Positions 1-64,000 of a DNA stretch of 64,000 nt are shown here, piece by piece; the stretch's first letter is position 1, and each line of letters opens with the position of its first letter. The stretch lies in the IMG/VR virus record IMGVR_UViG_3300032243_001145, positions 51,320-115,319 of that record; one strand, given 5' to 3'. Below the pieces are notes generated by a model. The model did not search any database. It was not told the origin of the DNA and saw only the letters and a program-made list of their open reading frames with translations. The position numbers were made by a program, and so were the translations under genes. The DNA is from a virus (Duplodnaviria > Caudoviricetes).

Positions 1-3000
1 GTCATATGTGCTATCTAATGAAAGAATTACAAACCTGCTTCTGTTGTATCCCGCTGGTATGGTTAAGTCTTCAGAGGAATATATGTGTTTTGACGGATAG
101 GATACCTCTATGATATCTCCAACCTGTAGTATCGGGTTAACAAATATTTGCATAGTCAAAACTTTTTGCTGCATGGACCATTGGTTTGTCATCCATTCGG
201 CTAGCTCTTTAGCCTCATCTTCTTTTTGTATCCACGTTGATTCAAATCCAACCTGGTCCTGTTTTTCTTCATCGGTTAATCCTGGCTTCATGTATTCAAA
301 CTGATTTGAATTGTCTATAAAATCTCCGACTACAATAAAGTCTTTAGTCTTTCCGTCCGATAGGCTGGTAAATGCGCCAGTATTATTCAGTACAAAAGTA
401 TCTATAGTAAATGTGTCAAATGCTGATCCTACGACTGTTACTGTGTCATTATTTATTAGTTGCGTGTATTGAGGAAATCCTGGGTTAGCAAATCTTCCTT
501 TAATTCTTCTAAGCTCCCTAGCTACTGGACCAAATTCTTTTAGCCACGAAATGCTATCTGTTGGTGTGACTCCTTCTCCAAAAACAAAATCTCCAAAAGT
601 TTTTATTACAGAGGATCCAGCTCCAAGAAGTCCTTTGTATAAATCATAATCTTGTCCTGATAAAAATTCTTCTTTGGTTATTGACGTTGTGTATATATAA
701 TCAAATACGGAAATTCCTTGCAAGGAAAGAAGTCCGACTTTTTCTGGTACGCTGGTTGCGTCTGTATCTATCACACCTATAACTTTATTGTTGATTGATA
801 TTTTAAGAGCAAGTGCTTTTTTTGTTCCGTTTTCTGGGATAGACCAGTTTGCCTTTATATCAATTTTATAAAGTTGGCCTCCATTTATATTTGTTATTAT
901 TGTTCCATCTGCTTCTTTTTGTGATGTTATTAACTTTTCTGGTATTCCGTTTTTTATTTTATAAAAATTAACGTCTCTGTATCCCTTTTCTACATTTGCA
1001 TTTTGCGAGGTTCCGATTGTTAAAAGGTATCCGCTTTTGTTATCAGCGCTTAAACCAAATGCAAGTCCAGCTATTGTTGGTTGATTCCCTGTTGGTAGCT
1101 TGGATATGGGATCTACTCTATATGGAAAATACATATTAGTTCCAATTGCAAAGCTGTCGTTGCTTGTTGGTGTGACTGTTCCTAAAAACTCTGCTTGAGC
1201 TTTTGGTGTGACAAGTCTGTATGATGTGTTTTTAACTGGTATCGTTGGGTTTGTGATTTTAGTTGCTGGGTCTTCATTTGTTTTTAATTGAACCTCTGGG
1301 GCAAAGATTGTCATCATCGATAAAGGAATAGAAGCAAAAAGATTATTGGGGTTATTTATATATTTACCGCTGGCGTCTTTTTCAACTTTAATCTTTTTTA
1401 ATGTAAAGACTGCATCTGAGCTATCTGAAACAAAATTTCCAGTAACCGAGTCCCATTTAAATCCATCCCATTCTGCTTTAAGAGCATCAGTATCAACATT
1501 GTGCACCAATGCTCCCTCTTCGCCAAGCTTAATAACATCAAAAGCATTTCTGGTCTTTATTCTATATTCTCCAGTAGGCTTAAATGTATTTGGTTTTCCT
1601 AAACCTTGATATTTTTGAACATCAGATTCAGATGTTATCCATATCGGTACCGAGCCCACATCTGAGTTAATGCTTTGATATTCATACCTGATTGCATCGT
1701 ATTCAATAATTTCTTTTTCTACAACAAGGTATCCAGAGTATGAATAAAATTGCTGCTCTACTCCAGATATTACAATTGGCTCTAAAAACAAAGATCCCTT
1801 TGGCGCATCTGCTTCTAACCCAACTATTTTGTTGTCAGCTTTAACGTTTTCTGTAAGTGCTGCTGCTCCTAAAGTAACTACTGGTGATTTGTATAACGGT
1901 TCAGAATTTATTACATATGATGAGCTTAGCTGTGGGCTGTATAGAACTTTTATACTTTTTACAGATGGCACATTATCAATAGAAATAGAAGATATGTTTG
2001 GTAGTTTAGTTAATTTTGTATCATATCTAAATGAAGCTTGAGGCAACTTTGTTGAAGAAAATAGATAGCTTCTTGGATAGAATTGAAGCTTATCATTTTC
2101 ATCAAATATTGCTACGGTTTGAGTATCTTTACACAAATCCTGAATCAATTGCCAAACCGTTTTTTCTTTATCTGTGTACCAGTAGTATGGCGTCACAGTA
2201 TCTTTACTGTTTTCTGGTATATTAAAATTATAATTTGTAAATCCAATTGAATCTAGCAGTCTTCTAATGATTGCAACTGAGGACATGTCCTTTGTTACAA
2301 TGTCTGGTGGCTTAATATACTGCAGCTCTCTTGCTCCGTCTAATCCAGAAATATTTATCTCTCCAAATTCATCAACAGAATAAGAGTCTAAGTAAAATAC
2401 ACCTAGATTAATTATTTCCATATCTATTCTGACATATGGTTTTATTATAATGTTTTTGTATAAACTTATTTTATTTTTGTCAAAAGCATTAACCTTATCA
2501 TAGTGGTCATAGTTTTTATCATAAGCATTTAAAGATAGATTTATTGAGTTTGCTGTAACATCTCCTACTGGGACTAGCCCATCAACCTTGTCAGATGAGT
2601 TTGCAGATATGTTAAATGACTCAGTTCTTTCCGTTACATCAATAACATACCTAGCTGATAGTTCTATCACTCCAACAAATGCCCCAGCAATACTATTCTT
2701 TTTAATCTCTAATTCTAATTTATTTATGTCAATAGATTTAGTTGTGTCTAAGTCTAGGGCTACTGCTGTCCATGTTGGAAGCCCATTGTAATATAAATTA
2801 ACAACTCCATCTGTTGGACATGTTGTTCCGCTATATATTGTTGATTTAACTCCTTCTGCATTTGTTACCTTTAAATTCCATTCGGTTGGAATGGAGTGAG
2901 CTGTTTCAAACTTAACTACAATTTTATTGCAGGCAGCTTTTTTATCTATTGGATATGTTGCGGTTATTATGCAATCAGATAATTCTTTTGATGAGTTTGA

Positions 3001-3426
3001 TGCACGAGATACCCAATATTTATATGGGGCTTGAGCGCTAGAAAAATATAATCTGGTCGGAAAAGTTTTTTCTGATGAGTAGGTTTTATAGTCTCCGACA
3101 TTAGACTTTAATGTACCAGCACGTTTAACTGTACCGTCTGCATTAAGCTCTGTCTGCAGGCTTGGATCTCCATCTACCATATACTGAATTCCAGAAACTT
3201 TTGGTCTTCTTGGATCAATTATACTACTCAGTGGAAATATTTTTTCAAATGGCTTATAGGTATATCCATTAATAGTTTTTGATGCATAGTCTGCACCTGC
3301 AGATGCAGCTATTGATTTTGTTGCAATTAAATCATTCATATTATATTCAAGTGTACATCCATTTGTCATTTTAATAGATGCGTTTGTATCTAAATAGGTA
3401 GATAGCCCAGCTGATGCAGTAATCAT
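1..3426 (-). CDS. Large tail tip/baseplate hub protein (3' end runs off the window, >1140 aa)
   Basis: ATG at 3426 overlaps the stop of the upstream gene. It reads MITASAGLSTYLDTNASIKMTNGCTLEYNMNDLI... and, where checked, is in frame at base 1 (...NPILQVGDIIEVSY...). It follows the TMP and distal tail genes and is absent from the ORF track because no stop lies in the window. Confidence 0.75.
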   Translation of the reverse strand, partial: MITASAGLSTYLDTNASIKMTNGCTLEYNMNDLIATKSIAASAGADYASKTINGYTYKPFEKIFPLSSIIDPRRPKVSGIQYMVDGDPSLQTELNADGTVKRAGTLKSNVGDYKTYSSEKTFPTRLYFSSAQAPYKYWVSRASNSSKELSDCIITATYPIDKKAACNKIVVKFETAHSIPTEWNLKVTNAEGVKSTIYSGTTCPTDGVVNLYYNGLPTWTAVALDLDTTKSIDINKLELEIKKNSIAGAFVGVIELSARYVIDVTERTESFNISANSSDKVDGLVPVGDVTANSINLSLNAYDKNYDHYDKVNAFDKNKISLYKNIIIKPYVRIDMEIINLGVFYLDSYSVDEFGEINISGLDGARELQYIKPPDIVTKDMSSVAIIRRLLDSIGFTNYNFNIPENSKDTVTPYYWYTDKEKTVWQLIQDLCKDTQTVAIFDENDKLQFYPRSYLFSSTKLPQASFRYDTKLTKLPNISSISIDNVPSVKSIKVLYSPQLSSSYVINSEPLYKSPVVTLGAAALTENVKADNKIVGLEADAPKGSLFLEPIVISGVEQQFYSYSGYLVVEKEIIEYDAIRYEYQSINSDVGSVPIWITSESDVQKYQGLGKPNTFKPTGEYRIKTRNAFDVIKLGEEGALVHNVDTDALKAEWDGFKWDSVTGNFVSDSSDAVFTLKKIKVEKDASGKYINNPNNLFASIPLSMMTIFAPEVQLKTNEDPATKITNPTIPVKNTSYRLVTPKAQAEFLGTVTPTSNDSFAIGTNMYFPYRVDPISKLPTGNQPTIAGLAFGLSADNKSGYLLTIGTSQNANVEKGYRDVNFYKIKNGIPEKLITSQKEADGTIITNINGGQLYKIDIKANWSIPENGTKKALALKISINNKVIGVIDTDATSVPEKVGLLSLQGISVFDYIYTTSITKEEFLSGQDYDLYKGLLGAGSSVIKTFGDFVFGEGVTPTDSISWLKEFGPVARELRRIKGRFANPGFPQYTQLINNDTVTVVGSAFDTFTIDTFVLNNTGAFTSLSDGKTKDFIVVGDFIDNSNQFEYMKPGLTDEEKQDQVGFESTWIQKEDEAKELAEWMTNQWSMQQKVLTMQIFVNPILQVGDIIEVSYPSKHIYSSEDLTIPAGYNRSRFVILSLDSTYD

Positions 3427-3887
3427 TAAACTTCTTCCAGTGTTATAGAAACATCCCAAAATTCTTGAGGTATTATTTGATCATTCATCTTTACATTTCT
3501 TTTTTTCATAGTAAAGGTAGCAGAATTAAATGACATTAACATTATTTTTTCTCTTTCAGAAACACCGTTTGGTGAAAACTTTACTTTAACAACGCCTTGG
3601 CCAACCGTTTCATAAAAATTTTTAATATCCATTGCTCCCCATTGAAGATCTACCGTCATTAATGAATTACTTGGTAAATCTGTCCAGCTAACAGCTAAAG
3701 TACTTTTGTCAGCAATAAATACTTTTCTAAGTGTTCCATTAGACATTCTTTGAGATTTTTCAATTCTTGTTGTATCTAGGGTTGCACTTGATCTATTGTG
3801 CTCGCTAAGTGCCTGCCAAGATGTAACAACTCCCACAGTTTTTTCAAAAAATATAAGTGACCCTACTGGTAAAATTATGGCTGCCAT
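3426..3887 (-). CDS. Distal tail/minor tail protein
   Basis: 153 aa, immediately downstream of the tape measure gene with TAATG coupling; C-terminal 'WDVSITLEEV' is typical of Dit-like proteins. Confidence 0.6.
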   Translation of the reverse strand: MAAIILPVGSLIFFEKTVGVVTSWQALSEHNRSSATLDTTRIEKSQRMSNGTLRKVFIADKSTLAVSWTDLPSNSLMTVDLQWGAMDIKNFYETVGQGVVKVKFSPNGVSEREKIMLMSFNSATFTMKKRNVKMNDQIIPQEFWDVSITLEEV

Positions 3888-6800
3888 TATTTAATACCTA
3901 CCGTCATTGTTGGCCCAGTCATTTTAGCGGTACGAGCATCAAGAGTTTTTATTGCTGTAATTGTTTTTTGTGTAACCATGCTAGACAATTGCTCCAAATC
4001 TCCATCATATCCATTAATATTATTTGTAATATTATACACGCCTCCACTCATTGTAGCATTGTTAGCGTTTGGATTAAAAGGATTCATGTTGGCTGGGATT
4101 ACAGCTTCATTTTTATGAAGCATAGCAAGCATGTTAGCTGGAACGTTATTTATTCCAGTTTGAAATTTAGGTATTGCAAGACCGCCATTTGAAAACTTTT
4201 GAAGAATAGAATCTGGGTAGGCATTATAATTAAATGTCATAAAGTCTTTTGTATCTCTTCTGTTCATTTTGCCATTTTTAAATCCCGTATCTCCATTACG
4301 AGTCAAAAAGAATTTTTCTATTGTATTTTGCAACATCTCAAATACAGTTGGAATATTAGTTCCAGGCAAGTCTAGTTTTTGAGCAGTGGTGCCAATTCCA
4401 CCATTTGGATAATAATAAAAGGGTTCTCCGTATGGTCTATCAATTACATTCTTAACGGTTGCATCTGCCACTTTGTTTCCTGCAACGCTAGTTACTGGAA
4501 AATCTTCTAATTCAAATATCTCATCGCCAGATGACATTGCTTTTGCCCAAGTCTTACCGCCCCATTTAAACATATTATATACTCCATTAGAGGCGGCAAT
4601 AGAAATTCCACTTCTTGTTCTTTGCTTGGGTATTTGGTTTGTAGCAGTTTGCAATGTTCCAGAGTTAAATTCTTTAAATGGAATAAGAGGGTATGCATAC
4701 TCAATATGATCTATTACTGTTTGTTTAGGATTATAAAATTTTTCTCCTTCTGGCCAGTAATTTGGAATTGTTGGCTTGTCCCATGGGTCTTCTTGCGTGT
4801 CGTAGTTATTCCCGCCAGGCTGATCTGTGTTTTTATCTGTGTTTTTGTCGGGATTAAATGGAAGAATAATCATTCCATCATCTTGCCCTGGTAACTTGGA
4901 GTAGTACTCGTTTGTATTATTTGGATCTGTGCCAAATGGTTTATCTGGATTATATTTTGTCATTCTTTGATGTAATTTATTATTTATATCAAAGGTATAT
5001 TTTGGGTGACCCCAATCAGATTTATTTATTGCGGAGTAAAATTCTTTAAGATCTGTTGATTTACTATTTGTAAGTGCTGAGATTATGTCTTCGTATCCGT
5101 GATTAGGAAATTTTAATGTTTGAAGAACTGCATCTAGTCCTTGATCCCATGATGTATATGCTTGAACTCCAGTTCCAGTTTGTGCGTTGACTGTATTTAC
5201 TTTTGTAGATCCTGGCATTTCTAATGTTGTATTTAATGGATTATACAAAGCTCTATTTTGCCAATGTCCACCCTCTTGCATTGCCCATGCCTGAATTCCA
5301 CCCAATAGGTTTTCGGTTGGTGTTCCACCTAAAGCTGTAATTAATGCAACTCCAAAATCATGCGGGGTTCTGATTTCAAGTGCTTTATTTTTTACTGATG
5401 GCTTACCAGATATCTTGAGGCCTAAAATTTTTGCATAATCTGTATTTAAAAGATCTGGCATTGCTGTTTGAGCATTTTCATCAAATTTATTTGACTTTAA
5501 TTGAAAGTTGGACAAATCTGCAACCATTGCTTTTGCTTTTGCTGTATCGCCAAAAAGATCTCCTGGTGTAACTCCAAAATAATCAGCTAGTCCTATGTCA
5601 GTATTTTTATTTTTAAATCCTTGAAGATAAGCTGCAAATCTAATATTGCTATCTTGAGGATGACTATCATCAGTATGTGGATCAATGTCAGTATTTGTTT
5701 TAGAAAGATCTGGCGCAGCTTTTGTGTAATGTGCTTTTAAATATTTTGTAACTGATTCTGATTTTACAATATTGTTCATGTAGCCAGCATTAAACATTTC
5801 TGACATTATCTGCCCAGATAGGAGATCGGCATTTATCTCGTTTAACATATCGTAATACTGTTTTCCATCTCCTTCGTTTTTTAAAGGTTTACCAAATTTA
5901 TCTTTAAACAACTTAGAACTAATTCGATCATTTCCAAAAATGCCACTTTCTTTTAATCTTGTCACCATTGAATGTCCAAATTCGTGATTAAGTATGCTAA
6001 GCAAACTCATCTTAGATTCGTCATTAGTTAAAATTTGTTTATTTATATACTCAGAATATGTTTTAAAATCAAAATTTTTTTTAGCTCCTGGAATAGGTTG
6101 ATATTTTAAATGTTGATTGTTTTTATCTGGAAGTATGATATTCGGTAAATTTGCTTGTGTGCTAGTAGGCTGCACGTAAAGCATTGTTCCAACTGGGTCG
6201 TTAATATCACGCCACGAAAATCCAGGCTCTCCGCCCATCATAGATAGCCAGTTTCTTGGATCTGTAACTTCTAAATCTGTAACTATAGGAGTTTCAAGCA
6301 AACTTGGCTTACCATTCATTTTAAATAAATTTTGATATTTAGCGCCATAATAAGTATTAAGGAGCCCAACCCATGAGTGCATAAATTCAGAAACTTTTTT
6401 TTCGCTATCCGTAAATTTTCCAGATAGAACATCTTTGGTTTGGTCTATCGTGTCATTGCCACCAACATTTTTATATACACTTTCATGATATGGATTATAT
6501 ATATCTAATCTATTTATATTAGGTACTAGTCCGCCTTCAGCATACTTACGTTTTTTCTTACCAAAATAATGACTATAGATGTCTGGTATAGACGATGGAA
6601 TATTAGCAAGTAGTGCTTCTGTCATTCCAGGCAAATCTTTCATTCCAGCTTGAGCCCATATTTTATTCCATGGAAGAATTTTAGGATAAAGATTTAGAGC
6701 AGACATTGCTGCTCTTCCCATTATTTTTCCGTATGCGCCAGCTTTATTTCCTTTTTGATATTCAAGTATTGCTTTTTGATACATGTCTTCATCTTCTGCA

Positions 6801-9800
6801 CTCATCCAATTAGTTTTGCCAAATGCTGAGCCTGCTAAATACTTACCGCTATTTATTGTAGATTGAAGCATTTCGTAACCTAATGATCCTAGGTCTTGCA
6901 TTCCTCTGCCAAGCAATCCAAATGGTCCGCCCATTGATTCACCTGTAGATGTTGCTGTTGTATCTACTTGATTTGATAAAAAGTTATTTACTATTCCGCC
7001 ATCTGCAAATTTTTGTGCGTTAAGATTGTCAAAATGCTGTATTCCATATTTTCTTACAGCTTTTTCTTTAATTACATATTCACCATTTGAAAGTAATGCT
7101 GGAATAGAATCAGATGTTCCTGTTCCTGGGCCAACTACCTTGCCTCCAGTTTCATATGATTTAACCTTTTCTCCTCCGCCAGGAAGTGGACTAAACCATC
7201 TTCCAACTACTGCTTTGTCTCTTGTTACACTTCCATTATGATGAAAAATAAGATCTCCAACTACATAAGAAGGCTTATTATTATTTTTTTGAAGAAAAAG
7301 CATTTGTGCTTGTAAAAGATTTATAAATTCTCTATTTGACATTCCGCTTAATGGAAGTATGAACTCAGCTAATGACCCAGGCTGTTCATATGGCATTGAC
7401 ATAAATTGTTTTTCGGTTATTTTTGCGCCTGCTGCATTAGAATATTCATAAGGATTATTTTTTGTTCCTGCGCCAGTTCTTTTTCCTGCAAGGTTTGAAG
7501 GATCTGCAACTGCGCCTGCTGTAGCAACTTGAGCACCACCTACTTTTTTACTATTAATATATAAATCACCATTTACAACTAATCCAGCTTTAATGAGAGA
7601 AGTTTCAAGTGCACTCATTAGCCCTGTTGCTGCATCTACTCCAGGTTTTCCAGTGGCAGGATCTACTGGGTAAGGAGTTAAATTTACTTTTATTGCAGTT
7701 GCTGCTTCGGTAATTGCTGCAAGCATTGAGGTTGCTTCAGGTGATGTTTTCCATTTTGCTAAATCATCTTTATGAGCATCAATAGCAGTTCTGTAATTGG
7801 CCATTGCTGTAATTAATTTTGTTATTGCACTTTCTTCATCATCAATCTTTTTTGATACGTCTCCAAATTTTTCAGAAGCATAGGCAGCTGCATCTGCTAC
7901 ATCTTGTTGCTTCTTTTGTATTAATTCAATTTGTTTTAAAAGAGGTGCATTTTTTAAAGTAGTTGCATCTTCAATTGCTTTAACTTGTGCATTGTACTGT
8001 AAATCACTTTGTAATCCTTGCATGTCCAAGCTTGCTTGTTGTGCATCTGCTGTATTACCTGTAGCAAGTGCGGCTTGATATCTTGCTTGAGCTTTTGCAA
8101 TCTCTCTTCCAATATCTCCTTCTTTTTTAGCAGCATCTAAAGCTTTTATTCTTGCGTCTGCTAATTTATTATTAGCATCAATTTGTTTTTGTAGAGCAGA
8201 TAATTTATCTCTATCTGATATTTGTTGAGCTACAGATTGGCCTTTCATTGCTTTTGTATATTTTTCTTGAAGCTGCTTTAATCCATCTAAATGCTTATAT
8301 TGTTTTTGTAAGAATCCATTTTTTGCAACGCTTTCAATAGATTTAGTTATTGCAATATTAAAACGATATACCTGATCTGTTTGAGCTGCCGATAATCCAC
8401 GCATATCTAAAGTAAATCCTTTTGCAATTAATCTTTGTTTTTGCATAAGAGATATATTTGTATCATGCAAATCAGCAATTTCACGCAATACTGGATTTGT
8501 TTTTTCCATTTCCTTGAGTGTAGCTTGACTTACAGTTTTTTGATAACGTTGTGCTTTTGATATTTTTTCTATAGCAGCAACTTCTGCATCTAACATAATT
8601 ACATTTTTATCTGCAGTGCTGATGAATGTAGGCTTTGTTTTATCTTTTTTTCTCTTTTTAAGTGCTTCTGCTTGCTGTTCCTCAATTGCAGTTAATATAG
8701 CAGAGTTAGCTGTAATAAAAGCATTTGCTTGTTCTGTTCCATCTCTACCCTCATGAACTGTTTTGTTATAAAGTTTTATGGCTGCAGCTGCTGCATCTAC
8801 AGATGTTTTAATCTTATTAAATCCTTCTGATGAAACTGTGTATAAGCTAGCTGATGATGAAAAATTCTTTGAAACAGTATACATTGCATAAATCTTTTTT
8901 GTTGCTTCTTCCGAACTCATTCCCATGCCAATAAACATTGTCTTTAATCTTTCGGCTAATGCAATTTGATCATCTGCGCTTGTTTTATCAATTAATTTTA
9001 TTTGATCTGCAAAATCAGTTTTTACGGTTTTCTTTAATTTTTTAAATTCTGCAATTGTTATTTTTAAAGGGGTGCCTGATCCAGTCATACTCTGATAGAG
9101 TAATTGATTTTGTTGTCTTACGGCTTTTGCTGTTTCTACAGATTCTTTTAATGATTTATTAAAGTCTCTAAATCTTAAGCCTGCTTTTTTTGCAGCCTCT
9201 TCTGTCATTCCGTAGCCTAATGCATTTAGGCGCATGCTTTCTGTATTTGCATCCCACCTATTTTTAGCAAATAATAATCCGCCTATAACAACTGCAGATA
9301 TTAAATTAAATCTTGTTAAACCTAAGCCTACCTTAGATATCATTGAACCAAATTTAGTTCCACTTGATTCTGCTTTTGCTAAAGCAGTACCAAATTTTGT
9401 CATTTCTCCTGGATTTTTATTTGAGAATGCTAATGGCGTTGTTGTTTTTCCCAAGCCAACTTTTGTTAACCCTCTGCCAATTATGCCCTTTGTGCTCCCA
9501 CCTAATGATGGACTTAGCATCATTGGCAACATATACCCAGCTTGTTGAACTATCATTGATAATAATGGGTTTGTAATTTTTGAAGCTATCATATTTGCAA
9601 TTGCTGAAATGCCAAGGCCTGCAACTATTTGTCCACCAATACCGTAGTTATTAGGAACTATTCCTCCTGCGTTTCTTGGAACAAATAGTTCTGGTCCTTT
9701 TTCTCCAACAATGTAAGGTTGACCAGCATTAACTGGTCCGCCTGCAGCTCTTCCTTCAAGACTAAATATAAGCTTTTTTAAAGTTTCTGTTAATGGAGTA

Positions 9801-12800
9801 TCTTTTCTGGATTCCCAATTTAAATATTTTGTTTTTAATATTTCTTTATCTATTGGAGAAAGCTGTTTTAATACAAATTTGTCTCCAATCATATCTGATG
9901 CGGCAGATCTTATAACGGCATCTAATGCATCTGGTTCAATACCACGCTTTAAAGTTCCATCTGCCATGTGCACGTAGCCATAAGGTTTTTCTTTTGCTAA
10001 TGCTGCTGCAAATTTATCATAAAATAATTTTTGAGTATATTTTCTTAAACCTGTGCTTGCAAATAAAGTTTCGGCCATTTTAATAGATAATGAATTTACA
10101 CCCCATGGAGCTGACTCAAAAGTGCTTGGCTTGGGTTCCCCTGTTGGTCCATATCCAGCACCAATTCTTTTCATTGCTTTTCCTTTAAGAACATTTCCAA
10201 GCAATCCTCCAATTCCAAATTGATTTGTGGGTGATCCATTAAATAATCTTTGAGCAAATTTTCCTGAAATTTCTCCGCCAGAATTTCTTCTAATAATTTT
10301 AAGTGCGTGACTTACTCCGCTAGAAGTAGTAAGTAATGTGGCAAGATTTGTGCCTCTAGCCCAAGCAGGAACTCTAGAACCTATTGTTCTATTTTCACTA
10401 ACCCAAGTTAATCTTCCATCTCTTCTTTTAACTATTTGACCTTTTTGAGATGATCCTGATATTGACCCTGATATTAATCCACGTCGTATTGCATCGTCTT
10501 TAGTTAAAACTTCTTTTGCTCTAGTAGTAAATATTTGAGAAATTGCAGAATATAGATTTCTTCTTCCGCCTGCTTTTGATGAATCAATTTTTATTCCACG
10601 CAGGGCTGGTGCAAATATTTCTTTAGCTAATTGCTCAAAACCAAATGGATTTCCTTTTCCACCAATCATCTTGCCTGCATATTCTGGACTTTCTAATTTA
10701 GCAATTAATTCTTGAAGTGCAACTGAATTTCTTCTTTGTGCTTGCTCAAAATCGCCGCCTAATGTTACTGCAGCTTCGTTCATTAAACTACTTGGATCTA
10801 TTCCAGCGTCTAGGGTTTTTCTTATTAAATTTGCTATCTGACTTCCATAAAGACCGCTACCATTAGAATTTACTCCAAGATTTAATTCTCTTGGTAATAA
10901 TAATGCCATGCCACTAAGATCTTCTGTAATATGTGTTCTTTGTAATGCTAATTTTTTATTTTCTAATAATCCACCACGTATATGCATTCCACTGCCTGAA
11001 GTATTTCCTACTCCGCCATTTAATTGGTACATTAAAGGCATATTTTTTTGAGCAAAGCTTGCTGGGATTACGGCTTCTCCAGGGGTTAATACTACTGGTA
11101 CCTGACCGCCTTCTTGTGCATAATAAGATTTGCTTCCAAGTATATTAGTTATAAGAGGCAAATGCTTTTGAGTAGCAGCTTTATTAATTACAAATGATCC
11201 AGGCTCGGCTGTTGTGTGATAGGTATCTGTGTTTCCAGTCCCTGGAACAATTCCACCTTTGTTAAGTCTAGGTTTTGTTGTTTCTATATTATATCCAGCT
11301 CCAGAAGTTCTTACTCCTGCAAGAGCTCTTGCAATTCTATCCACCATTTCTCTTGTAGGGCCTTTATGAAACATTTCTTTCATATTTGCTTTTCCAGTTA
11401 CTGGATCAACTACTGGCTGTGAAGTTAAAGGAACAGTTGTTAAATTAGCTGTTCTTCCCATACTTGTTGCTGTCATTGCCGCTGTTTCTGCAAGCATTGC
11501 TTCTACTGTTGCATTTAATGAAATAATTTTTGCTCTTGCTGCTTCAACAGTTATTTTATTTGCTTGAACTTCAGCTACAATTGCTTGTACTTCTTGTGCT
11601 GCCAATTCTGTTATTTGACTAAACTCTGGCAGCAATGCTTGATATGAATCAGATAAACTTGCTGTAATAGTTCCTGTTGCCATAACTTCTTTTTTAAGTA
11701 TTGCAAGTTCTTCTTCAGACTGCATTGAAATTGCAGCTGTCATTGAATGCCATTTAGCAGCTTCAGATGCAACAATTCCTGTTGATACTCCACCTATTGA
11801 TGTAAGCCCTGGAATCTTTGGAAGATCTTGATTCATATAAGCTTGTGGATTTCTACCAACTCTTATATTTACTGGCTTTGCTCCTGGCACTGTTCCAAAT
11901 ATTGTTCCTGCTTGTGGATTTCCTGATGGAATTAGATGAGACATATCTCTAGAATATGGAGATCCAACTAGTGGGTGATCTTTATCTACAACTCTTCCGC
12001 TTCCAGGTGTCCCTGCCATAATGACTCCACCTGCAACTGTTGAAACTGCTGGCTGAACTGAAACTTTTGCTGCATTTGCTTTTGTTTCTAAATTTATAAA
12101 AGATTCAGCTAATGTGTTTACTGCATTTGATAAAACAATTGTTGCTTCTGAATCTGAATAAAAAGATGTTGCTAAACCTTTTGCAGCTGCATCAGCAGCC
12201 ATAATTTCAGGAGTTAATAGTTTAAACCCTTGTCCGCCTTTTGCAAGTTGTCTTAAATGAAATATTCCTTTTACAACATAACCAATAAAGTTACCCATAA
12301 CACCAGCCATCATAATAAGTGGCCCAGCAATTGCTGTTAATCCACCCAGAACATTAAGGAATGTTTTAACTGGTCCTGGAAGATGTTGAAAAAATTTAAC
12401 AATTGCGTCTACAACTTTTAATACCTTTGTACTTATTTTTAAGAACTGCTCGCCAGTTGAAGCTAGGTCTGCTTGAACTGAAGCTAAAGCTCTTTTAAAT
12501 TGACCAGACGCAGACTCTGTCATTAATTTTAATTCTCGTTCTGATATGCTTGCAAGGTCTGAAGCACTTGCTTTCATAAGGTCCATTACTTGAAGTGTTT
12601 GAGAGCCTTGCTTGCCTAAGTTTTCAAACAATGCAGACATTCTTGCAAACTGGAATTTTCCAAATAGCTGTTCAATTGCTCTTGATTTATCTAGCGGGTT
12701 AAGTTGATCTAAAGCTGATTGCAAATCTAATATTGTTTGAGTTAGGTCTCCTGCATCTTTTGTTACAATTCCTCGTAAATCAATTCCAAATCCTGAGAAC

Positions 12801-13972
12801 AATTCTGTTGCAACTTTAGTTGGATTAATAAGTGATGCCATTGCTGATTTAATTGCATTTGCACCTTCTGCAGCGTTTACTCCACCTTCTTTCATTGCTG
12901 TAAGATAAAGTGCTAAATCTTTTACATCTCCGCCCAATGCTTTAATTACTGGACCAGCTTTAGGGATCGCTTCTGTTAAATCTGCAAGACTTGTTGAAGT
13001 TTGGTTTTCAACTGCGTTAAGAAAATCAATTGATTGTGTAAGTTCATCTGTATTCTGTTTAAATGCATTTTGAATAGCAAGAGTTGCTTTCATTGCATCT
13101 GCTCTATCTACTTCACCAAGCACTGCAAGTCTTGTAGTTTGCTGTGTTGCTTGAAGTAATTCATTTCCTTGTTTTCCAGTTGCCGCCAGGTCAGCTGCTA
13201 AAGAAATAGTATCTTTATAAGCAACTCCATATGAGCTAGCAATTTCTCTAGCTGTGGCTGAAACATCTTTTCTAACTTGTGCTAAATCAGCAGAAGATGT
13301 TGCTGCAAGACCACCATAAACTTTTGTTAGTCTTACTAGCTCTGCATCCGCTTCTCTAAAAGCTTTTTGTGCCGCTGCGCCAAATGCAACAAGCGGAACT
13401 GTAAGTCCAACAGTTAATTGACGTCCTGCCCATTGAGTATTTTTACCCCAGTTAATAAGTCCTGTTGCACCATCAAGCATAACTTTATTCATGATTGCTG
13501 CCTCTTGGCGAGCAAGAGCCATCTTGTTCTTTACTTCATCAAGACCTTTTGCAACCATTACGTTATACTGCATTAAACCTTGTGCATTTTTACCAACAGG
13601 TTGAATTATTGCTTGCTCAAGCATTACTTGTTGCTTAGCAAGATCTTTAATTAATGTGCTTGTTTTTCTTGTATGACCATTCCAAACGTTATAATATTCG
13701 TTAAGTTTTAGTCGGCCTTTATCTAAATTCTTACCAAATTTTTCTACGTCTGAAGATAGTGATACAAAATGTTGTGAAAATTGTCCAGTAGAAGTAAGTG
13801 TCGTTGCAAACGACTTGTTCATTACTGCAATTTGGTTTGCGAGTTTTGCGTTTGTGCCAGCAGTAGTTTCTTGCAGTTTTATGAGTTGGGCAGTAACCGC
13901 AGCTAATTGAGCTCTTAAACTCGTGAAGTCTGCGTGGGCGGTAATATTGGTTGTTATTATATTATCTGCCAT
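3887..13972 (-). CDS. Tape measure protein with embedded Zn-peptidase-like and lysozyme-like domains
   Basis: 3361 aa; Ala/Leu-rich helical TP901-type core in the N-terminal part; follows the tail chaperones; HEFGH motif; QEGG...NPLNTT muramidase-like segment. Confidence 0.92.
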   Translation of the reverse strand: MADNIITTNITAHADFTSLRAQLAAVTAQLIKLQETTAGTNAKLANQIAVMNKSFATTLTSTGQFSQHFVSLSSDVEKFGKNLDKGRLKLNEYYNVWNGHTRKTSTLIKDLAKQQVMLEQAIIQPVGKNAQGLMQYNVMVAKGLDEVKNKMALARQEAAIMNKVMLDGATGLINWGKNTQWAGRQLTVGLTVPLVAFGAAAQKAFREADAELVRLTKVYGGLAATSSADLAQVRKDVSATAREIASSYGVAYKDTISLAADLAATGKQGNELLQATQQTTRLAVLGEVDRADAMKATLAIQNAFKQNTDELTQSIDFLNAVENQTSTSLADLTEAIPKAGPVIKALGGDVKDLALYLTAMKEGGVNAAEGANAIKSAMASLINPTKVATELFSGFGIDLRGIVTKDAGDLTQTILDLQSALDQLNPLDKSRAIEQLFGKFQFARMSALFENLGKQGSQTLQVMDLMKASASDLASISERELKLMTESASGQFKRALASVQADLASTGEQFLKISTKVLKVVDAIVKFFQHLPGPVKTFLNVLGGLTAIAGPLIMMAGVMGNFIGYVVKGIFHLRQLAKGGQGFKLLTPEIMAADAAAKGLATSFYSDSEATIVLSNAVNTLAESFINLETKANAAKVSVQPAVSTVAGGVIMAGTPGSGRVVDKDHPLVGSPYSRDMSHLIPSGNPQAGTIFGTVPGAKPVNIRVGRNPQAYMNQDLPKIPGLTSIGGVSTGIVASEAAKWHSMTAAISMQSEEELAILKKEVMATGTITASLSDSYQALLPEFSQITELAAQEVQAIVAEVQANKITVEAARAKIISLNATVEAMLAETAAMTATSMGRTANLTTVPLTSQPVVDPVTGKANMKEMFHKGPTREMVDRIARALAGVRTSGAGYNIETTKPRLNKGGIVPGTGNTDTYHTTAEPGSFVINKAATQKHLPLITNILGSKSYYAQEGGQVPVVLTPGEAVIPASFAQKNMPLMYQLNGGVGNTSGSGMHIRGGLLENKKLALQRTHITEDLSGMALLLPRELNLGVNSNGSGLYGSQIANLIRKTLDAGIDPSSLMNEAAVTLGGDFEQAQRRNSVALQELIAKLESPEYAGKMIGGKGNPFGFEQLAKEIFAPALRGIKIDSSKAGGRRNLYSAISQIFTTRAKEVLTKDDAIRRGLISGSISGSSQKGQIVKRRDGRLTWVSENRTIGSRVPAWARGTNLATLLTTSSGVSHALKIIRRNSGGEISGKFAQRLFNGSPTNQFGIGGLLGNVLKGKAMKRIGAGYGPTGEPKPSTFESAPWGVNSLSIKMAETLFASTGLRKYTQKLFYDKFAAALAKEKPYGYVHMADGTLKRGIEPDALDAVIRSAASDMIGDKFVLKQLSPIDKEILKTKYLNWESRKDTPLTETLKKLIFSLEGRAAGGPVNAGQPYIVGEKGPELFVPRNAGGIVPNNYGIGGQIVAGLGISAIANMIASKITNPLLSMIVQQAGYMLPMMLSPSLGGSTKGIIGRGLTKVGLGKTTTPLAFSNKNPGEMTKFGTALAKAESSGTKFGSMISKVGLGLTRFNLISAVVIGGLLFAKNRWDANTESMRLNALGYGMTEEAAKKAGLRFRDFNKSLKESVETAKAVRQQNQLLYQSMTGSGTPLKITIAEFKKLKKTVKTDFADQIKLIDKTSADDQIALAERLKTMFIGMGMSSEEATKKIYAMYTVSKNFSSSASLYTVSSEGFNKIKTSVDAAAAAIKLYNKTVHEGRDGTEQANAFITANSAILTAIEEQQAEALKKRKKDKTKPTFISTADKNVIMLDAEVAAIEKISKAQRYQKTVSQATLKEMEKTNPVLREIADLHDTNISLMQKQRLIAKGFTLDMRGLSAAQTDQVYRFNIAITKSIESVAKNGFLQKQYKHLDGLKQLQEKYTKAMKGQSVAQQISDRDKLSALQKQIDANNKLADARIKALDAAKKEGDIGREIAKAQARYQAALATGNTADAQQASLDMQGLQSDLQYNAQVKAIEDATTLKNAPLLKQIELIQKKQQDVADAAAYASEKFGDVSKKIDDEESAITKLITAMANYRTAIDAHKDDLAKWKTSPEATSMLAAITEAATAIKVNLTPYPVDPATGKPGVDAATGLMSALETSLIKAGLVVNGDLYINSKKVGGAQVATAGAVADPSNLAGKRTGAGTKNNPYEYSNAAGAKITEKQFMSMPYEQPGSLAEFILPLSGMSNREFINLLQAQMLFLQKNNNKPSYVVGDLIFHHNGSVTRDKAVVGRWFSPLPGGGEKVKSYETGGKVVGPGTGTSDSIPALLSNGEYVIKEKAVRKYGIQHFDNLNAQKFADGGIVNNFLSNQVDTTATSTGESMGGPFGLLGRGMQDLGSLGYEMLQSTINSGKYLAGSAFGKTNWMSAEDEDMYQKAILEYQKGNKAGAYGKIMGRAAMSALNLYPKILPWNKIWAQAGMKDLPGMTEALLANIPSSIPDIYSHYFGKKKRKYAEGGLVPNINRLDIYNPYHESVYKNVGGNDTIDQTKDVLSGKFTDSEKKVSEFMHSWVGLLNTYYGAKYQNLFKMNGKPSLLETPIVTDLEVTDPRNWLSMMGGEPGFSWRDINDPVGTMLYVQPTSTQANLPNIILPDKNNQHLKYQPIPGAKKNFDFKTYSEYINKQILTNDESKMSLLSILNHEFGHSMVTRLKESGIFGNDRISSKLFKDKFGKPLKNEGDGKQYYDMLNEINADLLSGQIMSEMFNAGYMNNIVKSESVTKYLKAHYTKAAPDLSKTNTDIDPHTDDSHPQDSNIRFAAYLQGFKNKNTDIGLADYFGVTPGDLFGDTAKAKAMVADLSNFQLKSNKFDENAQTAMPDLLNTDYAKILGLKISGKPSVKNKALEIRTPHDFGVALITALGGTPTENLLGGIQAWAMQEGGHWQNRALYNPLNTTLEMPGSTKVNTVNAQTGTGVQAYTSWDQGLDAVLQTLKFPNHGYEDIISALTNSKSTDLKEFYSAINKSDWGHPKYTFDINNKLHQRMTKYNPDKPFGTDPNNTNEYYSKLPGQDDGMIILPFNPDKNTDKNTDQPGGNNYDTQEDPWDKPTIPNYWPEGEKFYNPKQTVIDHIEYAYPLIPFKEFNSGTLQTATNQIPKQRTRSGISIAASNGVYNMFKWGGKTWAKAMSSGDEIFELEDFPVTSVAGNKVADATVKNVIDRPYGEPFYYYPNGGIGTTAQKLDLPGTNIPTVFEMLQNTIEKFFLTRNGDTGFKNGKMNRRDTKDFMTFNYNAYPDSILQKFSNGGLAIPKFQTGINNVPANMLAMLHKNEAVIPANMNPFNPNANNATMSGGVYNITNNINGYDGDLEQLSSMVTQKTITAIKTLDARTAKMTGPTMTVGIK

Positions 13973-13981
13973 ATATATATA

Positions 13982-14356
13982 TTACTCTATAGAGTATCCT
14001 AATCCCGCTCCAATACCAAAGCCAGCTTGCGCTGCAAATGAGCCTTGTAATGAAACAACATCATTTGCTGATGTAGTTATTCCTAATGCTCTTCTTTGAA
14101 TATCTTCGAAGGATGATCCCTCCTCTTTTTCATTACTGCTTACATTTAATTCAACGCCCTGAATTGAAGCTAAGAATTTTCTTTTTTCTTCTTCAGTTTT
14201 TTGCATCGATTTAAAAGTCTGGACCATCTCTGGCATTGAAAGACTATCTTCTAGTTCTTCGTAATTTTTCCAATTACCTAGCAGAAAGACTTCCCCCTCT
14301 AAAGCGGCTAGATCTAGTTCTGACCAGCCAGTACTGCTGCCGCTAGTAGGTTTGGG
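13982..14356 (-). CDS. Tail assembly chaperone, -1 frameshift extension (gpT-like)
   Basis: The -1 frame is open from the slippery site at 14350-14356 (PTSGSSTGWSELDLAALEGEVFLLGNWKNYEELEDSLS) into the listed ORF MPEMVQ... Confidence 0.8.
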   Translation of the reverse strand, partial: PKPTSGSSTGWSELDLAALEGEVFLLGNWKNYEELEDSLSMPEMVQTFKSMQKTEEEKRKFLASIQGVELNVSSNEKEEGSSFEDIQRRALGITTSANDVVSLQGSFAAQAGFGIGAGLGYSIE

Positions 14357-14646
14357 TCGTCCATCTTAATTCCACCGCAGACCTCAAGGATTCGGTTGAT
14401 TGTTGGAACGTCAAGTGTATCTTCAAATGCGTCTTTATCTTTAACTAGTTCTGGAAGTTGCTTTTCTAAAGCTACTGCACAGGCCTCAATTAAAATTGTT
14501 AATGTCTCATCTTCTGAGGTTACTTCTGCTGTTTTCTGAATGACTACCATAAACTTACGAAGCTCTTTAATTGTTAAAGGCTTAAGCTTAACTATTGCGC
14601 CATTTTGTAGTTGAATTTCTTCAACGTCGTATACTGTAGTTGCCAA
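14314..14646 (-). CDS. Tail assembly chaperone (gpG-like)
   Basis: 110 aa between the major tail gene and TMP; AGGAGG RBS; ends with slippery C CCA AAC. Confidence 0.85.
   Translation of the reverse strand: MATTVYDVEEIQLQNGAIVKLKPLTIKELRKFMVVIQKTAEVTSEDETLTILIEACAVALEKQLPELVKDKDAFEDTLDVPTINRILEVCGGIKMDDPNLLAAAVLAGQN
14350..14356 (-). other. Programmed -1 ribosomal frameshift site CCCAAAC
   Basis: XXXYYYZ heptamer in the correct phase (C CCA AAC); the -1 frame joins the downstream ORF. Confidence 0.8.
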
Positions 14647-14706
14647 TTTAATCCTCCTAGGATTTTGTCTTAATTATTGTATCATATGCAAAATATAATG
14701 GCAATA

Positions 14707-14736
14707 AGAAACCCCCCAATTTCTTGGGGGGCTTCT
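14707..14736 (-). terminator. Intrinsic terminator after the major tail gene
   Basis: GC-rich hairpin CCCCCCAA/TTGGGGGG followed by a T-rich run on the minus strand. Confidence 0.75.
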
Positions 14737-14754
14737 ATTAATTAATTAAATTAA

Positions 14755-15537
14755 TTAGTTCCAAGTGCGGTCTACGATAATACCGTATTCCTTATTCTTG
14801 TGTGCTGAGTCACCTGATGGTAACAAGCGGAATGTTACTGGGAATGTTGATGCTGCGTTACGAGCCAAAGAGAACTGTGACTGTTGTACAGAAAGAACAC
14901 GACGTCCATAATATACACGCTCTGTTTTAGATGATGCATCTGTTGTTGGAGCCTGTCCAACTGCAATTAGCTGGCGCTCTACTGGAGCTTCTCCAAGTGC
15001 ACCTGCTGCAAGACCAAGTTCTCCTGCTGACTTATTAAGTGTTGCTGAAGACTGACCGAATACAGCAAGAACGTTCTCAAGAGTACCTTCTGCCATTTCT
15101 GTTGCAATCATAACTTCCATTGTCTCCTTGAAAAGCTTTGCTGAGTCAAGAAGCTGATCTACTGTTACTGAACCGTATGATGGGTTATAAGTAATTTGAA
15201 GACCATTATTTGTGTAACCTACGTTACGGTAAGCTGCACCAAGTGTCTGTGAATCTGGGTCAGCTGCATTTAAAGAATCGATGTATGATGATCCTGCTAC
15301 GTAGCCAGTTACTGGTGAACCACTTCCTGCAGCTCCATTTTTGTATGCTGGTACTAATTTGTTTTGTCCTGCAACTGCAGCTACTGCTGCGGTTGGAGTT
15401 GCTGTATTTGATGATGCTGTTGCTGCTGGAATTAAGTTTGGATTGTATCCTGATGTTGTTGAATCTTCTACTGAAAGAAATAGTGGGGATGCGCCAACAA
15501 GAATATTTCTAGCATTACCTGCGTTTTGTGTTGCCAT
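14755..15537 (-). CDS. Major tail (tube) protein
   Basis: Start moved to MATQNAG (CAGGAGG RBS); VGYTNNGLQITY and FPVTFRLL tail-tube-like motifs; position upstream of the chaperones. Confidence 0.85.
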   Translation of the reverse strand: MATQNAGNARNILVGASPLFLSVEDSTTSGYNPNLIPAATASSNTATPTAAVAAVAGQNKLVPAYKNGAAGSGSPVTGYVAGSSYIDSLNAADPDSQTLGAAYRNVGYTNNGLQITYNPSYGSVTVDQLLDSAKLFKETMEVMIATEMAEGTLENVLAVFGQSSATLNKSAGELGLAAGALGEAPVERQLIAVGQAPTTDASSKTERVYYGRRVLSVQQSQFSLARNAASTFPVTFRLLPSGDSAHKNKEYGIIVDRTWN

Positions 15538-15654
15538 GTTGTAAAACCTCCTGTTAAATAAATATATATATATTGACTTACTTTTAAATCTAATCAAAGC
15601 TGGCTAGGCTTTTTCCTCTTAGCTAATTTTACTGCATAACTAGACTAAACGCAA

Positions 15655-16164
15655 CTACTTGAATCTGCCTGTACCGTCGGTGGTCCTTGAGTACTTAACC
15701 TCTAGGATTACGTCGGTAGACATAAAACCTTTAAGCTCTGCTGAAGGCTCTATGGGTGATGTCTCTACGACATGGATGCTGTAGAATATTAATTTATTGG
15801 TGTCTTTTGACTTATTAGCATCCCTGGCCGACTCGTCCATTCTTCTAAATAGGTCCACCATAAGGTTTCTGATTTCATAAATCTCTGTGACATCTGTGGA
15901 GTATATGGTAAACAAAACCTTCTCACAGCATATTAGCCAGTTTTCTTCGTAGGACATCCCTATCTTGTCATAGATTATATGCTTTTTACCGTTTAAGAAT
16001 TGATCCATTTCTGGAGATTGTTGTACTGGAATTATTGGAATTATTTCTTTTCCAAGATTATCTGAATAGTAATCGTAGGCGTCAAATATGCCAGTGGTCT
16101 TTAGCTGTTTCCATAAAAATTTACGAAGCTCAAACATTGCGTCTATTTTATAATCTACTGTCAT
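15655..16164 (-). CDS. Tail terminator/neck protein
   Basis: 169 aa; synteny directly upstream of the tail tube gene. Confidence 0.55.
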   Translation of the reverse strand: MTVDYKIDAMFELRKFLWKQLKTTGIFDAYDYYSDNLGKEIIPIIPVQQSPEMDQFLNGKKHIIYDKIGMSYEENWLICCEKVLFTIYSTDVTEIYEIRNLMVDLFRRMDESARDANKSKDTNKLIFYSIHVVETSPIEPSAELKGFMSTDVILEVKYSRTTDGTGRFK

Positions 16165-16949
16165 AGTGAGCCTCCAAATGCTGATTGTAACGATGCGTCC
16201 GCCTGTAATCTTATTTTACCAGCACTAAAACTATATTGCACTTTTTTTATATTCATTGGTACATTAAGAGCTTTTGTCATTTTTGAATTAAATATTCTTT
16301 GCAATCCTGATGATTTAATTGATGAATTTACTAGTTGCCCGCCAAAAAATCTTCCATATGATAATGAGAATTGATTTGTTGCTTGTGCTCCACCAGGCCT
16401 CTTAACGGTCACAGAAGTGCCTTTGAGCATAAACACTGTTTCACCATCAAGTTCAAATACAAGTCTCTCAGCTGACCTTGGGCGGATTACTACGGGCATT
16501 CCAGTTTCCATCACAAGAGCTTTGTTTGCAAATATATATTTTTTCTTTTGTTTTTTATTTTTAGACGGTACAGAGGATTTAGATAATTTAAAGTCATAAT
16601 TTATTTTAAATGAAAGTCCATCCATGTCTAATCTTGAAAGCTTAAATAGTCTTGCTGTTGGCATGCCTACTTTATTCCATTCATATATATGATGTAAAGA
16701 TCTTGGTTTAATTCTTGCTTGAGAATCAATATAATCTCCAAAATCTTTTTCTATTTGATTAAATATTGTTGTTTTAAATAAATTTTTAAATTCAGCATTT
16801 GTCGTAAGTTTAGATAATACTGCTGCTTCATAATAAAGGAATGCTGATATTTGTGCAACTGTACTATCTCTTAAAATTCCTGGAGATGAGCCTGCCATCA
16901 ATCTTTCAAGTCCGCTGGCAGTTTGTATTAAAGCTACGCTAGAATCCAA
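16161..16949 (-). CDS. Neck/tail-completion protein (hypothetical)
   Basis: Probable TTG start at 16949 (LDSSVAL); basic protein in the head-tail module. Confidence 0.5.
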   Translation of the reverse strand: MDSSVALIQTASGLERLMAGSSPGILRDSTVAQISAFLYYEAAVLSKLTTNAEFKNLFKTTIFNQIEKDFGDYIDSQARIKPRSLHHIYEWNKVGMPTARLFKLSRLDMDGLSFKINYDFKLSKSSVPSKNKKQKKKYIFANKALVMETGMPVVIRPRSAERLVFELDGETVFMLKGTSVTVKRPGGAQATNQFSLSYGRFFGGQLVNSSIKSSGLQRIFNSKMTKALNVPMNIKKVQYSFSAGKIRLQADASLQSAFGGSL

Positions 16950-17364
16950 TTTCCTGATTTTCCGATCTCTTTGCAACGGAGTTGTACGCAAGAACATTAC
17001 CAAATGGATCTGTAATTGGAGTAGATCCTATTATTTCAAATACCGTTGGAGTATTATTTGGATAATTGATTTCTTTCCAAATTATATTGCCATTCATATC
17101 TCTAATATTAGTAACTTTTTCTCTATAAGTTATTTGTTCTGGTGTTCTAATTTCAAGTTTTTGTTCATTTGAATATTTATTGGAAAGGACTTGTTTATCT
17201 CCACTTCTTGATGAGGCTGAATTAGAAACAATTCCTTTTGCAGAACATTGCACAGTTCTTGTAAATATCCATTCTTTTTTAATAGATCCAGTATTTTCAT
17301 CTTGAGTATCTAATTGAAGATAAATATCAGCTTTCATTGACATTAATGAAGTTGCTAGGCTCAT
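16939..17364 (-). CDS. Head closure/stopper protein
   Basis: 141 aa, beta-rich; head-tail module synteny. Confidence 0.55.
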   Translation of the reverse strand: MSLATSLMSMKADIYLQLDTQDENTGSIKKEWIFTRTVQCSAKGIVSNSASSRSGDKQVLSNKYSNEQKLEIRTPEQITYREKVTNIRDMNGNIIWKEINYPNNTPTVFEIIGSTPITDPFGNVLAYNSVAKRSENQEIGF

Positions 17365-17365
17365 T

Positions 17366-18352
17366 TTAGAACGCTACCATTCCATTTAATACATATGGAG
17401 AAAGAAGTTGATCTGCGTATAAGTTTCCTGTGCCTCTATGAGCATCTTCCATAAATTCAAACTTCCAGTCAAATGTGCTAATGTTCTTTATATATTTATC
17501 TTTCCAAGCACGATCTTGATCAAAGAACTGTTTAATCAATATTATACAAGCTTCTTCAACGTTATCTGGGACGGAGGACCAACCAAATCTTCCAGCAATA
17601 GAATATCTATAATCTTTTTTAAATGCGCCAGAATATCCTTGATCATTAATTGTTGGAGGAACAAGGCCGTTAGAAACATAAATCATGTCATCCATTAAAT
17701 CTTGTCTATTAACCCTAATTCCAAAACCAGATTCAGAAATTATTGGATTGTATATCCAATTATGAACATTATTAATATTGTCAACTAAAAGTACATCATT
17801 TTCATATACTTCATGAATTGCATTCATTTTAAATGGCATTGGCAAAATATTTGCACCTGAACCATAAACTATTTGAGTATCATCATAAAGATAAAAAACT
17901 TGATTGGTATAAATTTCAATAAGTTTTCTGGCATATTTTTCTGCCATCTGTAGCTCATGATAAGACTTGTAATTTGGATCAGATGGATCAGTTCCAAAAT
18001 TTAAATCATCAATGATATCTGATATATTAGCGTATGGCGTTACTACATCTGTAAAATATACATGCGAAGCTTGATTACCATTTACCTCATATTGCCATTG
18101 TACTTTAAATTTTCGATTTCTTCGGCATAAATTAAAAGGCAAAATTATCTGATATGTTCCCATATCAGTTTCTAGCTTTGTAGCAGTAAATGTTCCAACT
18201 GGGACATTTGGGTTAACAGTAGGAGATATAGTGTTATCTTCAGTTATATCATATACTACTGCTGTTACATTGTCATCGGCATCTGCTAGTTCCCCGCCCC
18301 AAAATATTTTTGTTTTTATGGGCGAAGTTTGATCTTTGTATATTTCTGCCAT
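17366..18352 (-). CDS. Head-to-tail adaptor/connector
   Basis: C-terminal 'GRFGWSSVPDNVEEACIIL...TGNLYADQLLSPY' is typical of adaptor proteins; downstream of the capsid gene. Confidence 0.65.
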   Translation of the reverse strand: MAEIYKDQTSPIKTKIFWGGELADADDNVTAVVYDITEDNTISPTVNPNVPVGTFTATKLETDMGTYQIILPFNLCRRNRKFKVQWQYEVNGNQASHVYFTDVVTPYANISDIIDDLNFGTDPSDPNYKSYHELQMAEKYARKLIEIYTNQVFYLYDDTQIVYGSGANILPMPFKMNAIHEVYENDVLLVDNINNVHNWIYNPIISESGFGIRVNRQDLMDDMIYVSNGLVPPTINDQGYSGAFKKDYRYSIAGRFGWSSVPDNVEEACIILIKQFFDQDRAWKDKYIKNISTFDWKFEFMEDAHRGTGNLYADQLLSPYVLNGMVAF

Positions 18353-18368
18353 TAACTTATGTTAACGT

Positions 18369-18761
18369 TTAGTTATAGAAGTCTTGAACTTCCTTTGGTG
18401 TCGCTAAACGAAAACCCTCCTCTGAATCAAAGATTTTTTGAGCATCTTCTTCTGACATAGCCACAAAAGGATGATCTTTTGTAAATGTATATCCATGAAT
18501 ATCATATCTCATGTTATCTCTTGTCATACGAACAAGGACTGTATCTTCTGGCTGAGCTTTTGGATCAAATTTAGGAAGAATTTCAATTTCTTCTGTGTCT
18601 TTTTCAATTGCCTCTACTGTACTTTGGTATACACTCCAAGTAACGCCTTCTTCTGCTAGAGCTGCAATAATGTCTTTTTTATTCTTTAGGTTTTCTGTAT
18701 CTACTGCAAAATCTGTTGCAATTACTTTTAATTCAGCTACCTTTAATGTGTCAAACGACAT
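18369..18761 (-). CDS. Hypothetical head-associated protein with N-terminal HeH/SAP-like motif
   Basis: 'LKVAELKVIA...KNKKDIIAAL' helix-extension-helix pattern; AAGGAG RBS. Confidence 0.5.
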   Translation of the reverse strand: MSFDTLKVAELKVIATDFAVDTENLKNKKDIIAALAEEGVTWSVYQSTVEAIEKDTEEIEILPKFDPKAQPEDTVLVRMTRDNMRYDIHGYTFTKDHPFVAMSEEDAQKIFDSEEGFRLATPKEVQDFYN

Positions 18762-18815
18762 ATTTTATTTCTCCTTTTTCTAGGTCCTTTAATTATAGCA
18801 TTGTTAAATTTAAAT

Positions 18816-18847
18816 GAAAAGCCCCCAAAATTAATTGGGGGCCTTTC
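18816..18847 (-). terminator. Intrinsic terminator after the capsid gene
   Basis: GCCCCCAA...TTGGGGGC hairpin plus TTTT on the minus strand. Confidence 0.8.
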
Positions 18848-18867
18848 GGTAGTTAATTCTTATTTAA

Positions 18868-19917
18868 TTAAGAAGCAACCTTAACGTTCTTTACGACTAC
18901 CCAAGCATCAGCTTGTTCAATCTGTACGCCAACTCTTGTGTACATTGTGTACTCAATTGAGTCTTTACGTGGCCAGAAGAAACGGTAAACAGTTACATCA
19001 CGCTTGATACCAATAACAACGTTATTTGGGAATGTCAAGTGGATATCTCCGTGTGAACCTGATGGGCTTGAATATGTACCTGTCTGTGTCTCAGGAAGCA
19101 ATGGAACTTCAACGATTGGAATACCAAATGCGTATGGAGCTACATATCCTGCTGGACCACCAAGAACTGGAACATCACCACGGATGATGCCTGAAGCAAT
19201 ATCCTGTGGAGTAACGTTCTGAATGTTCTGTGAGTTAGAGTATAGGTAATCCTGGATCAAGTTTGATCCTGAAAGGAAGCGAAGGTCTGTACGACGCTGC
19301 TTGTACTTACGTGGGAGTGCCTTAAGAGCTGAGTTAAATACAGCACGAGATATATTAGCACCCGCAGCATCGACAACGTGACCGCTTGTCTTTGCCTTCT
19401 TAATTACACCGTCAAAAGACTTGTATAGTGCATCGCTTGAAAGTGATGTATCTCCGTTTAGGATAACATCTTCAATGTCGTTACCTGCTTGTGTTGCCAT
19501 CATTCTGGCAATGTGATCTTCAAGATCAGCACCTTCAATGTTGTCTTCTAGAGACTCTGTTGAAAGTTCCCAATCCATGCGAAGTTTTTTTGTTGTAAGA
19601 GAGATCTTTGAGAAAGTTACACCGCTGTTAGAAGCTGTGTTTTCGCCTTCTGATGCAAGCTTTACAAGCTTTTCACCAATAGACATACGATCAATCTCTG
19701 TTGTGTCAGCTTTCATTCGGACAGTACGTGCAACTTTACCAATTACGGTAGCATCGAACATATAGTCCAAGAATCGTGCTGATTGTTCTGGGTTTAGAAG
19801 TCCACCATTGCCATTTTCTGAAGCAACGTGTACGCCTGAACCACCAGTTGTTGAGCCGAACCCAGTTGATACTGTTGTACCAGCTGCTGCGGCCTTTTCT
19901 AATAATTCATTACTCAT
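18868..19917 (-). CDS. Major capsid protein (HK97 fold)
   Basis: 349 aa; 'GGLLNPEQSARFLDYM', 'ELSTESLEDNIEG'; downstream of protease/scaffold; strong RBS and terminator. Confidence 0.92.
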   Translation of the reverse strand: MSNELLEKAAAAGTTVSTGFGSTTGGSGVHVASENGNGGLLNPEQSARFLDYMFDATVIGKVARTVRMKADTTEIDRMSIGEKLVKLASEGENTASNSGVTFSKISLTTKKLRMDWELSTESLEDNIEGADLEDHIARMMATQAGNDIEDVILNGDTSLSSDALYKSFDGVIKKAKTSGHVVDAAGANISRAVFNSALKALPRKYKQRRTDLRFLSGSNLIQDYLYSNSQNIQNVTPQDIASGIIRGDVPVLGGPAGYVAPYAFGIPIVEVPLLPETQTGTYSSPSGSHGDIHLTFPNNVVIGIKRDVTVYRFFWPRKDSIEYTMYTRVGVQIEQADAWVVVKNVKVAS

Positions 19918-19938
19918 TTTTATTTCACCTACCTTATT

Positions 19939-21267
19939 TTAGTTAAAGATTTCATTTACGGAACCGAGGAAAGCTCCAGACCATTTTGATTTTGATTTGG
20001 TAAATACCTCAGACCCGCCAAGGTCAGAGGACTTCTTAATTGCGGTATCGCCTTCTACGGCATCAACCTGCTTTTGAACACCTTCAATGGTGCCCTTTAT
20101 TTCTGTCACAGCGGCACTAAGTGCGCTGTGCTTTTCTGCCAACTCAGAAATTCTATCATCTACGCTTTTGCTGAAAGCTTCAACAGATGTTTTAATCTCT
20201 GTGACCTGTGCAGCATTTGCTTCTGTAGCCTTTGTGAGTGTCTCTGCGAAAAAGCCTTTTAGATCGCCTAACATCTTTGCAAAATCAGGTTCATCAACCA
20301 TGACCTCAGCATTATCGAGTTCGGCTGCTTTTTCAACGGAGTTGGCAGGAGCTGTATCTTCTGTTGTCTCTTCAACAATTGCATCTTCTGCAGCTGGTGT
20401 TTCTACAACATCGACAGACTTTTCAATAGTTGTTTCTGCTTCTACAGCTTCTACAACTACATCATTTGTTACGTCTGACATCTCATTACCTCCTTCTACG
20501 TTTGCCTGTTTTGCTAATTGTGTTTCAGGCAACGGTAATCTTGACTTCTTGAATGAAGCAAGAATTTTATCTATTTCTTTTGACTTGTTAATGTCTGAGC
20601 TTTCTACCCAACCGATTAGCGCAGCTGGTTTTCCAGATATTGGTGAATCAAAAGTTTTTTCTGTAGACATAAACACTGAGTCGCTGTCTTCGCAATAAAA
20701 AATATTTTCTGTTACTACATTTGTAGCAAGGCCTTTATATACCATCTTTCCATTAACTTTCTCAATTGAAAAAATGTTACATAGCTCGTTTGCTGGTGAA
20801 TCGACAATTGAAAGTTCAACAAGGTCATAATCCTTGATAAATCTTACTGCCTCTCCTGTTGCTTTGTTAACTTCATTATCAGACTCTTTAATTTTTCCGC
20901 CAATTGAAAAACCAGAAAGAGTACCGTCAAGAACTTTTTCCCAAGTATCTTGTGCACCTTTTGAAATGTATGAAGTTACATAAACTCCATTGTAAAAAGT
21001 TTGAGATTTTTGATCGTAGTATGTTTCTGGTTTAAATGAAACAACCTTACCAACTGCAATTGACTGATGCATCTCACGAAGGTTGCCTCTAAAGTTTTCA
21101 AAAGCTTTTATGCTTGCTTCTGCTGTGACAACATCTCCTGTCTGGTCAACATTATCTAATGTTGCAAAACCAGATACAGTTCTATTTTCTCGATTGACCT
21201 TAGTAAACGGAATCGACAAATGTAAGTTGTCGCCATTACTAGACCAATGGCCTTTTTCAATGTTCAT
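19939..21267 (-). CDS. Prohead protease fused to acidic/coiled-coil scaffold
   Basis: HK97-type protease motifs (LREMH, GFSIGG, ELSIVDSPAN); C-terminal half acidic and coiled-coil. Confidence 0.88.
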   Translation of the reverse strand: MNIEKGHWSSNGDNLHLSIPFTKVNRENRTVSGFATLDNVDQTGDVVTAEASIKAFENFRGNLREMHQSIAVGKVVSFKPETYYDQKSQTFYNGVYVTSYISKGAQDTWEKVLDGTLSGFSIGGKIKESDNEVNKATGEAVRFIKDYDLVELSIVDSPANELCNIFSIEKVNGKMVYKGLATNVVTENIFYCEDSDSVFMSTEKTFDSPISGKPAALIGWVESSDINKSKEIDKILASFKKSRLPLPETQLAKQANVEGGNEMSDVTNDVVVEAVEAETTIEKSVDVVETPAAEDAIVEETTEDTAPANSVEKAAELDNAEVMVDEPDFAKMLGDLKGFFAETLTKATEANAAQVTEIKTSVEAFSKSVDDRISELAEKHSALSAAVTEIKGTIEGVQKQVDAVEGDTAIKKSSDLGGSEVFTKSKSKWSGAFLGSVNEIFN

Positions 21268-21320
21268 ATGGTTAATTTTAGTGGTTTATCTACTATAACG
21301 CAAATAACAGTTGATTAAAC

Positions 21321-22910
21321 TTATTTGACTTTTGGACCGTCGCCCTTGGGGTTTCTGGCTTCTCCGCTTTTATCTGGAGCATTTGCGGACCTTTGTTGGT
21401 CTCGCTTTTTATTACCAGTTGACTTTGCTTTTTGATCGGCTACTTGCTGAGGCTTTAAATCCACCATTTCGTCTCCGCCCTCAACAGTTGTCATATTCTT
21501 TCTAAGACGAACTTCATTAGGGGTAATGACCTGCATTCTCAAATAAATTTCATCAATACGGCTTTGAGTTTCTTCATCAGTAAGACTTAATTCATTAAAC
21601 TTTAATTGCACAACATCTGTTTTTTCTGAAATCAAATAATTTAATTTCTTTTCAAGTCTATCTTGTGACGGACGGCAAACCTGTTCTTTAAATGTTTTAT
21701 CGGCATCTCTGGCTGCAGCAAGGTTGATTCCTTCTGGAATACCAATTTTGCTAATTGGAACACGGTGAGCCAAAAGAATTTCATCTCTATTAGACTTACG
21801 ATAGATATTAAATGAAGACTCTTGTTCGCCTGCTTCAATCGGCTCCATTTTAAATTCAGTTTTTGAGTCTGGCGTATCAGCTGGAAGTGGGATATATAGA
21901 GATCTGTGATTTTTTCCCTTTAGTCCAACCTGAAAAAATTCAAGAAGTTTTCTTTCTGACTCTGGTGAAAGTTTTGCTCCTTTTACTGTAATTATATATC
22001 TTGGGACTGCTTTATTTTCAAAGTAGTCTAAGTTATATCTACCAGCAAATTCATTTCCTGCCAGCGCTTGCTGTGCTGCAATAATATCTGGTACTCCGTA
22101 GTAGTTATTCATTGGAGTGTATTTTTTTAAATGAATAATCTCATTTGGTCTATCTTCTTGACCAGCAATTGGACTTGGAGTTTCAAGATCACCAAAGTTA
22201 CGGAAGTAAACTGCTTTTCCATAAAGTAGTTGAATAAATCCGTCACGTAATCTACGTACACGCATCGTTTTAGCTGGTATATGGCCTATATAGCCTATAT
22301 CTCCAGCAGTAGTACGTCCTATCTCTATGTACCCATTTCCAGTCGCCTCAAGGTCTGTGTAGGCCTTTATAAGGGTCTCTGTAAATGATTCTTCTTCATT
22401 ACAATCATCTAGCCATTTGTCTAGCTGAGTTTTAATTCTATCAATTTTTGAACGAGCTCTATCTGCTTGCTTTTGATCAGTTATAGCATCCATTGCATCT
22501 TTTGCTTTAGATGTTTCTGTAAACATATATCCTAGGCCAACAATATTTGAAACCTTAGCATTGATGGCTGCATAGTTATAAGTAGAGACTTCATAAATTT
22601 TTGAAAGGTATTCTAAATTATATGTTGGCTCTACAAGATCAAATAATGCATATCCGCTAATTGCTTGCTGAAGCAGATTCTGTTGTGTGCCTACGCCAGA
22701 TGTTCCAACAAATGCTTTTGAAAAATCACGATTAATTTTACGTTTAAAATTTGTTCCAAGGCCTCTTAATTTTTTAATTTCTTCTAGGCCTATTTTAAAT
22801 GGATCTTCTGATTCTTCTGCTTTTTGAAAATGAAACCAGTCAGATGTATTTGAAATATCTATTGTATTTGATGAATTGTCATCGTCTAAAAATTCTATGT
22901 TGCGTGTCAT
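21321..22910 (-). CDS. Portal protein
   Basis: 'DLEATGNGYIEI', 'YYGVPDI', 'ITPNEVR' portal motifs; upstream of the protease. Confidence 0.92.
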   Translation of the reverse strand: MTRNIEFLDDDNSSNTIDISNTSDWFHFQKAEESEDPFKIGLEEIKKLRGLGTNFKRKINRDFSKAFVGTSGVGTQQNLLQQAISGYALFDLVEPTYNLEYLSKIYEVSTYNYAAINAKVSNIVGLGYMFTETSKAKDAMDAITDQKQADRARSKIDRIKTQLDKWLDDCNEEESFTETLIKAYTDLEATGNGYIEIGRTTAGDIGYIGHIPAKTMRVRRLRDGFIQLLYGKAVYFRNFGDLETPSPIAGQEDRPNEIIHLKKYTPMNNYYGVPDIIAAQQALAGNEFAGRYNLDYFENKAVPRYIITVKGAKLSPESERKLLEFFQVGLKGKNHRSLYIPLPADTPDSKTEFKMEPIEAGEQESSFNIYRKSNRDEILLAHRVPISKIGIPEGINLAAARDADKTFKEQVCRPSQDRLEKKLNYLISEKTDVVQLKFNELSLTDEETQSRIDEIYLRMQVITPNEVRLRKNMTTVEGGDEMVDLKPQQVADQKAKSTGNKKRDQQRSANAPDKSGEARNPKGDGPKVK

Positions 22911-23245
22911 TGTACTTTACCGCCTCTTAGTACAGAGTCTTTATAGACTCCGATATCGTATGGGTCTGGTGGAAGTCCCCATTTAAGTCGTTGTTCTTGT
23001 TCTGCAAGCTCTTCGTCATTAATCTTTCTGCGCCCAGATAAAAATTTGGGTTCACCCTCATAAATACCATATGAGCGAACTTCTCTAGCCAAAGCATTGA
23101 TTCTGGATTTATTGCCTTTGATTGACGTGATCGAAAGAAAATTCCCATCGTCATCTCCAATCCATCTGCCGTCTGGCATCATCCATACGTATATGCCTAG
23201 GGTTGTCTCTTCAACAATCTTAGTATTTTTATTTAAGATATCCAT
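22907..23245 (-). CDS. Hypothetical protein
   Basis: ORF with ATGA overlap to the portal; extended -10 just upstream of the MDIL start. Confidence 0.6.
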   Translation of the reverse strand: MDILNKNTKIVEETTLGIYVWMMPDGRWIGDDDGNFLSITSIKGNKSRINALAREVRSYGIYEGEPKFLSGRRKINDEELAEQEQRLKWGLPPDPYDIGVYKDSVLRGGKVQ

Positions 23246-23307
23246 AGACCACAATCATACCATTATCTAGCACTAAAGTCCAGATCTATGCCAAACAATT
23301 ACATAAT

Positions 23308-25116
23308 TTATATGCTTATTGACAAGGGCTCTACAGAAGTAATAGTAAATGATGTAAAATCATTACCAGTTGTTGTCTCAGATATTGTCATTTGGGTGTC
23401 AGCAATTGTTTTTACCATATTCCCTGTATATAGAAGGTAGTGTTGAGCTATCTGGGTTACAGAAAGATTGTCTTCGTATATGGCTAGGTTATTATACATA
23501 TTGCCTACTCCAGACTTTGAGTCAGTCTGATTTTGATTAAACTTGATATTAGTCGCCCCAGATGTAAAATTAATAACAACATGATGTGGCAACCCTACTG
23601 CCATAAAATCAAATACATTTGTTTCGGATGTCCTGTTTATACCATTTACGTATATTGAAGAAACTGCTGTTTTTGATATAGCGCCGTTTGAAGACCATTC
23701 ATATATCTTTGATGCCGCTGAGACAAGTACATTTTCAGCTGACTCTGGGGTAAATATCATCTCCACTGCTTTAATATTTGGCACACCATTTAAACTAAAT
23801 CCGTGGCCATTGTACATTCTTAGACCATTATTTTTATTATATGACAAAATTTTACTATTATTTTTTGGCAAAGAATAATCAAAAGATGAGGATAAGTAGT
23901 ACCCAGAATTATCGCTATAAAAGTTTTTAGATCCATAGAATAATATTTCAATGTTTCTTAATTTTAGGTCATACTTACTTGTGTCATATGAAGACATGGT
24001 CACCCTTATATACAGGATGCTTGAGACTTGATTATCATTTTTATTATAATATGGGAGCGGGCTTCCATTTTTACATTCACGCCAACCATTAATTCCATTT
24101 AGACTTACTGCTACTTTTATTCCAGATAAGTCGTCGTTCCAATATATTTGGCTTGTAGATATACTAGAATAGTTTGGAACAGTAAAAGAATCTATAAATG
24201 AATACTCTGCGATTGCAGATTCAGTTGTTTTTGGAAAATACAAATAAGATCCGTCTTGTGATATAGATATTCCATCTTTTGCTACATCTGTCCAAGATTT
24301 AGATTGAGGGTAAGCAAATCTAAATTTATGTTGAATTGGGCTAGAGTTCATGCTAAACATATATCCGCCATCTACATTTACTATTTGAGATGAATTTATT
24401 TCTTTTATGCCTTCTAAATAATGAGCTCTAATTTGATTTTCGGAAAGTCTAAATTTATAAAATGCAACACAGTCTATGACAAATTTTCCATTTGCGGAAC
24501 CTGTTTTAAAATCAAGTGATGAGTTTGAAAACTGATAGTTACCTATGTTTGAAGATTCTACAAGTGCTCCGTTGATGTAAAGAGATATTGATGTTCCTTC
24601 AAATATACCGACTAGATGAAATGATTGTGAGTTAGATACGCTGTATTCTATTTCATTGCCGCCTACTTTAAAAACAATATTTCCATTTTTATAAAAAAGA
24701 CCAGTATTAATTTCTGTATCTCCGACTATTGTTATATCAATTTGTGTAGGAGGCAAAACACACCAAGATTCAATTGTAAAAGAATCATCTTTATTGTATT
24801 GATTTGCAATACCCTGCGGTACGTAGTGAATTTCTGTATCTGACAGTATCTGTGTGCCTCGTATACCTCCAGATATTAAAGGCATTAATTCTTTATTAGA
24901 TGTATTTACAGCATATCCATCATTAACGTTACCAGAGTAATCGTACACTGGAAGTCCGCTGAGTGCTGAGTAGGTTAGGCCGCTGTCTTTTAAATCTTGA
25001 TAGGTTGCAAATTGAGACACTATTCCAGAATATGATCCAACGCTTCCAGATCTAACTTCATCTAACAAATAAAATGATGTTGGATGGTCATTTAAGACTA
25101 CGTTTTTATATGACAT
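23308..25116 (-). CDS. Virion protein with LamG/concanavalin A-like domain
   Basis: 'SFTIESW...HLVGIF...LYINGALV...IDCVAFY..LSENQIRAHY' LamG signature. Confidence 0.75.
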   Translation of the reverse strand: MSYKNVVLNDHPTSFYLLDEVRSGSVGSYSGIVSQFATYQDLKDSGLTYSALSGLPVYDYSGNVNDGYAVNTSNKELMPLISGGIRGTQILSDTEIHYVPQGIANQYNKDDSFTIESWCVLPPTQIDITIVGDTEINTGLFYKNGNIVFKVGGNEIEYSVSNSQSFHLVGIFEGTSISLYINGALVESSNIGNYQFSNSSLDFKTGSANGKFVIDCVAFYKFRLSENQIRAHYLEGIKEINSSQIVNVDGGYMFSMNSSPIQHKFRFAYPQSKSWTDVAKDGISISQDGSYLYFPKTTESAIAEYSFIDSFTVPNYSSISTSQIYWNDDLSGIKVAVSLNGINGWRECKNGSPLPYYNKNDNQVSSILYIRVTMSSYDTSKYDLKLRNIEILFYGSKNFYSDNSGYYLSSSFDYSLPKNNSKILSYNKNNGLRMYNGHGFSLNGVPNIKAVEMIFTPESAENVLVSAASKIYEWSSNGAISKTAVSSIYVNGINRTSETNVFDFMAVGLPHHVVINFTSGATNIKFNQNQTDSKSGVGNMYNNLAIYEDNLSVTQIAQHYLLYTGNMVKTIADTQMTISETTTGNDFTSFTITSVEPLSISI

Positions 25117-25123
25117 CCAGGAC

Positions 25124-26245
25124 CTACTGCTCTTCTAGTATTTTTACTCTTGCTGTAAGCTCTTGTACCGCTTTAATTAATGGAGAAATAAACTCTTCGT
25201 ATCTCAATGCCTGTTGACCCTCTGGGTCAGCGACATCTGATATTACCCATCCGCCAAAGTCTGCTACTCCAGCAGCATCTAATACTGATTTAACTTCTTG
25301 TGCAATTAAGCCATAATGCGTTCTGCTTCCATCTATCTTATTATACTTAACAGGATTAAGGTTATTTATAAAATCTAAACCAAGGTCTGATGTTATTATG
25401 TTTTCTTTTGTTCTTGCATCAGATATCACTGTGGCTGCGGAATTTAAATATATGTTTTTCCAGCCTCTTGTTGTGCGCTGGTCTCCAGGTGGATTCAATG
25501 GGCCCATTAGACCTAACGAATAAAGATTTGTGGTTAAAGGAAACCAGTTTGAATTTACTCCTATTGTGGAAATATCTGTTGCTGAGTAATTTAATGAAAT
25601 TCTTGTAGCAATAGGATCTATGTTTGCATTTGTTCCAGCTGGTCCTGCTGGTCCAGTTGCTCCCGCTGCACCGTCAGCACCACGGGGTATTGTAAAGTTT
25701 AAAACTACATTACTTGATGTTCCAGTATTTGTAACAATAGCGTTTGTTCCTGCTGCACCTGTAGTTACTGGGCTAGCAATAGTAATTGTTGCTGCTGCAT
25801 CACCTTTTGGACCAGTTGCTCCAGTTGCTCCAGTTGCTCCAGTTGCTCCTACTGGTATAACAAAATTTATTGTTTGTGATGGAGATGTCCCAGTAATAGA
25901 AACTTGTGGTTGTGTTCCTGGGGCTCCAGCGGTTACTGTTCCAGGAGTTAATACATTAGCTGGGCCTGGGCCACCTAAAACTCCATCAGCACCTCTTGGG
26001 ATATTAAAAGTTAAATGTTGCGTTGGCGCTGCACCACTAATATACACAGAAGCTTGCTCTCCCGCAGAAATCGTATTAGTTGCAATTACATCCAAGGCAT
26101 TAGCAGGACCTGAAGGCCCTTGTGGGCCTGGATGTGCAGCAATATATGCAGCAATATCATTTCCAAGAATACCAAGATCTCTAGGAACGTCGGGTGAGTC
26201 CGTGTAAGTTGGAAAGTGCCATCCATTAACGCCTGTAGTTGCCAT
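25124..26245 (-). CDS. Collagen-like tail fibre with C-terminal intramolecular chaperone (peptidase S74)
   Basis: Gly-X-Y repeats; 'SDARTKENI...LNPVKY...GLIAQEV...LIKAVQEL'. Confidence 0.85.
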   Translation of the reverse strand: MATTGVNGWHFPTYTDSPDVPRDLGILGNDIAAYIAAHPGPQGPSGPANALDVIATNTISAGEQASVYISGAAPTQHLTFNIPRGADGVLGGPGPANVLTPGTVTAGAPGTQPQVSITGTSPSQTINFVIPVGATGATGATGATGPKGDAAATITIASPVTTGAAGTNAIVTNTGTSSNVVLNFTIPRGADGAAGATGPAGPAGTNANIDPIATRISLNYSATDISTIGVNSNWFPLTTNLYSLGLMGPLNPPGDQRTTRGWKNIYLNSAATVISDARTKENIITSDLGLDFINNLNPVKYNKIDGSRTHYGLIAQEVKSVLDAAGVADFGGWVISDVADPEGQQALRYEEFISPLIKAVQELTARVKILEEQ

Positions 26246-26262
26246 TTTTTAATTATACCATC

Positions 26263-26922
26263 TTACTTTTTATATACTGAAATTGGAGACATAAACCTGG
26301 AACCACTTTTAATATTAGATACTCCATGTTTATAGGGTTCTACTGAAGGGAACATTATAAGGCTGCCAGCTTTTGGCTTTAAGTCTATTCCATGTCCAGG
26401 AAAATATATTTCTCCACCTTCATAATCATCATTTAGATATGTAACAATAGAAAATGAAAGTCCTTTATGTCCGTCTTGATTATCACAATGTGGTCCCATA
26501 CCTTCACCAATATTCCATTTTCTAATTGGAATCATATTAAGGTCTAGATCGTAATCGTCTTTATTTAATCCATGACCATCCATATATTTTACAAAACACA
26601 TTTCTGTAGCCATAATAAAGCTATTTGATATATATTTAATTTTTTGATCTAGTCTTTCATCACCAGATGTTTGTGATAGATTTGAAGTTTTTATAATTTT
26701 ACTTGATCCATAAATATGATCGTTTTTATTACTGGATATCCAGTCTTCCCATTTAGTTATTGATCCATGAGATTTTTCTAATAAATCAACCTCATTAATA
26801 AAATTAAGAAGCTCTTCTGGATAACTTAAAACATTTTCAAAATACCAAATATTATTTTCTAAAACCGTTAAATCAAACATGTGATACATTTTTTGTGCCA
26901 TTTCATCTTGGCTACTAATCAT
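26263..26922 (-). CDS. Fe(II)/2OG dioxygenase (prolyl-4-hydroxylase-like)
   Basis: HCD...YLNDDYEGGE...HGV...R facial triad and 2OG-binding Arg. Confidence 0.88.
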   Translation of the reverse strand: MISSQDEMAQKMYHMFDLTVLENNIWYFENVLSYPEELLNFINEVDLLEKSHGSITKWEDWISSNKNDHIYGSSKIIKTSNLSQTSGDERLDQKIKYISNSFIMATEMCFVKYMDGHGLNKDDYDLDLNMIPIRKWNIGEGMGPHCDNQDGHKGLSFSIVTYLNDDYEGGEIYFPGHGIDLKPKAGSLIMFPSVEPYKHGVSNIKSGSRFMSPISVYKK

Positions 26923-27676
26923 TTTTTTTAACCTCTTTTACTGGAATTTTTTCTCCAGTTGGAGTTAGAACTAAACCTTTTTCTCTAACCTCTTCCCAAA
27001 CTTTTTGTTCTTCTTTTTGATAAGCTCTTACTCCTGCAAGTTCTTTTGCCCACTGGTCTCTAATCTCTTGTGGATAATCAGACTCTTCTCTATCATCCCA
27101 AAATGATCCCAAAGTATATCTTTCTTTTTCTTTTACAACTGTAACTTCGTGCATATTTTTATGTCCACCATGAAATATTAAAAATGATCCTGATTTTGGA
27201 GTAATTTCCATTGGGTCTTTACCGTCTTGAAAGTAAAACTTTAAAGTGCCACCTTCAAAATCATCATTTAAATACAAAAATCCTGCGTATCTACTTCTAG
27301 TAAATGCTCCCATTTTGCCTTCGTTATCGCTATTGTCAGAATGCTTTGGAGCAAATGCTCCTGGTAACCACCTTTGACTATGAAAACTTATTTTTGACAT
27401 TTTTTCTACAGGCTGACCTGCAACTTCAGCGGCAGCTTTTTTAAATCTTTCTTGAGTGTCTGTAAACCAAGTTGAGCTTAAGCCTACTTCTGATAATATA
27501 GGATCGTTGTCTGGTGGGTACATAGCTGAGTATGATTCATAAAAAGAAATGCCTTTCCAGTAACCAGGATCAGCTTCTTCAAATTTTTTAAAAATTTTAA
27601 TTACTGCATCACATTCTTCTTTTGTAATAAAATTATCATATTGAAAAATGTCTTCTGTTAGCTTAGTAAGTTTCAT
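26915..27676 (-). CDS. Fe(II)/2OG dioxygenase (P4H-like)
   Basis: HSD...YLNDDFEGG...HEV...RY; start likely MKLTKL. Confidence 0.88.
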   Translation of the reverse strand: MKLTKLTEDIFQYDNFITKEECDAVIKIFKKFEEADPGYWKGISFYESYSAMYPPDNDPILSEVGLSSTWFTDTQERFKKAAAEVAGQPVEKMSKISFHSQRWLPGAFAPKHSDNSDNEGKMGAFTRSRYAGFLYLNDDFEGGTLKFYFQDGKDPMEITPKSGSFLIFHGGHKNMHEVTVVKEKERYTLGSFWDDREESDYPQEIRDQWAKELAGVRAYQKEEQKVWEEVREKGLVLTPTGEKIPVKEVKKND

Positions 27677-28496
27677 TTTTGTTCTTTTCTTTTGATAAAA
27701 TTTCTTTATATTCTTCATATTCTACTGGCTTGCCATCTTTTAAATAACGCATATTTCTTGGATCATCATAATCAATTCTTTCTGATTCCATCTTTGCCCA
27801 TCTATATGCTCCCCATTTTAATTGATTGTCTAGCCATTCTTTTGTTCCAGGAAAAGTGTGCATAATAAAATTTCTTACAAAAAACTTTTCTCCATTATGA
27901 ATTGTCTTTACACCGTGATAATATGGCTCTATTGATGGGAAAACAACAATATCTCCTGCTTCTGGCTTATGATTTGTAAGAACTCCATCTACATAAAATT
28001 CAATATCTCCGCCATCATAATCATCATTTATATACATTGTGCATGTTATAAAAAACTTTTCTCCTGGAGCATCTTTTTGTGATGTGATGTGATCTGTGTG
28101 ATACTGCATTGTCATGTTATTGCTTAATACATCAACCTGATCAAAATATTTTGAAAAAGAACATCCACTAAATCTCCATCCTTCTGGCAATTCAACATTT
28201 GTTTTTTCAACATAATCCATGATTACTGCATTGTAGGCTTCTTGAATTTCATCATAAAAAGCTTTTTCTTTTATATACATATCTTGAGATTTATCAATTT
28301 GCTCAGTCTCTCTATCGTCTTTTATTTGACTGTAAGTTCCAAAGTGTGCCCACTGGTCCCATTTTTTTAAAAAATATTTTCCTTCAGAAGTTTTTTCAGA
28401 CTCTTTCATAACTTCATAAAGATTTTTTACATCTTTTAAAACATTTTTGTAAACAAAAACTTTAGGGTAGATTTCATTATATTCTAAATTATTCAT
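27663..28496 (-). CDS. Fe(II)/2OG dioxygenase (P4H-like)
   Basis: HTD...YINDDYDGG...HGV; start likely MNNLEY. Confidence 0.88.
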   Translation of the reverse strand: MNNLEYNEIYPKVFVYKNVLKDVKNLYEVMKESEKTSEGKYFLKKWDQWAHFGTYSQIKDDRETEQIDKSQDMYIKEKAFYDEIQEAYNAVIMDYVEKTNVELPEGWRFSGCSFSKYFDQVDVLSNNMTMQYHTDHITSQKDAPGEKFFITCTMYINDDYDGGDIEFYVDGVLTNHKPEAGDIVVFPSIEPYYHGVKTIHNGEKFFVRNFIMHTFPGTKEWLDNQLKWGAYRWAKMESERIDYDDPRNMRYLKDGKPVEYEEYKEILSKEKNKNETY

Positions 28497-29170
28497 GGTT
28501 GTTTTTCTCCTGTGTGCTTCATTATTGTCCAAAAAAATGGTGATGTAAATCTATTTCCAGATCTTACTGGTCTTACCCCGTGAGTGTAAAATCTATCCCC
28601 TGGGAAAAAATAAGCTGCGCCAGCTTTTGGTTTAAACTCTATTCCATGTTGTGGAAAATAAAGCTCCCCACCTTCATAGTCATCGTTAAAATAAAAAAGT
28701 CCTGCTATGTCGTAGTGTGGGAAATCGTTTGGCCTACCTTTTTCAATTCCAGTATGAAATTCTTTGTCGGCATGTGGTTCTTGTCTTGCTCCAACAGGCC
28801 ATCTAACAATTGCTGGACCAGTCTCTCTAACATCAACATTAAAAAATTTATCAACTTCTATTTTTAATCTTGCAATCATATTGTTAATTAAATCTAATAT
28901 TGTTGGATCCGACGCCATAAGAGATTTATATGTGCAGACTCTGTCTTTCCAAACATCTGCATCGTATAAAACTAATCCGTCTTCATCTACATGAGTCTCT
29001 GTTTTGTCCCATATTTTATTATTTAAAGCAAAATCCATTAATCTTTTTCTTTCATCAATACTAAGAAAATTTTCTAGCTCAACAATATTTTCTGAGGATG
29101 ATCCAAAAAAACCCGAAGGAGTCATTGATTTGGGTATGTGCATATGTAAATCTTTATTAACTATTTCCAT
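28493..29170 (-). CDS. Fe(II)/2OG dioxygenase (P4H-like)
   Basis: HAD...YFNDDYEGGE...HGV...RF. Confidence 0.9.
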   Translation of the reverse strand: MEIVNKDLHMHIPKSMTPSGFFGSSSENIVELENFLSIDERKRLMDFALNNKIWDKTETHVDEDGLVLYDADVWKDRVCTYKSLMASDPTILDLINNMIARLKIEVDKFFNVDVRETGPAIVRWPVGARQEPHADKEFHTGIEKGRPNDFPHYDIAGLFYFNDDYEGGELYFPQHGIEFKPKAGAAYFFPGDRFYTHGVRPVRSGNRFTSPFFWTIMKHTGEKQP

Positions 29171-29226
29171 TTTTTCTCTTTTCGGTATTGTGTTTTGCTT
29201 TTGGTATACTTAATTTTACCATATAA

Positions 29227-29922
29227 TTAATTAATTTCCTGTATTTCAAATTTAAAGCTATTAATCTCATGTTTTCCTATTTTATTTCCTTCGTGATCTA
29301 TTGCTTTTTTGTACCAATCTGAGGTTCTAGAATTAATCCTGCCATACTCTGTCATTGCCTCTACATAATCAAACCCGTGTATTACATCCGTAGGAGGAGT
29401 ATCATTAATAATTGCCGTTGAGTTATTAATTTGAGATAAAGATATTGGAACAATTGCTGCAACTGGTGTGCCAGCTTTTATTGTTATAACTTTATTTGGA
29501 GATGTCACTTTCCAAACAATATGTAAAGCACCAGTATAAAATGAAGTAGAAATTATTGATGTAAAACATTGTGCTCCATCTACAAATTGATTTGGAACTG
29601 GAATAGATAGGAGGCTAAGATTTTCATTTGTTTTAAAAACTAAATTTGTTGGAAAGCCTATAACTCCTCCGCCTCTTTCAAAATAACAATGTTCTTTTCC
29701 AGACAAAACTTCAATATCTCCATCATGGCCTTCTGTTGATTTGCCTTTCCAAATAAAAGAAATATCAACTGGAAAGGATATACCAAAACCCATTTTATTT
29801 GGAAGTGTTATTGGAAAACAGTTATATGCATATTTATTTTCATGCATCCATTCTCTATTGGATTCAAGTGGTGACAGTATTGTTTTTGGACCTTCTGTTT
29901 TATAAACATAAACTTTATTCAT
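29227..29922 (-). CDS. DUF6065-like protein
   Basis: 'REWM...AYNCFPITLPNKMGFGI' N-terminus; paralog of the adjacent gene. Confidence 0.65.
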   Translation of the reverse strand: MNKVYVYKTEGPKTILSPLESNREWMHENKYAYNCFPITLPNKMGFGISFPVDISFIWKGKSTEGHDGDIEVLSGKEHCYFERGGGVIGFPTNLVFKTNENLSLLSIPVPNQFVDGAQCFTSIISTSFYTGALHIVWKVTSPNKVITIKAGTPVAAIVPISLSQINNSTAIINDTPPTDVIHGFDYVEAMTEYGRINSRTSDWYKKAIDHEGNKIGKHEINSFKFEIQEIN

Positions 29923-30619
29923 TATTTTTGTTTACCTTAAGCCTTATAGCCTTAACTTGATGCTTTCCTATAGAGTTGCCTAGATGATCTAATGCATCTC
30001 TATAAAAATTTGTCCACTTGCCAGTTCTGTTTATTTCATATACAAAATTTGCATATTCATTTGAATTAAAAGATTTTGGCGGCAAAGAACTAATTTCTTC
30101 AAAATTTATTTTTGAGTCTTGAAGATCTTCTAAATTAATAGGCAAAATAGAAAAAATTGGAGTGTTTGCTTTAATTGTTATTTCAATATTTGGCCTTGTA
30201 ATTCTTAATGCACAGGGAAGCTCTCCTCTAAAAAAAGAAGAGCTAATCAAAGTAGTAAATGGCTGAATTCCGTCTCTTAAATAATTTGGAACAGGCATAG
30301 TCAAAATGCTATAATTGCTTTCAGTTTTAAACATTATTCCTGTATTAAAGCTTACGGTTGAATTTCCTCTTTCTGCATAAGCATATTTTTCTCCTGCAAG
30401 TATTTTAACATGCTCAGCACTGGAATCTGAAATTCCATCCCATATAAATGTTATATCTTCTGGAAAAGATATGCCCCACCCAAGTTGATTTGTTAAACTT
30501 ATTGGAAAACATTTATAAGCATGTGCTTCCCAGGTTTCATCCATCCAATCTCTTTTAGCTGAAAGCTGTGATATGTCTGCATAACCTTCTCTTATTTGAT
30601 AAGCTTTAATTTCTGGCAT
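29915..30619 (-). CDS. DUF6065-like protein
   Basis: 'RDWMD...HAYKCFPISLTNQLGWGI'; start likely MPEIKA. Confidence 0.65.
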   Translation of the reverse strand: MPEIKAYQIREGYADISQLSAKRDWMDETWEAHAYKCFPISLTNQLGWGISFPEDITFIWDGISDSSAEHVKILAGEKYAYAERGNSTVSFNTGIMFKTESNYSILTMPVPNYLRDGIQPFTTLISSSFFRGELPCALRITRPNIEITIKANTPIFSILPINLEDLQDSKINFEEISSLPPKSFNSNEYANFVYEINRTGKWTNFYRDALDHLGNSIGKHQVKAIRLKVNKNNE

Positions 30620-31265
30620 TTCTTCTTTCAACCATACTTCTATATTCATCATTATGAGCATTATCATTATAGTCAAGCATTGTAACAATAGAATACTTTG
30701 TTCCTTCTTTGACAGGCATAGCTATATGAGAATAAATATATGTAGATGGAAAAATATAAAGATCTCCAGCTTTTGGCTTAACTGTAATATTTAATTTTGG
30801 AAACGCTAGTTCTCCTCCCAAATATTCTTCATTTGGATAAGCCACTAAAGAAACTGTTGAACTATAAGAAAACCCATGATCAGCATGTTCTTGAAAATGT
30901 TGTCCTGGACCATATGAAATAAAATTCATTACTTCCCAAAAATCCATCCTTACATTATGTGCAGCGCAATAATCTTCAGCTGCTGGGCCCTGTACTTTTT
31001 TTGCCAACTTCCATATTTCATTTAATTCATAATCATATTCATTTTGAGGATATTCTATGGGGCCTAATTTTATATCTTTGCAATCTCTATAGTCTAATTT
31101 TTTTTCATTGTATCCAACAGTAGCATCTCTCCATGAATAGCCACCATTGCTTTTGTCAATTAAATTAACTAGGCGTTCCATTAAATTTAGTTCTGGTTTT
31201 ACAACATCTCTATACACCCAAAGTCCTGGAAATATTATTTCTTTTGTAGTCCACGTTTGTTCCAT
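30606..31265 (-). CDS. Fe(II)/2OG dioxygenase (P4H-like)
   Basis: HAD...YPNEEYLGGE...H...KY. Confidence 0.88.
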   Translation of the reverse strand: MEQTWTTKEIIFPGLWVYRDVVKPELNLMERLVNLIDKSNGGYSWRDATVGYNEKKLDYRDCKDIKLGPIEYPQNEYDYELNEIWKLAKKVQGPAAEDYCAAHNVRMDFWEVMNFISYGPGQHFQEHADHGFSYSSTVSLVAYPNEEYLGGELAFPKLNITVKPKAGDLYIFPSTYIYSHIAMPVKEGTKYSIVTMLDYNDNAHNDEYRSMVERRNARN

Positions 31266-31279
31266 TTTTTCTCTTTCTC

Positions 31280-31858
31280 TTATTTATATTCTAGCATATC
31301 ATTTGGCAATATGTCAATAATTATATGTACTCTATCAAAATCAGTTGGGTTAGAAACAGAATGAAGCATTTGATTGTTTATTTCGTACCATCCGCCTTCT
31401 TCCATATGTATAGTATTGTCCATTACAGTAAAAGTTATTAATTTTTTTGTAATTATAGGAATATGTACTCTTCTTGAATAATGAAGTAGGGCTCCACCAT
31501 CAACGTGTTTTCTTATATAAGATTTAGATTTTAATTTAACAAACTCACATCTTATTATTTTGCCAGAATAATAGTTTTCTAAATCATTAAAAATTTTTTT
31601 AAGTTCTTTATTTGATAATTCATTTTTAAGAGAATTAACATAATTAGTTTTAATTGGATCACCAACAGCCCATTCATAATCTGTTTCACAAATTCTAAAC
31701 ATTTCCGTGTCTGTGTGCGTGTATCCTTTTTTTTGTCTACTTTGATCTAAAAGCCATTCTTCAGAAAATTTTTCAATTTCATTTTTTATTTCTTTGACTT
31801 CAAATTCTCCTAATTTTAAAATTGACCATTCAGTATTCTTTTTTAATCTTTTGTACAT
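31280..31858 (-). CDS. Aspartyl/asparaginyl beta-hydroxylase-like oxygenase
   Basis: 'HVD...RVHIPIIT...HSVSN...RVHIIID'. Confidence 0.8.
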   Translation of the reverse strand: MYKRLKKNTEWSILKLGEFEVKEIKNEIEKFSEEWLLDQSRQKKGYTHTDTEMFRICETDYEWAVGDPIKTNYVNSLKNELSNKELKKIFNDLENYYSGKIIRCEFVKLKSKSYIRKHVDGGALLHYSRRVHIPIITKKLITFTVMDNTIHMEEGGWYEINNQMLHSVSNPTDFDRVHIIIDILPNDMLEYK

Positions 31859-32537
31859 AATCGTACATCTCCATATCTAATGAATTTAACTCTTTGATTT
31901 TGTCTATGTGTTTTTTATTAAATTTAATTCCTACATCATAAGAAGAATTTGCTTTATCCGAATGCTTAAACGTCATAAAACCAAACTCTTTTAATAAACT
32001 TTTATTTAAATCTATTTTAAATTGATCAAGCTCATCTAACGTATAAGCTTTCATTTTTTTAATATTTAAAATTACATCTTTTATATTTAATTTATATTCT
32101 TCTAAATACCAAGCACTATTTACTGTATTTTGAAATTGTAAGACATCTTCATTAAATTTTTCTATATTTAATTTACCAGTTAAAAATTTTGATTGTAAAT
32201 TAGATTGCATTGTAGACTCTTCTCCATAAAGCCATCTATCTAATTTTTCTTCAGCTTCTTTTCCTGTTCTTTTTGGCCCTGTTGTATATTTAAAGTAGCT
32301 TATAAATCTTTCTACTGGGTCCCTAACTATTGTAAAAATTTCTGGGTTTTCCATATATTCTAATGGCATCAATCCAAAATGACCACCTACAAATTTACTT
32401 TTTTTAATTTTTTCTGTGTCTATTTTAGTTCTATTTGATATAAAATGTTCTACCCCATTTGATATCAAATGGGGTATTACATTATTTTTTATGTATATGC
32501 CAGATGTTCTTGGAATATGCAAATGATATATTGACAC
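31830..32537 (-). CDS. Sulfotransferase-family protein
   Basis: 'HLHIPRTSG' 5'-PSB-like loop and 'RDPVERFISYF' 3'-PB-like motif. Confidence 0.75.
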   Translation of the reverse strand: MSIYHLHIPRTSGIYIKNNVIPHLISNGVEHFISNRTKIDTEKIKKSKFVGGHFGLMPLEYMENPEIFTIVRDPVERFISYFKYTTGPKRTGKEAEEKLDRWLYGEESTMQSNLQSKFLTGKLNIEKFNEDVLQFQNTVNSAWYLEEYKLNIKDVILNIKKMKAYTLDELDQFKIDLNKSLLKEFGFMTFKHSDKANSSYDVGIKFNKKHIDKIKELNSLDMEMYDYVQKIKKEY

Positions 32538-33871
32538 TAAAACCCTTTACGGTTGTGTACTATCAGGTCTCCTGCAATTAAAATATCGTTTGGAGAAGCA
32601 TCAAATTCATAAACGGTTCTTTCTTCATTTATAATTTTTGTTGATTCTACCATTACCTCTTCAAAAATATTTTCATTATTTTTTACAAATATAGAATCTC
32701 CTGGTTCAATAATTCCTGTTGTACTAAAGAAATATGTGCCTTTCTTTTTTGTAAGAATGGTTTGTTCTAGTGAGAATCTCTTAGAGTAATCATCATTAAT
32801 AATCATGGTTGCATCTTTTATAGAAGATTTTATTGTTTTAATTTCAGATTTTACTAAATGAATATTATTAATTGATTCTGATGACCATGTGTATGGATCT
32901 ATTGCAAACTCGTCCATCTGACCATCCCATGTAGCTGACCATATTTGATCTCCGATTTGCATTTCTTTTGCTTTTTTAAATCCTATCAGATCTCCTGGTG
33001 TAACTACCATTATTAGTGTGTCTTCATCAATACACCAGAAGCTTGGTGGTGAGAAGAAGCTTGGTGGTGAGAAGAAGGTTGGTGGTGAAAAGAATCCTGG
33101 TGGTGAAAAGAATGTTGGTGGGAAGAACGGTGGTGAGAAGAAGCTTGGTGGTGAGAAGAAGCTTGGTGGGAAGAACGGTGGTGAGAAGAAGCTTGGTGGT
33201 GAGAAGAAGCTTGGTGGGAAGAACGGTGGTGAGAAGAAGCTTGGTGGGAAGAACGGTGGGAAAAACGGTGGGAAGAACGGTGCAAGTGTTGTAACCTGAT
33301 TAGAGCCAGCAGACTCTAATGAAACCCCATTTGCATTTGTAGCTTTCACATAATATGTTTGCGATGTATTAGCAGTTTCAGCAACAGTATATGATGTTGA
33401 TCCTGTTGAATATGTTGGGCCATCGCTTGATCTTAGTGTGTAAGTTGTTATTCCCTTTCCGCCATCTGCAGGAGCAGACCAAGAAACATAGTCTTGATTT
33501 ACCTGGGCTGTTGCAGATGGAGCGGAAGGGGTTGCTGGAACTGTAGTTGATGTTATAGCAGTAGATGCTGAAGAATCAGGTGATGTTCCATAAGAATTTG
33601 TTGCTGTTATTGTAAATGTATAAGAAGTGGCAGAAGCCAATCCTTCTACTACTATAGGGGATGAGCTTCCTGTTGCTGTTTGACCACCAGAAGAAGTGAC
33701 TGTAAATGATGTTGCTGGATAAGTTCCGTCTGGAGTAAATGATACAGTAGCTGCACCATTATTGTATGCCCGATTTGTTCCTATATCTGTTGCAGATACA
33801 TTTGTTGGAGCAAATGGAGCTAGGAAATTATCCTGTCCTGATGATTTAATACCAAATTTTTTGTTAGCCAT
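32537..33871 (-). CDS. FN3-domain protein with Pro/Phe/Ser repeat and C-terminal Hint domain
   Basis: Two FN3-like repeats, then ~80 aa of FFPP/SFFSPP repeats, then W|CIDEDT...LIVHN-RKGF Hint signature. Confidence 0.85.
   Translation of the reverse strand: MANKKFGIKSSGQDNFLAPFAPTNVSATDIGTNRAYNNGAATVSFTPDGTYPATSFTVTSSGGQTATGSSSPIVVEGLASATSYTFTITATNSYGTSPDSSASTAITSTTVPATPSAPSATAQVNQDYVSWSAPADGGKGITTYTLRSSDGPTYSTGSTSYTVAETANTSQTYYVKATNANGVSLESAGSNQVTTLAPFFPPFFPPFFPPSFFSPPFFPPSFFSPPSFFSPPFFPPSFFSPPSFFSPPFFPPTFFSPPGFFSPPTFFSPPSFFSPPSFWCIDEDTLIMVVTPGDLIGFKKAKEMQIGDQIWSATWDGQMDEFAIDPYTWSSESINNIHLVKSEIKTIKSSIKDATMIINDDYSKRFSLEQTILTKKKGTYFFSTTGIIEPGDSIFVKNNENIFEEVMVESTKIINEERTVYEFDASPNDILIAGDLIVHNRKGF
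33041..33283 (-). repeat. Coding tandem repeat (12/18-nt units encoding FFPP and SFFSPP)
   Basis: Repeated gagaagaagcttggtggt and gggaagaacggt units on the plus strand. Confidence 0.95.
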
Positions 33872-33897
33872 TTTTTTCCCCTATTTCTTTTATTTTA

Positions 33898-36540
33898 TTA
33901 AGCTGTTAGGTCTCCAAGAAGTACCCATGTATTTGCTGCTCTTTTTACAAGAGTTGCAGATGACCATTGTGCACGAAGCTTGTTTCCTGGTGTGTAATTT
34001 AATGTTACGCCAGCTGCAGGTGACACTGTTAATGCTCCAGCTCCTACTCTCAGAATATCCAAAGATGTTCCTACTGGATAGTTTGTTGATGAATCTGCTG
34101 GAATTGTTAATGTTGTAGCTCCTGCTGCATTTATTTCAATTAATGAATCACGTTCTGAAAGATTTGAAAGAGTATAGTCTGTTGTTTTTGAAATAATTGT
34201 TGTTCGTGATGGAACACCTTCTTTTGTTTGTGTTCCGTCTGTAAATGCTACACCTGAAGCAGAAGCGGTAATTAGTGCTGTTGCTGTAATTGCTGGGGCT
34301 GTAACTGTACCAGTAAATGTTGGTGAGGCAAGCGGAGCTTTAGTTGCAATTGAGTTTGTAATTGTTGTTGAGAATGATGCGTCATTTCCAAGAGCAGTTG
34401 CAAGTTCATTAAGAGTATCAAGTGCTGCTGGTGCTGATGCTACAAGTGCTGAAACTGCTGTTCCTACAAATGCTGTAGTTGCAACTTGTGTTGTAGATGT
34501 TCCAGCTGCTGCAGTTGGTGCAGTAGGCACACCAGTAAGTGCTGGTGAAGCAAGAGGAGCCTTGAGATCAAGAGCTGCTTGTGCTGCAGTTGAAATTGGC
34601 TTAGCTGAATCTGCTGTATTATCAGCATTTCCAAGCCCTACCATTGTCTTTGTAATACCAGATACTGTACCAGTAAATGTTGGTGAGGCAAGTGGTGCCT
34701 TTAATGCAAGACCTGAGTTAACAGTTGCAGTTAAAGCAAGAGCTGAAGTGTCTGCAATTCCATGTACATTTGTTGTACCTGAAGTATGTGTTGTAAGGGA
34801 TGCAGATGATGCTTTTGTATTAATTTGTGTTTGAAGGTTGTCTGCGTTTGTATTAATTGCAGTGACATTAGATTTAATTGTATCTATATCAGATGTATGT
34901 GTTGCTATATTTGTTGTAGCTGTACCAACTGAAGTATTTATAGTATTAATTTGTGTTTGTATTGAAGATGTTACTCCATCTAGTGTAGCAATTTCTAACT
35001 GAGAAACACCACCAATGGAAGTTGTACTTGGTAAAACAACTGTTCCCGTAAATGTTGGGTTAGCAATTGGCGCTTTTGTAGATCCAAGAGCTGTTGCGTC
35101 TGCTTGTAAAGTTGTTATATTTGAAGAATTTGTTGAAAGAGTTGAATTTATTGCAGAAAGGTCTGATACAAGACTTGCAATTTTGCTTTGTGCAATTGCT
35201 GCTGATGCATTAATATCTGCGTTAAGAATTGTTCCATCTGCAATCATTGAAGAAGTAATTGTTCCTGTAGGAAGAGTTACTGTTCCAGTAAATGTTGGGG
35301 AAATTTTTGCAGCGTATGTTGATTGTGCATCAGATATGCTAAGCTTTGAATCTAATTGTGTTTGAATTGGGCTTGTAACACCATGAACTCTTTGTATTTC
35401 AGCATTAGTTGTATCACCAATTTTTGCTGCATCTGCAAACAATCCTCCAACTTCAAGAGCATCTTTTGTATATGTTGTAAAATCAACAACCGTGGTAGGC
35501 TCTGCTGTTACTCCAGAGAATAGTTTCCATATGCCATCTGAAGCATCTCTTACAATACCTGAGTGCTGATATGTTCCATTATTAAATGCTGCTACAACAC
35601 CAAGGTCTAAAGCATTTGATTGATTGTTATCGCCAATGTAGATCATTGGGTCATCAATTGAAACATTTGTTGAATTTACAGTTGTAGTTGTTCCATTAAC
35701 TGTTAAGTTTCCAGAAATTGTTATATTTTGTGTATTAACATCTGTTGCTGAGACTGTTTGAACCTCAACTAATGGAGCAGTAAATTTTGTTGATGCATTA
35801 ATTACTGCAGGAAGTGAAAGTGTTATTCCTGTTCCACTTGAATCATTTGTTTTAACAATTCCTGAACCTGCTGTTATATTTTCAGATAATGTAAATGTAT
35901 TTGCAGAATCGTTGTAAGTTGTGGATATTCCACGTCCAGCAACAATTGTAGAAGCAAGTACGTCTTCAACTCTTTCATCAATATTTAGCTGTGCTGTTGG
36001 AACAAATCCTGAGCTGTCTAGTGATGCAACTCCATTAGCAACTCCACGATCTGAAACAGGTATGTAGTCTGTGTCAACTGTATTTGCAAGTCCTGAAATT
36101 TGATTATCTACATATGTTTTATTTGCAATTACAGATGTATCAACAGCAACTGTTAGTGTATTTGCTGCATCATCATATACTTTAGTAATACCTGTTCCAG
36201 CTGTTAAGGCTGAGTTAACTGCATCTTGTGCTAGTTCGTTGAAATATGAAGCATCTACTGCAATGGTAATTGTATTTGCACCATCGTTATATGTCTTTGT
36301 AAGACCACTACCCATTGTAAGGGCTGAATTAATTGCGTCTTGGGATATTTCACCAATCGCTACGTCTGAATTATTTGCATATGCAAGGGCAGTCCATGTA
36401 GAAGAACCATTACCGAATTTAAATAGGTTAGTGTCTGACTCTACACCCATTTCTCCTGCTGCCAAAATTGGATTTACTGAGGTCCACTGTGAAGCTGTTC
36501 CTCTTCTTACTTGAATTCTTACTGTTGACATATTTGCCAC
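33898..36540 (-). CDS. Tail fibre-like protein with Mtd N-terminal-type domain
   Basis: 'IQVRRGTASQWTSVNPILAAGEMGVESDT' N-terminus; APLASPTFTG repeats; LDTLNELA motif. Confidence 0.75.
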   Translation of the reverse strand: MANMSTVRIQVRRGTASQWTSVNPILAAGEMGVESDTNLFKFGNGSSTWTALAYANNSDVAIGEISQDAINSALTMGSGLTKTYNDGANTITIAVDASYFNELAQDAVNSALTAGTGITKVYDDAANTLTVAVDTSVIANKTYVDNQISGLANTVDTDYIPVSDRGVANGVASLDSSGFVPTAQLNIDERVEDVLASTIVAGRGISTTYNDSANTFTLSENITAGSGIVKTNDSSGTGITLSLPAVINASTKFTAPLVEVQTVSATDVNTQNITISGNLTVNGTTTTVNSTNVSIDDPMIYIGDNNQSNALDLGVVAAFNNGTYQHSGIVRDASDGIWKLFSGVTAEPTTVVDFTTYTKDALEVGGLFADAAKIGDTTNAEIQRVHGVTSPIQTQLDSKLSISDAQSTYAAKISPTFTGTVTLPTGTITSSMIADGTILNADINASAAIAQSKIASLVSDLSAINSTLSTNSSNITTLQADATALGSTKAPIANPTFTGTVVLPSTTSIGGVSQLEIATLDGVTSSIQTQINTINTSVGTATTNIATHTSDIDTIKSNVTAINTNADNLQTQINTKASSASLTTHTSGTTNVHGIADTSALALTATVNSGLALKAPLASPTFTGTVSGITKTMVGLGNADNTADSAKPISTAAQAALDLKAPLASPALTGVPTAPTAAAGTSTTQVATTAFVGTAVSALVASAPAALDTLNELATALGNDASFSTTITNSIATKAPLASPTFTGTVTAPAITATALITASASGVAFTDGTQTKEGVPSRTTIISKTTDYTLSNLSERDSLIEINAAGATTLTIPADSSTNYPVGTSLDILRVGAGALTVSPAAGVTLNYTPGNKLRAQWSSATLVKRAANTWVLLGDLTA

Positions 36541-36592
36541 CCCTTATTTAGACTTATTTGGTAATTATAGCATCACAATAATTCCAAAACAA

Positions 36593-36964
36593 TTAGTTAA
36601 TTATTCCAGAATCAAATGTCATGCTATATGTATCTGTTGAGTAATCTCCACCATCCGCAAATTTTGTGGCTGTTGTATTTACTCCATTTGCATAAACTGT
36701 ATAGATTGGCTGACCATTATAATCTATAGCCAATCCAATATCCATAAATGTTAAAGCACTTGTATCTTCTGCCGCATCAGTAAGAAGGGCAATTTCCTTC
36801 CAAACACCATTAATCTGAATTTTTAATCTTCCAGTTGATGAGTCGAAGGCAAGGGGGGTTGAATTTAAGACTAAGTTGTCTACATTTACTGCTGCATCAA
36901 ATGTTGCAGGTCCTGCTACGTTAAGGCCATTTTTAACCTTGAAGTTTTTATTTACTATTGCCAT
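36593..36964 (-). CDS. Small fibre-associated protein
   Basis: Shares the N-terminus MAIVNKNF(K/R)VKNGL with the adjacent gene. Confidence 0.6.
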   Translation of the reverse strand: MAIVNKNFKVKNGLNVAGPATFDAAVNVDNLVLNSTPLAFDSSTGRLKIQINGVWKEIALLTDAAEDTSALTFMDIGLAIDYNGQPIYTVYANGVNTTATKFADGGDYSTDTYSMTFDSGIIN

Positions 36965-37028
36965 TTAAGTTCACATATCCCCTAATTGTTTTAATGGGGT
37001 TTTGGAAGGACCCCATACCTTTTATTAA

Positions 37029-38570
37029 TTATTTAATTAGTGTTGCATAAACCATTACATCTGTTGATGCGTAGGTTGTTGTTACTGATATCGAAACGCT
37101 ACCTGAAGCATATGCTGCTGATATTGTTCCTAGGTCGGTTCCAGTTGTAATTGAACCAAATTCTGTTATTGCTACGTTATTGCTTGTATCAAGTGTTAAG
37201 AGAACTTCAGAAACCTGAGTGTTTACTCCATTTTTAAACTTAACAAGTGCCTTTGCTGTACGGTAGTCAGATCCTGACCATGTTAGAGCATTTACAGTTC
37301 CAGCTGAAGAAACTGTTGTGGTTGCTGCCCGTACTGCTGCTACATCATTTACATTAACTACTGTAAATGGTGTTGTGCCATTTAATTGAGCAGCATTTGC
37401 TGCTGCTTGTGTGGCGCTAGCTGAAGCAATTGCCTCAGATTTAGCAGTTGCAATTGCTGAGTTACGGTCTGTAACTTCACCTGAAATTGCTGTTGAAATT
37501 GCTGAATTACGAGCCGTAGCTTCTGCTGCAACTTTAGATGTGGCGTCTGCTGCTGCTGTAGCCTCTGCTGCTGCTTTGGCATCGTTGGCTTTAGTTGTAG
37601 CATCTGTTGCTGCTGCAGACTGTGCTGCATTAGCCTTTGTAGTTGCATCTGCTGCTGCAGTTGTAACTGCTGATGCAATGTCTGTTGCAACTTGTGTAGA
37701 ATTAGCTTTTGTTGCTAATGCTGTTGTAATAGTTGTTGTGTAATTAGCATCATCATTAATTGCTGCTGCTAATTCATTTAAAGTATCTAATAACGCTGGT
37801 GCGCCATCTACAACTGCTGAAACTGCTGTTGAAATTGCTGTGTTACGATTTGAAACTTCTGTTGAGATTGCTGCGGTAAGTGCTGCTGCTGCAGTTGCTT
37901 CCGCTGCTGACCTTGCTGCATTAGCCTTTGTAGTTGCATCTGCTGCTGCAGTTGCTTCTGCTGCTGACCTTGCTGCATTAGCTTTTGTAGTTGCATCAGT
38001 GGCTGCTGCTGACTGTGCTGCATTAGCCTTTGTAGTTGCATCTGCTGCTGCAGTTGCTTCTGCTGCTGTTTTAGCAGTTGCAATTGCAGTGTTTCTGTCA
38101 GAAACTTCTGTAGCAATTGCTGATGCAATTGCTGAGTTACGAGCAGTTGCTTCAGCGGCTACTTTTGATGTAGCATCTGTTGCTGCATTTGCCTGTGCGC
38201 TTGATGCTGCACCTGCTGCATCGTATGCTGCTGCTGTTGCAGCTAATGCACGAGCATTTGTGAAATATAGATTTGATCCTTCTGCAAGATCGGCAGTATT
38301 ATGGTTTGAAAGGCTTGAAACTGTTCCTGTTACGTTACCAGTTAAGTTACCAACAATGTTTGCTGTAATTGTGCCTGCTGCAAAGTTTCCTGAGCCGTCA
38401 CGCTTTACTACAGTATTAGGAGTATTGGCTGTGTCCGCTGATCCGCCAACTGTGCTGATGATGAAGGCTGTTGATGCCTCTGTTAATACGTTATAGCCAT
38501 TTACCGTTGCGACGGAACCGTCGACGATAAGACCATTTTTTACTCTAAAGTTCTTATTTACTATTGCCAT
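37029..38570 (-). CDS. Ala-rich coiled-coil fibre protein
   Basis: AAADATTKANAA repeats; LDTLNELA motif; AGGAG RBS. Confidence 0.7.
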   Translation of the reverse strand: MAIVNKNFRVKNGLIVDGSVATVNGYNVLTEASTAFIISTVGGSADTANTPNTVVKRDGSGNFAAGTITANIVGNLTGNVTGTVSSLSNHNTADLAEGSNLYFTNARALAATAAAYDAAGAASSAQANAATDATSKVAAEATARNSAIASAIATEVSDRNTAIATAKTAAEATAAADATTKANAAQSAAATDATTKANAARSAAEATAAADATTKANAARSAAEATAAAALTAAISTEVSNRNTAISTAVSAVVDGAPALLDTLNELAAAINDDANYTTTITTALATKANSTQVATDIASAVTTAAADATTKANAAQSAAATDATTKANDAKAAAEATAAADATSKVAAEATARNSAISTAISGEVTDRNSAIATAKSEAIASASATQAAANAAQLNGTTPFTVVNVNDVAAVRAATTTVSSAGTVNALTWSGSDYRTAKALVKFKNGVNTQVSEVLLTLDTSNNVAITEFGSITTGTDLGTISAAYASGSVSISVTTTYASTDVMVYATLIK

Positions 38571-38593
38571 AATTTATGACTCCTCTTACTGCT

Positions 38594-39148
38594 TTATTTT
38601 AACGCTGTTCTAAAATATCTTACAGTTACTTCTCCTGATACTGGGGTTACTGTTAGATTAATTATACCATTCACGGATTCAAAAGCCGTGGTTGCAATTG
38701 CTGTATTTGCATTTGTTACTATGTTAGATTCTGAAACATAAATATCAGAAGATCCTCTTAGTGCTGTTAGATTAGAAAAATATGACTCACCAGTTGATGT
38801 TTTTACAATTTGCAACGCATATGATGCCGTCCGATAATCTGCTGAGGCGTATGAGTCTATAGTTGTTTTGTTTTGAATTCCTGCGATTGTTAGATCGTTA
38901 TTTCCTTCTAGACCCATCAAAGTTTCAATATTTGTTGAAGTGTTAGAAAGATTTGTAACTGATGCTGAAAGCTGATTGACCTTGTAAGTCAAAGAATCTG
39001 AATCTGAAGAGTTTGTTACACCCACTACATTTTCTAATGCTTCAATTGCGTCATTTGCGTTAGCATGTTGTGCTGCATGTCCAGATAACTCATCCGTAGA
39101 TGCTGGATTTGTGAGATTGTCTTTGCTTACTGGAAAGCTTGTTGCCAT
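38594..39148 (-). CDS. Fibre-associated virion protein
   Basis: 'HAAQHANANDAIEALE'; C-terminal domain similar to that of 37029-38570. Confidence 0.55.
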   Translation of the reverse strand: MATSFPVSKDNLTNPASTDELSGHAAQHANANDAIEALENVVGVTNSSDSDSLTYKVNQLSASVTNLSNTSTNIETLMGLEGNNDLTIAGIQNKTTIDSYASADYRTASYALQIVKTSTGESYFSNLTALRGSSDIYVSESNIVTNANTAIATTAFESVNGIINLTVTPVSGEVTVRYFRTALK

Positions 39149-39202
39149 GTTTCCTCCTGGCGGTGTTGCATAAACTAATTATACCTTAAATATAATTATA
39201 AT

Positions 39203-39403
39203 TTAAGCAAGGACCGCTAAAATTTGACTTTGCTTTTCTGCAATTGATGCTGTTAATGCTGCAACAATTTCTGCATTTGGAGATGTTTTTGCGTTTTCTG
39301 CAATCTTCTCTACTTCAAAAGAATACATCTGATATTCTAATGAACGTACTGCTGATTGTTTTACTGCCGCTTTTTCATCTTCTGTTAAGTGTGCGTATGT
39401 CAT
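39203..39403 (-). CDS. Small hypothetical protein (possible fibre chaperone)
   Basis: 66-aa ORF with AAGGAG RBS. Confidence 0.55.
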   Translation of the reverse strand: MTYAHLTEDEKAAVKQSAVRSLEYQMYSFEVEKIAENAKTSPNAEIVAALTASIAEKQSQILAVLA

Positions 39404-39413
39404 TTTGTTCTCC

Positions 39414-39596
39414 TTATAGTTCAGCTAAAAGCTGACTGTATGTATTTCTTTCAGATATATGATTATCTAAAATTGATTGATTTGAAGGTTTGCCTTCTGG
39501 GGCTTCTTCTTTAAACGGCTCAATTTCAGAAATTAAAAAGTTTAATCTCTCTATTTTACCATTTAAAATTTCTATTTTCTTATCTATATTTAACAT
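39414..39596 (-). CDS. Small hypothetical protein
   Basis: 60-aa ORF in operon context. Confidence 0.5.
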   Translation of the reverse strand: MLNIDKKIEILNGKIERLNFLISEIEPFKEEAPEGKPSNQSILDNHISERNTYSQLLAEL

Positions 39597-39597
39597 T

Positions 39598-41379
39598 TTA
39601 TGCCCATCCTGTGGAAACTGTAGTGGATGTTCCAGCGCTATTTGAGGCAGATATGCTTACCCAACGTGCCCATGTTGCTGTAGAATCATTTCTTGTTACT
39701 GTTACAGATCCGCCTGCTGGTATTGACCCACCTGAGCCAGAAGTAGATGCTGTAACTGTACCTCCATTTGATCTAGAGAATTGAACTCCCCAACTATATG
39801 ATGTTGCGGCTGAAGATGAATTGTTTGTTATTGTTAAAGTCCATTGATATTTTCCACCAATATATCCATCATAATTATTTGAAACAGATAGTGATGGTAC
39901 AACTGTTGGTGGTGGTGCAGTAGTAAATGTAGCAGATGCAGATGATGATGATGAAGATCCTACACTATTGCTAGCATAAACAGAAATAAACATTGATCCT
40001 GCTGCACGAACTTGAACTGAAGTTCCTGTTGTAGATCCGCTTGTATAATATCCACCATTTTGATATACAGTATAGTAATAAGTTATTGTTCCTCCACCAG
40101 TCGCTGTTGATGCAGTCCAATAAAAAGTTCCTCCTGTTGGACTTAAATTATCAGAGCCATAAACTCCTGATGGATCGGTTGGAGCGGTTGCTTTTGATGT
40201 AAATGAAGCGCTTCCGCTTCCTGCTTGAGATGTAAATATACCATCTGATGCAGTTACTGATATTGAAAATGATCCTGAAGCTGATACCTGGACGCTTGTT
40301 CCAGAAGTTGACCCAGATGTATAATAAGATCCATTTTGATATATAGTATAAGAATATCCTGTTATTGATCTTCCTATTGGAGAAGTTGATGCAGTCCAAT
40401 AAAAAGTTCCTCCTGTTGGATTAACATCATCAGAGCCATAAATATTAGAAGGTGCAGTTGGATACGGTTCATATAAATTTGATGATGCGCTTGCTGATGT
40501 GCCAGTTTTATTAGACGTAAATACAGTTGTTTGAATTCCATATCCTTGAATTCCTGCTGGTGATCTTGGATACACTGAAATATAATTATTTGGATTATCA
40601 TCTGCAAGGTTCCAAGTATAATTTGTTTGTGACGAAGGTAGATTTATTGTTGTTTGTGTATTATTTCCATATCTTACAACATCATAAGATGCTGCGCCTG
40701 GTGCTGCTGTCCATGTCATATAAACTTGTTTATTAGAATTGACTGGAGTTGCATATACTGTAATTGAACCAGCATTTCCAGTTCCAGTATAATTACCAGA
40801 TTGTCCAGAAGAATCAGGATAAATTGATCCATTTGTTGAAGTTACTGAAACTGATGTAGCATTGCTTGATGACCAAGATCCAGAATAAGATAATCCATTT
40901 ATAGATAAATTAATTGATGCAGTTGGAGTAATTGTTGAATCATAAGCTGTAAGACTTGCTACTGTGGGTAAAACAGTTGCTCCATATGAATTAGTTACTG
41001 GTGTACTTCCTCTTCCATTAGTAGCTGTAATTTGTACAGATATTATTTTATCTATATCTGTTGTAGTTGTTAAATATGTTTGTGAAGTTGCTCCAGAAAT
41101 TTCAGATCCACTTCTATACCATTTATAAGTATAAGAAGTTGGTGCATAAGCAGGATTCATATTCCATGTTGCATTTGCTGTATATGTTGTTCCTACTGTT
41201 GGGTATGGTGTACCAGAAATTGAAAGAGTTGGACCGCTAATTATTTGAGGATAGTTGGGATAAGCAATTTGCCATCCATTATTATATACCCACCCTTTTA
41301 AAGCAGAAGCCCAGCTTGAACCAGTATATATTTTAACTGATTTATTATCTTGCCAGTCTGTACCATCATATATTTTCAT
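39598..41379 (-). CDS. Ser/Thr-rich Ig/FN3-repeat virion protein
   Basis: 'YTYKWYRSGSEISGATSQTY' Ig-like segment; duplicated 'YGSD..PTGGTFYWTAST' FN3-like repeats. Confidence 0.7.
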   Translation of the reverse strand: MKIYDGTDWQDNKSVKIYTGSSWASALKGWVYNNGWQIAYPNYPQIISGPTLSISGTPYPTVGTTYTANATWNMNPAYAPTSYTYKWYRSGSEISGATSQTYLTTTTDIDKIISVQITATNGRGSTPVTNSYGATVLPTVASLTAYDSTITPTASINLSINGLSYSGSWSSSNATSVSVTSTNGSIYPDSSGQSGNYTGTGNAGSITVYATPVNSNKQVYMTWTAAPGAASYDVVRYGNNTQTTINLPSSQTNYTWNLADDNPNNYISVYPRSPAGIQGYGIQTTVFTSNKTGTSASASSNLYEPYPTAPSNIYGSDDVNPTGGTFYWTASTSPIGRSITGYSYTIYQNGSYYTSGSTSGTSVQVSASGSFSISVTASDGIFTSQAGSGSASFTSKATAPTDPSGVYGSDNLSPTGGTFYWTASTATGGGTITYYYTVYQNGGYYTSGSTTGTSVQVRAAGSMFISVYASNSVGSSSSSSASATFTTAPPPTVVPSLSVSNNYDGYIGGKYQWTLTITNNSSSAATSYSWGVQFSRSNGGTVTASTSGSGGSIPAGGSVTVTRNDSTATWARWVSISASNSAGTSTTVSTGWA

Positions 41380-41386
41380 TTATGTC

Positions 41387-43615
41387 CTAGTATTGTATAT
41401 AAATATCCCCAGCAACCATTCCTGTAACAGGTAATGTGCCAGTATTATTATAAAATGTTTTTGCGCCACCAGATATTGTTGTAGTTCCTCCGAGTGCTAC
41501 TGACGTACCGTTGATTGTTATAGATGAATTTGCTAATTTATTATTTGCTATTGATCCAGCAAGCATTGTATTTGTTACAGTTGCAGAATCTAAAAGTGTA
41601 ACTGCTGTTCCAGATATTTTAGATTTATCAATTGCTGCTGAAGCATTAATATCTGCGTTAACAATAGTTCCATCAGCAATCATAGCTGATGTAATAGTGC
41701 CTGATGGGGCAGAAAAAGTACCAGTAAATGATGCATTATTAATTGGTGCATAGGCTGCTAAATTAAGATTTGCCCAAGATGATGATGTACCATCAGTTGT
41801 TAAATATTTTCCTGCATTATTTAATTGTGCTGGTAGTGCTGAAATACCAGTTACCGTTGCACCCGAAAAATCTACTGTTCCAGTAAATACTGGTGAGGCT
41901 TTTGTTGCATAGGTTGATGATGCAATCGACGTAGCTAATTTAGCATCTAAAGCTGTTTGAGTTGCACTAGATATTGGCTTTAATGCATCTGTTGTGTTGT
42001 CAACATTTCCTAAGCCAACCATTGATTTTGTAATACCAGCAACCGTGCCAGTAAATGTAGGGGAAGCAATTGGTGCATAGGTTGATGCAGCTGTTGCTGA
42101 AGACAGCTTGGTTCCAACTAATGTAGTTAATGAAGATGCAGCTGTTTGATCTGCTGCAATATAATCTGAAATTTCCTTTAGTGTGTCAAATGTTGCAGGA
42201 GCTCCATTAACAACAGTTGCTATTTGCGCTGCAATGTCAGAAGTTCTTGCAATTGTATTAGGGATAACAGAATCTAAAATTGTACCGCTTACTACTCCAA
42301 GCTTTGCATAGCCTCCTGGCAGATTTGCTTCTGCTTCAATTACATAACCATCTAATGTATTTGCCAGTGTGGTATTGTTAGTAAAATTAGTATTTACATA
42401 TGTAAGCATTGATTCAGATGCTTGATTGACATTTACATAAACGTCTGTGAAACGTGAAAGGTTTGCAATCTGCGCTCTTTCATTTGTAAAGTAAAGGTTT
42501 GTTGTTCCTTCTGTTACGTTATCAGAGTTTCCGCTAAAACTAGACCCGCTAGTTCCTGCTGCGCCTTGTGGAATTGTAAAATTAAGAATTGCGGCAGAAG
42601 TTGTGCCCGCATTTGTAACAATAGCTGAAGAGCCTGGCGCACCTGTTGTAACAGTTCCTATTGCTACTGTTGCTGAAGATCCATTTGTGCCATTTGTACC
42701 AGCAGGTCCTGTAAGACCTGTGTCTCCTTTTAATCCCTGCGGACCAGCTGCGCCAGTTGCGCCAGTTGCGCCAGTTGCGCCAGTGTCGCCCTTTAATCCC
42801 TGCGGACCCACATCTCCACGAGGAATTGTAAAATTAAATAATGCCGCAGTTGGTGTTCCAGTATTTGTAATAGAAACAGATGTTCCTGGGTTTCCAGTTG
42901 AAACTGTTCCAAGCGTAATTGTAGACGATGCTCCACCTGAAGATAATCCAGAAACAGCTGCATTAATTGCAGTATTTCTATTTGTAATTTCAGTTGAGAT
43001 TGCAGTATTTATTGCAGTATTTCTATTTGAAACTTCTGTTGTAATTTTATTATCTGTGTATGTATTTGCAGTAGAGATAGCAGATGCAGCTGAAATAATA
43101 TCTTTGGTGTCAGATGCAGCTGCTGCTGTTAAAATTGCTGCAGCTTGAGCTGCATTTGCTTTATTTGTAGCATCGCTTGACGCTGTATTAATTGCTTCAG
43201 TTTTTGCTGTGGATATAGCTGTATTCCTATTTGAAATTTCTGTTGAAATTGCGCTAACTATGGAGGCAGAAACCGCATCTATAGCTCTTTGGTTTGTAAA
43301 ATATTTATTTGTTGTACCTTCTGATATGGAGTTAGTTGTTAATGTAGCAATTGCAGCATTTAAATCAACTCCTGCTGAAATAGAATCTGGAAGTTGTGAG
43401 GTAGGTATTTTGCCAGCTGAGTTAAGTGTAGCGATTCCATTGGCTTCGCCAACTTTTAATGCATAAGAGGTTGTGGCATTCCATCTTGAACCATTACCAA
43501 TTTTAAATTTAAGGGTATCTGTTTCAATACCAAGTTCACCTTGTAATAAGATTGGATTGTTAGAAACCCAATTTGCTGCAGTGTCTCTTCTAAGTTGTAT
43601 TCTTAATGATGCCAT
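41387..43615 (-). CDS. Tail fibre-like protein (Mtd N-terminal-type domain, collagen repeats)
   Basis: 'IQLRRDTAANWVSNNPILLQGELGIETDT'; GPQGLKGDTG repeats; start likely MASLRI. Confidence 0.75.
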   Translation of the reverse strand: MASLRIQLRRDTAANWVSNNPILLQGELGIETDTLKFKIGNGSRWNATTSYALKVGEANGIATLNSAGKIPTSQLPDSISAGVDLNAAIATLTTNSISEGTTNKYFTNQRAIDAVSASIVSAISTEISNRNTAISTAKTEAINTASSDATNKANAAQAAAILTAAAASDTKDIISAASAISTANTYTDNKITTEVSNRNTAINTAISTEITNRNTAINAAVSGLSSGGASSTITLGTVSTGNPGTSVSITNTGTPTAALFNFTIPRGDVGPQGLKGDTGATGATGATGAAGPQGLKGDTGLTGPAGTNGTNGSSATVAIGTVTTGAPGSSAIVTNAGTTSAAILNFTIPQGAAGTSGSSFSGNSDNVTEGTTNLYFTNERAQIANLSRFTDVYVNVNQASESMLTYVNTNFTNNTTLANTLDGYVIEAEANLPGGYAKLGVVSGTILDSVIPNTIARTSDIAAQIATVVNGAPATFDTLKEISDYIAADQTAASSLTTLVGTKLSSATAASTYAPIASPTFTGTVAGITKSMVGLGNVDNTTDALKPISSATQTALDAKLATSIASSTYATKASPVFTGTVDFSGATVTGISALPAQLNNAGKYLTTDGTSSSWANLNLAAYAPINNASFTGTFSAPSGTITSAMIADGTIVNADINASAAIDKSKISGTAVTLLDSATVTNTMLAGSIANNKLANSSITINGTSVALGGTTTISGGAKTFYNNTGTLPVTGMVAGDIYIQY

Positions 43616-43616
43616 T

Positions 43617-44075
43617 TTATGAACCTCCTGCATCAACAATTATACCATCGTTGTCTGCAGAACTTCCTCCTTCTAGAACTTCGTCTTGTACTACTGTAAC
43701 GCTGCCTTCTGGGTTTCCGCCATCAAGCAATGTTTGGTTTTCAAATGTTCCGCCTTGGTTTGATGTTGAAGGACTTTGTCCGTCGTATCCAATTACAAAT
43801 GGTAATACTAGATCGGGAGAATCTGAAGTATTTGTTTCATTAAATGTAATCTTATTCTGAACATCAATTGTATGAACATTTCCATCAAATGTGTGAGTAT
43901 GCATATAAAATGGTGTTGGGTCTGTGCTTGGCGGGGTAAGCTCTACCCAAACCATACCATTGTATATTCTTAAATTCTTACTTATTACATTGAAGTATAT
44001 ATCTCCAACAGTGGCTATGTCGGGGTTCTCCATAGAAGTAAGAAGATTAAGTGCAACCTTCATTTGTCTGGACAT
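43617..44075 (-). CDS. Hypothetical virion protein
   Basis: 152-aa ORF with acidic DGG-rich C-terminus, in the fibre operon. Confidence 0.5.
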   Translation of the reverse strand: MSRQMKVALNLLTSMENPDIATVGDIYFNVISKNLRIYNGMVWVELTPPSTDPTPFYMHTHTFDGNVHTIDVQNKITFNETNTSDSPDLVLPFVIGYDGQSPSTSNQGGTFENQTLLDGGNPEGSVTVVQDEVLEGGSSADNDGIIVDAGGS

Positions 44076-44079
44076 TTTA

Positions 44080-45279
44080 TTATCCTACAACTACTACTTT
44101 ATATTCTCCAGCTGACGGGGCTATTGCAAAGTCTACTGTTACTGTATTTGAGCTAGTTCTTTTTACATCAGCTTCAACTTGTGCAAATGGTGATGCTGCT
44201 TCAAATATTTGAACAGTAACATCTGTTGTACCTAGGTTGTGAGTTATTGTATAAGAAGTAGCAGATGCACCAAGTGTTTCTGCATATTTTCTAGCAATTG
44301 CATGATAATTTGTTCCATTATTTGTTAATGTCCATTTATCATTAGTTTCATTCCATAAAATTTCAACATCAGTTTCTAAACCACGTTCTACAACAATTCC
44401 TGCATCTGTTGTTGGAGTTCCAGAAAATGTGCTATTAAGCTTTACTTTATTATCTTCAATATTAATCTGTGTTGTATTTACAGAATTAACGGTTCCAATA
44501 ACATTTAAGTTTCCGCCAACTTGCAAGTTTCCAGTAATTTCTACGTTGTCTGGGAGTCCTACAGTTACAGCTGCGTTATGTCCGCTATTTGGAGAAACAG
44601 TAATTTCATTTGCTGTTCCAATAATAGTTGCTACATAATCTCCTGTTGTTTGTGAATCTAAATTAATATCTTTTACAGATACTACTCCTGCATTTACATT
44701 AAAGTCTGCTGCGTCAAAAGAAGCAACACCTTTATTTGTTGTAGATGCATCTTCACCAGAAATTGTAATTGCATTATTTGTTACTGCAACATCAATTCCT
44801 TCTCCACCATTTACAGCTAATCCTTCTGTTAGAAGTGATATTGCTGTTGTTCCAGTGTCTCCAGTTATTGAAAGTTCGGTTGCAACATCAACTTGACCAG
44901 CTGCTGTTAATCTACCTTGCTGATCTACTGTGAATGTTGGTATTTTTGTTTGTGAACCATATGAACCACTGGTTACTGCTGTATCATTTAATTTAATTGA
45001 TAATGTATTTGCTGGGTCATTATATGTTGCTGTTAAACCTGTGCCACCAGATATTAAATTACCAACAATGTCTTGTACAACTTCTCCAGATGCAGACATT
45101 GGCATCCATGGGCCATTAGGTGAACTAAGTCCATTGTAATAGTACATAACATTGTCGCCACTGTTATAGTAAACTTGACCGATGACTGGATTGGATGGGG
45201 CTGTGCCCAAATTTTGAATTCTAGCATTTAAGAGCTCATTTTTATTGAGGTCAATGCTAACTAAAAACTTTTTTGCCAT
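44080..45279 (-). CDS. Fibre-associated virion protein
   Basis: 'VDQQGRLTAAG', 'ITHNLGT' motifs; GNLxVxGT segment shared with 33898-36540. Confidence 0.6.
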   Translation of the reverse strand: MAKKFLVSIDLNKNELLNARIQNLGTAPSNPVIGQVYYNSGDNVMYYYNGLSSPNGPWMPMSASGEVVQDIVGNLISGGTGLTATYNDPANTLSIKLNDTAVTSGSYGSQTKIPTFTVDQQGRLTAAGQVDVATELSITGDTGTTAISLLTEGLAVNGGEGIDVAVTNNAITISGEDASTTNKGVASFDAADFNVNAGVVSVKDINLDSQTTGDYVATIIGTANEITVSPNSGHNAAVTVGLPDNVEITGNLQVGGNLNVIGTVNSVNTTQINIEDNKVKLNSTFSGTPTTDAGIVVERGLETDVEILWNETNDKWTLTNNGTNYHAIARKYAETLGASATSYTITHNLGTTDVTVQIFEAASPFAQVEADVKRTSSNTVTVDFAIAPSAGEYKVVVVG

Positions 45280-45291
45280 TTTCTTTCTCCC

Positions 45292-45729
45292 TTATGACAG
45301 ATATGCTGTCCCTGAAAACGGTTGTGCCATAGTCAGTGTTAATATGTTTATACTATTATAGTCTATTCCAGTTTCTAATATATCCCCAGCACTTGACTTA
45401 ACAGTCACATTGGGGTGGAACCCAAGGTTATGTGTTATTGGCAACGAGTAAATTCCATTTACTGGACCAACTATCTGTGCTAGTTCCCAAGAATGAGTCA
45501 GTGATATCTGCTTATCTAAAATGAAACTTTGTGCTATATTCCACGTATTTGTTTGTGTGTCTTTTGGACCCCAAAATCTTGTTGTATTTGTATCAAAATA
45601 AAAATCTCCAGGGACTCCGAGAGCATTATTTGGGTTTCCTTCTCCGCTAATAATTGTGCGGCCTGGTGCACCTGTAGATCTTACAACTACAAGTGGGTTA
45701 TTTTCGGTTACTATTAAACGTGTTGCCAT
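45292..45729 (-). CDS. Virion protein
   Basis: 'GDFYFDT..RFWGPK', 'ITHNLGFHP...FSGTAYLS'. Confidence 0.55.
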   Translation of the reverse strand: MATRLIVTENNPLVVVRSTGAPGRTIISGEGNPNNALGVPGDFYFDTNTTRFWGPKDTQTNTWNIAQSFILDKQISLTHSWELAQIVGPVNGIYSLPITHNLGFHPNVTVKSSAGDILETGIDYNSINILTLTMAQPFSGTAYLS

Positions 45730-46073
45730 TATACCGTTACCGACCTATTGAGGGTCATGTACCCTTCCAATAATCTTGTTTTGTTAACACTTGGGTCAAT
45801 TATAACTAGATCATATGCAGATTTTGGATAAAACATTTTATTAGTTCTGTCTGATGATATTGAAATTTTTAATTTTCCTTCAGTCGGACTAATATGTATT
45901 CCATCTTGTTCTGTTAATGTAAATGCTAATTTTTTACCACCTTGGGTGTCTCTAACTTGAAGTTTGGCGGTGTGAAAGTTTAATTGAATTGGGGTTTGGT
46001 CTTCGTCTAAATACTGAACTTCAAACGTAAAAGTTGTATTTTGATCTACTTCAAAATTTTTTTGCGCTGCCAC
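45729..46073 (-). CDS. BppU-like/fibre anchoring protein
   Basis: 'AKLQVR...YDLVI...RLLEG' pattern; first gene of the fibre operon. Confidence 0.5.
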   Translation of the reverse strand: MAAQKNFEVDQNTTFTFEVQYLDEDQTPIQLNFHTAKLQVRDTQGGKKLAFTLTEQDGIHISPTEGKLKISISSDRTNKMFYPKSAYDLVIIDPSVNKTRLLEGYMTLNRSVTV

Positions 46074-46094
46074 ATTTACCCCTAAATTAGAAAA

Positions 46095-46122
46095 GCCCTT
46101 ATGCCAATTTTAGCATAAGGGC
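46095..46122 (-). terminator. Intrinsic terminator after holin (contains an extended -10)
   Basis: Perfect 10-bp stem GCCCTTATGC/GCATAAGGGC followed by TTTT on the minus strand. Confidence 0.75.
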
Positions 46123-46141
46123 GTTCCCAATCAACTATAAG

Positions 46142-46381
46142 TTAGGCTTTGTTAACAAATCCAAAACTCTTGTCATTTGGATTTAATGCCTTTAAAATTA
46201 CGGGTGCTACTGCTGCGACTCCGCCAAGTAATAAATCTCTAGGATTTGTATTACCTGTCATGTATAAGGCTAGTGCTGCTGAAAGAAATGCTCTTCCATA
46301 GCTTGCTAGCGCTGATAGGATCTGTTCTTGCATTGTGACCTTTCCATCTTTGTTTAAATCTGCTTTTGCAAATTTAGCCAT
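46142..46381 (-). CDS. Probable holin
   Basis: 79 aa, two hydrophobic segments, 'LKALNPND..FG' C-terminus; AAGGAG RBS. Confidence 0.6.
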   Translation of the reverse strand: MAKFAKADLNKDGKVTMQEQILSALASYGRAFLSAALALYMTGNTNPRDLLLGGVAAVAPVILKALNPNDKSFGFVNKA

Positions 46382-46451
46382 TTTATTATCTCCTTGTTGG
46401 GCAATTTGCCCCTGGAATTTTCGGCTTTAGCCGAATACTATAATTCTACCA

Positions 46452-48386
46452 CTATGCTGAAATATCTACAAGCTCGCAATTACCGTCTGAGCTACAAGCA
46501 AGCGTGGCATTTATGGAAGTACCATCTTCTGTCTCATAAAAAGACAAATCTTCCCAACGAATACTTTTAGGCATTTTTGCCGCTAAGTCCTCGTACTCTT
46601 TTTCTGAAATTTCTTGATATGGTGCTTGTTTATATGTATGCTCTGAATGAGGAAGGAATGATATGCCAGACACTTCATCAAAGTTTTTGTAAACCCAAGC
46701 CCCTACTTCCATCCATTCGTCTTCTTTAACTGATACGGTAATGGATGGCTTATGTTCACACCATGCACGTTGATATACCAGCCAAATATTTAAATGATCA
46801 ATAGCTGTTAAATCATTTCTAACAATTGCGCCCTCTGGCGCTTTAATTGGGAATGAGAATACATATGTATCGTTTGGCTTCATAACATCATCTTCTACTG
46901 GAATTCCAACTTCCTTTAAAAATGTAGAGATTGGATCTCCCTTTGCTCCACGAACTGTACGAATGTAATATGGAGAATGCCAAGCATGCATTCCTGAAGA
47001 TACCCCAACCAATTGAGATACTGTTCCTGACGGCTTTACACATGTAATAGCAGCAGACTCAGGAATCCCAATTTTACCAGCCTCATCTTTATTTTTTGCT
47101 CTTGCTAATTCTCTAAGCGTCATCAAAAAAGCTTCTAATGAAACAAGGTCTTCTTTACCTGACATAAATTTGTGTCCAAATTGTCCAGTTAGAGAAACAC
47201 CTAATAGGCGCTCTTCTTCTGTATTGTCTTTCCATATCTTGCGAAGATATTTAAAGTCTGTAAGAGTTGACTGCCACGTCCCAAGGATAGTTGCAAGTTC
47301 AACCTTACGTTCAATTTCTTTCTTTGTATCATTCTCACGTAGTACCACTTCTGAAAGGTTACAAAACTGATAAGGACGTAGGATAATTTCTGAGCACGGG
47401 TTAGTTCCATAGTGTATATCTGGATCTCTTCTTCCATACTTGGCTGCTTGGGCTTGAGCTGCGGCCACATTATATATGCCTCGTTCTCCTGATTTTGAAT
47501 CATATAAAGATTTCCATTCTGCAATAAATTGCTCCATCTCTGGCTTGCGTGAGTAAGCAACAGAGTTATTAGACAAAGCACGTTGCGTATTAGCTTCCCA
47601 CCAGTTACCTGATTTAGCTTGTGCCATTTCAATATCGTTAATGTTAGAAAGAGAAATCATTGCTGATCGGCGAACTCCGCCTACAACAACTACCTCACCA
47701 ATCTTGCACATAATATCGTGGCATTCAATTGGTTTAAGGTTTCTTCCTGTGGCGCTTTTGAACTTTGCAATTGTAAAATCAAATAGATTAACAAGTGGTT
47801 GTGGACCTGATGATCTTCCACCCATTGTTTTAAGTCTTGCACCTGCTGGCCTTACCTTAGAAACATCAATTGCTGGAATCTGTCCAGACCAAAGTAATGC
47901 TAGCAACTCACGGTATGCTTTAGCCCAACCTTGTTTAGAATCTTCTACTGTAATTACTGTGGTTGATTTCTCCAGTAACTCTGGGACGGCAGGAAGTTTA
48001 TTAATGTACTTGTACTCAACAGAAAATCCAACGCCAGTGCCACACATGAGAATATACATTGTCTCGTCAAATGAACGTGGTGAATCAACTGGAAGAAAAG
48101 CACAATTGTATCCTGCTACATTATCTCTTTCTAATGCTGGTCCTGAAGTCATTACTGATCTCATAGATGGCATTACATTTCGTTCAAAAACAAACTCTTT
48201 TAATTCCGCAACAAGCTTTTCATTTGGAATATAATTATGATTTGTTTTTAAATGATTAGTCATAAAAGAAAAATATCTATTTACTGTTTCTCCCCATGTT
48301 TCTCTACGACTTTCTGCTTCTACCCATTTTGCATATCTAGATAAAGCTATAAAGTTTTCGTAAGGGTTTGCAATAGTTTGTGACAT
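46452..48386 (-). CDS. nrdJ: Class II (adenosylcobalamin-dependent) ribonucleotide reductase
   Basis: 'MPSMR', 'YNCAF', 'GGVRRSA', 'TNPCSEI', 'TCVKPSGTVS' and C-terminal C-x5-C; no NrdB partner nearby. Confidence 0.9.
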   Translation of the reverse strand: MSQTIANPYENFIALSRYAKWVEAESRRETWGETVNRYFSFMTNHLKTNHNYIPNEKLVAELKEFVFERNVMPSMRSVMTSGPALERDNVAGYNCAFLPVDSPRSFDETMYILMCGTGVGFSVEYKYINKLPAVPELLEKSTTVITVEDSKQGWAKAYRELLALLWSGQIPAIDVSKVRPAGARLKTMGGRSSGPQPLVNLFDFTIAKFKSATGRNLKPIECHDIMCKIGEVVVVGGVRRSAMISLSNINDIEMAQAKSGNWWEANTQRALSNNSVAYSRKPEMEQFIAEWKSLYDSKSGERGIYNVAAAQAQAAKYGRRDPDIHYGTNPCSEIILRPYQFCNLSEVVLRENDTKKEIERKVELATILGTWQSTLTDFKYLRKIWKDNTEEERLLGVSLTGQFGHKFMSGKEDLVSLEAFLMTLRELARAKNKDEAGKIGIPESAAITCVKPSGTVSQLVGVSSGMHAWHSPYYIRTVRGAKGDPISTFLKEVGIPVEDDVMKPNDTYVFSFPIKAPEGAIVRNDLTAIDHLNIWLVYQRAWCEHKPSITVSVKEDEWMEVGAWVYKNFDEVSGISFLPHSEHTYKQAPYQEISEKEYEDLAAKMPKSIRWEDLSFYETEDGTSINATLACSSDGNCELVDISA

Positions 48387-48525
48387 TTATTATACGACCT
48401 TTTCTCCGCCTTGCGGTGTTAATTTTGAATGAAGTCCTAGTGTATCAAACTTTTATTTAGTGGTCTAGGGGTTAAAAATATTTTTTAATATCTCATTATA
48501 TAAGATAATGTTTTAGTCAACTAAC

Positions 48526-48555
48526 TTGACAGTTATTCATAATCAATGCTATTCT
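48526..48555 (+). promoter_or_regulatory. Sigma70/SigA-type promoter
   Basis: TTGACA-18-TATTCT with TG extension, upstream of the AGGAGG RBS of the lysozyme-like gene. Confidence 0.6.
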
Positions 48556-48582
48556 TAGAGTTCGTTATCTCTATAGGAGGAA

Positions 48583-49131
48583 ATGCCAATGGAGAATATA
48601 AAACAACAGTTTAGCGATTTGGTTCGTGACTGGACGATAATAGCAGTAACAATGTTATTTTTGTTTGGTAACTCAGCAAACGCTTTAACCGTAGTAAAAC
48701 CTTTAGTGAAAACTGAAGCCCAATTAAAGCAAGAAGTCTTAGAAAAGTTCAGTAATGCAAATTACAGTTCATCTGAGATGCTTACAGATCAAGAGTTGTT
48801 AACACTTCTTAAGACTGTAGGATTCGAAGGAGCGGGCCTTAAAAAAGCTTGGTCCATAGCAAAGCGTGAATCTAATGGAAGACCGCTTGCATATAACGGG
48901 AATAGGAAAACAGGAGATAGTTCTTACGGATTATTTCAGATAAACATGATTGGAAATCTTGGTCTAGAAAGACTTGAGAAATTTGATCTACAGAGTAACA
49001 AAGAGTTATTCGACCCAGTAACAAACGCAGAGATAACGTATCATATGACCAATGGCGGCAATGATTGGTCAAGCTGGAAGGGTATGACCCCAAGAGCTAA
49101 GGAATTTTTATTAAAATTTCCGACAAAGTAA
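48583..49131 (+). CDS. Secreted lysozyme-like/lytic transglycosylase
   Basis: N-terminal hydrophobic signal; 'AKRESNG...SYGLFQINM...LFDPVTNA...WSSW' lysozyme-like motifs. Confidence 0.8.
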   Translation: MPMENIKQQFSDLVRDWTIIAVTMLFLFGNSANALTVVKPLVKTEAQLKQEVLEKFSNANYSSSEMLTDQELLTLLKTVGFEGAGLKKAWSIAKRESNGRPLAYNGNRKTGDSSYGLFQINMIGNLGLERLEKFDLQSNKELFDPVTNAEITYHMTNGGNDWSSWKGMTPRAKEFLLKFPTK

Positions 49132-49141
49132 AGGAGATGGG

Positions 49142-49357
49142 ATGAAGGTACAATATGTATCAACCTACATCTCCATGTCAGAAGAAGGATTGGTTGAAAA
49201 GCTTTTATGCCCAGTAGACCAATCCTTTCTTTTTTCTAATCAAACTCTTTTAGATGAGGTATACTTATATTGCTTGGAGTGCAATTATAAAAAAACTCTA
49301 GGGGCAGCAAGCTATCAAAAGATAGTTGATGAGGTAAATAAACACAAAAATGTGTAA
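49142..49357 (+). CDS. Small CxxD/CxxC hypothetical protein
   Basis: 71-aa ORF with AGGAG RBS. Confidence 0.6.
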   Translation: MKVQYVSTYISMSEEGLVEKLLCPVDQSFLFSNQTLLDEVYLYCLECNYKKTLGAASYQKIVDEVNKHKNV

Positions 49358-49440
49358 AGAAAATTGTATTTGTAATTTAGAAAATGAATCAGTTTCAATG
49401 CAAGTAACTGATGCTATGGGAAGAGAAATTTGGTGGCAAG

Positions 49441-49653
49441 ATGCAGGAAGACCTGAATAAAGAATCTAATGACCTAGAAGATAATCTTCCAATGGTTACG
49501 TATATTATGCTACATAGAATTTATGATCTACTTTCTTTAATATCAAATAAAGTTGTTGGCGGAGATGACACTCAAAAAGTTATTGAATATCATTCAGAAG
49601 GTTATTTATTAGGACCAATGCCTTCTTTTAAACCTGGAGAAGAAAATGATTGA
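49441..49653 (+). CDS. Hypothetical protein
   Basis: ORF; start likely MQEDLN. Confidence 0.55.
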   Translation: MQEDLNKESNDLEDNLPMVTYIMLHRIYDLLSLISNKVVGGDDTQKVIEYHSEGYLLGPMPSFKPGEEND

Positions 49654-49849
49654 TGAATTAAAAAAAAGAAATATATTAAAAGATATGCATGAAGTATTTA
49701 ATACTGTTAATTTAGAATTAGCTCAAAAAAATGGGTTTTCTATTGAAGAAGCAACAATTTATGTAGATAACTCAAAAGATTCAACATTTTGGATATTGTC
49801 TAAAGTTCTTGAATCAATGGTAAAAAAAGATTATATAAAATTTGATTGA
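49646..49849 (+). CDS. Hypothetical protein
   Basis: 67-aa ORF overlapping the previous one. Confidence 0.5.
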   Translation: MIDELKKRNILKDMHEVFNTVNLELAQKNGFSIEEATIYVDNSKDSTFWILSKVLESMVKKDYIKFD

Positions 49850-49880
49850 CTGCTTTAAGCAAATAATGTATACTTAATAT

Positions 49881-49941
49881 TCAGGTTGAGTTATGCTCCC
49901 TGTAAGCCCCTAGTTGGATCCGCCTCCGACTAGGGGTTTTA
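49881..49941 (+). ncRNA. Candidate ~60-nt small RNA
   Basis: TTGACT-17-TATACT promoter (49846-49874), two hairpins, U-tract, no ORF. Confidence 0.45.
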
Positions 49942-49977
49942 ATATATTTATTGTGATACAATAATAGTATTGTTACT

Positions 49978-50832
49978 ATGGAGGAAAAAATGTATTTTTA
50001 TGACCGACCAGAATGTATAAGATTATCTGACTATACAGACGCTTATGGAACTCCAAGCGGCATTTTTTTGTTTAAAAAATTTATTCCAGAAGAGCTTATG
50101 CTAGACATGGAAAAAGAGTTAGAGCAAAAGAAAAATGAAGATTTTAAATACAAAGGAACTTTAATAAGTTGGTATACAGATAAAGTTAGCCCTCGTCCAA
50201 CTAGACTTCATGAACTTTGGGAAATGATAAGTGAGTTGTTATATCCTCAATATGTCATTCATCCTTCTCAAAGTGTTCTTACAATTAGACCTGGCGATGG
50301 AGGCATGTTTTGTCACTCAGACAGTCCTGGAAAAGGACAATGCCATTTACTTTCGCAAGATGATAAGTATGACACTTGCTGTGTAATTGATTACGGTCTT
50401 GTTGCATATTTTGGAAATTTTGAAGGCGGATCTATATATTACCCAAGTATTGGAAAAGATGCTAAGCCAAAAGAATCTAATTTTAATGATGAATGTTTTG
50501 AGTACACACCAAAAAGAGGTGATTTGATAATTCACAGCGCTTTTGATCCTTATGGTCATGGAGTAAGAGAAGTTGAATCTGGAATAAGGTATGCATTTTC
50601 AAATTTTGTTTTAAAAGCAGAAGACAACCCAGGAACTTTTTACAATTATAAAACTGAAGAGTACTACAAACAAATTGGCAATAAAACTCCAGAAGAACAA
50701 GACAAATGGATGATTCCTTTAAAATCAAATCCTATGTTTACAAAAGAAAGAATTAAAATGATGCAGGAGTCTGGATTAGAAGGTCAAGAGCTTGCAAAAG
50801 CTTTTAATGCTAACTTTAAAAAAGAAAAATAA
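49978..50832 (+). CDS. Fe(II)/2OG dioxygenase
   Basis: HSD...YFGNFEGG...HGV...RY. Confidence 0.8.
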   Translation: MEEKMYFYDRPECIRLSDYTDAYGTPSGIFLFKKFIPEELMLDMEKELEQKKNEDFKYKGTLISWYTDKVSPRPTRLHELWEMISELLYPQYVIHPSQSVLTIRPGDGGMFCHSDSPGKGQCHLLSQDDKYDTCCVIDYGLVAYFGNFEGGSIYYPSIGKDAKPKESNFNDECFEYTPKRGDLIIHSAFDPYGHGVREVESGIRYAFSNFVLKAEDNPGTFYNYKTEEYYKQIGNKTPEEQDKWMIPLKSNPMFTKERIKMMQESGLEGQELAKAFNANFKKEK

Positions 50833-50950
50833 AATGCCTAGAGATCATTTTTCAAAAATGTTTTTTTCTCCATATTTTCAAACAGATTATTATAAAAAAG
50901 AAACACCTGGTGGAAGAATGGAACAAAAAATAAATTATCTTTACAACAAA

Positions 50951-51229
50951 TTAAAAGATAAAGTGTTTAAGAATCGTTGTAACAGCTAAACAACACCAAA
51001 TTATATTAAATATAATAATTGTTGGTAAAGTTTTTTTTGTTGATGTCCAAACAAGAGATGTGCTGGAAAGTAATGCAAATATATAAAGCCACCACCATTG
51101 TTTTTCAAAAAGAAGTCCTGGAACAATAATAATAACTTTAATCATAAATGATATAAACTCTATAAAATTAACTTTATTCCAGTAAAATCTAGAAAACATC
51201 TGCGATAAAACATACTTAATGTTATTCAT
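50951..51229 (-). CDS. Small membrane protein
   Basis: 92 aa with three hydrophobic segments. Confidence 0.6.
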   Translation of the reverse strand: MNNIKYVLSQMFSRFYWNKVNFIEFISFMIKVIIIVPGLLFEKQWWWLYIFALLSSTSLVWTSTKKTLPTIIIFNIIWCCLAVTTILKHFIF

Positions 51230-52727
51230 TAAATCCTCCGTTTAATTTTAAAAATTTATAATGACTTATCATTTTTTTTGCAAAATCTTTTTTTAAATTT
51301 AAATTATAATTTATATCATTTAAATTATTTTTAATATTTTTATTATAAAAATCAATTAAACCATTTTTATTAAGTATACCATTACCTTGAGCTACAACAT
51401 AGTAACTAAAATCTGGCCATAGGTTATCATTTACATCTAATGGTTTAAATTTGTTTATTAAATTTAAAATTGAAGATAAAGAAGAGGGCATTTCGTTATT
51501 TTTTGTAAAATTTTTCCAAAAATTTGTATTTGTTTTATTTGTAATGTAATGCAAATATATAAAATCTCTTATTGAATCTGAGTCATCATAAGTTTTTTTA
51601 TTAATTAAATCTACAAAACCTCCTGGATTGAATACGTCAACATTTTTAGCAAAAATTCTATCAAGTGTGGATGCTGTTTGCTGTAGTGAAGTTGCTTCTA
51701 AGGGCTCAACAAAACCTGCAGAAAGACCGACTGCTACACAATTACCAACCCAAATTTTTTCAAAATGCCCTGGGTCAAAATGAAACTCTTTAATAAATTC
51801 AACTTCTCCATATTTATCAATTATTTCTTTTCTTACAGATTCATTTGAAACAAATCTTGAATCATAAACATAACCGCATCCATATCTATGCTGTAATGGT
51901 ATCTTCCATATCCAACCAAAATCTGTTGCTGTTGATTCTGTATATGGCTCTATATTTTCAGGATCTGACATTTTTAAAAAAAATGCTTGAGCTGAATTAG
52001 CTGGCAATGATTTTGAATAACTTATCCAATTTTGATTTAAAGTTTTTCCTATAAAATATCTAGAAAAACCAGTGGCATCAATTATAAAATCTGTGTTTAA
52101 AATTTCATTATTTTCAAGGTATATTGTTTTTACAGTATTAAAATCTAAATCTGAATTAATAACTTTTGAATCTATATAAACAATTTCTCTTTCTAAAGCT
52201 TTCTTTTTTAAAAATTTTGCAAGTTCTCTAGCATCAAAATGTACAGCATGAGAGCTATAGTTTTCAAAAATATCATTTTCATGAGTAAAAGGAACAAGAT
52301 TACTTTCTGACATCATTGTTGAAAAACAGTGATGTATGTCTTTTATATCTTTTGAATAAGAAAAAAGTTTTATATATGGAAAACTTTTAATTTCAAAATT
52401 ATTTGGCTTTAAACCTGGTATCGATTTTTTTGCTCCGCTTAAATCAAATCCGTGATAATAGTAGTCTCCATCATTTGACCAGTTAACAAATTTAATTCCA
52501 TTTTTTATTGTTGATTTTGTATTTGATATTAATTCTTTTAATGATATATCAATATTTTCAAATAAATCAAGAACCATTGGAACTGTACCTTCTCCAGCGC
52601 CAATTATTCCTAGCTTTACGCTTTCAATAACTACAACATTATCGTTTGGGTATCTTTTTTTAGCAAATAGTGCAGATAGCCAACCTGCAGTGCCTCCGCC
52701 TACAACAACAATGTTACGTTTATTCAT
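51222..52727 (-). CDS. Flavin-dependent (tryptophan-type) halogenase
   Basis: GGGTAG FAD motif, 'IGAGEGT', catalytic-Lys segment 'STIKNGIKFVNW', WIWKIP motif, 'GFVEPLEAT'. Confidence 0.88.
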   Translation of the reverse strand: MNKRNIVVVGGGTAGWLSALFAKKRYPNDNVVVIESVKLGIIGAGEGTVPMVLDLFENIDISLKELISNTKSTIKNGIKFVNWSNDGDYYYHGFDLSGAKKSIPGLKPNNFEIKSFPYIKLFSYSKDIKDIHHCFSTMMSESNLVPFTHENDIFENYSSHAVHFDARELAKFLKKKALEREIVYIDSKVINSDLDFNTVKTIYLENNEILNTDFIIDATGFSRYFIGKTLNQNWISYSKSLPANSAQAFFLKMSDPENIEPYTESTATDFGWIWKIPLQHRYGCGYVYDSRFVSNESVRKEIIDKYGEVEFIKEFHFDPGHFEKIWVGNCVAVGLSAGFVEPLEATSLQQTASTLDRIFAKNVDVFNPGGFVDLINKKTYDDSDSIRDFIYLHYITNKTNTNFWKNFTKNNEMPSSLSSILNLINKFKPLDVNDNLWPDFSYYVVAQGNGILNKNGLIDFYNKNIKNNLNDINYNLNLKKDFAKKMISHYKFLKLNGGFNE

Positions 52728-52811
52728 TATTAAATTGTATCATGTATACATATTGGACAAATAGTGCGAAAGTGAAAAAATTGAAGTGCGGCGGCGGTAG
52801 AAGAACATATT

Positions 52812-53081
52812 TTAAAATTTAGCATCATACAAAGGATCTCCACTATATTTGTATATTAGATTCATTAACAATAAACACTTTGTATGGCTTTCTAAGTACC
52901 ATATGTCACATACCCCTGAACTTGCATTCAAACATTGCTCTAATCGGCTCTTAAGGCTTTCTATGACCCATTCTAGCGAAGACCTAGCCATAAGATTGTT
53001 AGCTTCAAAGTAATTATTTTCTCTATATCTAACATCGGCTAAATATTTCGCTAGTTTGTCCGATTCGTCCTTATTTACCAA
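52812..53081 (-). CDS. Hypothetical protein
   Basis: 89-aa ORF. Confidence 0.5.
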   Translation of the reverse strand: MVNKDESDKLAKYLADVRYRENNYFEANNLMARSSLEWVIESLKSRLEQCLNASSGVCDIWYLESHTKCLLLMNLIYKYSGDPLYDAKF

Positions 53082-53138
53082 AATAGACCAATTGTTATAT
53101 ATAGACCTATAAATACTAAGCTGAAGATCTGTATGGCT

Positions 53139-53288
53139 TTATAGACTGAAGAGTTCATTGTCAATATCTTCATTTAGGTCAAAATCAAAGATTTCTTTTT
53201 GTCCCGCCCATTTTAAAAATTTAGACAATGCAACTCCTGAAAGGATTGTTATCGCAATTGTACTTACTAATGCCCATATCTTTTTCAT
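53139..53288 (-). CDS. Small membrane protein
   Basis: MKKIWALVSTIAITILSGVALSKFLKW...; AGGAG RBS; 49 aa, read manually. Confidence 0.55.
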   Translation of the reverse strand: MKKIWALVSTIAITILSGVALSKFLKWAGQKEIFDFDLNEDIDNELFSL

Positions 53289-53403
53289 ATAACTCCTAGT
53301 TGACTGAGATTAATAGTGCTACTATTATAATAATTAATGTTATTCCAAGAAATTTAATTTTTTTATGTTTTGGCCATTCATCAGGTACTATTACATTATT
53401 CAT

Positions 53404-54036
53404 TTAAATCTCATATCCAAACGTTTCAAATTCCCATGCCCACTCTTCAGCAATCATTTTCATCTGCTCTGGAGAGAATACGTCTTTTGGAGTAACATTT
53501 TTTGGTCTATGAGCTTTTTGATATACATTTAAGTCTAAATGTAATCCTTTAGGATTTAGTATCTTATTGAGTCCTGGTTCAATTCCATCTTCATATTTAA
53601 TAACATGTTTTACTTGAATTTCTCCATCTTTAGAATATATATCTCTGGTGCTTCTTAACCAACCTCGCCAATTTTCTCTTAAAGTATTATCAAAATATTT
53701 ATTTACAAAATCATTTTTATTTCCTGTTAAATAATTTTGCATATTATTTGTATACTCTAATTGCAGAAAAAAATCTGATAGAACTGAGTCATATGGATTT
53801 CTAACAACAACACATGTATCTACATTTTCTAAATCAATATTTTCAGACACTTCTGAATAAAGTGAATGATTGTAAAAACCATCAAAATTTCTTGGATTAT
53901 GTTTTTCATCTATTGGATTTACTGGAGTTACAATTGCATTATCATCCATTATTTGAGATAAACAAATTTCAGTTGAAGATCCACCAACTTTTTTATTTTT
54001 AAAATACATAAAATTATATTTTTTTGAATATATCAT
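53404..54036 (-). CDS. Sulfotransferase-family protein
   Basis: 'YFKNKKVGGSS' and 'VRNPYDSVLS' motifs; GGAGG RBS. Confidence 0.7.
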   Translation of the reverse strand: MIYSKKYNFMYFKNKKVGGSSTEICLSQIMDDNAIVTPVNPIDEKHNPRNFDGFYNHSLYSEVSENIDLENVDTCVVVRNPYDSVLSDFFLQLEYTNNMQNYLTGNKNDFVNKYFDNTLRENWRGWLRSTRDIYSKDGEIQVKHVIKYEDGIEPGLNKILNPKGLHLDLNVYQKAHRPKNVTPKDVFSPEQMKMIAEEWAWEFETFGYEI

Positions 54037-54048
54037 TTAATCCTCCAG

Positions 54049-54123
54049 TAGGGATACTGGGATTTGAACCCAGAATCTATTGTATATAAGACAAGTGCTT
54101 TAACCAGATTAAGCTATATCCCC
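54049..54123 (-). tRNA. trnI: tRNA-Ile (anticodon UAU)
   Basis: GGGGATA/TATCCCT acceptor stem, TAGCTTAATCTGGTTAAAGC D-arm, anticodon loop CT-TAT-AT, GGTTCAAATCC T-arm; CCA not encoded. Confidence 0.85.
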
Positions 54124-54129
54124 TTGGGA

Positions 54130-54249
54130 CTAGCGTATTCGGTTTCCCGCCACTAATTTTTCTATGCAATTTGTGCAAAAACTTTCAAGTATGCCTTTAG
54201 CGTTAATACGCTCTACATACTTTGGGTTTTCGCAAAAGTCACATTTCAT
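54130..54249 (-). CDS. Small CxxC...CxxC zinc-binding protein
   Basis: MKCDFCENPK...FCTNCIEK, 39 aa, read manually. Confidence 0.5.
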   Translation of the reverse strand: MKCDFCENPKYVERINAKGILESFCTNCIEKLVAGNRIR

Positions 54250-54256
54250 AAATCTA

Positions 54257-54865
54257 TTATATCATATTTTTAGTTGAGTGCAATATTTCTAAATACAACT
54301 CACAAGCTTCTTTGTATAATGTTTCTTTTTCTATCAAGTTTTCTATAAATATTCTATTTTTTGTTTTTTTACTAGGTACACGATTTTTATTGTCAAATTG
54401 CATCATTTTTTTTAATATAAAATCTTCATTGCTAGAAAAACTTATATCTTCATGTAATGTTAAATTAAATTTATTTACAATTTTATTTAAAGATTCTTTT
54501 TGATTATTAAAAAAATAATCAAATGAAATAATGTATAAATTTGATTTTGATTTACTTTTTTTTAAAAAATCAATATAAAAATTAATATAGATAGAAATTA
54601 ATCCTTTAATTGCATTAATATCAAAATCATTAAAAACAAGATTTTCTGGAATTGAGTCACTTCTTTTTTCTTTTGAATATCTAAAAACAGCAGAAGAAAT
54701 ACAATCTTTTGGATTTCTTAGTATAAATATATGATTTTGATTTTCTAATACATCTTCTATATTATGAGAGTATACAGTTACATAATCATAAACATTTTCT
54801 GTTAAAAATTCTTTCATATAGCTATTACCAGAACCTTGTGGAGAACTTATATATACTTTTTTCAT
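54257..54865 (-). CDS. Sulfotransferase-like P-loop protein
   Basis: 'SSPQGSGNSY' and 'ILRNPKDCISS'. Confidence 0.6.
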   Translation of the reverse strand: MKKVYISSPQGSGNSYMKEFLTENVYDYVTVYSHNIEDVLENQNHIFILRNPKDCISSAVFRYSKEKRSDSIPENLVFNDFDINAIKGLISIYINFYIDFLKKSKSKSNLYIISFDYFFNNQKESLNKIVNKFNLTLHEDISFSSNEDFILKKMMQFDNKNRVPSKKTKNRIFIENLIEKETLYKEACELYLEILHSTKNMI

Positions 54866-55540
54866 TTATAGATTATTTAATATTTCATAAGATTTTAACA
54901 TAAACAAATTATATACTTTTCCCATATATTCTCTTTTTAATGTGTCTGTCGGATGTAATCTATCTGTAGGAACATAATCATTTGTAAATTCTTCTATGCC
55001 AATTGCATTTTTTATTTCTTGTTGAATTATTGGTTTATTAATATTTTTTTCTTTAGCATACTTGTTTAACGTTTCACAAAATATAAAATTTTGTTTTGAT
55101 CTTTCTTTATAAGAATATGGTTCAATTTGATTTTTATATTTTTCATTTAATTCAACAAATTGTGGTAAAGGCTCAATTATTTGAATAATTGAATTTGGAA
55201 AATATTCTATTAAAGAATCAATATATTTTTTTGCACATTCTTCTGCATTATTATATTTTGATAGATATTGTCTTGAGTCTACATATCCTAGCCAAGCTAG
55301 TATAAGACCATCATCTTTTATATCTCTCCACTTTGTAATAAGTTTATCTTTTACATGTATTGCTGGTAGTTCTACACCTGATGATTTTTGATTTAAAATT
55401 TTTAATTCTTTTGGATTAAAATTCCAAGCATTTTCCCCAGCTTTTCCCCAAAATTTTATTTCAAAATTACAATTATTTGGATCCCAATGTTCTGAAATTC
55501 TTGAAGTATGACAATCGCCAATCATATATACAGGTTTCAT
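54866..55540 (-). CDS. SGNH/GDSL-like hydrolase
   Basis: N-terminal 'IGDCH', 'LGYVD' and C-terminal 'DRLHP' (DxxH). Confidence 0.5.
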   Translation of the reverse strand: MKPVYMIGDCHTSRISEHWDPNNCNFEIKFWGKAGENAWNFNPKELKILNQKSSGVELPAIHVKDKLITKWRDIKDDGLILAWLGYVDSRQYLSKYNNAEECAKKYIDSLIEYFPNSIIQIIEPLPQFVELNEKYKNQIEPYSYKERSKQNFIFCETLNKYAKEKNINKPIIQQEIKNAIGIEEFTNDYVPTDRLHPTDTLKREYMGKVYNLFMLKSYEILNNL

Positions 55541-55662
55541 ATTTATATTATACTATTCATTTGATCTTAGGTCTTAGGTCTTATATATAATATATTTAAA
55601 TATTATTGATTTACTGACCCCCCGACCCCCCTAAAAAAAGTATACTATTTTTATTTTCAATG

Positions 55663-56226
55663 TCAAGGCTTGTTGTAAAAATTTTTATTATTTACTTCTT
55701 CCGCTAACATATAATGTTTATCTAGATGAGATCTAAATGCAAGCCCACCACGTACTGAAAGAGATTTTGCTTCATGCCATACCCTACATTTCATGTACAA
55801 AAGATCTCCTGGGCCAAGCACAATTGTTTCTTCAGTACCATCAAATACAGGTTTTTCTTCTTGATGATTGAACTCTAAAAACTTCCATTCAGTTTCTCCA
55901 AAACAGTTCCAGTGCACAACATCTGTTCCGTCATTATGTATTGGAGATTTTCCTAGCTCTTGACCATATGAAACAACATTTGAAAAATGTTCTGGATTGC
56001 CGCCATAAACTTCTTCTATTAAATCATATACAATATTTTCCCAATTATTAAAATAATGATAATTTTCCCTTAAAACAAAAGGCATTGCAGCATGACCTTG
56101 TTTTGGAAAATCTTGAAAATATTTTTTAAAAACTTCAGCAGTAGGGGCTCCAGGTACATTTTTTAATACAGCCCAAGATTTCCCTTGTAGCTTAGAATTT
56201 AAAACATGATCATTTACTATTTTCAT
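55663..56226 (-). CDS. Cupin/JmjC-like oxygenase
   Basis: HND...W...LGPGDLLY...WHE. Confidence 0.7.
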   Translation of the reverse strand: MKIVNDHVLNSKLQGKSWAVLKNVPGAPTAEVFKKYFQDFPKQGHAAMPFVLRENYHYFNNWENIVYDLIEEVYGGNPEHFSNVVSYGQELGKSPIHNDGTDVVHWNCFGETEWKFLEFNHQEEKPVFDGTEETIVLGPGDLLYMKCRVWHEAKSLSVRGGLAFRSHLDKHYMLAEEVNNKNFYNKP

Positions 56227-56773
56227 AATTAATCATATCTTCTGTTTCATTTTTATAAAAAGTATCTGTAAAAGATCTAAAAATTAAACTTCCTCTTTTT
56301 GTTAAAGGAGTTGTTTCATGCAACGTCATTCCTTTAATGTATATAACTTGATTTGGTTCAAGGGTTACTTCAAATACTTTATCTTTATATTCTTCTCTTG
56401 TTTCGTTATGTGAAGCTTTAAGTTTCCATTTAACATATCCAAAACAATTATAATGAATTACATCTGGCCTGTCATCATGTAGTTTAGCAGCAACACCAGA
56501 AATTATCTCTTCCCCTAAATTGTGTATAAGTGTGCACATTACATCTGGGTTATTGCCATAAAATTTTATTAATTCTGAAACAGTCGTTCCCCATGTAGAA
56601 AAATATTTATAGTCATCCATAGAAAGCGTCATTCTAAAATGTCTTTGATTAACTTCATTTAAATATTTTTTAAAATTATTTTCGTTTGGTGGTGTGTCAA
56701 ATGCTTTGTCTAATACGGAAAATGGCAAATCTTTGCTTTTTGCATCTATAACATGAGCAACAATTTTATCCAT
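56210..56773 (-). CDS. Cupin/JmjC-like oxygenase (paralog of the adjacent gene)
   Basis: HDD...W...LEPNQVIY...HE; leaderless start MDKIV 6 nt after TGGTATAAT. Confidence 0.7.
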   Translation of the reverse strand: MDKIVAHVIDAKSKDLPFSVLDKAFDTPPNENNFKKYLNEVNQRHFRMTLSMDDYKYFSTWGTTVSELIKFYGNNPDVMCTLIHNLGEEIISGVAAKLHDDRPDVIHYNCFGYVKWKLKASHNETREEYKDKVFEVTLEPNQVIYIKGMTLHETTPLTKRGSLIFRSFTDTFYKNETEDMINYENSK

Positions 56774-57046
56774 AAAACAATTATACCAGTTAACATTTTT
56801 GATCAACTAGAATTTCAAATTTAAAAAAATGTTAATATATTTTTTTCTTGTACGATACACACCTAAAAACAAAACGGACATTTAGGATAGACCGCCCATG
56901 TTAAGCGTAAATGTGATGTATCTCACACAGATTTAGAAAGATTTATTTCGACACGCCCGAGAATAAGGGTCTAAATGTCAGTCCCCCCTGCTATGATTAA
57001 AGTATAAAGAAAGTAAGAAACTCTTACTAAAGAAAGGAGTCAGATA

Positions 57047-57202
57047 ATGACTCAACTAACTGAAACACTATACAGCACTATTGTGCACGATTTCCACAAT
57101 GGTGGAGTAAAGTCCTCTTATGGACTAGATACTTATACACGCAAGGCTCTACTTCGTGCCTTGCTATCCTCTAAGGGTTGTGAGTGTATTAACTGCCTGT
57201 GA
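57047..57202 (+). CDS. Small hypothetical protein (C-terminal CxCxxC)
   Basis: 51 aa; AAAGGAG RBS; first gene after promoter 1. Confidence 0.6.
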   Translation: MTQLTETLYSTIVHDFHNGGVKSSYGLDTYTRKALLRALLSSKGCECINCL

Positions 57203-57307
57203 GGTATCTCACACGCTAACCCTCCACCTCTACGGCGTGTCGTGTTGATAATGTCAGCCCGATACGCTACAATTTCAACTATAACAAACTAACGAAAGAA
57301 GAAACAA

Positions 57308-57493
57308 ATGTCATACGCATACAATACACGCACTAACACTAAGTCTAAGTGGGATACTATCCAAGAAGATGTAGCAGACGCATACGCATACCTAGATGAA
57401 GAGGTAGATGTAGAAGATGAAGAACTAGAAGATGTAGAACTAACAGATGAGCAAGTAGACGCACTACTAGCAGAAATGGAAGAGGTGGCGTAA
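57308..57493 (+). CDS. Highly acidic small protein (possible DNA mimic)
   Basis: 21 D/E versus 3 K/R in 61 aa. Confidence 0.65.
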   Translation: MSYAYNTRTNTKSKWDTIQEDVADAYAYLDEEVDVEDEELEDVELTDEQVDALLAEMEEVA

Positions 57494-58251
57494 TGACTAT
57501 CACATACTCACTGTGGGACGGCGCTCAACTACTAGGCGTTGATTTCAAGGCTACTAGCGCCGATGAAATGAATAAGACAGTAACCGAATTACAAAAGGTT
57601 TCTAAAAATGTAGTAGCACACCTACGAAAGGTTGAAATGTAATGACACTAGAACTAAATGGATACGGAATAGAACTAGATACTAACTGGTGCTATGTAGC
57701 ACTAAACTGGAAATTACTAATTATAGGTTGGTCTATTGCGTTAGGTGTTATTATTTATAAGAGAAAGAAGCGTAAGTAAATGGATACAATGCGTCAATGG
57801 GAGCCGTCACTAACTAAAGAAGAATGCAATAATAAAGAATTGGGAAAGTGTTATTGTGGGGAGTGTGAGTAATGACTACTAATCGCCTACTAACTACCGC
57901 CGTTCAATTATTACTAGCAGGCGTGTCTATTGTGTGTATCCGCCTTATGTGGTATGATTTTAAGCAAGACCTAAAGAATAGAGGCTAAATAATGGAAATA
58001 CTAGTAAACTGGGTATCTGCAACACTAACTATTGCCGTGTTGATTTGGGCTTGGAAGAAATCGAGTAAAGGCTAATGAAATTACTAATAACGCTTATACT
58101 AATTAGCGCACTAGTTACAACACTAGTAGCGTATAGCAATAGCAAGCCAAGCAATACAACAGTAACAAATGAAACAGTTTATTTAGAAAGAGAACACCCA
58201 AGCGATTACCGCAATACACCGCCTAACGATTTTCCAAAGGACATACAATGA
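57493..58251 (+). CDS. Chain of six translationally coupled microproteins (27-58 aa, four with hydrophobic segments)
   Basis: ORFs 57493-57642, 57642-57779, 57780-57872, 57872-57988, 57992-58075 and 58075-58251, mostly joined by TAATG overlaps; read manually. Confidence 0.55.
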
Positions 58252-58442
58252 AATCACAATTTGAAAAAGATTTAGAAATAAAAGAAAGCTTTATAGATTT
58301 ACTAAATGATACTTATCCTAATGTAAAAATCGGCTACTCTACATTTACACCCGCCGAAATACTAGAGTGCTGTGATCCAGTAGCGTTTGCTATTGGGCTA
58401 GTAGAGCATGAGGATTATCTAACGGAATTAAAAGAAGAATAA
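58248..58442 (+). CDS. Hypothetical protein
   Basis: 64-aa acidic ORF with AAGGA RBS. Confidence 0.6.
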   Translation: MKSQFEKDLEIKESFIDLLNDTYPNVKIGYSTFTPAEILECCDPVAFAIGLVEHEDYLTELKEE

Positions 58443-58478
58443 CGGCGTGTCGGCTTGACAAAGTCAAGCTGGCCCGCA
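58440..58478 (+). repeat. 39-bp direct repeat, copy 1 (copy 2 at 61090-61128), with GCTTGAC-AAA-GTCAAGC palindrome
   Basis: TAACGGCGTGTCGGCTTGACAAAGTCAAGCTGGCCCGCA is identical in both places and begins at a stop codon. Confidence 0.9.
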
Positions 58479-58683
58479 AAGGCACGGGGTCGGGCGTGTC
58501 GTTACGATACTGTTATAAAAGCCCTGAACTTTCGGGCGTGTCGTGTGAGATTTATCACATAGCCCGTGTGATGTTTATCACATAGCTCACGCTCCACATA
58601 ATGAGACAACCCCTTGCATAAATTGAAAATGTCAGTCCGTTCGTGTATAATTCCAAATATAACAACAACGAAAGGCGGACACC

Positions 58684-58884
58684 ATGTCAGCAAATGTTTA
58701 TACAATAGAAAGTCTCCTAGTGGGAAAAACTTATTATTCTCGTTCCGTAACTGGCGAAATAATTTCAGCCGAAAAAGATAATTCAGTTTGGTATTCTGAT
58801 TCAGATACTTATCTAGTGGAAATCTCTCCACGCAATTTCGGAAAAAATACTTACCGCTATTTAGCCGTAAAGACTGGAGAATAA
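58684..58884 (+). CDS. Hypothetical protein
   Basis: 66 aa, directly after promoter 3. Confidence 0.6.
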   Translation: MSANVYTIESLLVGKTYYSRSVTGEIISAEKDNSVWYSDSDTYLVEISPRNFGKNTYRYLAVKTGE

Positions 58885-59129
58885 ATAAATGGGATACATT
58901 GAAATTTTTAGAATAAATGAAGAAGGTGCTGGTTGGGTAGATTTATCCGAAGCAACACCCGATGAATTATTTCAAATCGAAATCGGATTATTAAACGAAG
59001 GAGCGTTCGAATGAACTTAGACGAATTCAAACAACACGTTATCGCACAACGTGAGGCAAGCAAGGCGCAAGCCTTGTCAGTCCTATCTGCTACAATTACA
59101 AATCAAACAAACGAAAGGGAAAACCTAAA

Positions 59130-59288
59130 ATGAGCAAAATGAAAGAATACATAGAAATAATCGCAGCAAATTGCGATGAATGCGGTGGCGCAGGATTTGT
59201 TTTTTTCGGAGACGAAAATAATTATGATGTCGAGCCTTGCGATTGTGTAAATGACGGCTCACTATTTTTGAATGGAGAAAATGACTAA
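59130..59288 (+). CDS. Small Zn-finger-like protein
   Basis: CDECGGAG...PCDC; after promoter 4; read manually. Confidence 0.55.
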   Translation: MSKMKEYIEIIAANCDECGGAGFVFFGDENNYDVEPCDCVNDGSLFLNGEND

Positions 59289-59423
59289 TGAATAAATACA
59301 CATTTGGCGTTTGGTTAGACATTGACGCAGAAGATGAAGATCAAGCGTTATCACTTTTTGATAATGTAATTAAAAACAATTTTATTTCAGACTCTTATTG
59401 TTTTGAATGGAAAGAGGTTGCTA

Positions 59424-59627
59424 ATGTATAAAATAACTTTATCCTATGACGGAAATCCGCCACATTGGCAGGGCGACTACTATGATGAAATGGAAGCGTG
59501 GTCAGCGTTTTTCAAATTTACCGACTGGGGATTTGCTGATGAATTTTCAACTGTAAATATTTACACTCCCGAATTGAAATGCTATACAAAAAACTTTTAT
59601 CGTAGCGGAATGGTGGTAGCAAAATGA
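59424..59627 (+). CDS. Hypothetical protein
   Basis: Start MYKITL with GAGG RBS. Confidence 0.55.
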   Translation: MYKITLSYDGNPPHWQGDYYDEMEAWSAFFKFTDWGFADEFSTVNIYTPELKCYTKNFYRSGMVVAK

Positions 59628-59815
59628 TGACTCGCAAACACTTTGAGGCTATTGCTGAAATTCTTAAATATAATTCTAACAAAACGCACCCCGCTGTTTT
59701 TTCTAAAATGGTTTTAGATTTTGCGGAATTATGTGCAAAAGAAAATGAAAACTTTAATGTGCAAAAATTTCATGAAGCAAGTGGATATCATGTTCCTAAC
59801 TTCTCTTCAAGATAA
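59624..59815 (+). CDS. Hypothetical phage protein
   Basis: 'MTRKHFEAIAEIL...NENFNVQKFHEA' small phage protein pattern. Confidence 0.6.
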   Translation: MMTRKHFEAIAEILKYNSNKTHPAVFSKMVLDFAELCAKENENFNVQKFHEASGYHVPNFSSR

Positions 59816-60220
59816 AGTTAAACGCATTCAGGAATTGCGTCGCAGTAATGCGGCGCAACCTGTTCGCAATAAAAAAACTTACACACGCAAGATCAAACAT
59901 AAAAATAAATATTCAGAGTAACGCATAAATATGCAGCTCGCCCGCATATGTGCGGGGTCGGGCGTGTCGGTACGATGTGATATTAATCACCCTGGAATTT
60001 TGGGCGGGTTGCAGAAAATGTCAGTGGCTTAGGCTATAATTCCAATATCAACTAACGAAAGGCTCTCTTATGGGAAACTTAATTGAAAGTATCTGCCAAC
60101 GTTGTATTGGCGAAACAAATACTTCAACACGCATAAATGAATTGTGTGAAGAACACTATTTTGAATGGGTAGAAATAAAAGGATTTAATGCACTTTCAAT
60201 GGATGAGGAGTATTTTCACC

Positions 60221-60943
60221 TTGTCTAAATTAAAACGTTCTAATGATAGAAAGGTGGCTAACCTTGTTACAAAAAATGGAAAGCAAGCCGCAATTGCGAA
60301 CACGTTCGGTCTTCCTGCAGGAAAAGATTTTTCATGTCCTGGTGCAACGTCTATCTGTGAGACTGTTTGCTACGCAGGCAAATTGGAAAAACTCTTCAAG
60401 GGAGTAAAAATTAATCTGCTACACAATTGGGAATTGTTACGCAATGCAGACAATGACACAATGGTGGCCCTATTGGATGAAATGATTGTTGATTTTATTG
60501 CAGACTGTAATAAGAAAGACGCCCCTAAATTATTCCGTATCCACTGGGACGGAGATTTTTTCAATGATACTTACACCTATGCTTGGAAGACTGTTATCGA
60601 AAAGCATTCCAATGTTCAATTTTGGGTTTATACACGAGTAAAGTCTGCAGCGCTTATTCTAAAGGATGTATCTAATCTATCTCTTTACTATTCCACCGAC
60701 GATGAGAATAAAGAAATAGCATTCGATTTAAAAACTAATTCTAAAGTTCGCCTTGCTTATCTAGGTAAAACATTCGCTGCAACAGAAGACACGATGAAAG
60801 AATTAACGGGTAAGCCTGGCGCTAAATGTCCTGAGAATTTAAAAGCAATTCCCCTTATTAGCAATGCAGGGTCCGCATGTGTATCATGTGGCCTATGTGT
60901 CTACGGTAAAGCAGACATTCGATTTTCTGCGAGTAAAAAATAA
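60221..60943 (+). CDS. GP88-like protein (Cys-rich, radical-SAM-like)
   Basis: 'CPGATSICETVCYA', 'FRIHWDGDFF', 'FWVYTR', C-terminal CxxCxxC; probable TTG start after GAGGAG. Confidence 0.7.
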   Translation: MSKLKRSNDRKVANLVTKNGKQAAIANTFGLPAGKDFSCPGATSICETVCYAGKLEKLFKGVKINLLHNWELLRNADNDTMVALLDEMIVDFIADCNKKDAPKLFRIHWDGDFFNDTYTYAWKTVIEKHSNVQFWVYTRVKSAALILKDVSNLSLYYSTDDENKEIAFDLKTNSKVRLAYLGKTFAATEDTMKELTGKPGAKCPENLKAIPLISNAGSACVSCGLCVYGKADIRFSASKK

Positions 60944-61092
60944 TGTATGACGTAATTGGATCTTTGATCGGAATTTTGCTAATTGCATTCTTGTGCTCAC
61001 CAATTGTGTTAGCAATATATATGTGGACGCATGCAAAATCAGATATAGATAATGATGGAAAAGAAGATTTGCCTAATCGTTGGGATAGGTAA
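60943..61092 (+). CDS. Small membrane protein
   Basis: 49 aa, one TM segment followed by DIDNDGKED; TAATG coupling. Confidence 0.5.
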   Translation: MYDVIGSLIGILLIAFLCSPIVLAIYMWTHAKSDIDNDGKEDLPNRWDR

Positions 61093-61280
61093 CGGCGTGT
61101 CGGCTTGACAAAGTCAAGCTGGCCCGCATATGTGAGGGGTTATCCACAGGCTTACGGCAGTTATCCACAACCCCTAGAAATGTGAGAAAATTCACAAAAG
61201 CTGCGACACGCCGAGAATGGATTAGGTAATGTCAGACCCTTACGCTATAATACTCTTATACCAACAACGAAAGGTAATAA

Positions 61281-61550
61281 ATGGGATACAACACAGCGTT
61301 AGATTTTGCAGAATTAGATTTAGAACAAGGTATTGCTATGCACTTACAAGGTAATCATTACCCGCCCGTTCCACTATCTATGGTGCAACCTTGCATAGAG
61401 GCTATTAACGCATACTATGAAGACAACAAAAGCGAAAAACTAATTGCAATGCCTGAAGGCGTATTTTATCGTGGAAAAAAGTTTGCGCCCGCTTGGGCTA
61501 TCATAGAACAACACCACCTAGACGCTTGGCTACCTGAAAGCGATTACTGA
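61281..61550 (+). CDS. Hypothetical protein
   Basis: 'HLQGNHYPPVP...IIEQHHLDAW'; after promoter 6. Confidence 0.65.
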   Translation: MGYNTALDFAELDLEQGIAMHLQGNHYPPVPLSMVQPCIEAINAYYEDNKSEKLIAMPEGVFYRGKKFAPAWAIIEQHHLDAWLPESDY

Positions 61551-61666
61551 GATCAAAACTAGGCGTGTGAGTTATCTCACACGCTTGATGTCTCGGATAA
61601 TGAGATTGGGGTTGATAGATGTCAGTCCCTAATGCTACAATACTACCTAACAAGAAAGGAAGCAAA

Positions 61667-61843
61667 ATGACAGTAAATGGATACACTTACAAGGTTGGCG
61701 ATTTATTCACCACCCTAAAGTCAAAAAAGACAGGAGTAATCAAAGAGATTATTCCTAACTCATCTGGCTCGGTGAGAGTGTTGCTAGAAATGCCAACAAA
61801 GGAAACTCGTTGGACAACAGTTAGCAACGCAAGCCTAGTCTAA
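61667..61843 (+). CDS. Small SH3/KOW-like protein
   Basis: MTVNGYTYKVGDLF...TGVIKEI; after promoter 7. Confidence 0.55.
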   Translation: MTVNGYTYKVGDLFTTLKSKKTGVIKEIIPNSSGSVRVLLEMPTKETRWTTVSNASLV

Positions 61844-61976
61844 TCAACTAGCGAAACAGGGGCAGTTTGAGAGAGTGTTCTCGCCCAATGTCGTAAGTAA
61901 GAACTCTCTCCCTTCGGGGAAATGTCAGACCCATCTGATACAATACTCAAACAAACAAACCAACGAAAGGAAACAA

Positions 61977-62393
61977 ATGAGTAGAGCAATAACAGTAAAG
62001 GTGGCAACACCAAAGGTAATCAAAGCACTAGAGGCTCGCCTTGCTGAGTTAGAAACTAACTACGCAACACAAGAAGCAAAAGAAGCAAAGCACACCAAAG
62101 CGGTAGAAGCGTGGAAAAAGGAAATTGGCAAGTGGGCTATTGCTAATTTCTCAAAGGCTGAGAACCTTCGCACAAACTATCGTTCTTGGAACAACACTCT
62201 CAATGTTGATTTTGACATCATCACAAAGGAAGGCACTTTCCCTACTGAACCTGAAAAAGATTTTGAGACAATTCATCAGCACTCTTATCGTGAGATGAAA
62301 GAGGACATCACAAATGCTCTCACAATTCTCAAGATGACAGATGAGGAAACAGTAAATGCTTCTACAATGAAGCAAATTGCTAAGTATCTCTAA
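61977..62393 (+). CDS. Hypothetical coiled-coil protein
   Basis: Start MSRAIT after GAAAGGA RBS and promoter 8. Confidence 0.65.
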   Translation: MSRAITVKVATPKVIKALEARLAELETNYATQEAKEAKHTKAVEAWKKEIGKWAIANFSKAENLRTNYRSWNNTLNVDFDIITKEGTFPTEPEKDFETIHQHSYREMKEDITNALTILKMTDEETVNASTMKQIAKYL

Positions 62394-62403
62394 TTAGAGA
62401 TTT

Positions 62404-62436
62404 GGTGCTGGGTATCACCTAAGAGTAAAACTGCCC
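62404..62436 (+). ncRNA. H-type pseudoknot motif, copy 1
   Basis: GGTG-CTGGGTAT-CACC...AAAAC-TGCCC. Confidence 0.5.
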
Positions 62437-62470
62437 ACCCTTCGGGGTAACTACTAACAAAGGTAATACA

Positions 62471-62731
62471 ATGGCAAATCGTTTTAGAATAGAAATCTAT
62501 GACGCAAATAAAGCAAATGACATCACGATTTATTCGGATCAAGGTGTTGATAAAGAATATTTAACTGAATTAGTATTTAGTAACATCAGAAACTTTAGCG
62601 GAAAAATAAATGCTTATGTTTTTGATAACGTAAAGAAAAAGAAAACAACTGCTATGTTTCTTGATGAAGATACAGTACAGTTTAATAAAAACTTAATTAA
62701 CAATGCGACAAAGGTAGAGTTAGGGAGTTAA
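62471..62731 (+). CDS. Hypothetical protein
   Basis: 86 aa with AAAGGT RBS. Confidence 0.6.
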   Translation: MANRFRIEIYDANKANDITIYSDQGVDKEYLTELVFSNIRNFSGKINAYVFDNVKKKKTTAMFLDEDTVQFNKNLINNATKVELGS

Positions 62732-62910
62732 TCCCTAGCTCCGCCCCCGCTTTTGAGGGGTTATCCACAATGTTACGACAACCTGTGGAAAACCCTGAAA
62801 TTTTGTGAGATTACTCACATGGATCAAATCGGACAAATGACTAACTAATCTAGACAATGTCAGTGGCGCCTGTTATACTTACATCAACAACTAAACGAAA
62901 GGAAATAAAT

Positions 62911-63915
62911 ATGGCTCATAATCTAGAAATGGAAAATGGCGAAGTTGCTTTTGCTCTTCGTGGTGCTCCTGCTTGGCATAATCTTGCCAATCGCATCTTC
63001 ACAAAAGATGAGGAAGTTACAACTGCAACAATGCTTGAAGAGGCAAAGTTAGCAAATTGGAATGTTCGCTTATCACCAATTACCGAACACATTCCAGAAT
63101 CTTGGAATGATGTATCTACCGCATCTCTTGTCATTCGTGACAATCCATTCAATCAAGGAACTGATGTTCTCGCAACTGTTGGCAAGCGTTACAAGCCTGT
63201 GCAAAATGAAGAACTATTTGCATTTGCTGATGCAATTCACGATGCCAATGCTGATTGCCGTTGGGAATCTGCTGGCTCATTAAAAAAGGGTAAAGTAGTA
63301 TTTGGAACTGTGGACATTCCACGCACAATGGTTCTTGACCCACAAGGTGCTAACGATGAGACAAAACTTTATCTTATCGTATGGACATCACACGACGGTT
63401 CTGTTGCTGTTCAAGCAGCAGTTACACCTGTTCGTGTTGTATGCCAAAATACACTAAACCTTGCAATGAAAAATGCTAAGCAATCTTTCAAGATTCGCCA
63501 CACGCAATCTGTTGAAGGTCGCATTCAAGTTGCTCGTGAAACTCTTGGGCTTGCTCTTGGATACTTTGATGAATTCGAAGTTGAAGCAAAAGCAATGTTT
63601 GCACAAGCAATTACTGATGCTGAATTCTCTAAGTTGATTCAGACAATCTATCCAAAGCCTGAAAAAGATGCTAAGGGTGCAATCAAGAAGTGGGAAAATA
63701 AGGTTGTTCTAATTGATGACCTTTATCATAACTCACCAACCAATGCTAACATCAAGGGAACAAAGTGGGGTGCATTCAATGCACTAACTGAACGCCTTGA
63801 TTATTATCGTTCTGGTCGTGGTAATGGTGAAACTCTTATGGCGGGTGCATCTGGTTTTGACCCAGTGCTAACTGCTGAGAAAAACAAAATCAAGAAATTG
63901 GTTTCTGCTTTCTAA
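62911..63915 (+). CDS. DUF932 / TIGR03299-like phage protein
   Basis: 'MAHNLE...PAWHNL...YKPVQN...SHDGS...TPVRVVCQNTL...GTKWGAFNALTE'. Confidence 0.8.
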   Translation: MAHNLEMENGEVAFALRGAPAWHNLANRIFTKDEEVTTATMLEEAKLANWNVRLSPITEHIPESWNDVSTASLVIRDNPFNQGTDVLATVGKRYKPVQNEELFAFADAIHDANADCRWESAGSLKKGKVVFGTVDIPRTMVLDPQGANDETKLYLIVWTSHDGSVAVQAAVTPVRVVCQNTLNLAMKNAKQSFKIRHTQSVEGRIQVARETLGLALGYFDEFEVEAKAMFAQAITDAEFSKLIQTIYPKPEKDAKGAIKKWENKVVLIDDLYHNSPTNANIKGTKWGAFNALTERLDYYRSGRGNGETLMAGASGFDPVLTAEKNKIKKLVSAF

Positions 63916-63921
63916 ATAAAT

Positions 63922-63949
63922 AAATCCTGAGCAAGATTTAAAACTGCTC
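63922..63949 (+). ncRNA. H-type pseudoknot motif, copy 2
   Basis: AAATC-CTGAGCAA-GATTT-AAAAC-TGCTC, ending just before tRNA-Asp. Confidence 0.5.
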
Positions 63950-63953
63950 GCAA

Positions 63954-64000
63954 GATTCCATAGATCAATTGGTTAGATCGCTACCCTGTCACGGTAGAGG
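63954..64000 (+). tRNA. trnD: tRNA-Asp (GUC), truncated by the window end
   Basis: D-arm GATCAATTGGTTAGATC; anticodon arm CTACC-CTGTCAC-GGTAG. Confidence 0.8.

What the first reader, a model, noticed from the sequence alone, without database searches (positions are those of the whole stretch)
26263..33871. Candidate new protein-modification system: FN3-(PPFF)n-Hint precursor followed by nine coupled tailoring genes
Seen: a gene encoding FN3 domains, ~80 aa of almost pure Pro/Phe/Ser repeats and a Hint domain heads a run of overlapping or abutting genes: sulfotransferase-like, Asp/Asn beta-hydroxylase-like, P4H-like oxygenase, two DUF6065-like, then four more P4H-like oxygenases. The run is embedded among virion fibre genes. 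Known: Fe(II)/2OG enzymes hydroxylate Pro and other residues in peptides, Hint domains autoprocess, and RiPP clusters pair a repetitive precursor with tailoring enzymes. Inference: a phage-encoded RiPP-like/PTM pathway that hydroxylates, and perhaps sulfates, the repeat. After Hint cleavage the repeat would be exposed as the C-terminus of a virion appendage or released as peptides (adhesion, shielding, metal binding or membrane interaction). I know of no characterised system with this architecture.
Basis: partly seen in the sequence, partly recalled or inferred. Interest (0 to 1): 0.9.

Follow-up and report, generated by a model that had tools for sequence, protein, structure and literature searches.

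The report
Phage Pro-Phe repeat protein with hydroxylases
A complete 115-kb uncultured phage encodes, among its tail-fibre genes, a protein with an 82-residue proline/phenylalanine polymer capped by a self-cleaving-type (Hint) domain. Nine enzyme-like genes follow it, and across about 140 related phage fragments these always accompany proline-rich versions of the polymer, so the polymer is the likeliest substrate of these orphan phage oxygenases, though no chemistry has been shown.

Summary
On the minus strand, 26263-33871 holds ten abutting or overlapping genes:
- a 444-aa FN3-FN3-(PPFF/PPxFFS)15-Hint protein
- a sulfotransferase with intact PAPS motifs
- an AspH-like oxygenase
- five P4H-like 2OG/Fe(II) oxygenases with intact HxD..H+K/R
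- two DUF6065 proteins, which model as a dUTPase fold without the motif-III aspartates

Tail-fibre genes flank the block.

**Co-occurrence, forward.** Among 80 loci found through the repeat protein, all 54 Pro-rich repeats are followed by at least 3 such oxygenases plus DUF6065. All 26 Pro-poor aromatic repeats (FSPFGVFG, FTPY) lack DUF6065 and carry other genes instead.

**Co-occurrence, reverse.** Among loci found through DUF6065, 62 of 62 informative ones have a Pro-rich repeat gene upstream.

**Limits.** On a tree this amounts to only 3-6 independent switches. The Hint cap is optional: 36 of 81 rows lack a Cys1-type Hint. Sulfotransferase and AspH are accessory. A RiPP label is not supported.

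**Best reading (about 0.6).** This is a phage-encoded cassette that hydroxylates its own fibre-module repeat protein.

The same system was found earlier by this scan on at least six other genomes. I found no paper describing it. No modification has been demonstrated.

The parts
33281..33871 (-). Repeat protein, residues 1-197: conserved N-terminal segment of about 20 aa plus two FN3 domains
   Evidence: Pfam fn3 at residues 21-104, 6.7e-6. The model has pLDDT above 90 and Foldseek matches tandem FN3 pairs at E about 1e-9.
33035..33280 (-). Repeat tract, residues 198-279: 15 units of PPFF or PPxFFS, ending in Trp279
   Evidence: Composition is 31 P, 31 F, 16 S, 2 T, 1 G, 1 W. Tandem repeats with periods of 12, 15, 18, 30 and 48 nt. 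Model pLDDT is 42-60, so it is probably disordered or extended.
32537..33034 (-). C-terminal Hint (intein-like) domain, residues 280-444, from Cys280 to His439-Asn440 followed by RKGF, plus the stop codon
   Evidence: The family profile hits the Pho RadA intein at 4e-6 and BIL 2lwy at 2e-5. The Cys is invariant in 39 relatives and the C-terminal Asn is nearly invariant. The block-B His is replaced by Gln or Glu. The +1 residue is Arg.
31830..32537 (-). Sulfotransferase-like gene (235 aa); shares 1 nt with the end of the repeat-protein gene
   Evidence: Pfam Sulfotransfer_2 at 1.6e-5, 25.6 bits against a cut-off of 22. Conserved P9-R-T11-S-G13 (5'-PSB-like) and R72-D-P74..R77..S80 (3'-PB-like) motifs across 17 homologues.
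31280..31858 (-). Asp/Asn beta-hydroxylase-like 2OG oxygenase (192 aa)
   Evidence: Pfam Asp_Arg_Hydrox at 1.9e-11. H118-x-D120, H166 and R176 are conserved in 14 homologues.
30606..31265 (-). P4H-like 2OG/Fe(II) oxygenase Ox1 (219 aa)
   Evidence: Pfam 2OG-FeII_Oxy_3 at 2.2e-12. The nearest solved sequences are the Bacillus anthracis P4H 3itq/5hv0 at 1e-4 and PBCV-1 P4H 5c5t at 0.045. H127-x-D129, H180 and K190 are invariant in 27 orthologues.
29915..30688 (-). DUF6065 protein a (257 aa from TTG 30688, or 234 aa from ATG 30619)
   Evidence: Pfam DUF6065 at 9.1e-30. The model has pLDDT 89.9. It has a dUTPase fold, with VIA Z 10.8 to EIAV dUTPase and dUTPases in the top 14 rows. The motif-III aspartates are replaced (LISSSFFRGEL).
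29227..29922 (-). DUF6065 protein b (231 aa), 38% identical to protein a
   Evidence: Pfam DUF6065 at 2e-25. Identity. This second copy is present in only some relatives.
28493..29170 (-). P4H-like oxygenase Ox2 (225 aa)
   Evidence: Pfam 2OG-FeII_Oxy_3 at 8.4e-9. HxD..H plus Arg retained. Orthologues are 83-87% identical in L001-L004.
27663..28532 (-). P4H-like oxygenase Ox3 (289 aa from the TTG start)
   Evidence: Pfam 2OG-FeII_Oxy_3 at 9.7e-9. HxD..H plus Lys retained.
26915..27718 (-). P4H-like oxygenase Ox4 (267 aa)
   Evidence: Pfam 2OG-FeII_Oxy_3 at 1.2e-11. HxD..H plus Arg retained.
26263..26922 (-). P4H-like oxygenase Ox5 (219 aa)
   Evidence: Pfam 2OG-FeII_Oxy_3 at 4e-10. HxD..H plus Arg retained.
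33898..36540 (-). Upstream neighbour: tail-fibre protein (880 aa) with an Mtd_N N-terminal domain (context only)
   Evidence: Pfam Mtd_N at 7.6e-13 and many tail-fibre PHROGs. It keeps this position in relatives.
25124..26245 (-). Downstream neighbour: fibre protein (373 aa) with short collagen-like runs and an S74 intramolecular chaperone domain (context only)
   Evidence: Pfam Peptidase_S74 at 1.9e-13 and tail-fibre PHROGs. GXY runs at residues 133-150 and 189-206.

Best explanation
This is a phage-encoded cassette, inside the tail-fibre module, that tailors one of the phage's own proteins.

**Substrate (inferred).** The substrate is the 444-aa protein. Two FN3 domains carry an 82-residue, uncharged, probably extended (PPFF/PPxFFS)15 tract.

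**Enzymes (inferred).**
- The five anciently diverged P4H-like 2OG/Fe(II) oxygenases hydroxylate prolines of the PP pairs. Each probably acts in a different sequence context.
- The two DUF6065 proteins have a dUTPase fold without the catalytic aspartates. They are obligatory non-dUTPase accessory components of unknown chemistry.
- The AspH-like oxygenase and the PAPS-type sulfotransferase are optional add-ons. They may add a further hydroxyl and a sulfate, fed by the phage's own APS-kinase-like gene.

**Hint cap (inferred).** The Hint domain forms a thioester at Trp279-Cys280 and removes itself. This leaves FN3-FN3-repeat with the repeat as the C-terminus, which is the form that many relatives encode directly.

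**Shown here:** gene content, intact catalytic motifs, folds, and the two-way co-occurrence of Pro-rich repeats with the oxygenase/DUF6065 block.

**Inferred only:** the substrate, the hydroxylation, the sulfation, the cleavage and the virion location.
For: **Forward co-occurrence.** Among 80 related loci, all 54 with Pro-rich repeats (Pro at least 0.28, or at least 10 PP pairs) have at least 3 PF13640-type oxygenases and at least 1 DUF6065 directly downstream. All 26 with Pro-poor aromatic repeats have no DUF6065 and at most 2 such oxygenases.

**Reverse co-occurrence.** Starting from DUF6065, 62 of 62 informative loci have a repeat gene upstream. In the 60 that the automatic screen scored, the Pro fraction is at least 0.31. 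The other 2 were identified by hand and carry 37 and 12 PP pairs.

**Tree.** On a tree of the FN3 region, repeat type and DUF6065 presence each change 6 times and coincide in all 81 rows.

**Paralogues.** The five oxygenases are only 18-28% identical to each other, but 53-87% identical to their positional orthologues in other phages. They are therefore old and kept separately.

**Catalytic residues.** All six oxygenases keep the iron and 2OG ligands. The nearest solved sequences are P4Hs.

**Sulfation supply.** The sulfotransferase keeps PAPS-binding motifs. The genome encodes an APS-kinase-like protein. In L009 that gene sits next to the block.

**Hint.** The nucleophile Cys is invariant and the terminal Asn nearly so. 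The profile hits inteins and a BIL domain. Hint-less orthologues end at the cleavage point.

**Operon structure.** The ten genes form a tight co-directional array with overlaps, set between fibre genes.
Against: - No chemistry of any kind is available.
- The co-variation could reflect inheritance of one linked cassette. Only 3 independent pairs lie on well-supported branches (sign test p = 0.25), and 6 on all branches.
- The genome has three further PF13640 oxygenases and a third DUF6065 elsewhere, among recombination genes. These families therefore also work away from the repeat gene.
- Bacterial DUF6065 genes have no oxygenase or repeat neighbour.
- The dUTPase fold of DUF6065 hints at a nucleotide ligand rather than a protein one.
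- The Hint lacks the block-B histidine, so cleavage efficiency is uncertain.
- In PBCV-1, the closest precedent, hydroxyproline was not detected in virions (PMC7019647).
- Virion incorporation of the repeat protein is inferred from gene position only.
Confidence: 0.6

Rival explanations
1. Linkage without enzymology. The oxygenase/DUF6065 block acts on something else, such as host proteins, a small molecule or 2OG pools as proposed for cyanophage oxygenases. It merely travels with the Pro-rich repeat gene as one hypervariable fibre-region cassette.
For: - Only 3-6 independent switches underlie the perfect correlation.
- The same enzyme families also occur elsewhere in this genome, away from the repeat gene.
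- Phage 2OG oxygenases are common and have no known substrate. Published proposals are DNA repair or 2OG modulation (PMC3037559).
Against: - The association held in 54 of 54 versus 0 of 26 loci, and in 62 of 62 loci in the reverse direction. It held over 35-77% protein identity, and with different caps (Hint, Cys-rich tail, none) and different gene orders.
- Pro-poor repeat genes at the same genomic position carry other gene families instead.
- The genes have overlapping reading frames with the repeat gene.
Confidence: 0.22
2. The hydroxylases modify the collagen-like (Gly-X-Y) tail fibres nearby, as collagen P4Hs do, and not the Pro-Phe repeat.
For: - Two fibre genes in the window carry collagen-like runs. 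These are 41387-43639 (Pfam Collagen, 8e-8) and 25124-26245.
- The nearest solved relatives are collagen-type P4Hs.
Against: - Within 10-kb flanks, runs of at least 8 GXY triplets occur in 3 of 54 loci with the block and in 8 of 26 without it.
- In the window's runs, Pro sits only in the X position (GPQ, GPA), never as X-Pro-Gly.
Confidence: 0.05
3. The block is a nucleotide or DNA modification pathway. DUF6065 would be a dUTPase-like nucleotide-binding protein, and the oxygenases and kinase-like genes would act on bases or nucleotides.
For: - DUF6065 has a dUTPase fold (Z 10.8).
- A third DUF6065 with an oxygenase lies among the RecA, RuvC and Cas4-like genes.
- PHROGs labels some related families as DNA enzymes.
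Against: - The oxygenases match PF13640 and P4H, not Tet_JBP (only 0.068, below cut-off).
- DUF6065 has lost the motif-III aspartates.
- This reading does not explain the strict tie to the Pro content of the neighbouring protein.
Confidence: 0.05
4. A true RiPP-like pathway. The repeat is cut out and released as modified peptides with a function away from the virion.
For: - The layout is a repetitive core followed by tailoring enzymes.
- Asp hydroxylases and sulfotransferases occur in some RiPP pathways (from my own knowledge, not tested here).
Against: - Pfam finds no leader or recognition element, protease or exporter among the ten genes.
- The 'precursor' has two folded FN3 domains and a conserved N-terminus, and it sits in the fibre module.
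- Many orthologues are simply FN3-FN3-repeat.
Confidence: 0.04

Closest known systems
Chlorovirus PBCV-1 prolyl 4-hydroxylase (A085R; PDB 5c5t) and that virus's own Pro-rich repeats
   Same: A virus encodes a small P4H-type 2OG/Fe(II) oxygenase and also proteins with Pro-rich tandem repeats that the enzyme hydroxylates in vitro (Eriksson et al. 1999, as cited in PMC7019647). Ox1 matches 5c5t weakly (0.045).
   Different: - Here the virus is a bacteriophage.
- There are five to nine diverged paralogues rather than one.
- They lie directly next to the candidate substrate.
- The repeat is Pro-Pro-Phe-Phe, not Pro-Ala-Pro-Lys.
- DUF6065, a sulfotransferase, an AspH-like enzyme and a Hint cap are added.
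- In PBCV-1 the biological role is unknown, and Hyp was not found in virions (PMC7019647).
Collagen, extensin and bacterial P4Hs (for example Bacillus anthracis P4H, PDB 3itq/5hv0)
   Same: Same Pfam family. The HxD..H plus basic-residue active site is the same. These are the nearest solved sequences (1e-4). They hydroxylate Pro in repetitive, extended Pro-rich tracts.
   Different: Identity is low. No peptide-substrate-binding domain and no PDI-like subunit is evident. The substrate motif has no Gly-X-Y or Ser-Pro4 pattern.
Bacterial intein-like (BIL) domains and Hedgehog-type Hint autoprocessing domains
   Same: The domain is a C-terminal or internal Hint fold with an N-terminal Cys and, as in A-type BILs, a C-terminal His-Asn. 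There is no +1 nucleophile and no homing endonuclease. Cleavage rather than splicing is therefore expected. The profile hits BIL 2lwy at 2e-5.
   Different: - The block-B Thr-x-x-His reads Ser-Leu-Glu-Gln.
- The domain is fused directly to a Pro/Phe polymer.
- Only four residues follow the Asn.
- In sister phages the domain is replaced by a Cys-rich tail or by nothing.
Multi-copy 2OG-Fe(II) oxygenases of marine cyanomyoviruses
   Same: Several PF13640-type oxygenase genes per phage genome, with no known substrate. They match the same PHROG (phrog_61). Proposed roles are DNA repair or 2OG handling (PMC3037559).
   Different: Here the genes form one array next to a specific repeat protein whose Pro content predicts their presence. 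This gives a concrete candidate substrate.
Trimeric dUTPases
   Same: The predicted fold of DUF6065 matches dUTPases (Z 8.4-10.8 over 111-129 residues). A motif-III-like stretch is recognisable.
   Different: The catalytic aspartates of motif III are serines. The C-terminal part is helical rather than a motif-V arm. Identity is 9-22% across those dUTPase rows. dUTPase activity is therefore unlikely.

Membership tests
P4H-type 2OG/Fe(II) oxygenase (Pfam PF13640) | Profile match above the curated cut-off | tested here: met
   All five score 36.5-48.2 bits against a cut-off of 27.
P4H-type 2OG/Fe(II) oxygenase (Pfam PF13640) | His-x-Asp...His iron triad and a distal Lys or Arg for 2OG | tested here: met
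   H127, D129 and H180 are invariant among the five paralogues. A K or R lies 10 residues after the distal His in each. The same residues are invariant in 27 Ox1 orthologues.
P4H-type 2OG/Fe(II) oxygenase (Pfam PF13640) | Hydroxylates peptidyl proline | not testable with these tools
   This needs an enzyme assay or mass spectrometry. The only indirect support is that the nearest solved sequences are P4Hs and that presence tracks the Pro content of the neighbouring repeat.
Hint / intein superfamily (BIL-like autoprocessing domain) | Sequence or profile similarity to Hint domains | tested here: met
   A profile of 29 relatives hits the Pho RadA intein at 4.2e-6, BIL 2lwy at 2e-5 and MJ0781 at 8e-5. 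11 of 29 members hit Pfam Intein_splicing at 0.01 or better, the best at 1.5e-7. The window's own sequence alone is below the Pfam cut-off.
Hint / intein superfamily (BIL-like autoprocessing domain) | N-terminal Cys or Ser nucleophile (block A) | tested here: met
   Cys280 in the motif C-I-D-E-D-T is invariant in 39 aligned relatives. Some sister clades have Ser at this position.
Hint / intein superfamily (BIL-like autoprocessing domain) | Block-B Thr-x-x-His | tested here: not met
   The aligned position reads S-L-E-Q in the window. It is Q, E or occasionally H in relatives.
Hint / intein superfamily (BIL-like autoprocessing domain) | C-terminal His-Asn (block G) | tested here: met
   The sequence is V-H-N at residues 438-440. 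The Asn is nearly invariant.
Splicing intein | +1 Cys, Ser or Thr on a C-extein that is ligated to the N-extein | tested here: not met
   The residue after Asn440 is Arg, and only RKGF follows. This is not a splicing intein.
DUF6065 (Pfam PF19541) | Profile match above the curated cut-off | tested here: met
   104.3 and 90.1 bits against a cut-off of 26.6. Bacterial members score 285-350 bits, so the phage copies are divergent.
dUTPase | Fold | tested here: met
   The model has pLDDT 89.9. VIA Z is 10.8, and dUTPases fill the top 14 rows. Foldseek E is 1.4e-4.
dUTPase | Catalytic motif III (G-x-I-D-x-D-Y-R-G-E) | tested here: not met
   The corresponding stretch reads L-I-S-S-S-F-F-R-G-E-L, read from the sequence. 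Both aspartates are replaced.
PAPS-dependent sulfotransferase (Pfam PF03567) | Profile match above the cut-off, plus 5'-PSB and 3'-PB motifs | tested here: met
   25.6 bits against a cut-off of 22. P9, T11 and G13, and R72, P74, R77 and S80, are at least 90% conserved in 17 homologues. The motif assignment is by inspection against textbook motifs.
Asp/Asn beta-hydroxylase family (Pfam PF05118) | Profile match and iron ligands | tested here: met
   44.5 bits against a cut-off of 22.6. H118, D120, H166 and R176 are conserved. The substrate residue is unknown, and the repeat has no Asp or Asn.
RiPP biosynthetic cluster | Leader or recognition element, dedicated protease or exporter beside the tailoring enzymes | tested here: not met
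   None of the ten products matches such a domain in Pfam at E of 0.1 or better. The 'precursor' carries two folded FN3 domains.

The most novel reading that the evidence does not exclude
The phage builds a new kind of virion appendage. It would be an extensin- or adhesive-like polymer of hydroxylated (and in some lineages sulfated) Pro-Phe units, displayed on FN3 domains. The Hint-generated C-terminal thioester would not simply be hydrolysed but would ligate the polymer covalently to another molecule, such as a fibre, a lipid or a host-envelope component. DUF6065 would be a dUTPase-fold protein recruited to a new, non-nucleotide role in protein tailoring. The interchangeable caps (Hint, Cys-rich knot, none) and the interchangeable enzyme sets for PPFF, FSPFGVFG and FTPY repeats would then form a modular 'repeat plus matched enzymes' code across a large clade of lake phages.
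Probability: 0.15. Interest if true: 0.9.

Novelty: new variant of a known kind. Interest (0 to 1): 0.72.

Why it matters
Phage genomes, cyanophages above all, carry many P4H-like 2OG/Fe(II) oxygenases. Their substrates have been unknown for about twenty years, and published guesses are DNA repair or 2OG handling (PMC3037559).

Here a large clade of uncultured phages places five to nine such enzymes directly behind a protein whose proline content predicts their presence. My searches found more than 850 homologues of the repeat protein and more than 560 DUF6065 loci. That gives a concrete substrate hypothesis that can be tested with synthetic genes alone.

The finding also:
- assigns a fold and a context to DUF6065, for which I found no paper;
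- shows a Hint domain used as a removable cap on a hydrophobic polymer;
- suggests that phages post-translationally decorate host-recognition appendages by hydroxylation and possibly sulfation, a layer of virion chemistry that sequence-based host-range prediction ignores.

Tried and rejected
- **Complex prediction.** The Ox1 plus DUF6065a job (collected) returned 'no answer' with score 0.00. It says nothing either way.
- **Megablast.** The 7.6-kb block found nothing among 50,697 phage records. tblastn of the repeat protein found only one weak Hint match, in Phage NCTB.
- **Literature.** A full-text search for 'DUF6065' found no paper. Searches on phage P4H found only general cyanophage and giant-virus papers.
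- **PDB profile searches.** DUF6065 and the u212/u213 family of Pro-poor loci gave nothing significant. For u212/u213 the only lead is an ESM-Atlas resemblance to 2OG-FeII_Oxy_5 clusters, which Pfam does not confirm.
- **Bacterial DUF6065.** It is present in 22 of 201 sampled genomes of one bacterial class, a tally that includes one unpublished genome, G033, on which no claim here rests. Its neighbours are unrelated to each other (RTX proteins, MFS, PQQ dehydrogenase, chemoreceptor, GlgB). No oxygenase lies within 1.5 kb, so this gives no functional clue.
- **Genome-contig scan for DUF6065.** It returned only nine contigs, in MAGs of four phyla, all with the phage arrangement. These are probably phage contigs binned into MAGs.
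- **Collagen-substrate idea.** Rejected on distribution and on Pro position.
- **Promoter and terminator scan.** No excess over shuffles (51 versus 56 promoter-like sites; 6 versus 6.5 terminator-like sites).
- **Hint versus sulfotransferase/AspH.** All but one of the 17 rows with either gene have a Hint. Independent pairs give only 1-3 concordant changes, so this is noted but not claimed.

Full report
**Setting**

The window is 64 kb of a 115,319-bp virus record with direct terminal repeats, judged complete. G+C is about 35%. Its capsid protease is only 45% identical to those of 130-kb Streptomyces siphophages. Megablast finds nothing among deposited phages. The region of the finding lies in the structural module:
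- a portal gene at 21321-22910
- a LamG-like 602-aa protein
- a fibre with an S74 chaperone domain at 25124-26245
- the ten-gene block
- an Mtd_N fibre at 33898-36540
- further fibres, one of them collagen-like, at 41387-43639

**Observation**

All ten ORFs are real and co-directional on the minus strand. They overlap by 1-83 nt or are separated by 14-56 nt.

Pfam supports the following:
- one FN3 domain
- a Sulfotransfer_2 protein
- an Asp_Arg_Hydrox protein
- five 2OG-FeII_Oxy_3 proteins
- two DUF6065 proteins

The repeat is residues 198-279 of the first protein. It holds 31 Pro, 31 Phe, 16 Ser, 2 Thr, 1 Gly and 1 Trp, arranged as 15 units of PPFF or PPxFFS.

An AlphaFold model built on 39 relatives gives two confident FN3 domains, a low-confidence repeat and a confident C-terminal beta domain. 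Foldseek matches the N-terminal half to tandem FN3 pairs at E about 1e-9.

The C-terminal domain is a Hint domain by profile. It hits the Pho RadA intein at 4e-6, a bacterial intein-like domain at 2e-5 and MJ0781 at 8e-5. 11 of 29 relatives hit Pfam Intein_splicing. Its residues are as follows:
- Cys280 is invariant in 39 relatives.
- The C-terminal His-Asn is nearly invariant.
- The block-B His is replaced by Gln or Glu.
- The residue after the Asn is Arg, with four residues to the stop.

Cleavage is therefore plausible, and splicing is not.

**The enzymes look functional**
- The five oxygenases share only 18-28% identity, yet all keep HxD..H and a Lys or Arg ten residues after the distal His.
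- Their positional orthologues in other phages are 53-87% identical, so the paralogues are old and individually maintained.
- The nearest solved sequences to Ox1 are the Bacillus anthracis P4H (1e-4) and the PBCV-1 P4H (0.045).
- The AspH-like protein keeps H118-x-D120, H166 and R176.
- The sulfotransferase keeps a P-R-T-S-G motif and an R-D-P-x-x-R-x-x-S motif, which correspond to the two PAPS-binding motifs.
- Outside the window, the genome encodes an APS-kinase/nucleotidyltransferase-like protein beside luciferase-like genes and a second sulfotransferase-like gene.
- In a relative (L009, GenBank LR798257.1) the APS-kinase-like and luciferase-like genes lie contiguous with the block.

**DUF6065**

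I found no paper that mentions this family, and no solved structure matches it by sequence. A model with pLDDT 89.9 has a dUTPase fold. VIA gives Z 10.8, with dUTPases in the top 14 rows, and Foldseek gives 1.4e-4. A motif-III-like stretch is visible, but both aspartates are serines, so dUTPase activity is unlikely.

A further family found in many relatives, here called u245, is a distant DUF6065 homologue (hhalign probability 96.9%). The window's genome carries such a 245-aa copy, near an oxygenase gene, among RecA, RuvC and Cas4-like genes.

Bacterial DUF6065 genes occur in 22 of 201 sampled genomes of one class. That tally includes one unpublished genome, G033, on which nothing here depends. 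These genes have unrelated neighbours and no oxygenase nearby.

**Co-occurrence test, forward**

The repeat protein has more than 850 homologues, many on contigs of 90-120 kb. I examined 80 loci from IMG/VR and two assemblies, plus the window. All encode FN3-FN3 followed by an uncharged aromatic repeat, but the repeat comes in types.
- All 54 loci with Pro-rich repeats (PPFF-like) are followed by at least 3 PF13640-type oxygenases and at least 1 DUF6065.
- All 26 loci with Pro-poor repeats (FSPFGVFG, FTPY/FTPFA, Pro at most 0.23) have no DUF6065 and at most 2 such oxygenases.
- The Pro-poor loci instead carry u245 and/or a family of two paralogues, u212/u213. This family has no Pfam match. An ESM-Atlas lead points to 2OG-FeII_Oxy_5, and conserved His clusters are present.

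**Co-occurrence test, reverse**

A scan seeded with DUF6065 alone returned 80 loci, 76 of them new. 62 of the 76 had enough upstream sequence to judge.
- 60 have a repeat ORF directly upstream, with a Pro fraction of at least 0.31.
- The two apparent exceptions also have one, missed by my filter (37 and 12 PP pairs).

Nine MAG contigs show the same arrangement.

**How independent is this?**

On a tree of the FN3 region, repeat type and DUF6065 presence each change six times and coincide in all 81 rows. Only three independent pairs lie on well-supported branches (sign test p = 0.25), and six lie on all branches. The correlation is therefore perfect but rests on few events. Inheritance of one linked cassette cannot be excluded.

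**What is core and what is optional**
- 36 of 81 rows lack a Cys1-type Hint.
- In those proteins the sequence ends right after the repeat, carries a 17-28-residue tail with 6-9 cysteines, or carries a Hint-like domain that begins with Ser.
- The close relatives L005 and L006 end one residue past the position of Trp279, and they also lack the sulfotransferase and AspH genes.
- Sulfotransferase and/or AspH occur in 17 rows, and all but one of those have a Hint. The number of independent changes is too small to claim a link.

The conserved core is therefore the FN3-FN3-(Pro-rich aromatic repeat) protein plus the P4H-like oxygenases plus DUF6065.

**Rivals**
- *Collagen-like fibres as substrate.* This is disfavoured. 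Runs of at least 8 GXY triplets occur in 3 of 54 loci with the block and in 8 of 26 without it. In the window's runs Pro sits only in the X position.
- *Nucleotide or DNA modification.* The DUF6065 fold and the second DUF6065/oxygenase pair among recombination genes suggest it. It does not explain the tie to Pro content, and the oxygenases are not Tet/JBP-like.
- *RiPP pathway.* This lacks any leader, recognition, protease or export component.
- *Pure linkage.* This remains the main alternative.

**Comparison with what is known**

The nearest precedent is the PBCV-1 prolyl 4-hydroxylase, which hydroxylates Pro-rich repeats encoded by the same virus in vitro. Its role is unknown, and Hyp was not found in virions (PMC7019647). 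Cyanophage genomes carry several PF13640-type oxygenases of unknown function (PMC3037559). The Hint cap resembles A-type bacterial intein-like domains.

What is new here:
- the host type (a bacteriophage)
- the array of diverged paralogues beside the candidate substrate
- the Pro-Pro-Phe-Phe chemistry
- the obligatory dUTPase-fold partner
- the optional sulfation genes
- the interchangeable caps

This scan had already flagged the same system on at least six other genomes, with similar conclusions. Notes on this genome had also flagged the sulfation island and the non-splicing Hint. I re-tested those points independently.

**Verdict**

The most likely reading, at about 0.6, is a phage-encoded cassette that hydroxylates its own fibre-module Pro-Phe repeat protein, with Hint-mediated removal of a C-terminal cap. 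No chemistry has been shown. I class it as a new variant of a known kind (viral P4H with a viral Pro-rich substrate). It is of high interest because it makes the substrate question for phage 2OG oxygenases directly testable.

Noticed in passing
L059, L067, L070, L072-L076, L078, L080, L081, L083, L085 (C-termini of the repeat proteins): In many Hint-less relatives the Pro-Phe repeat ends in a tail of 17-28 residues with 6-9 cysteines, for example ...C-W-Q-A-C-P-x-C-C-G.... This is a third kind of cap besides Hint and none. It may be a knot-like or metal-binding cap. Its function is unknown.
   Followed up: partly
L028, L041, L047, L049, L068 (repeat proteins): Some relatives carry a C-terminal domain of 165-203 aa that starts with Ser or Ala where the window has Cys280 (K-S-[IV]-G-x-[DS]-T-L-I). 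My Hint query missed it. It is probably a Ser1 Hint variant.
   Followed up: no
G000:C1:7000-15000 (L087), outside the window: This region is a sulfur island. It holds a 253-aa APS_kinase plus cytidylyltransferase-like fusion (a possible miniature PAPS synthase), luciferase-like monooxygenase-like ORFs, a second sulfotransferase-like gene and another PF13640 oxygenase.
   Followed up: partly
G000:C1:33700-35600 (L086), outside the window: A third DUF6065 (245 aa, of the u245 type) and a 296-aa PF13640 oxygenase sit among RecA, RuvC-like and Cas4-like nuclease genes, away from any repeat protein.
   Followed up: partly
L008, L017, L024, L033-L039, L042, L046, L060-L062, L084: Pro-poor repeats of the FG type (F-S-P-F-G-V-F-G) are followed by one to four copies of an unannotated family of about 212 aa (u212/u213), which has conserved His clusters. 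An ESM-Atlas lead points to 2OG-FeII_Oxy_5. This looks like a parallel 'repeat plus matched enzymes' set.
   Followed up: partly
L006:3177-3536: A second gene about 7 kb upstream of the repeat protein in this 115.7-kb relative also encodes a Pro/Phe repeat similar to residues 200-279 of the window protein.
   Followed up: no
window 3887-13972 (-): A single ORF of 3,361 aa, followed by another of more than 1,150 aa that runs off the window start. I did not examine either.
   Followed up: no
L097 and L099 (bacterial DUF6065 loci): In two of five bacterial DUF6065 loci examined, the neighbouring gene encodes an RTX calcium-binding repeat protein. This may be chance, but it is another repeat protein beside a DUF6065.
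   Followed up: no
window 31288-31317 (-): An 11-of-12 match to a sigma-70 promoter, with a TG extension, lies just upstream of the Ox1 start inside the end of the AspH-like gene. The region as a whole has no excess of such sites.
   Followed up: no
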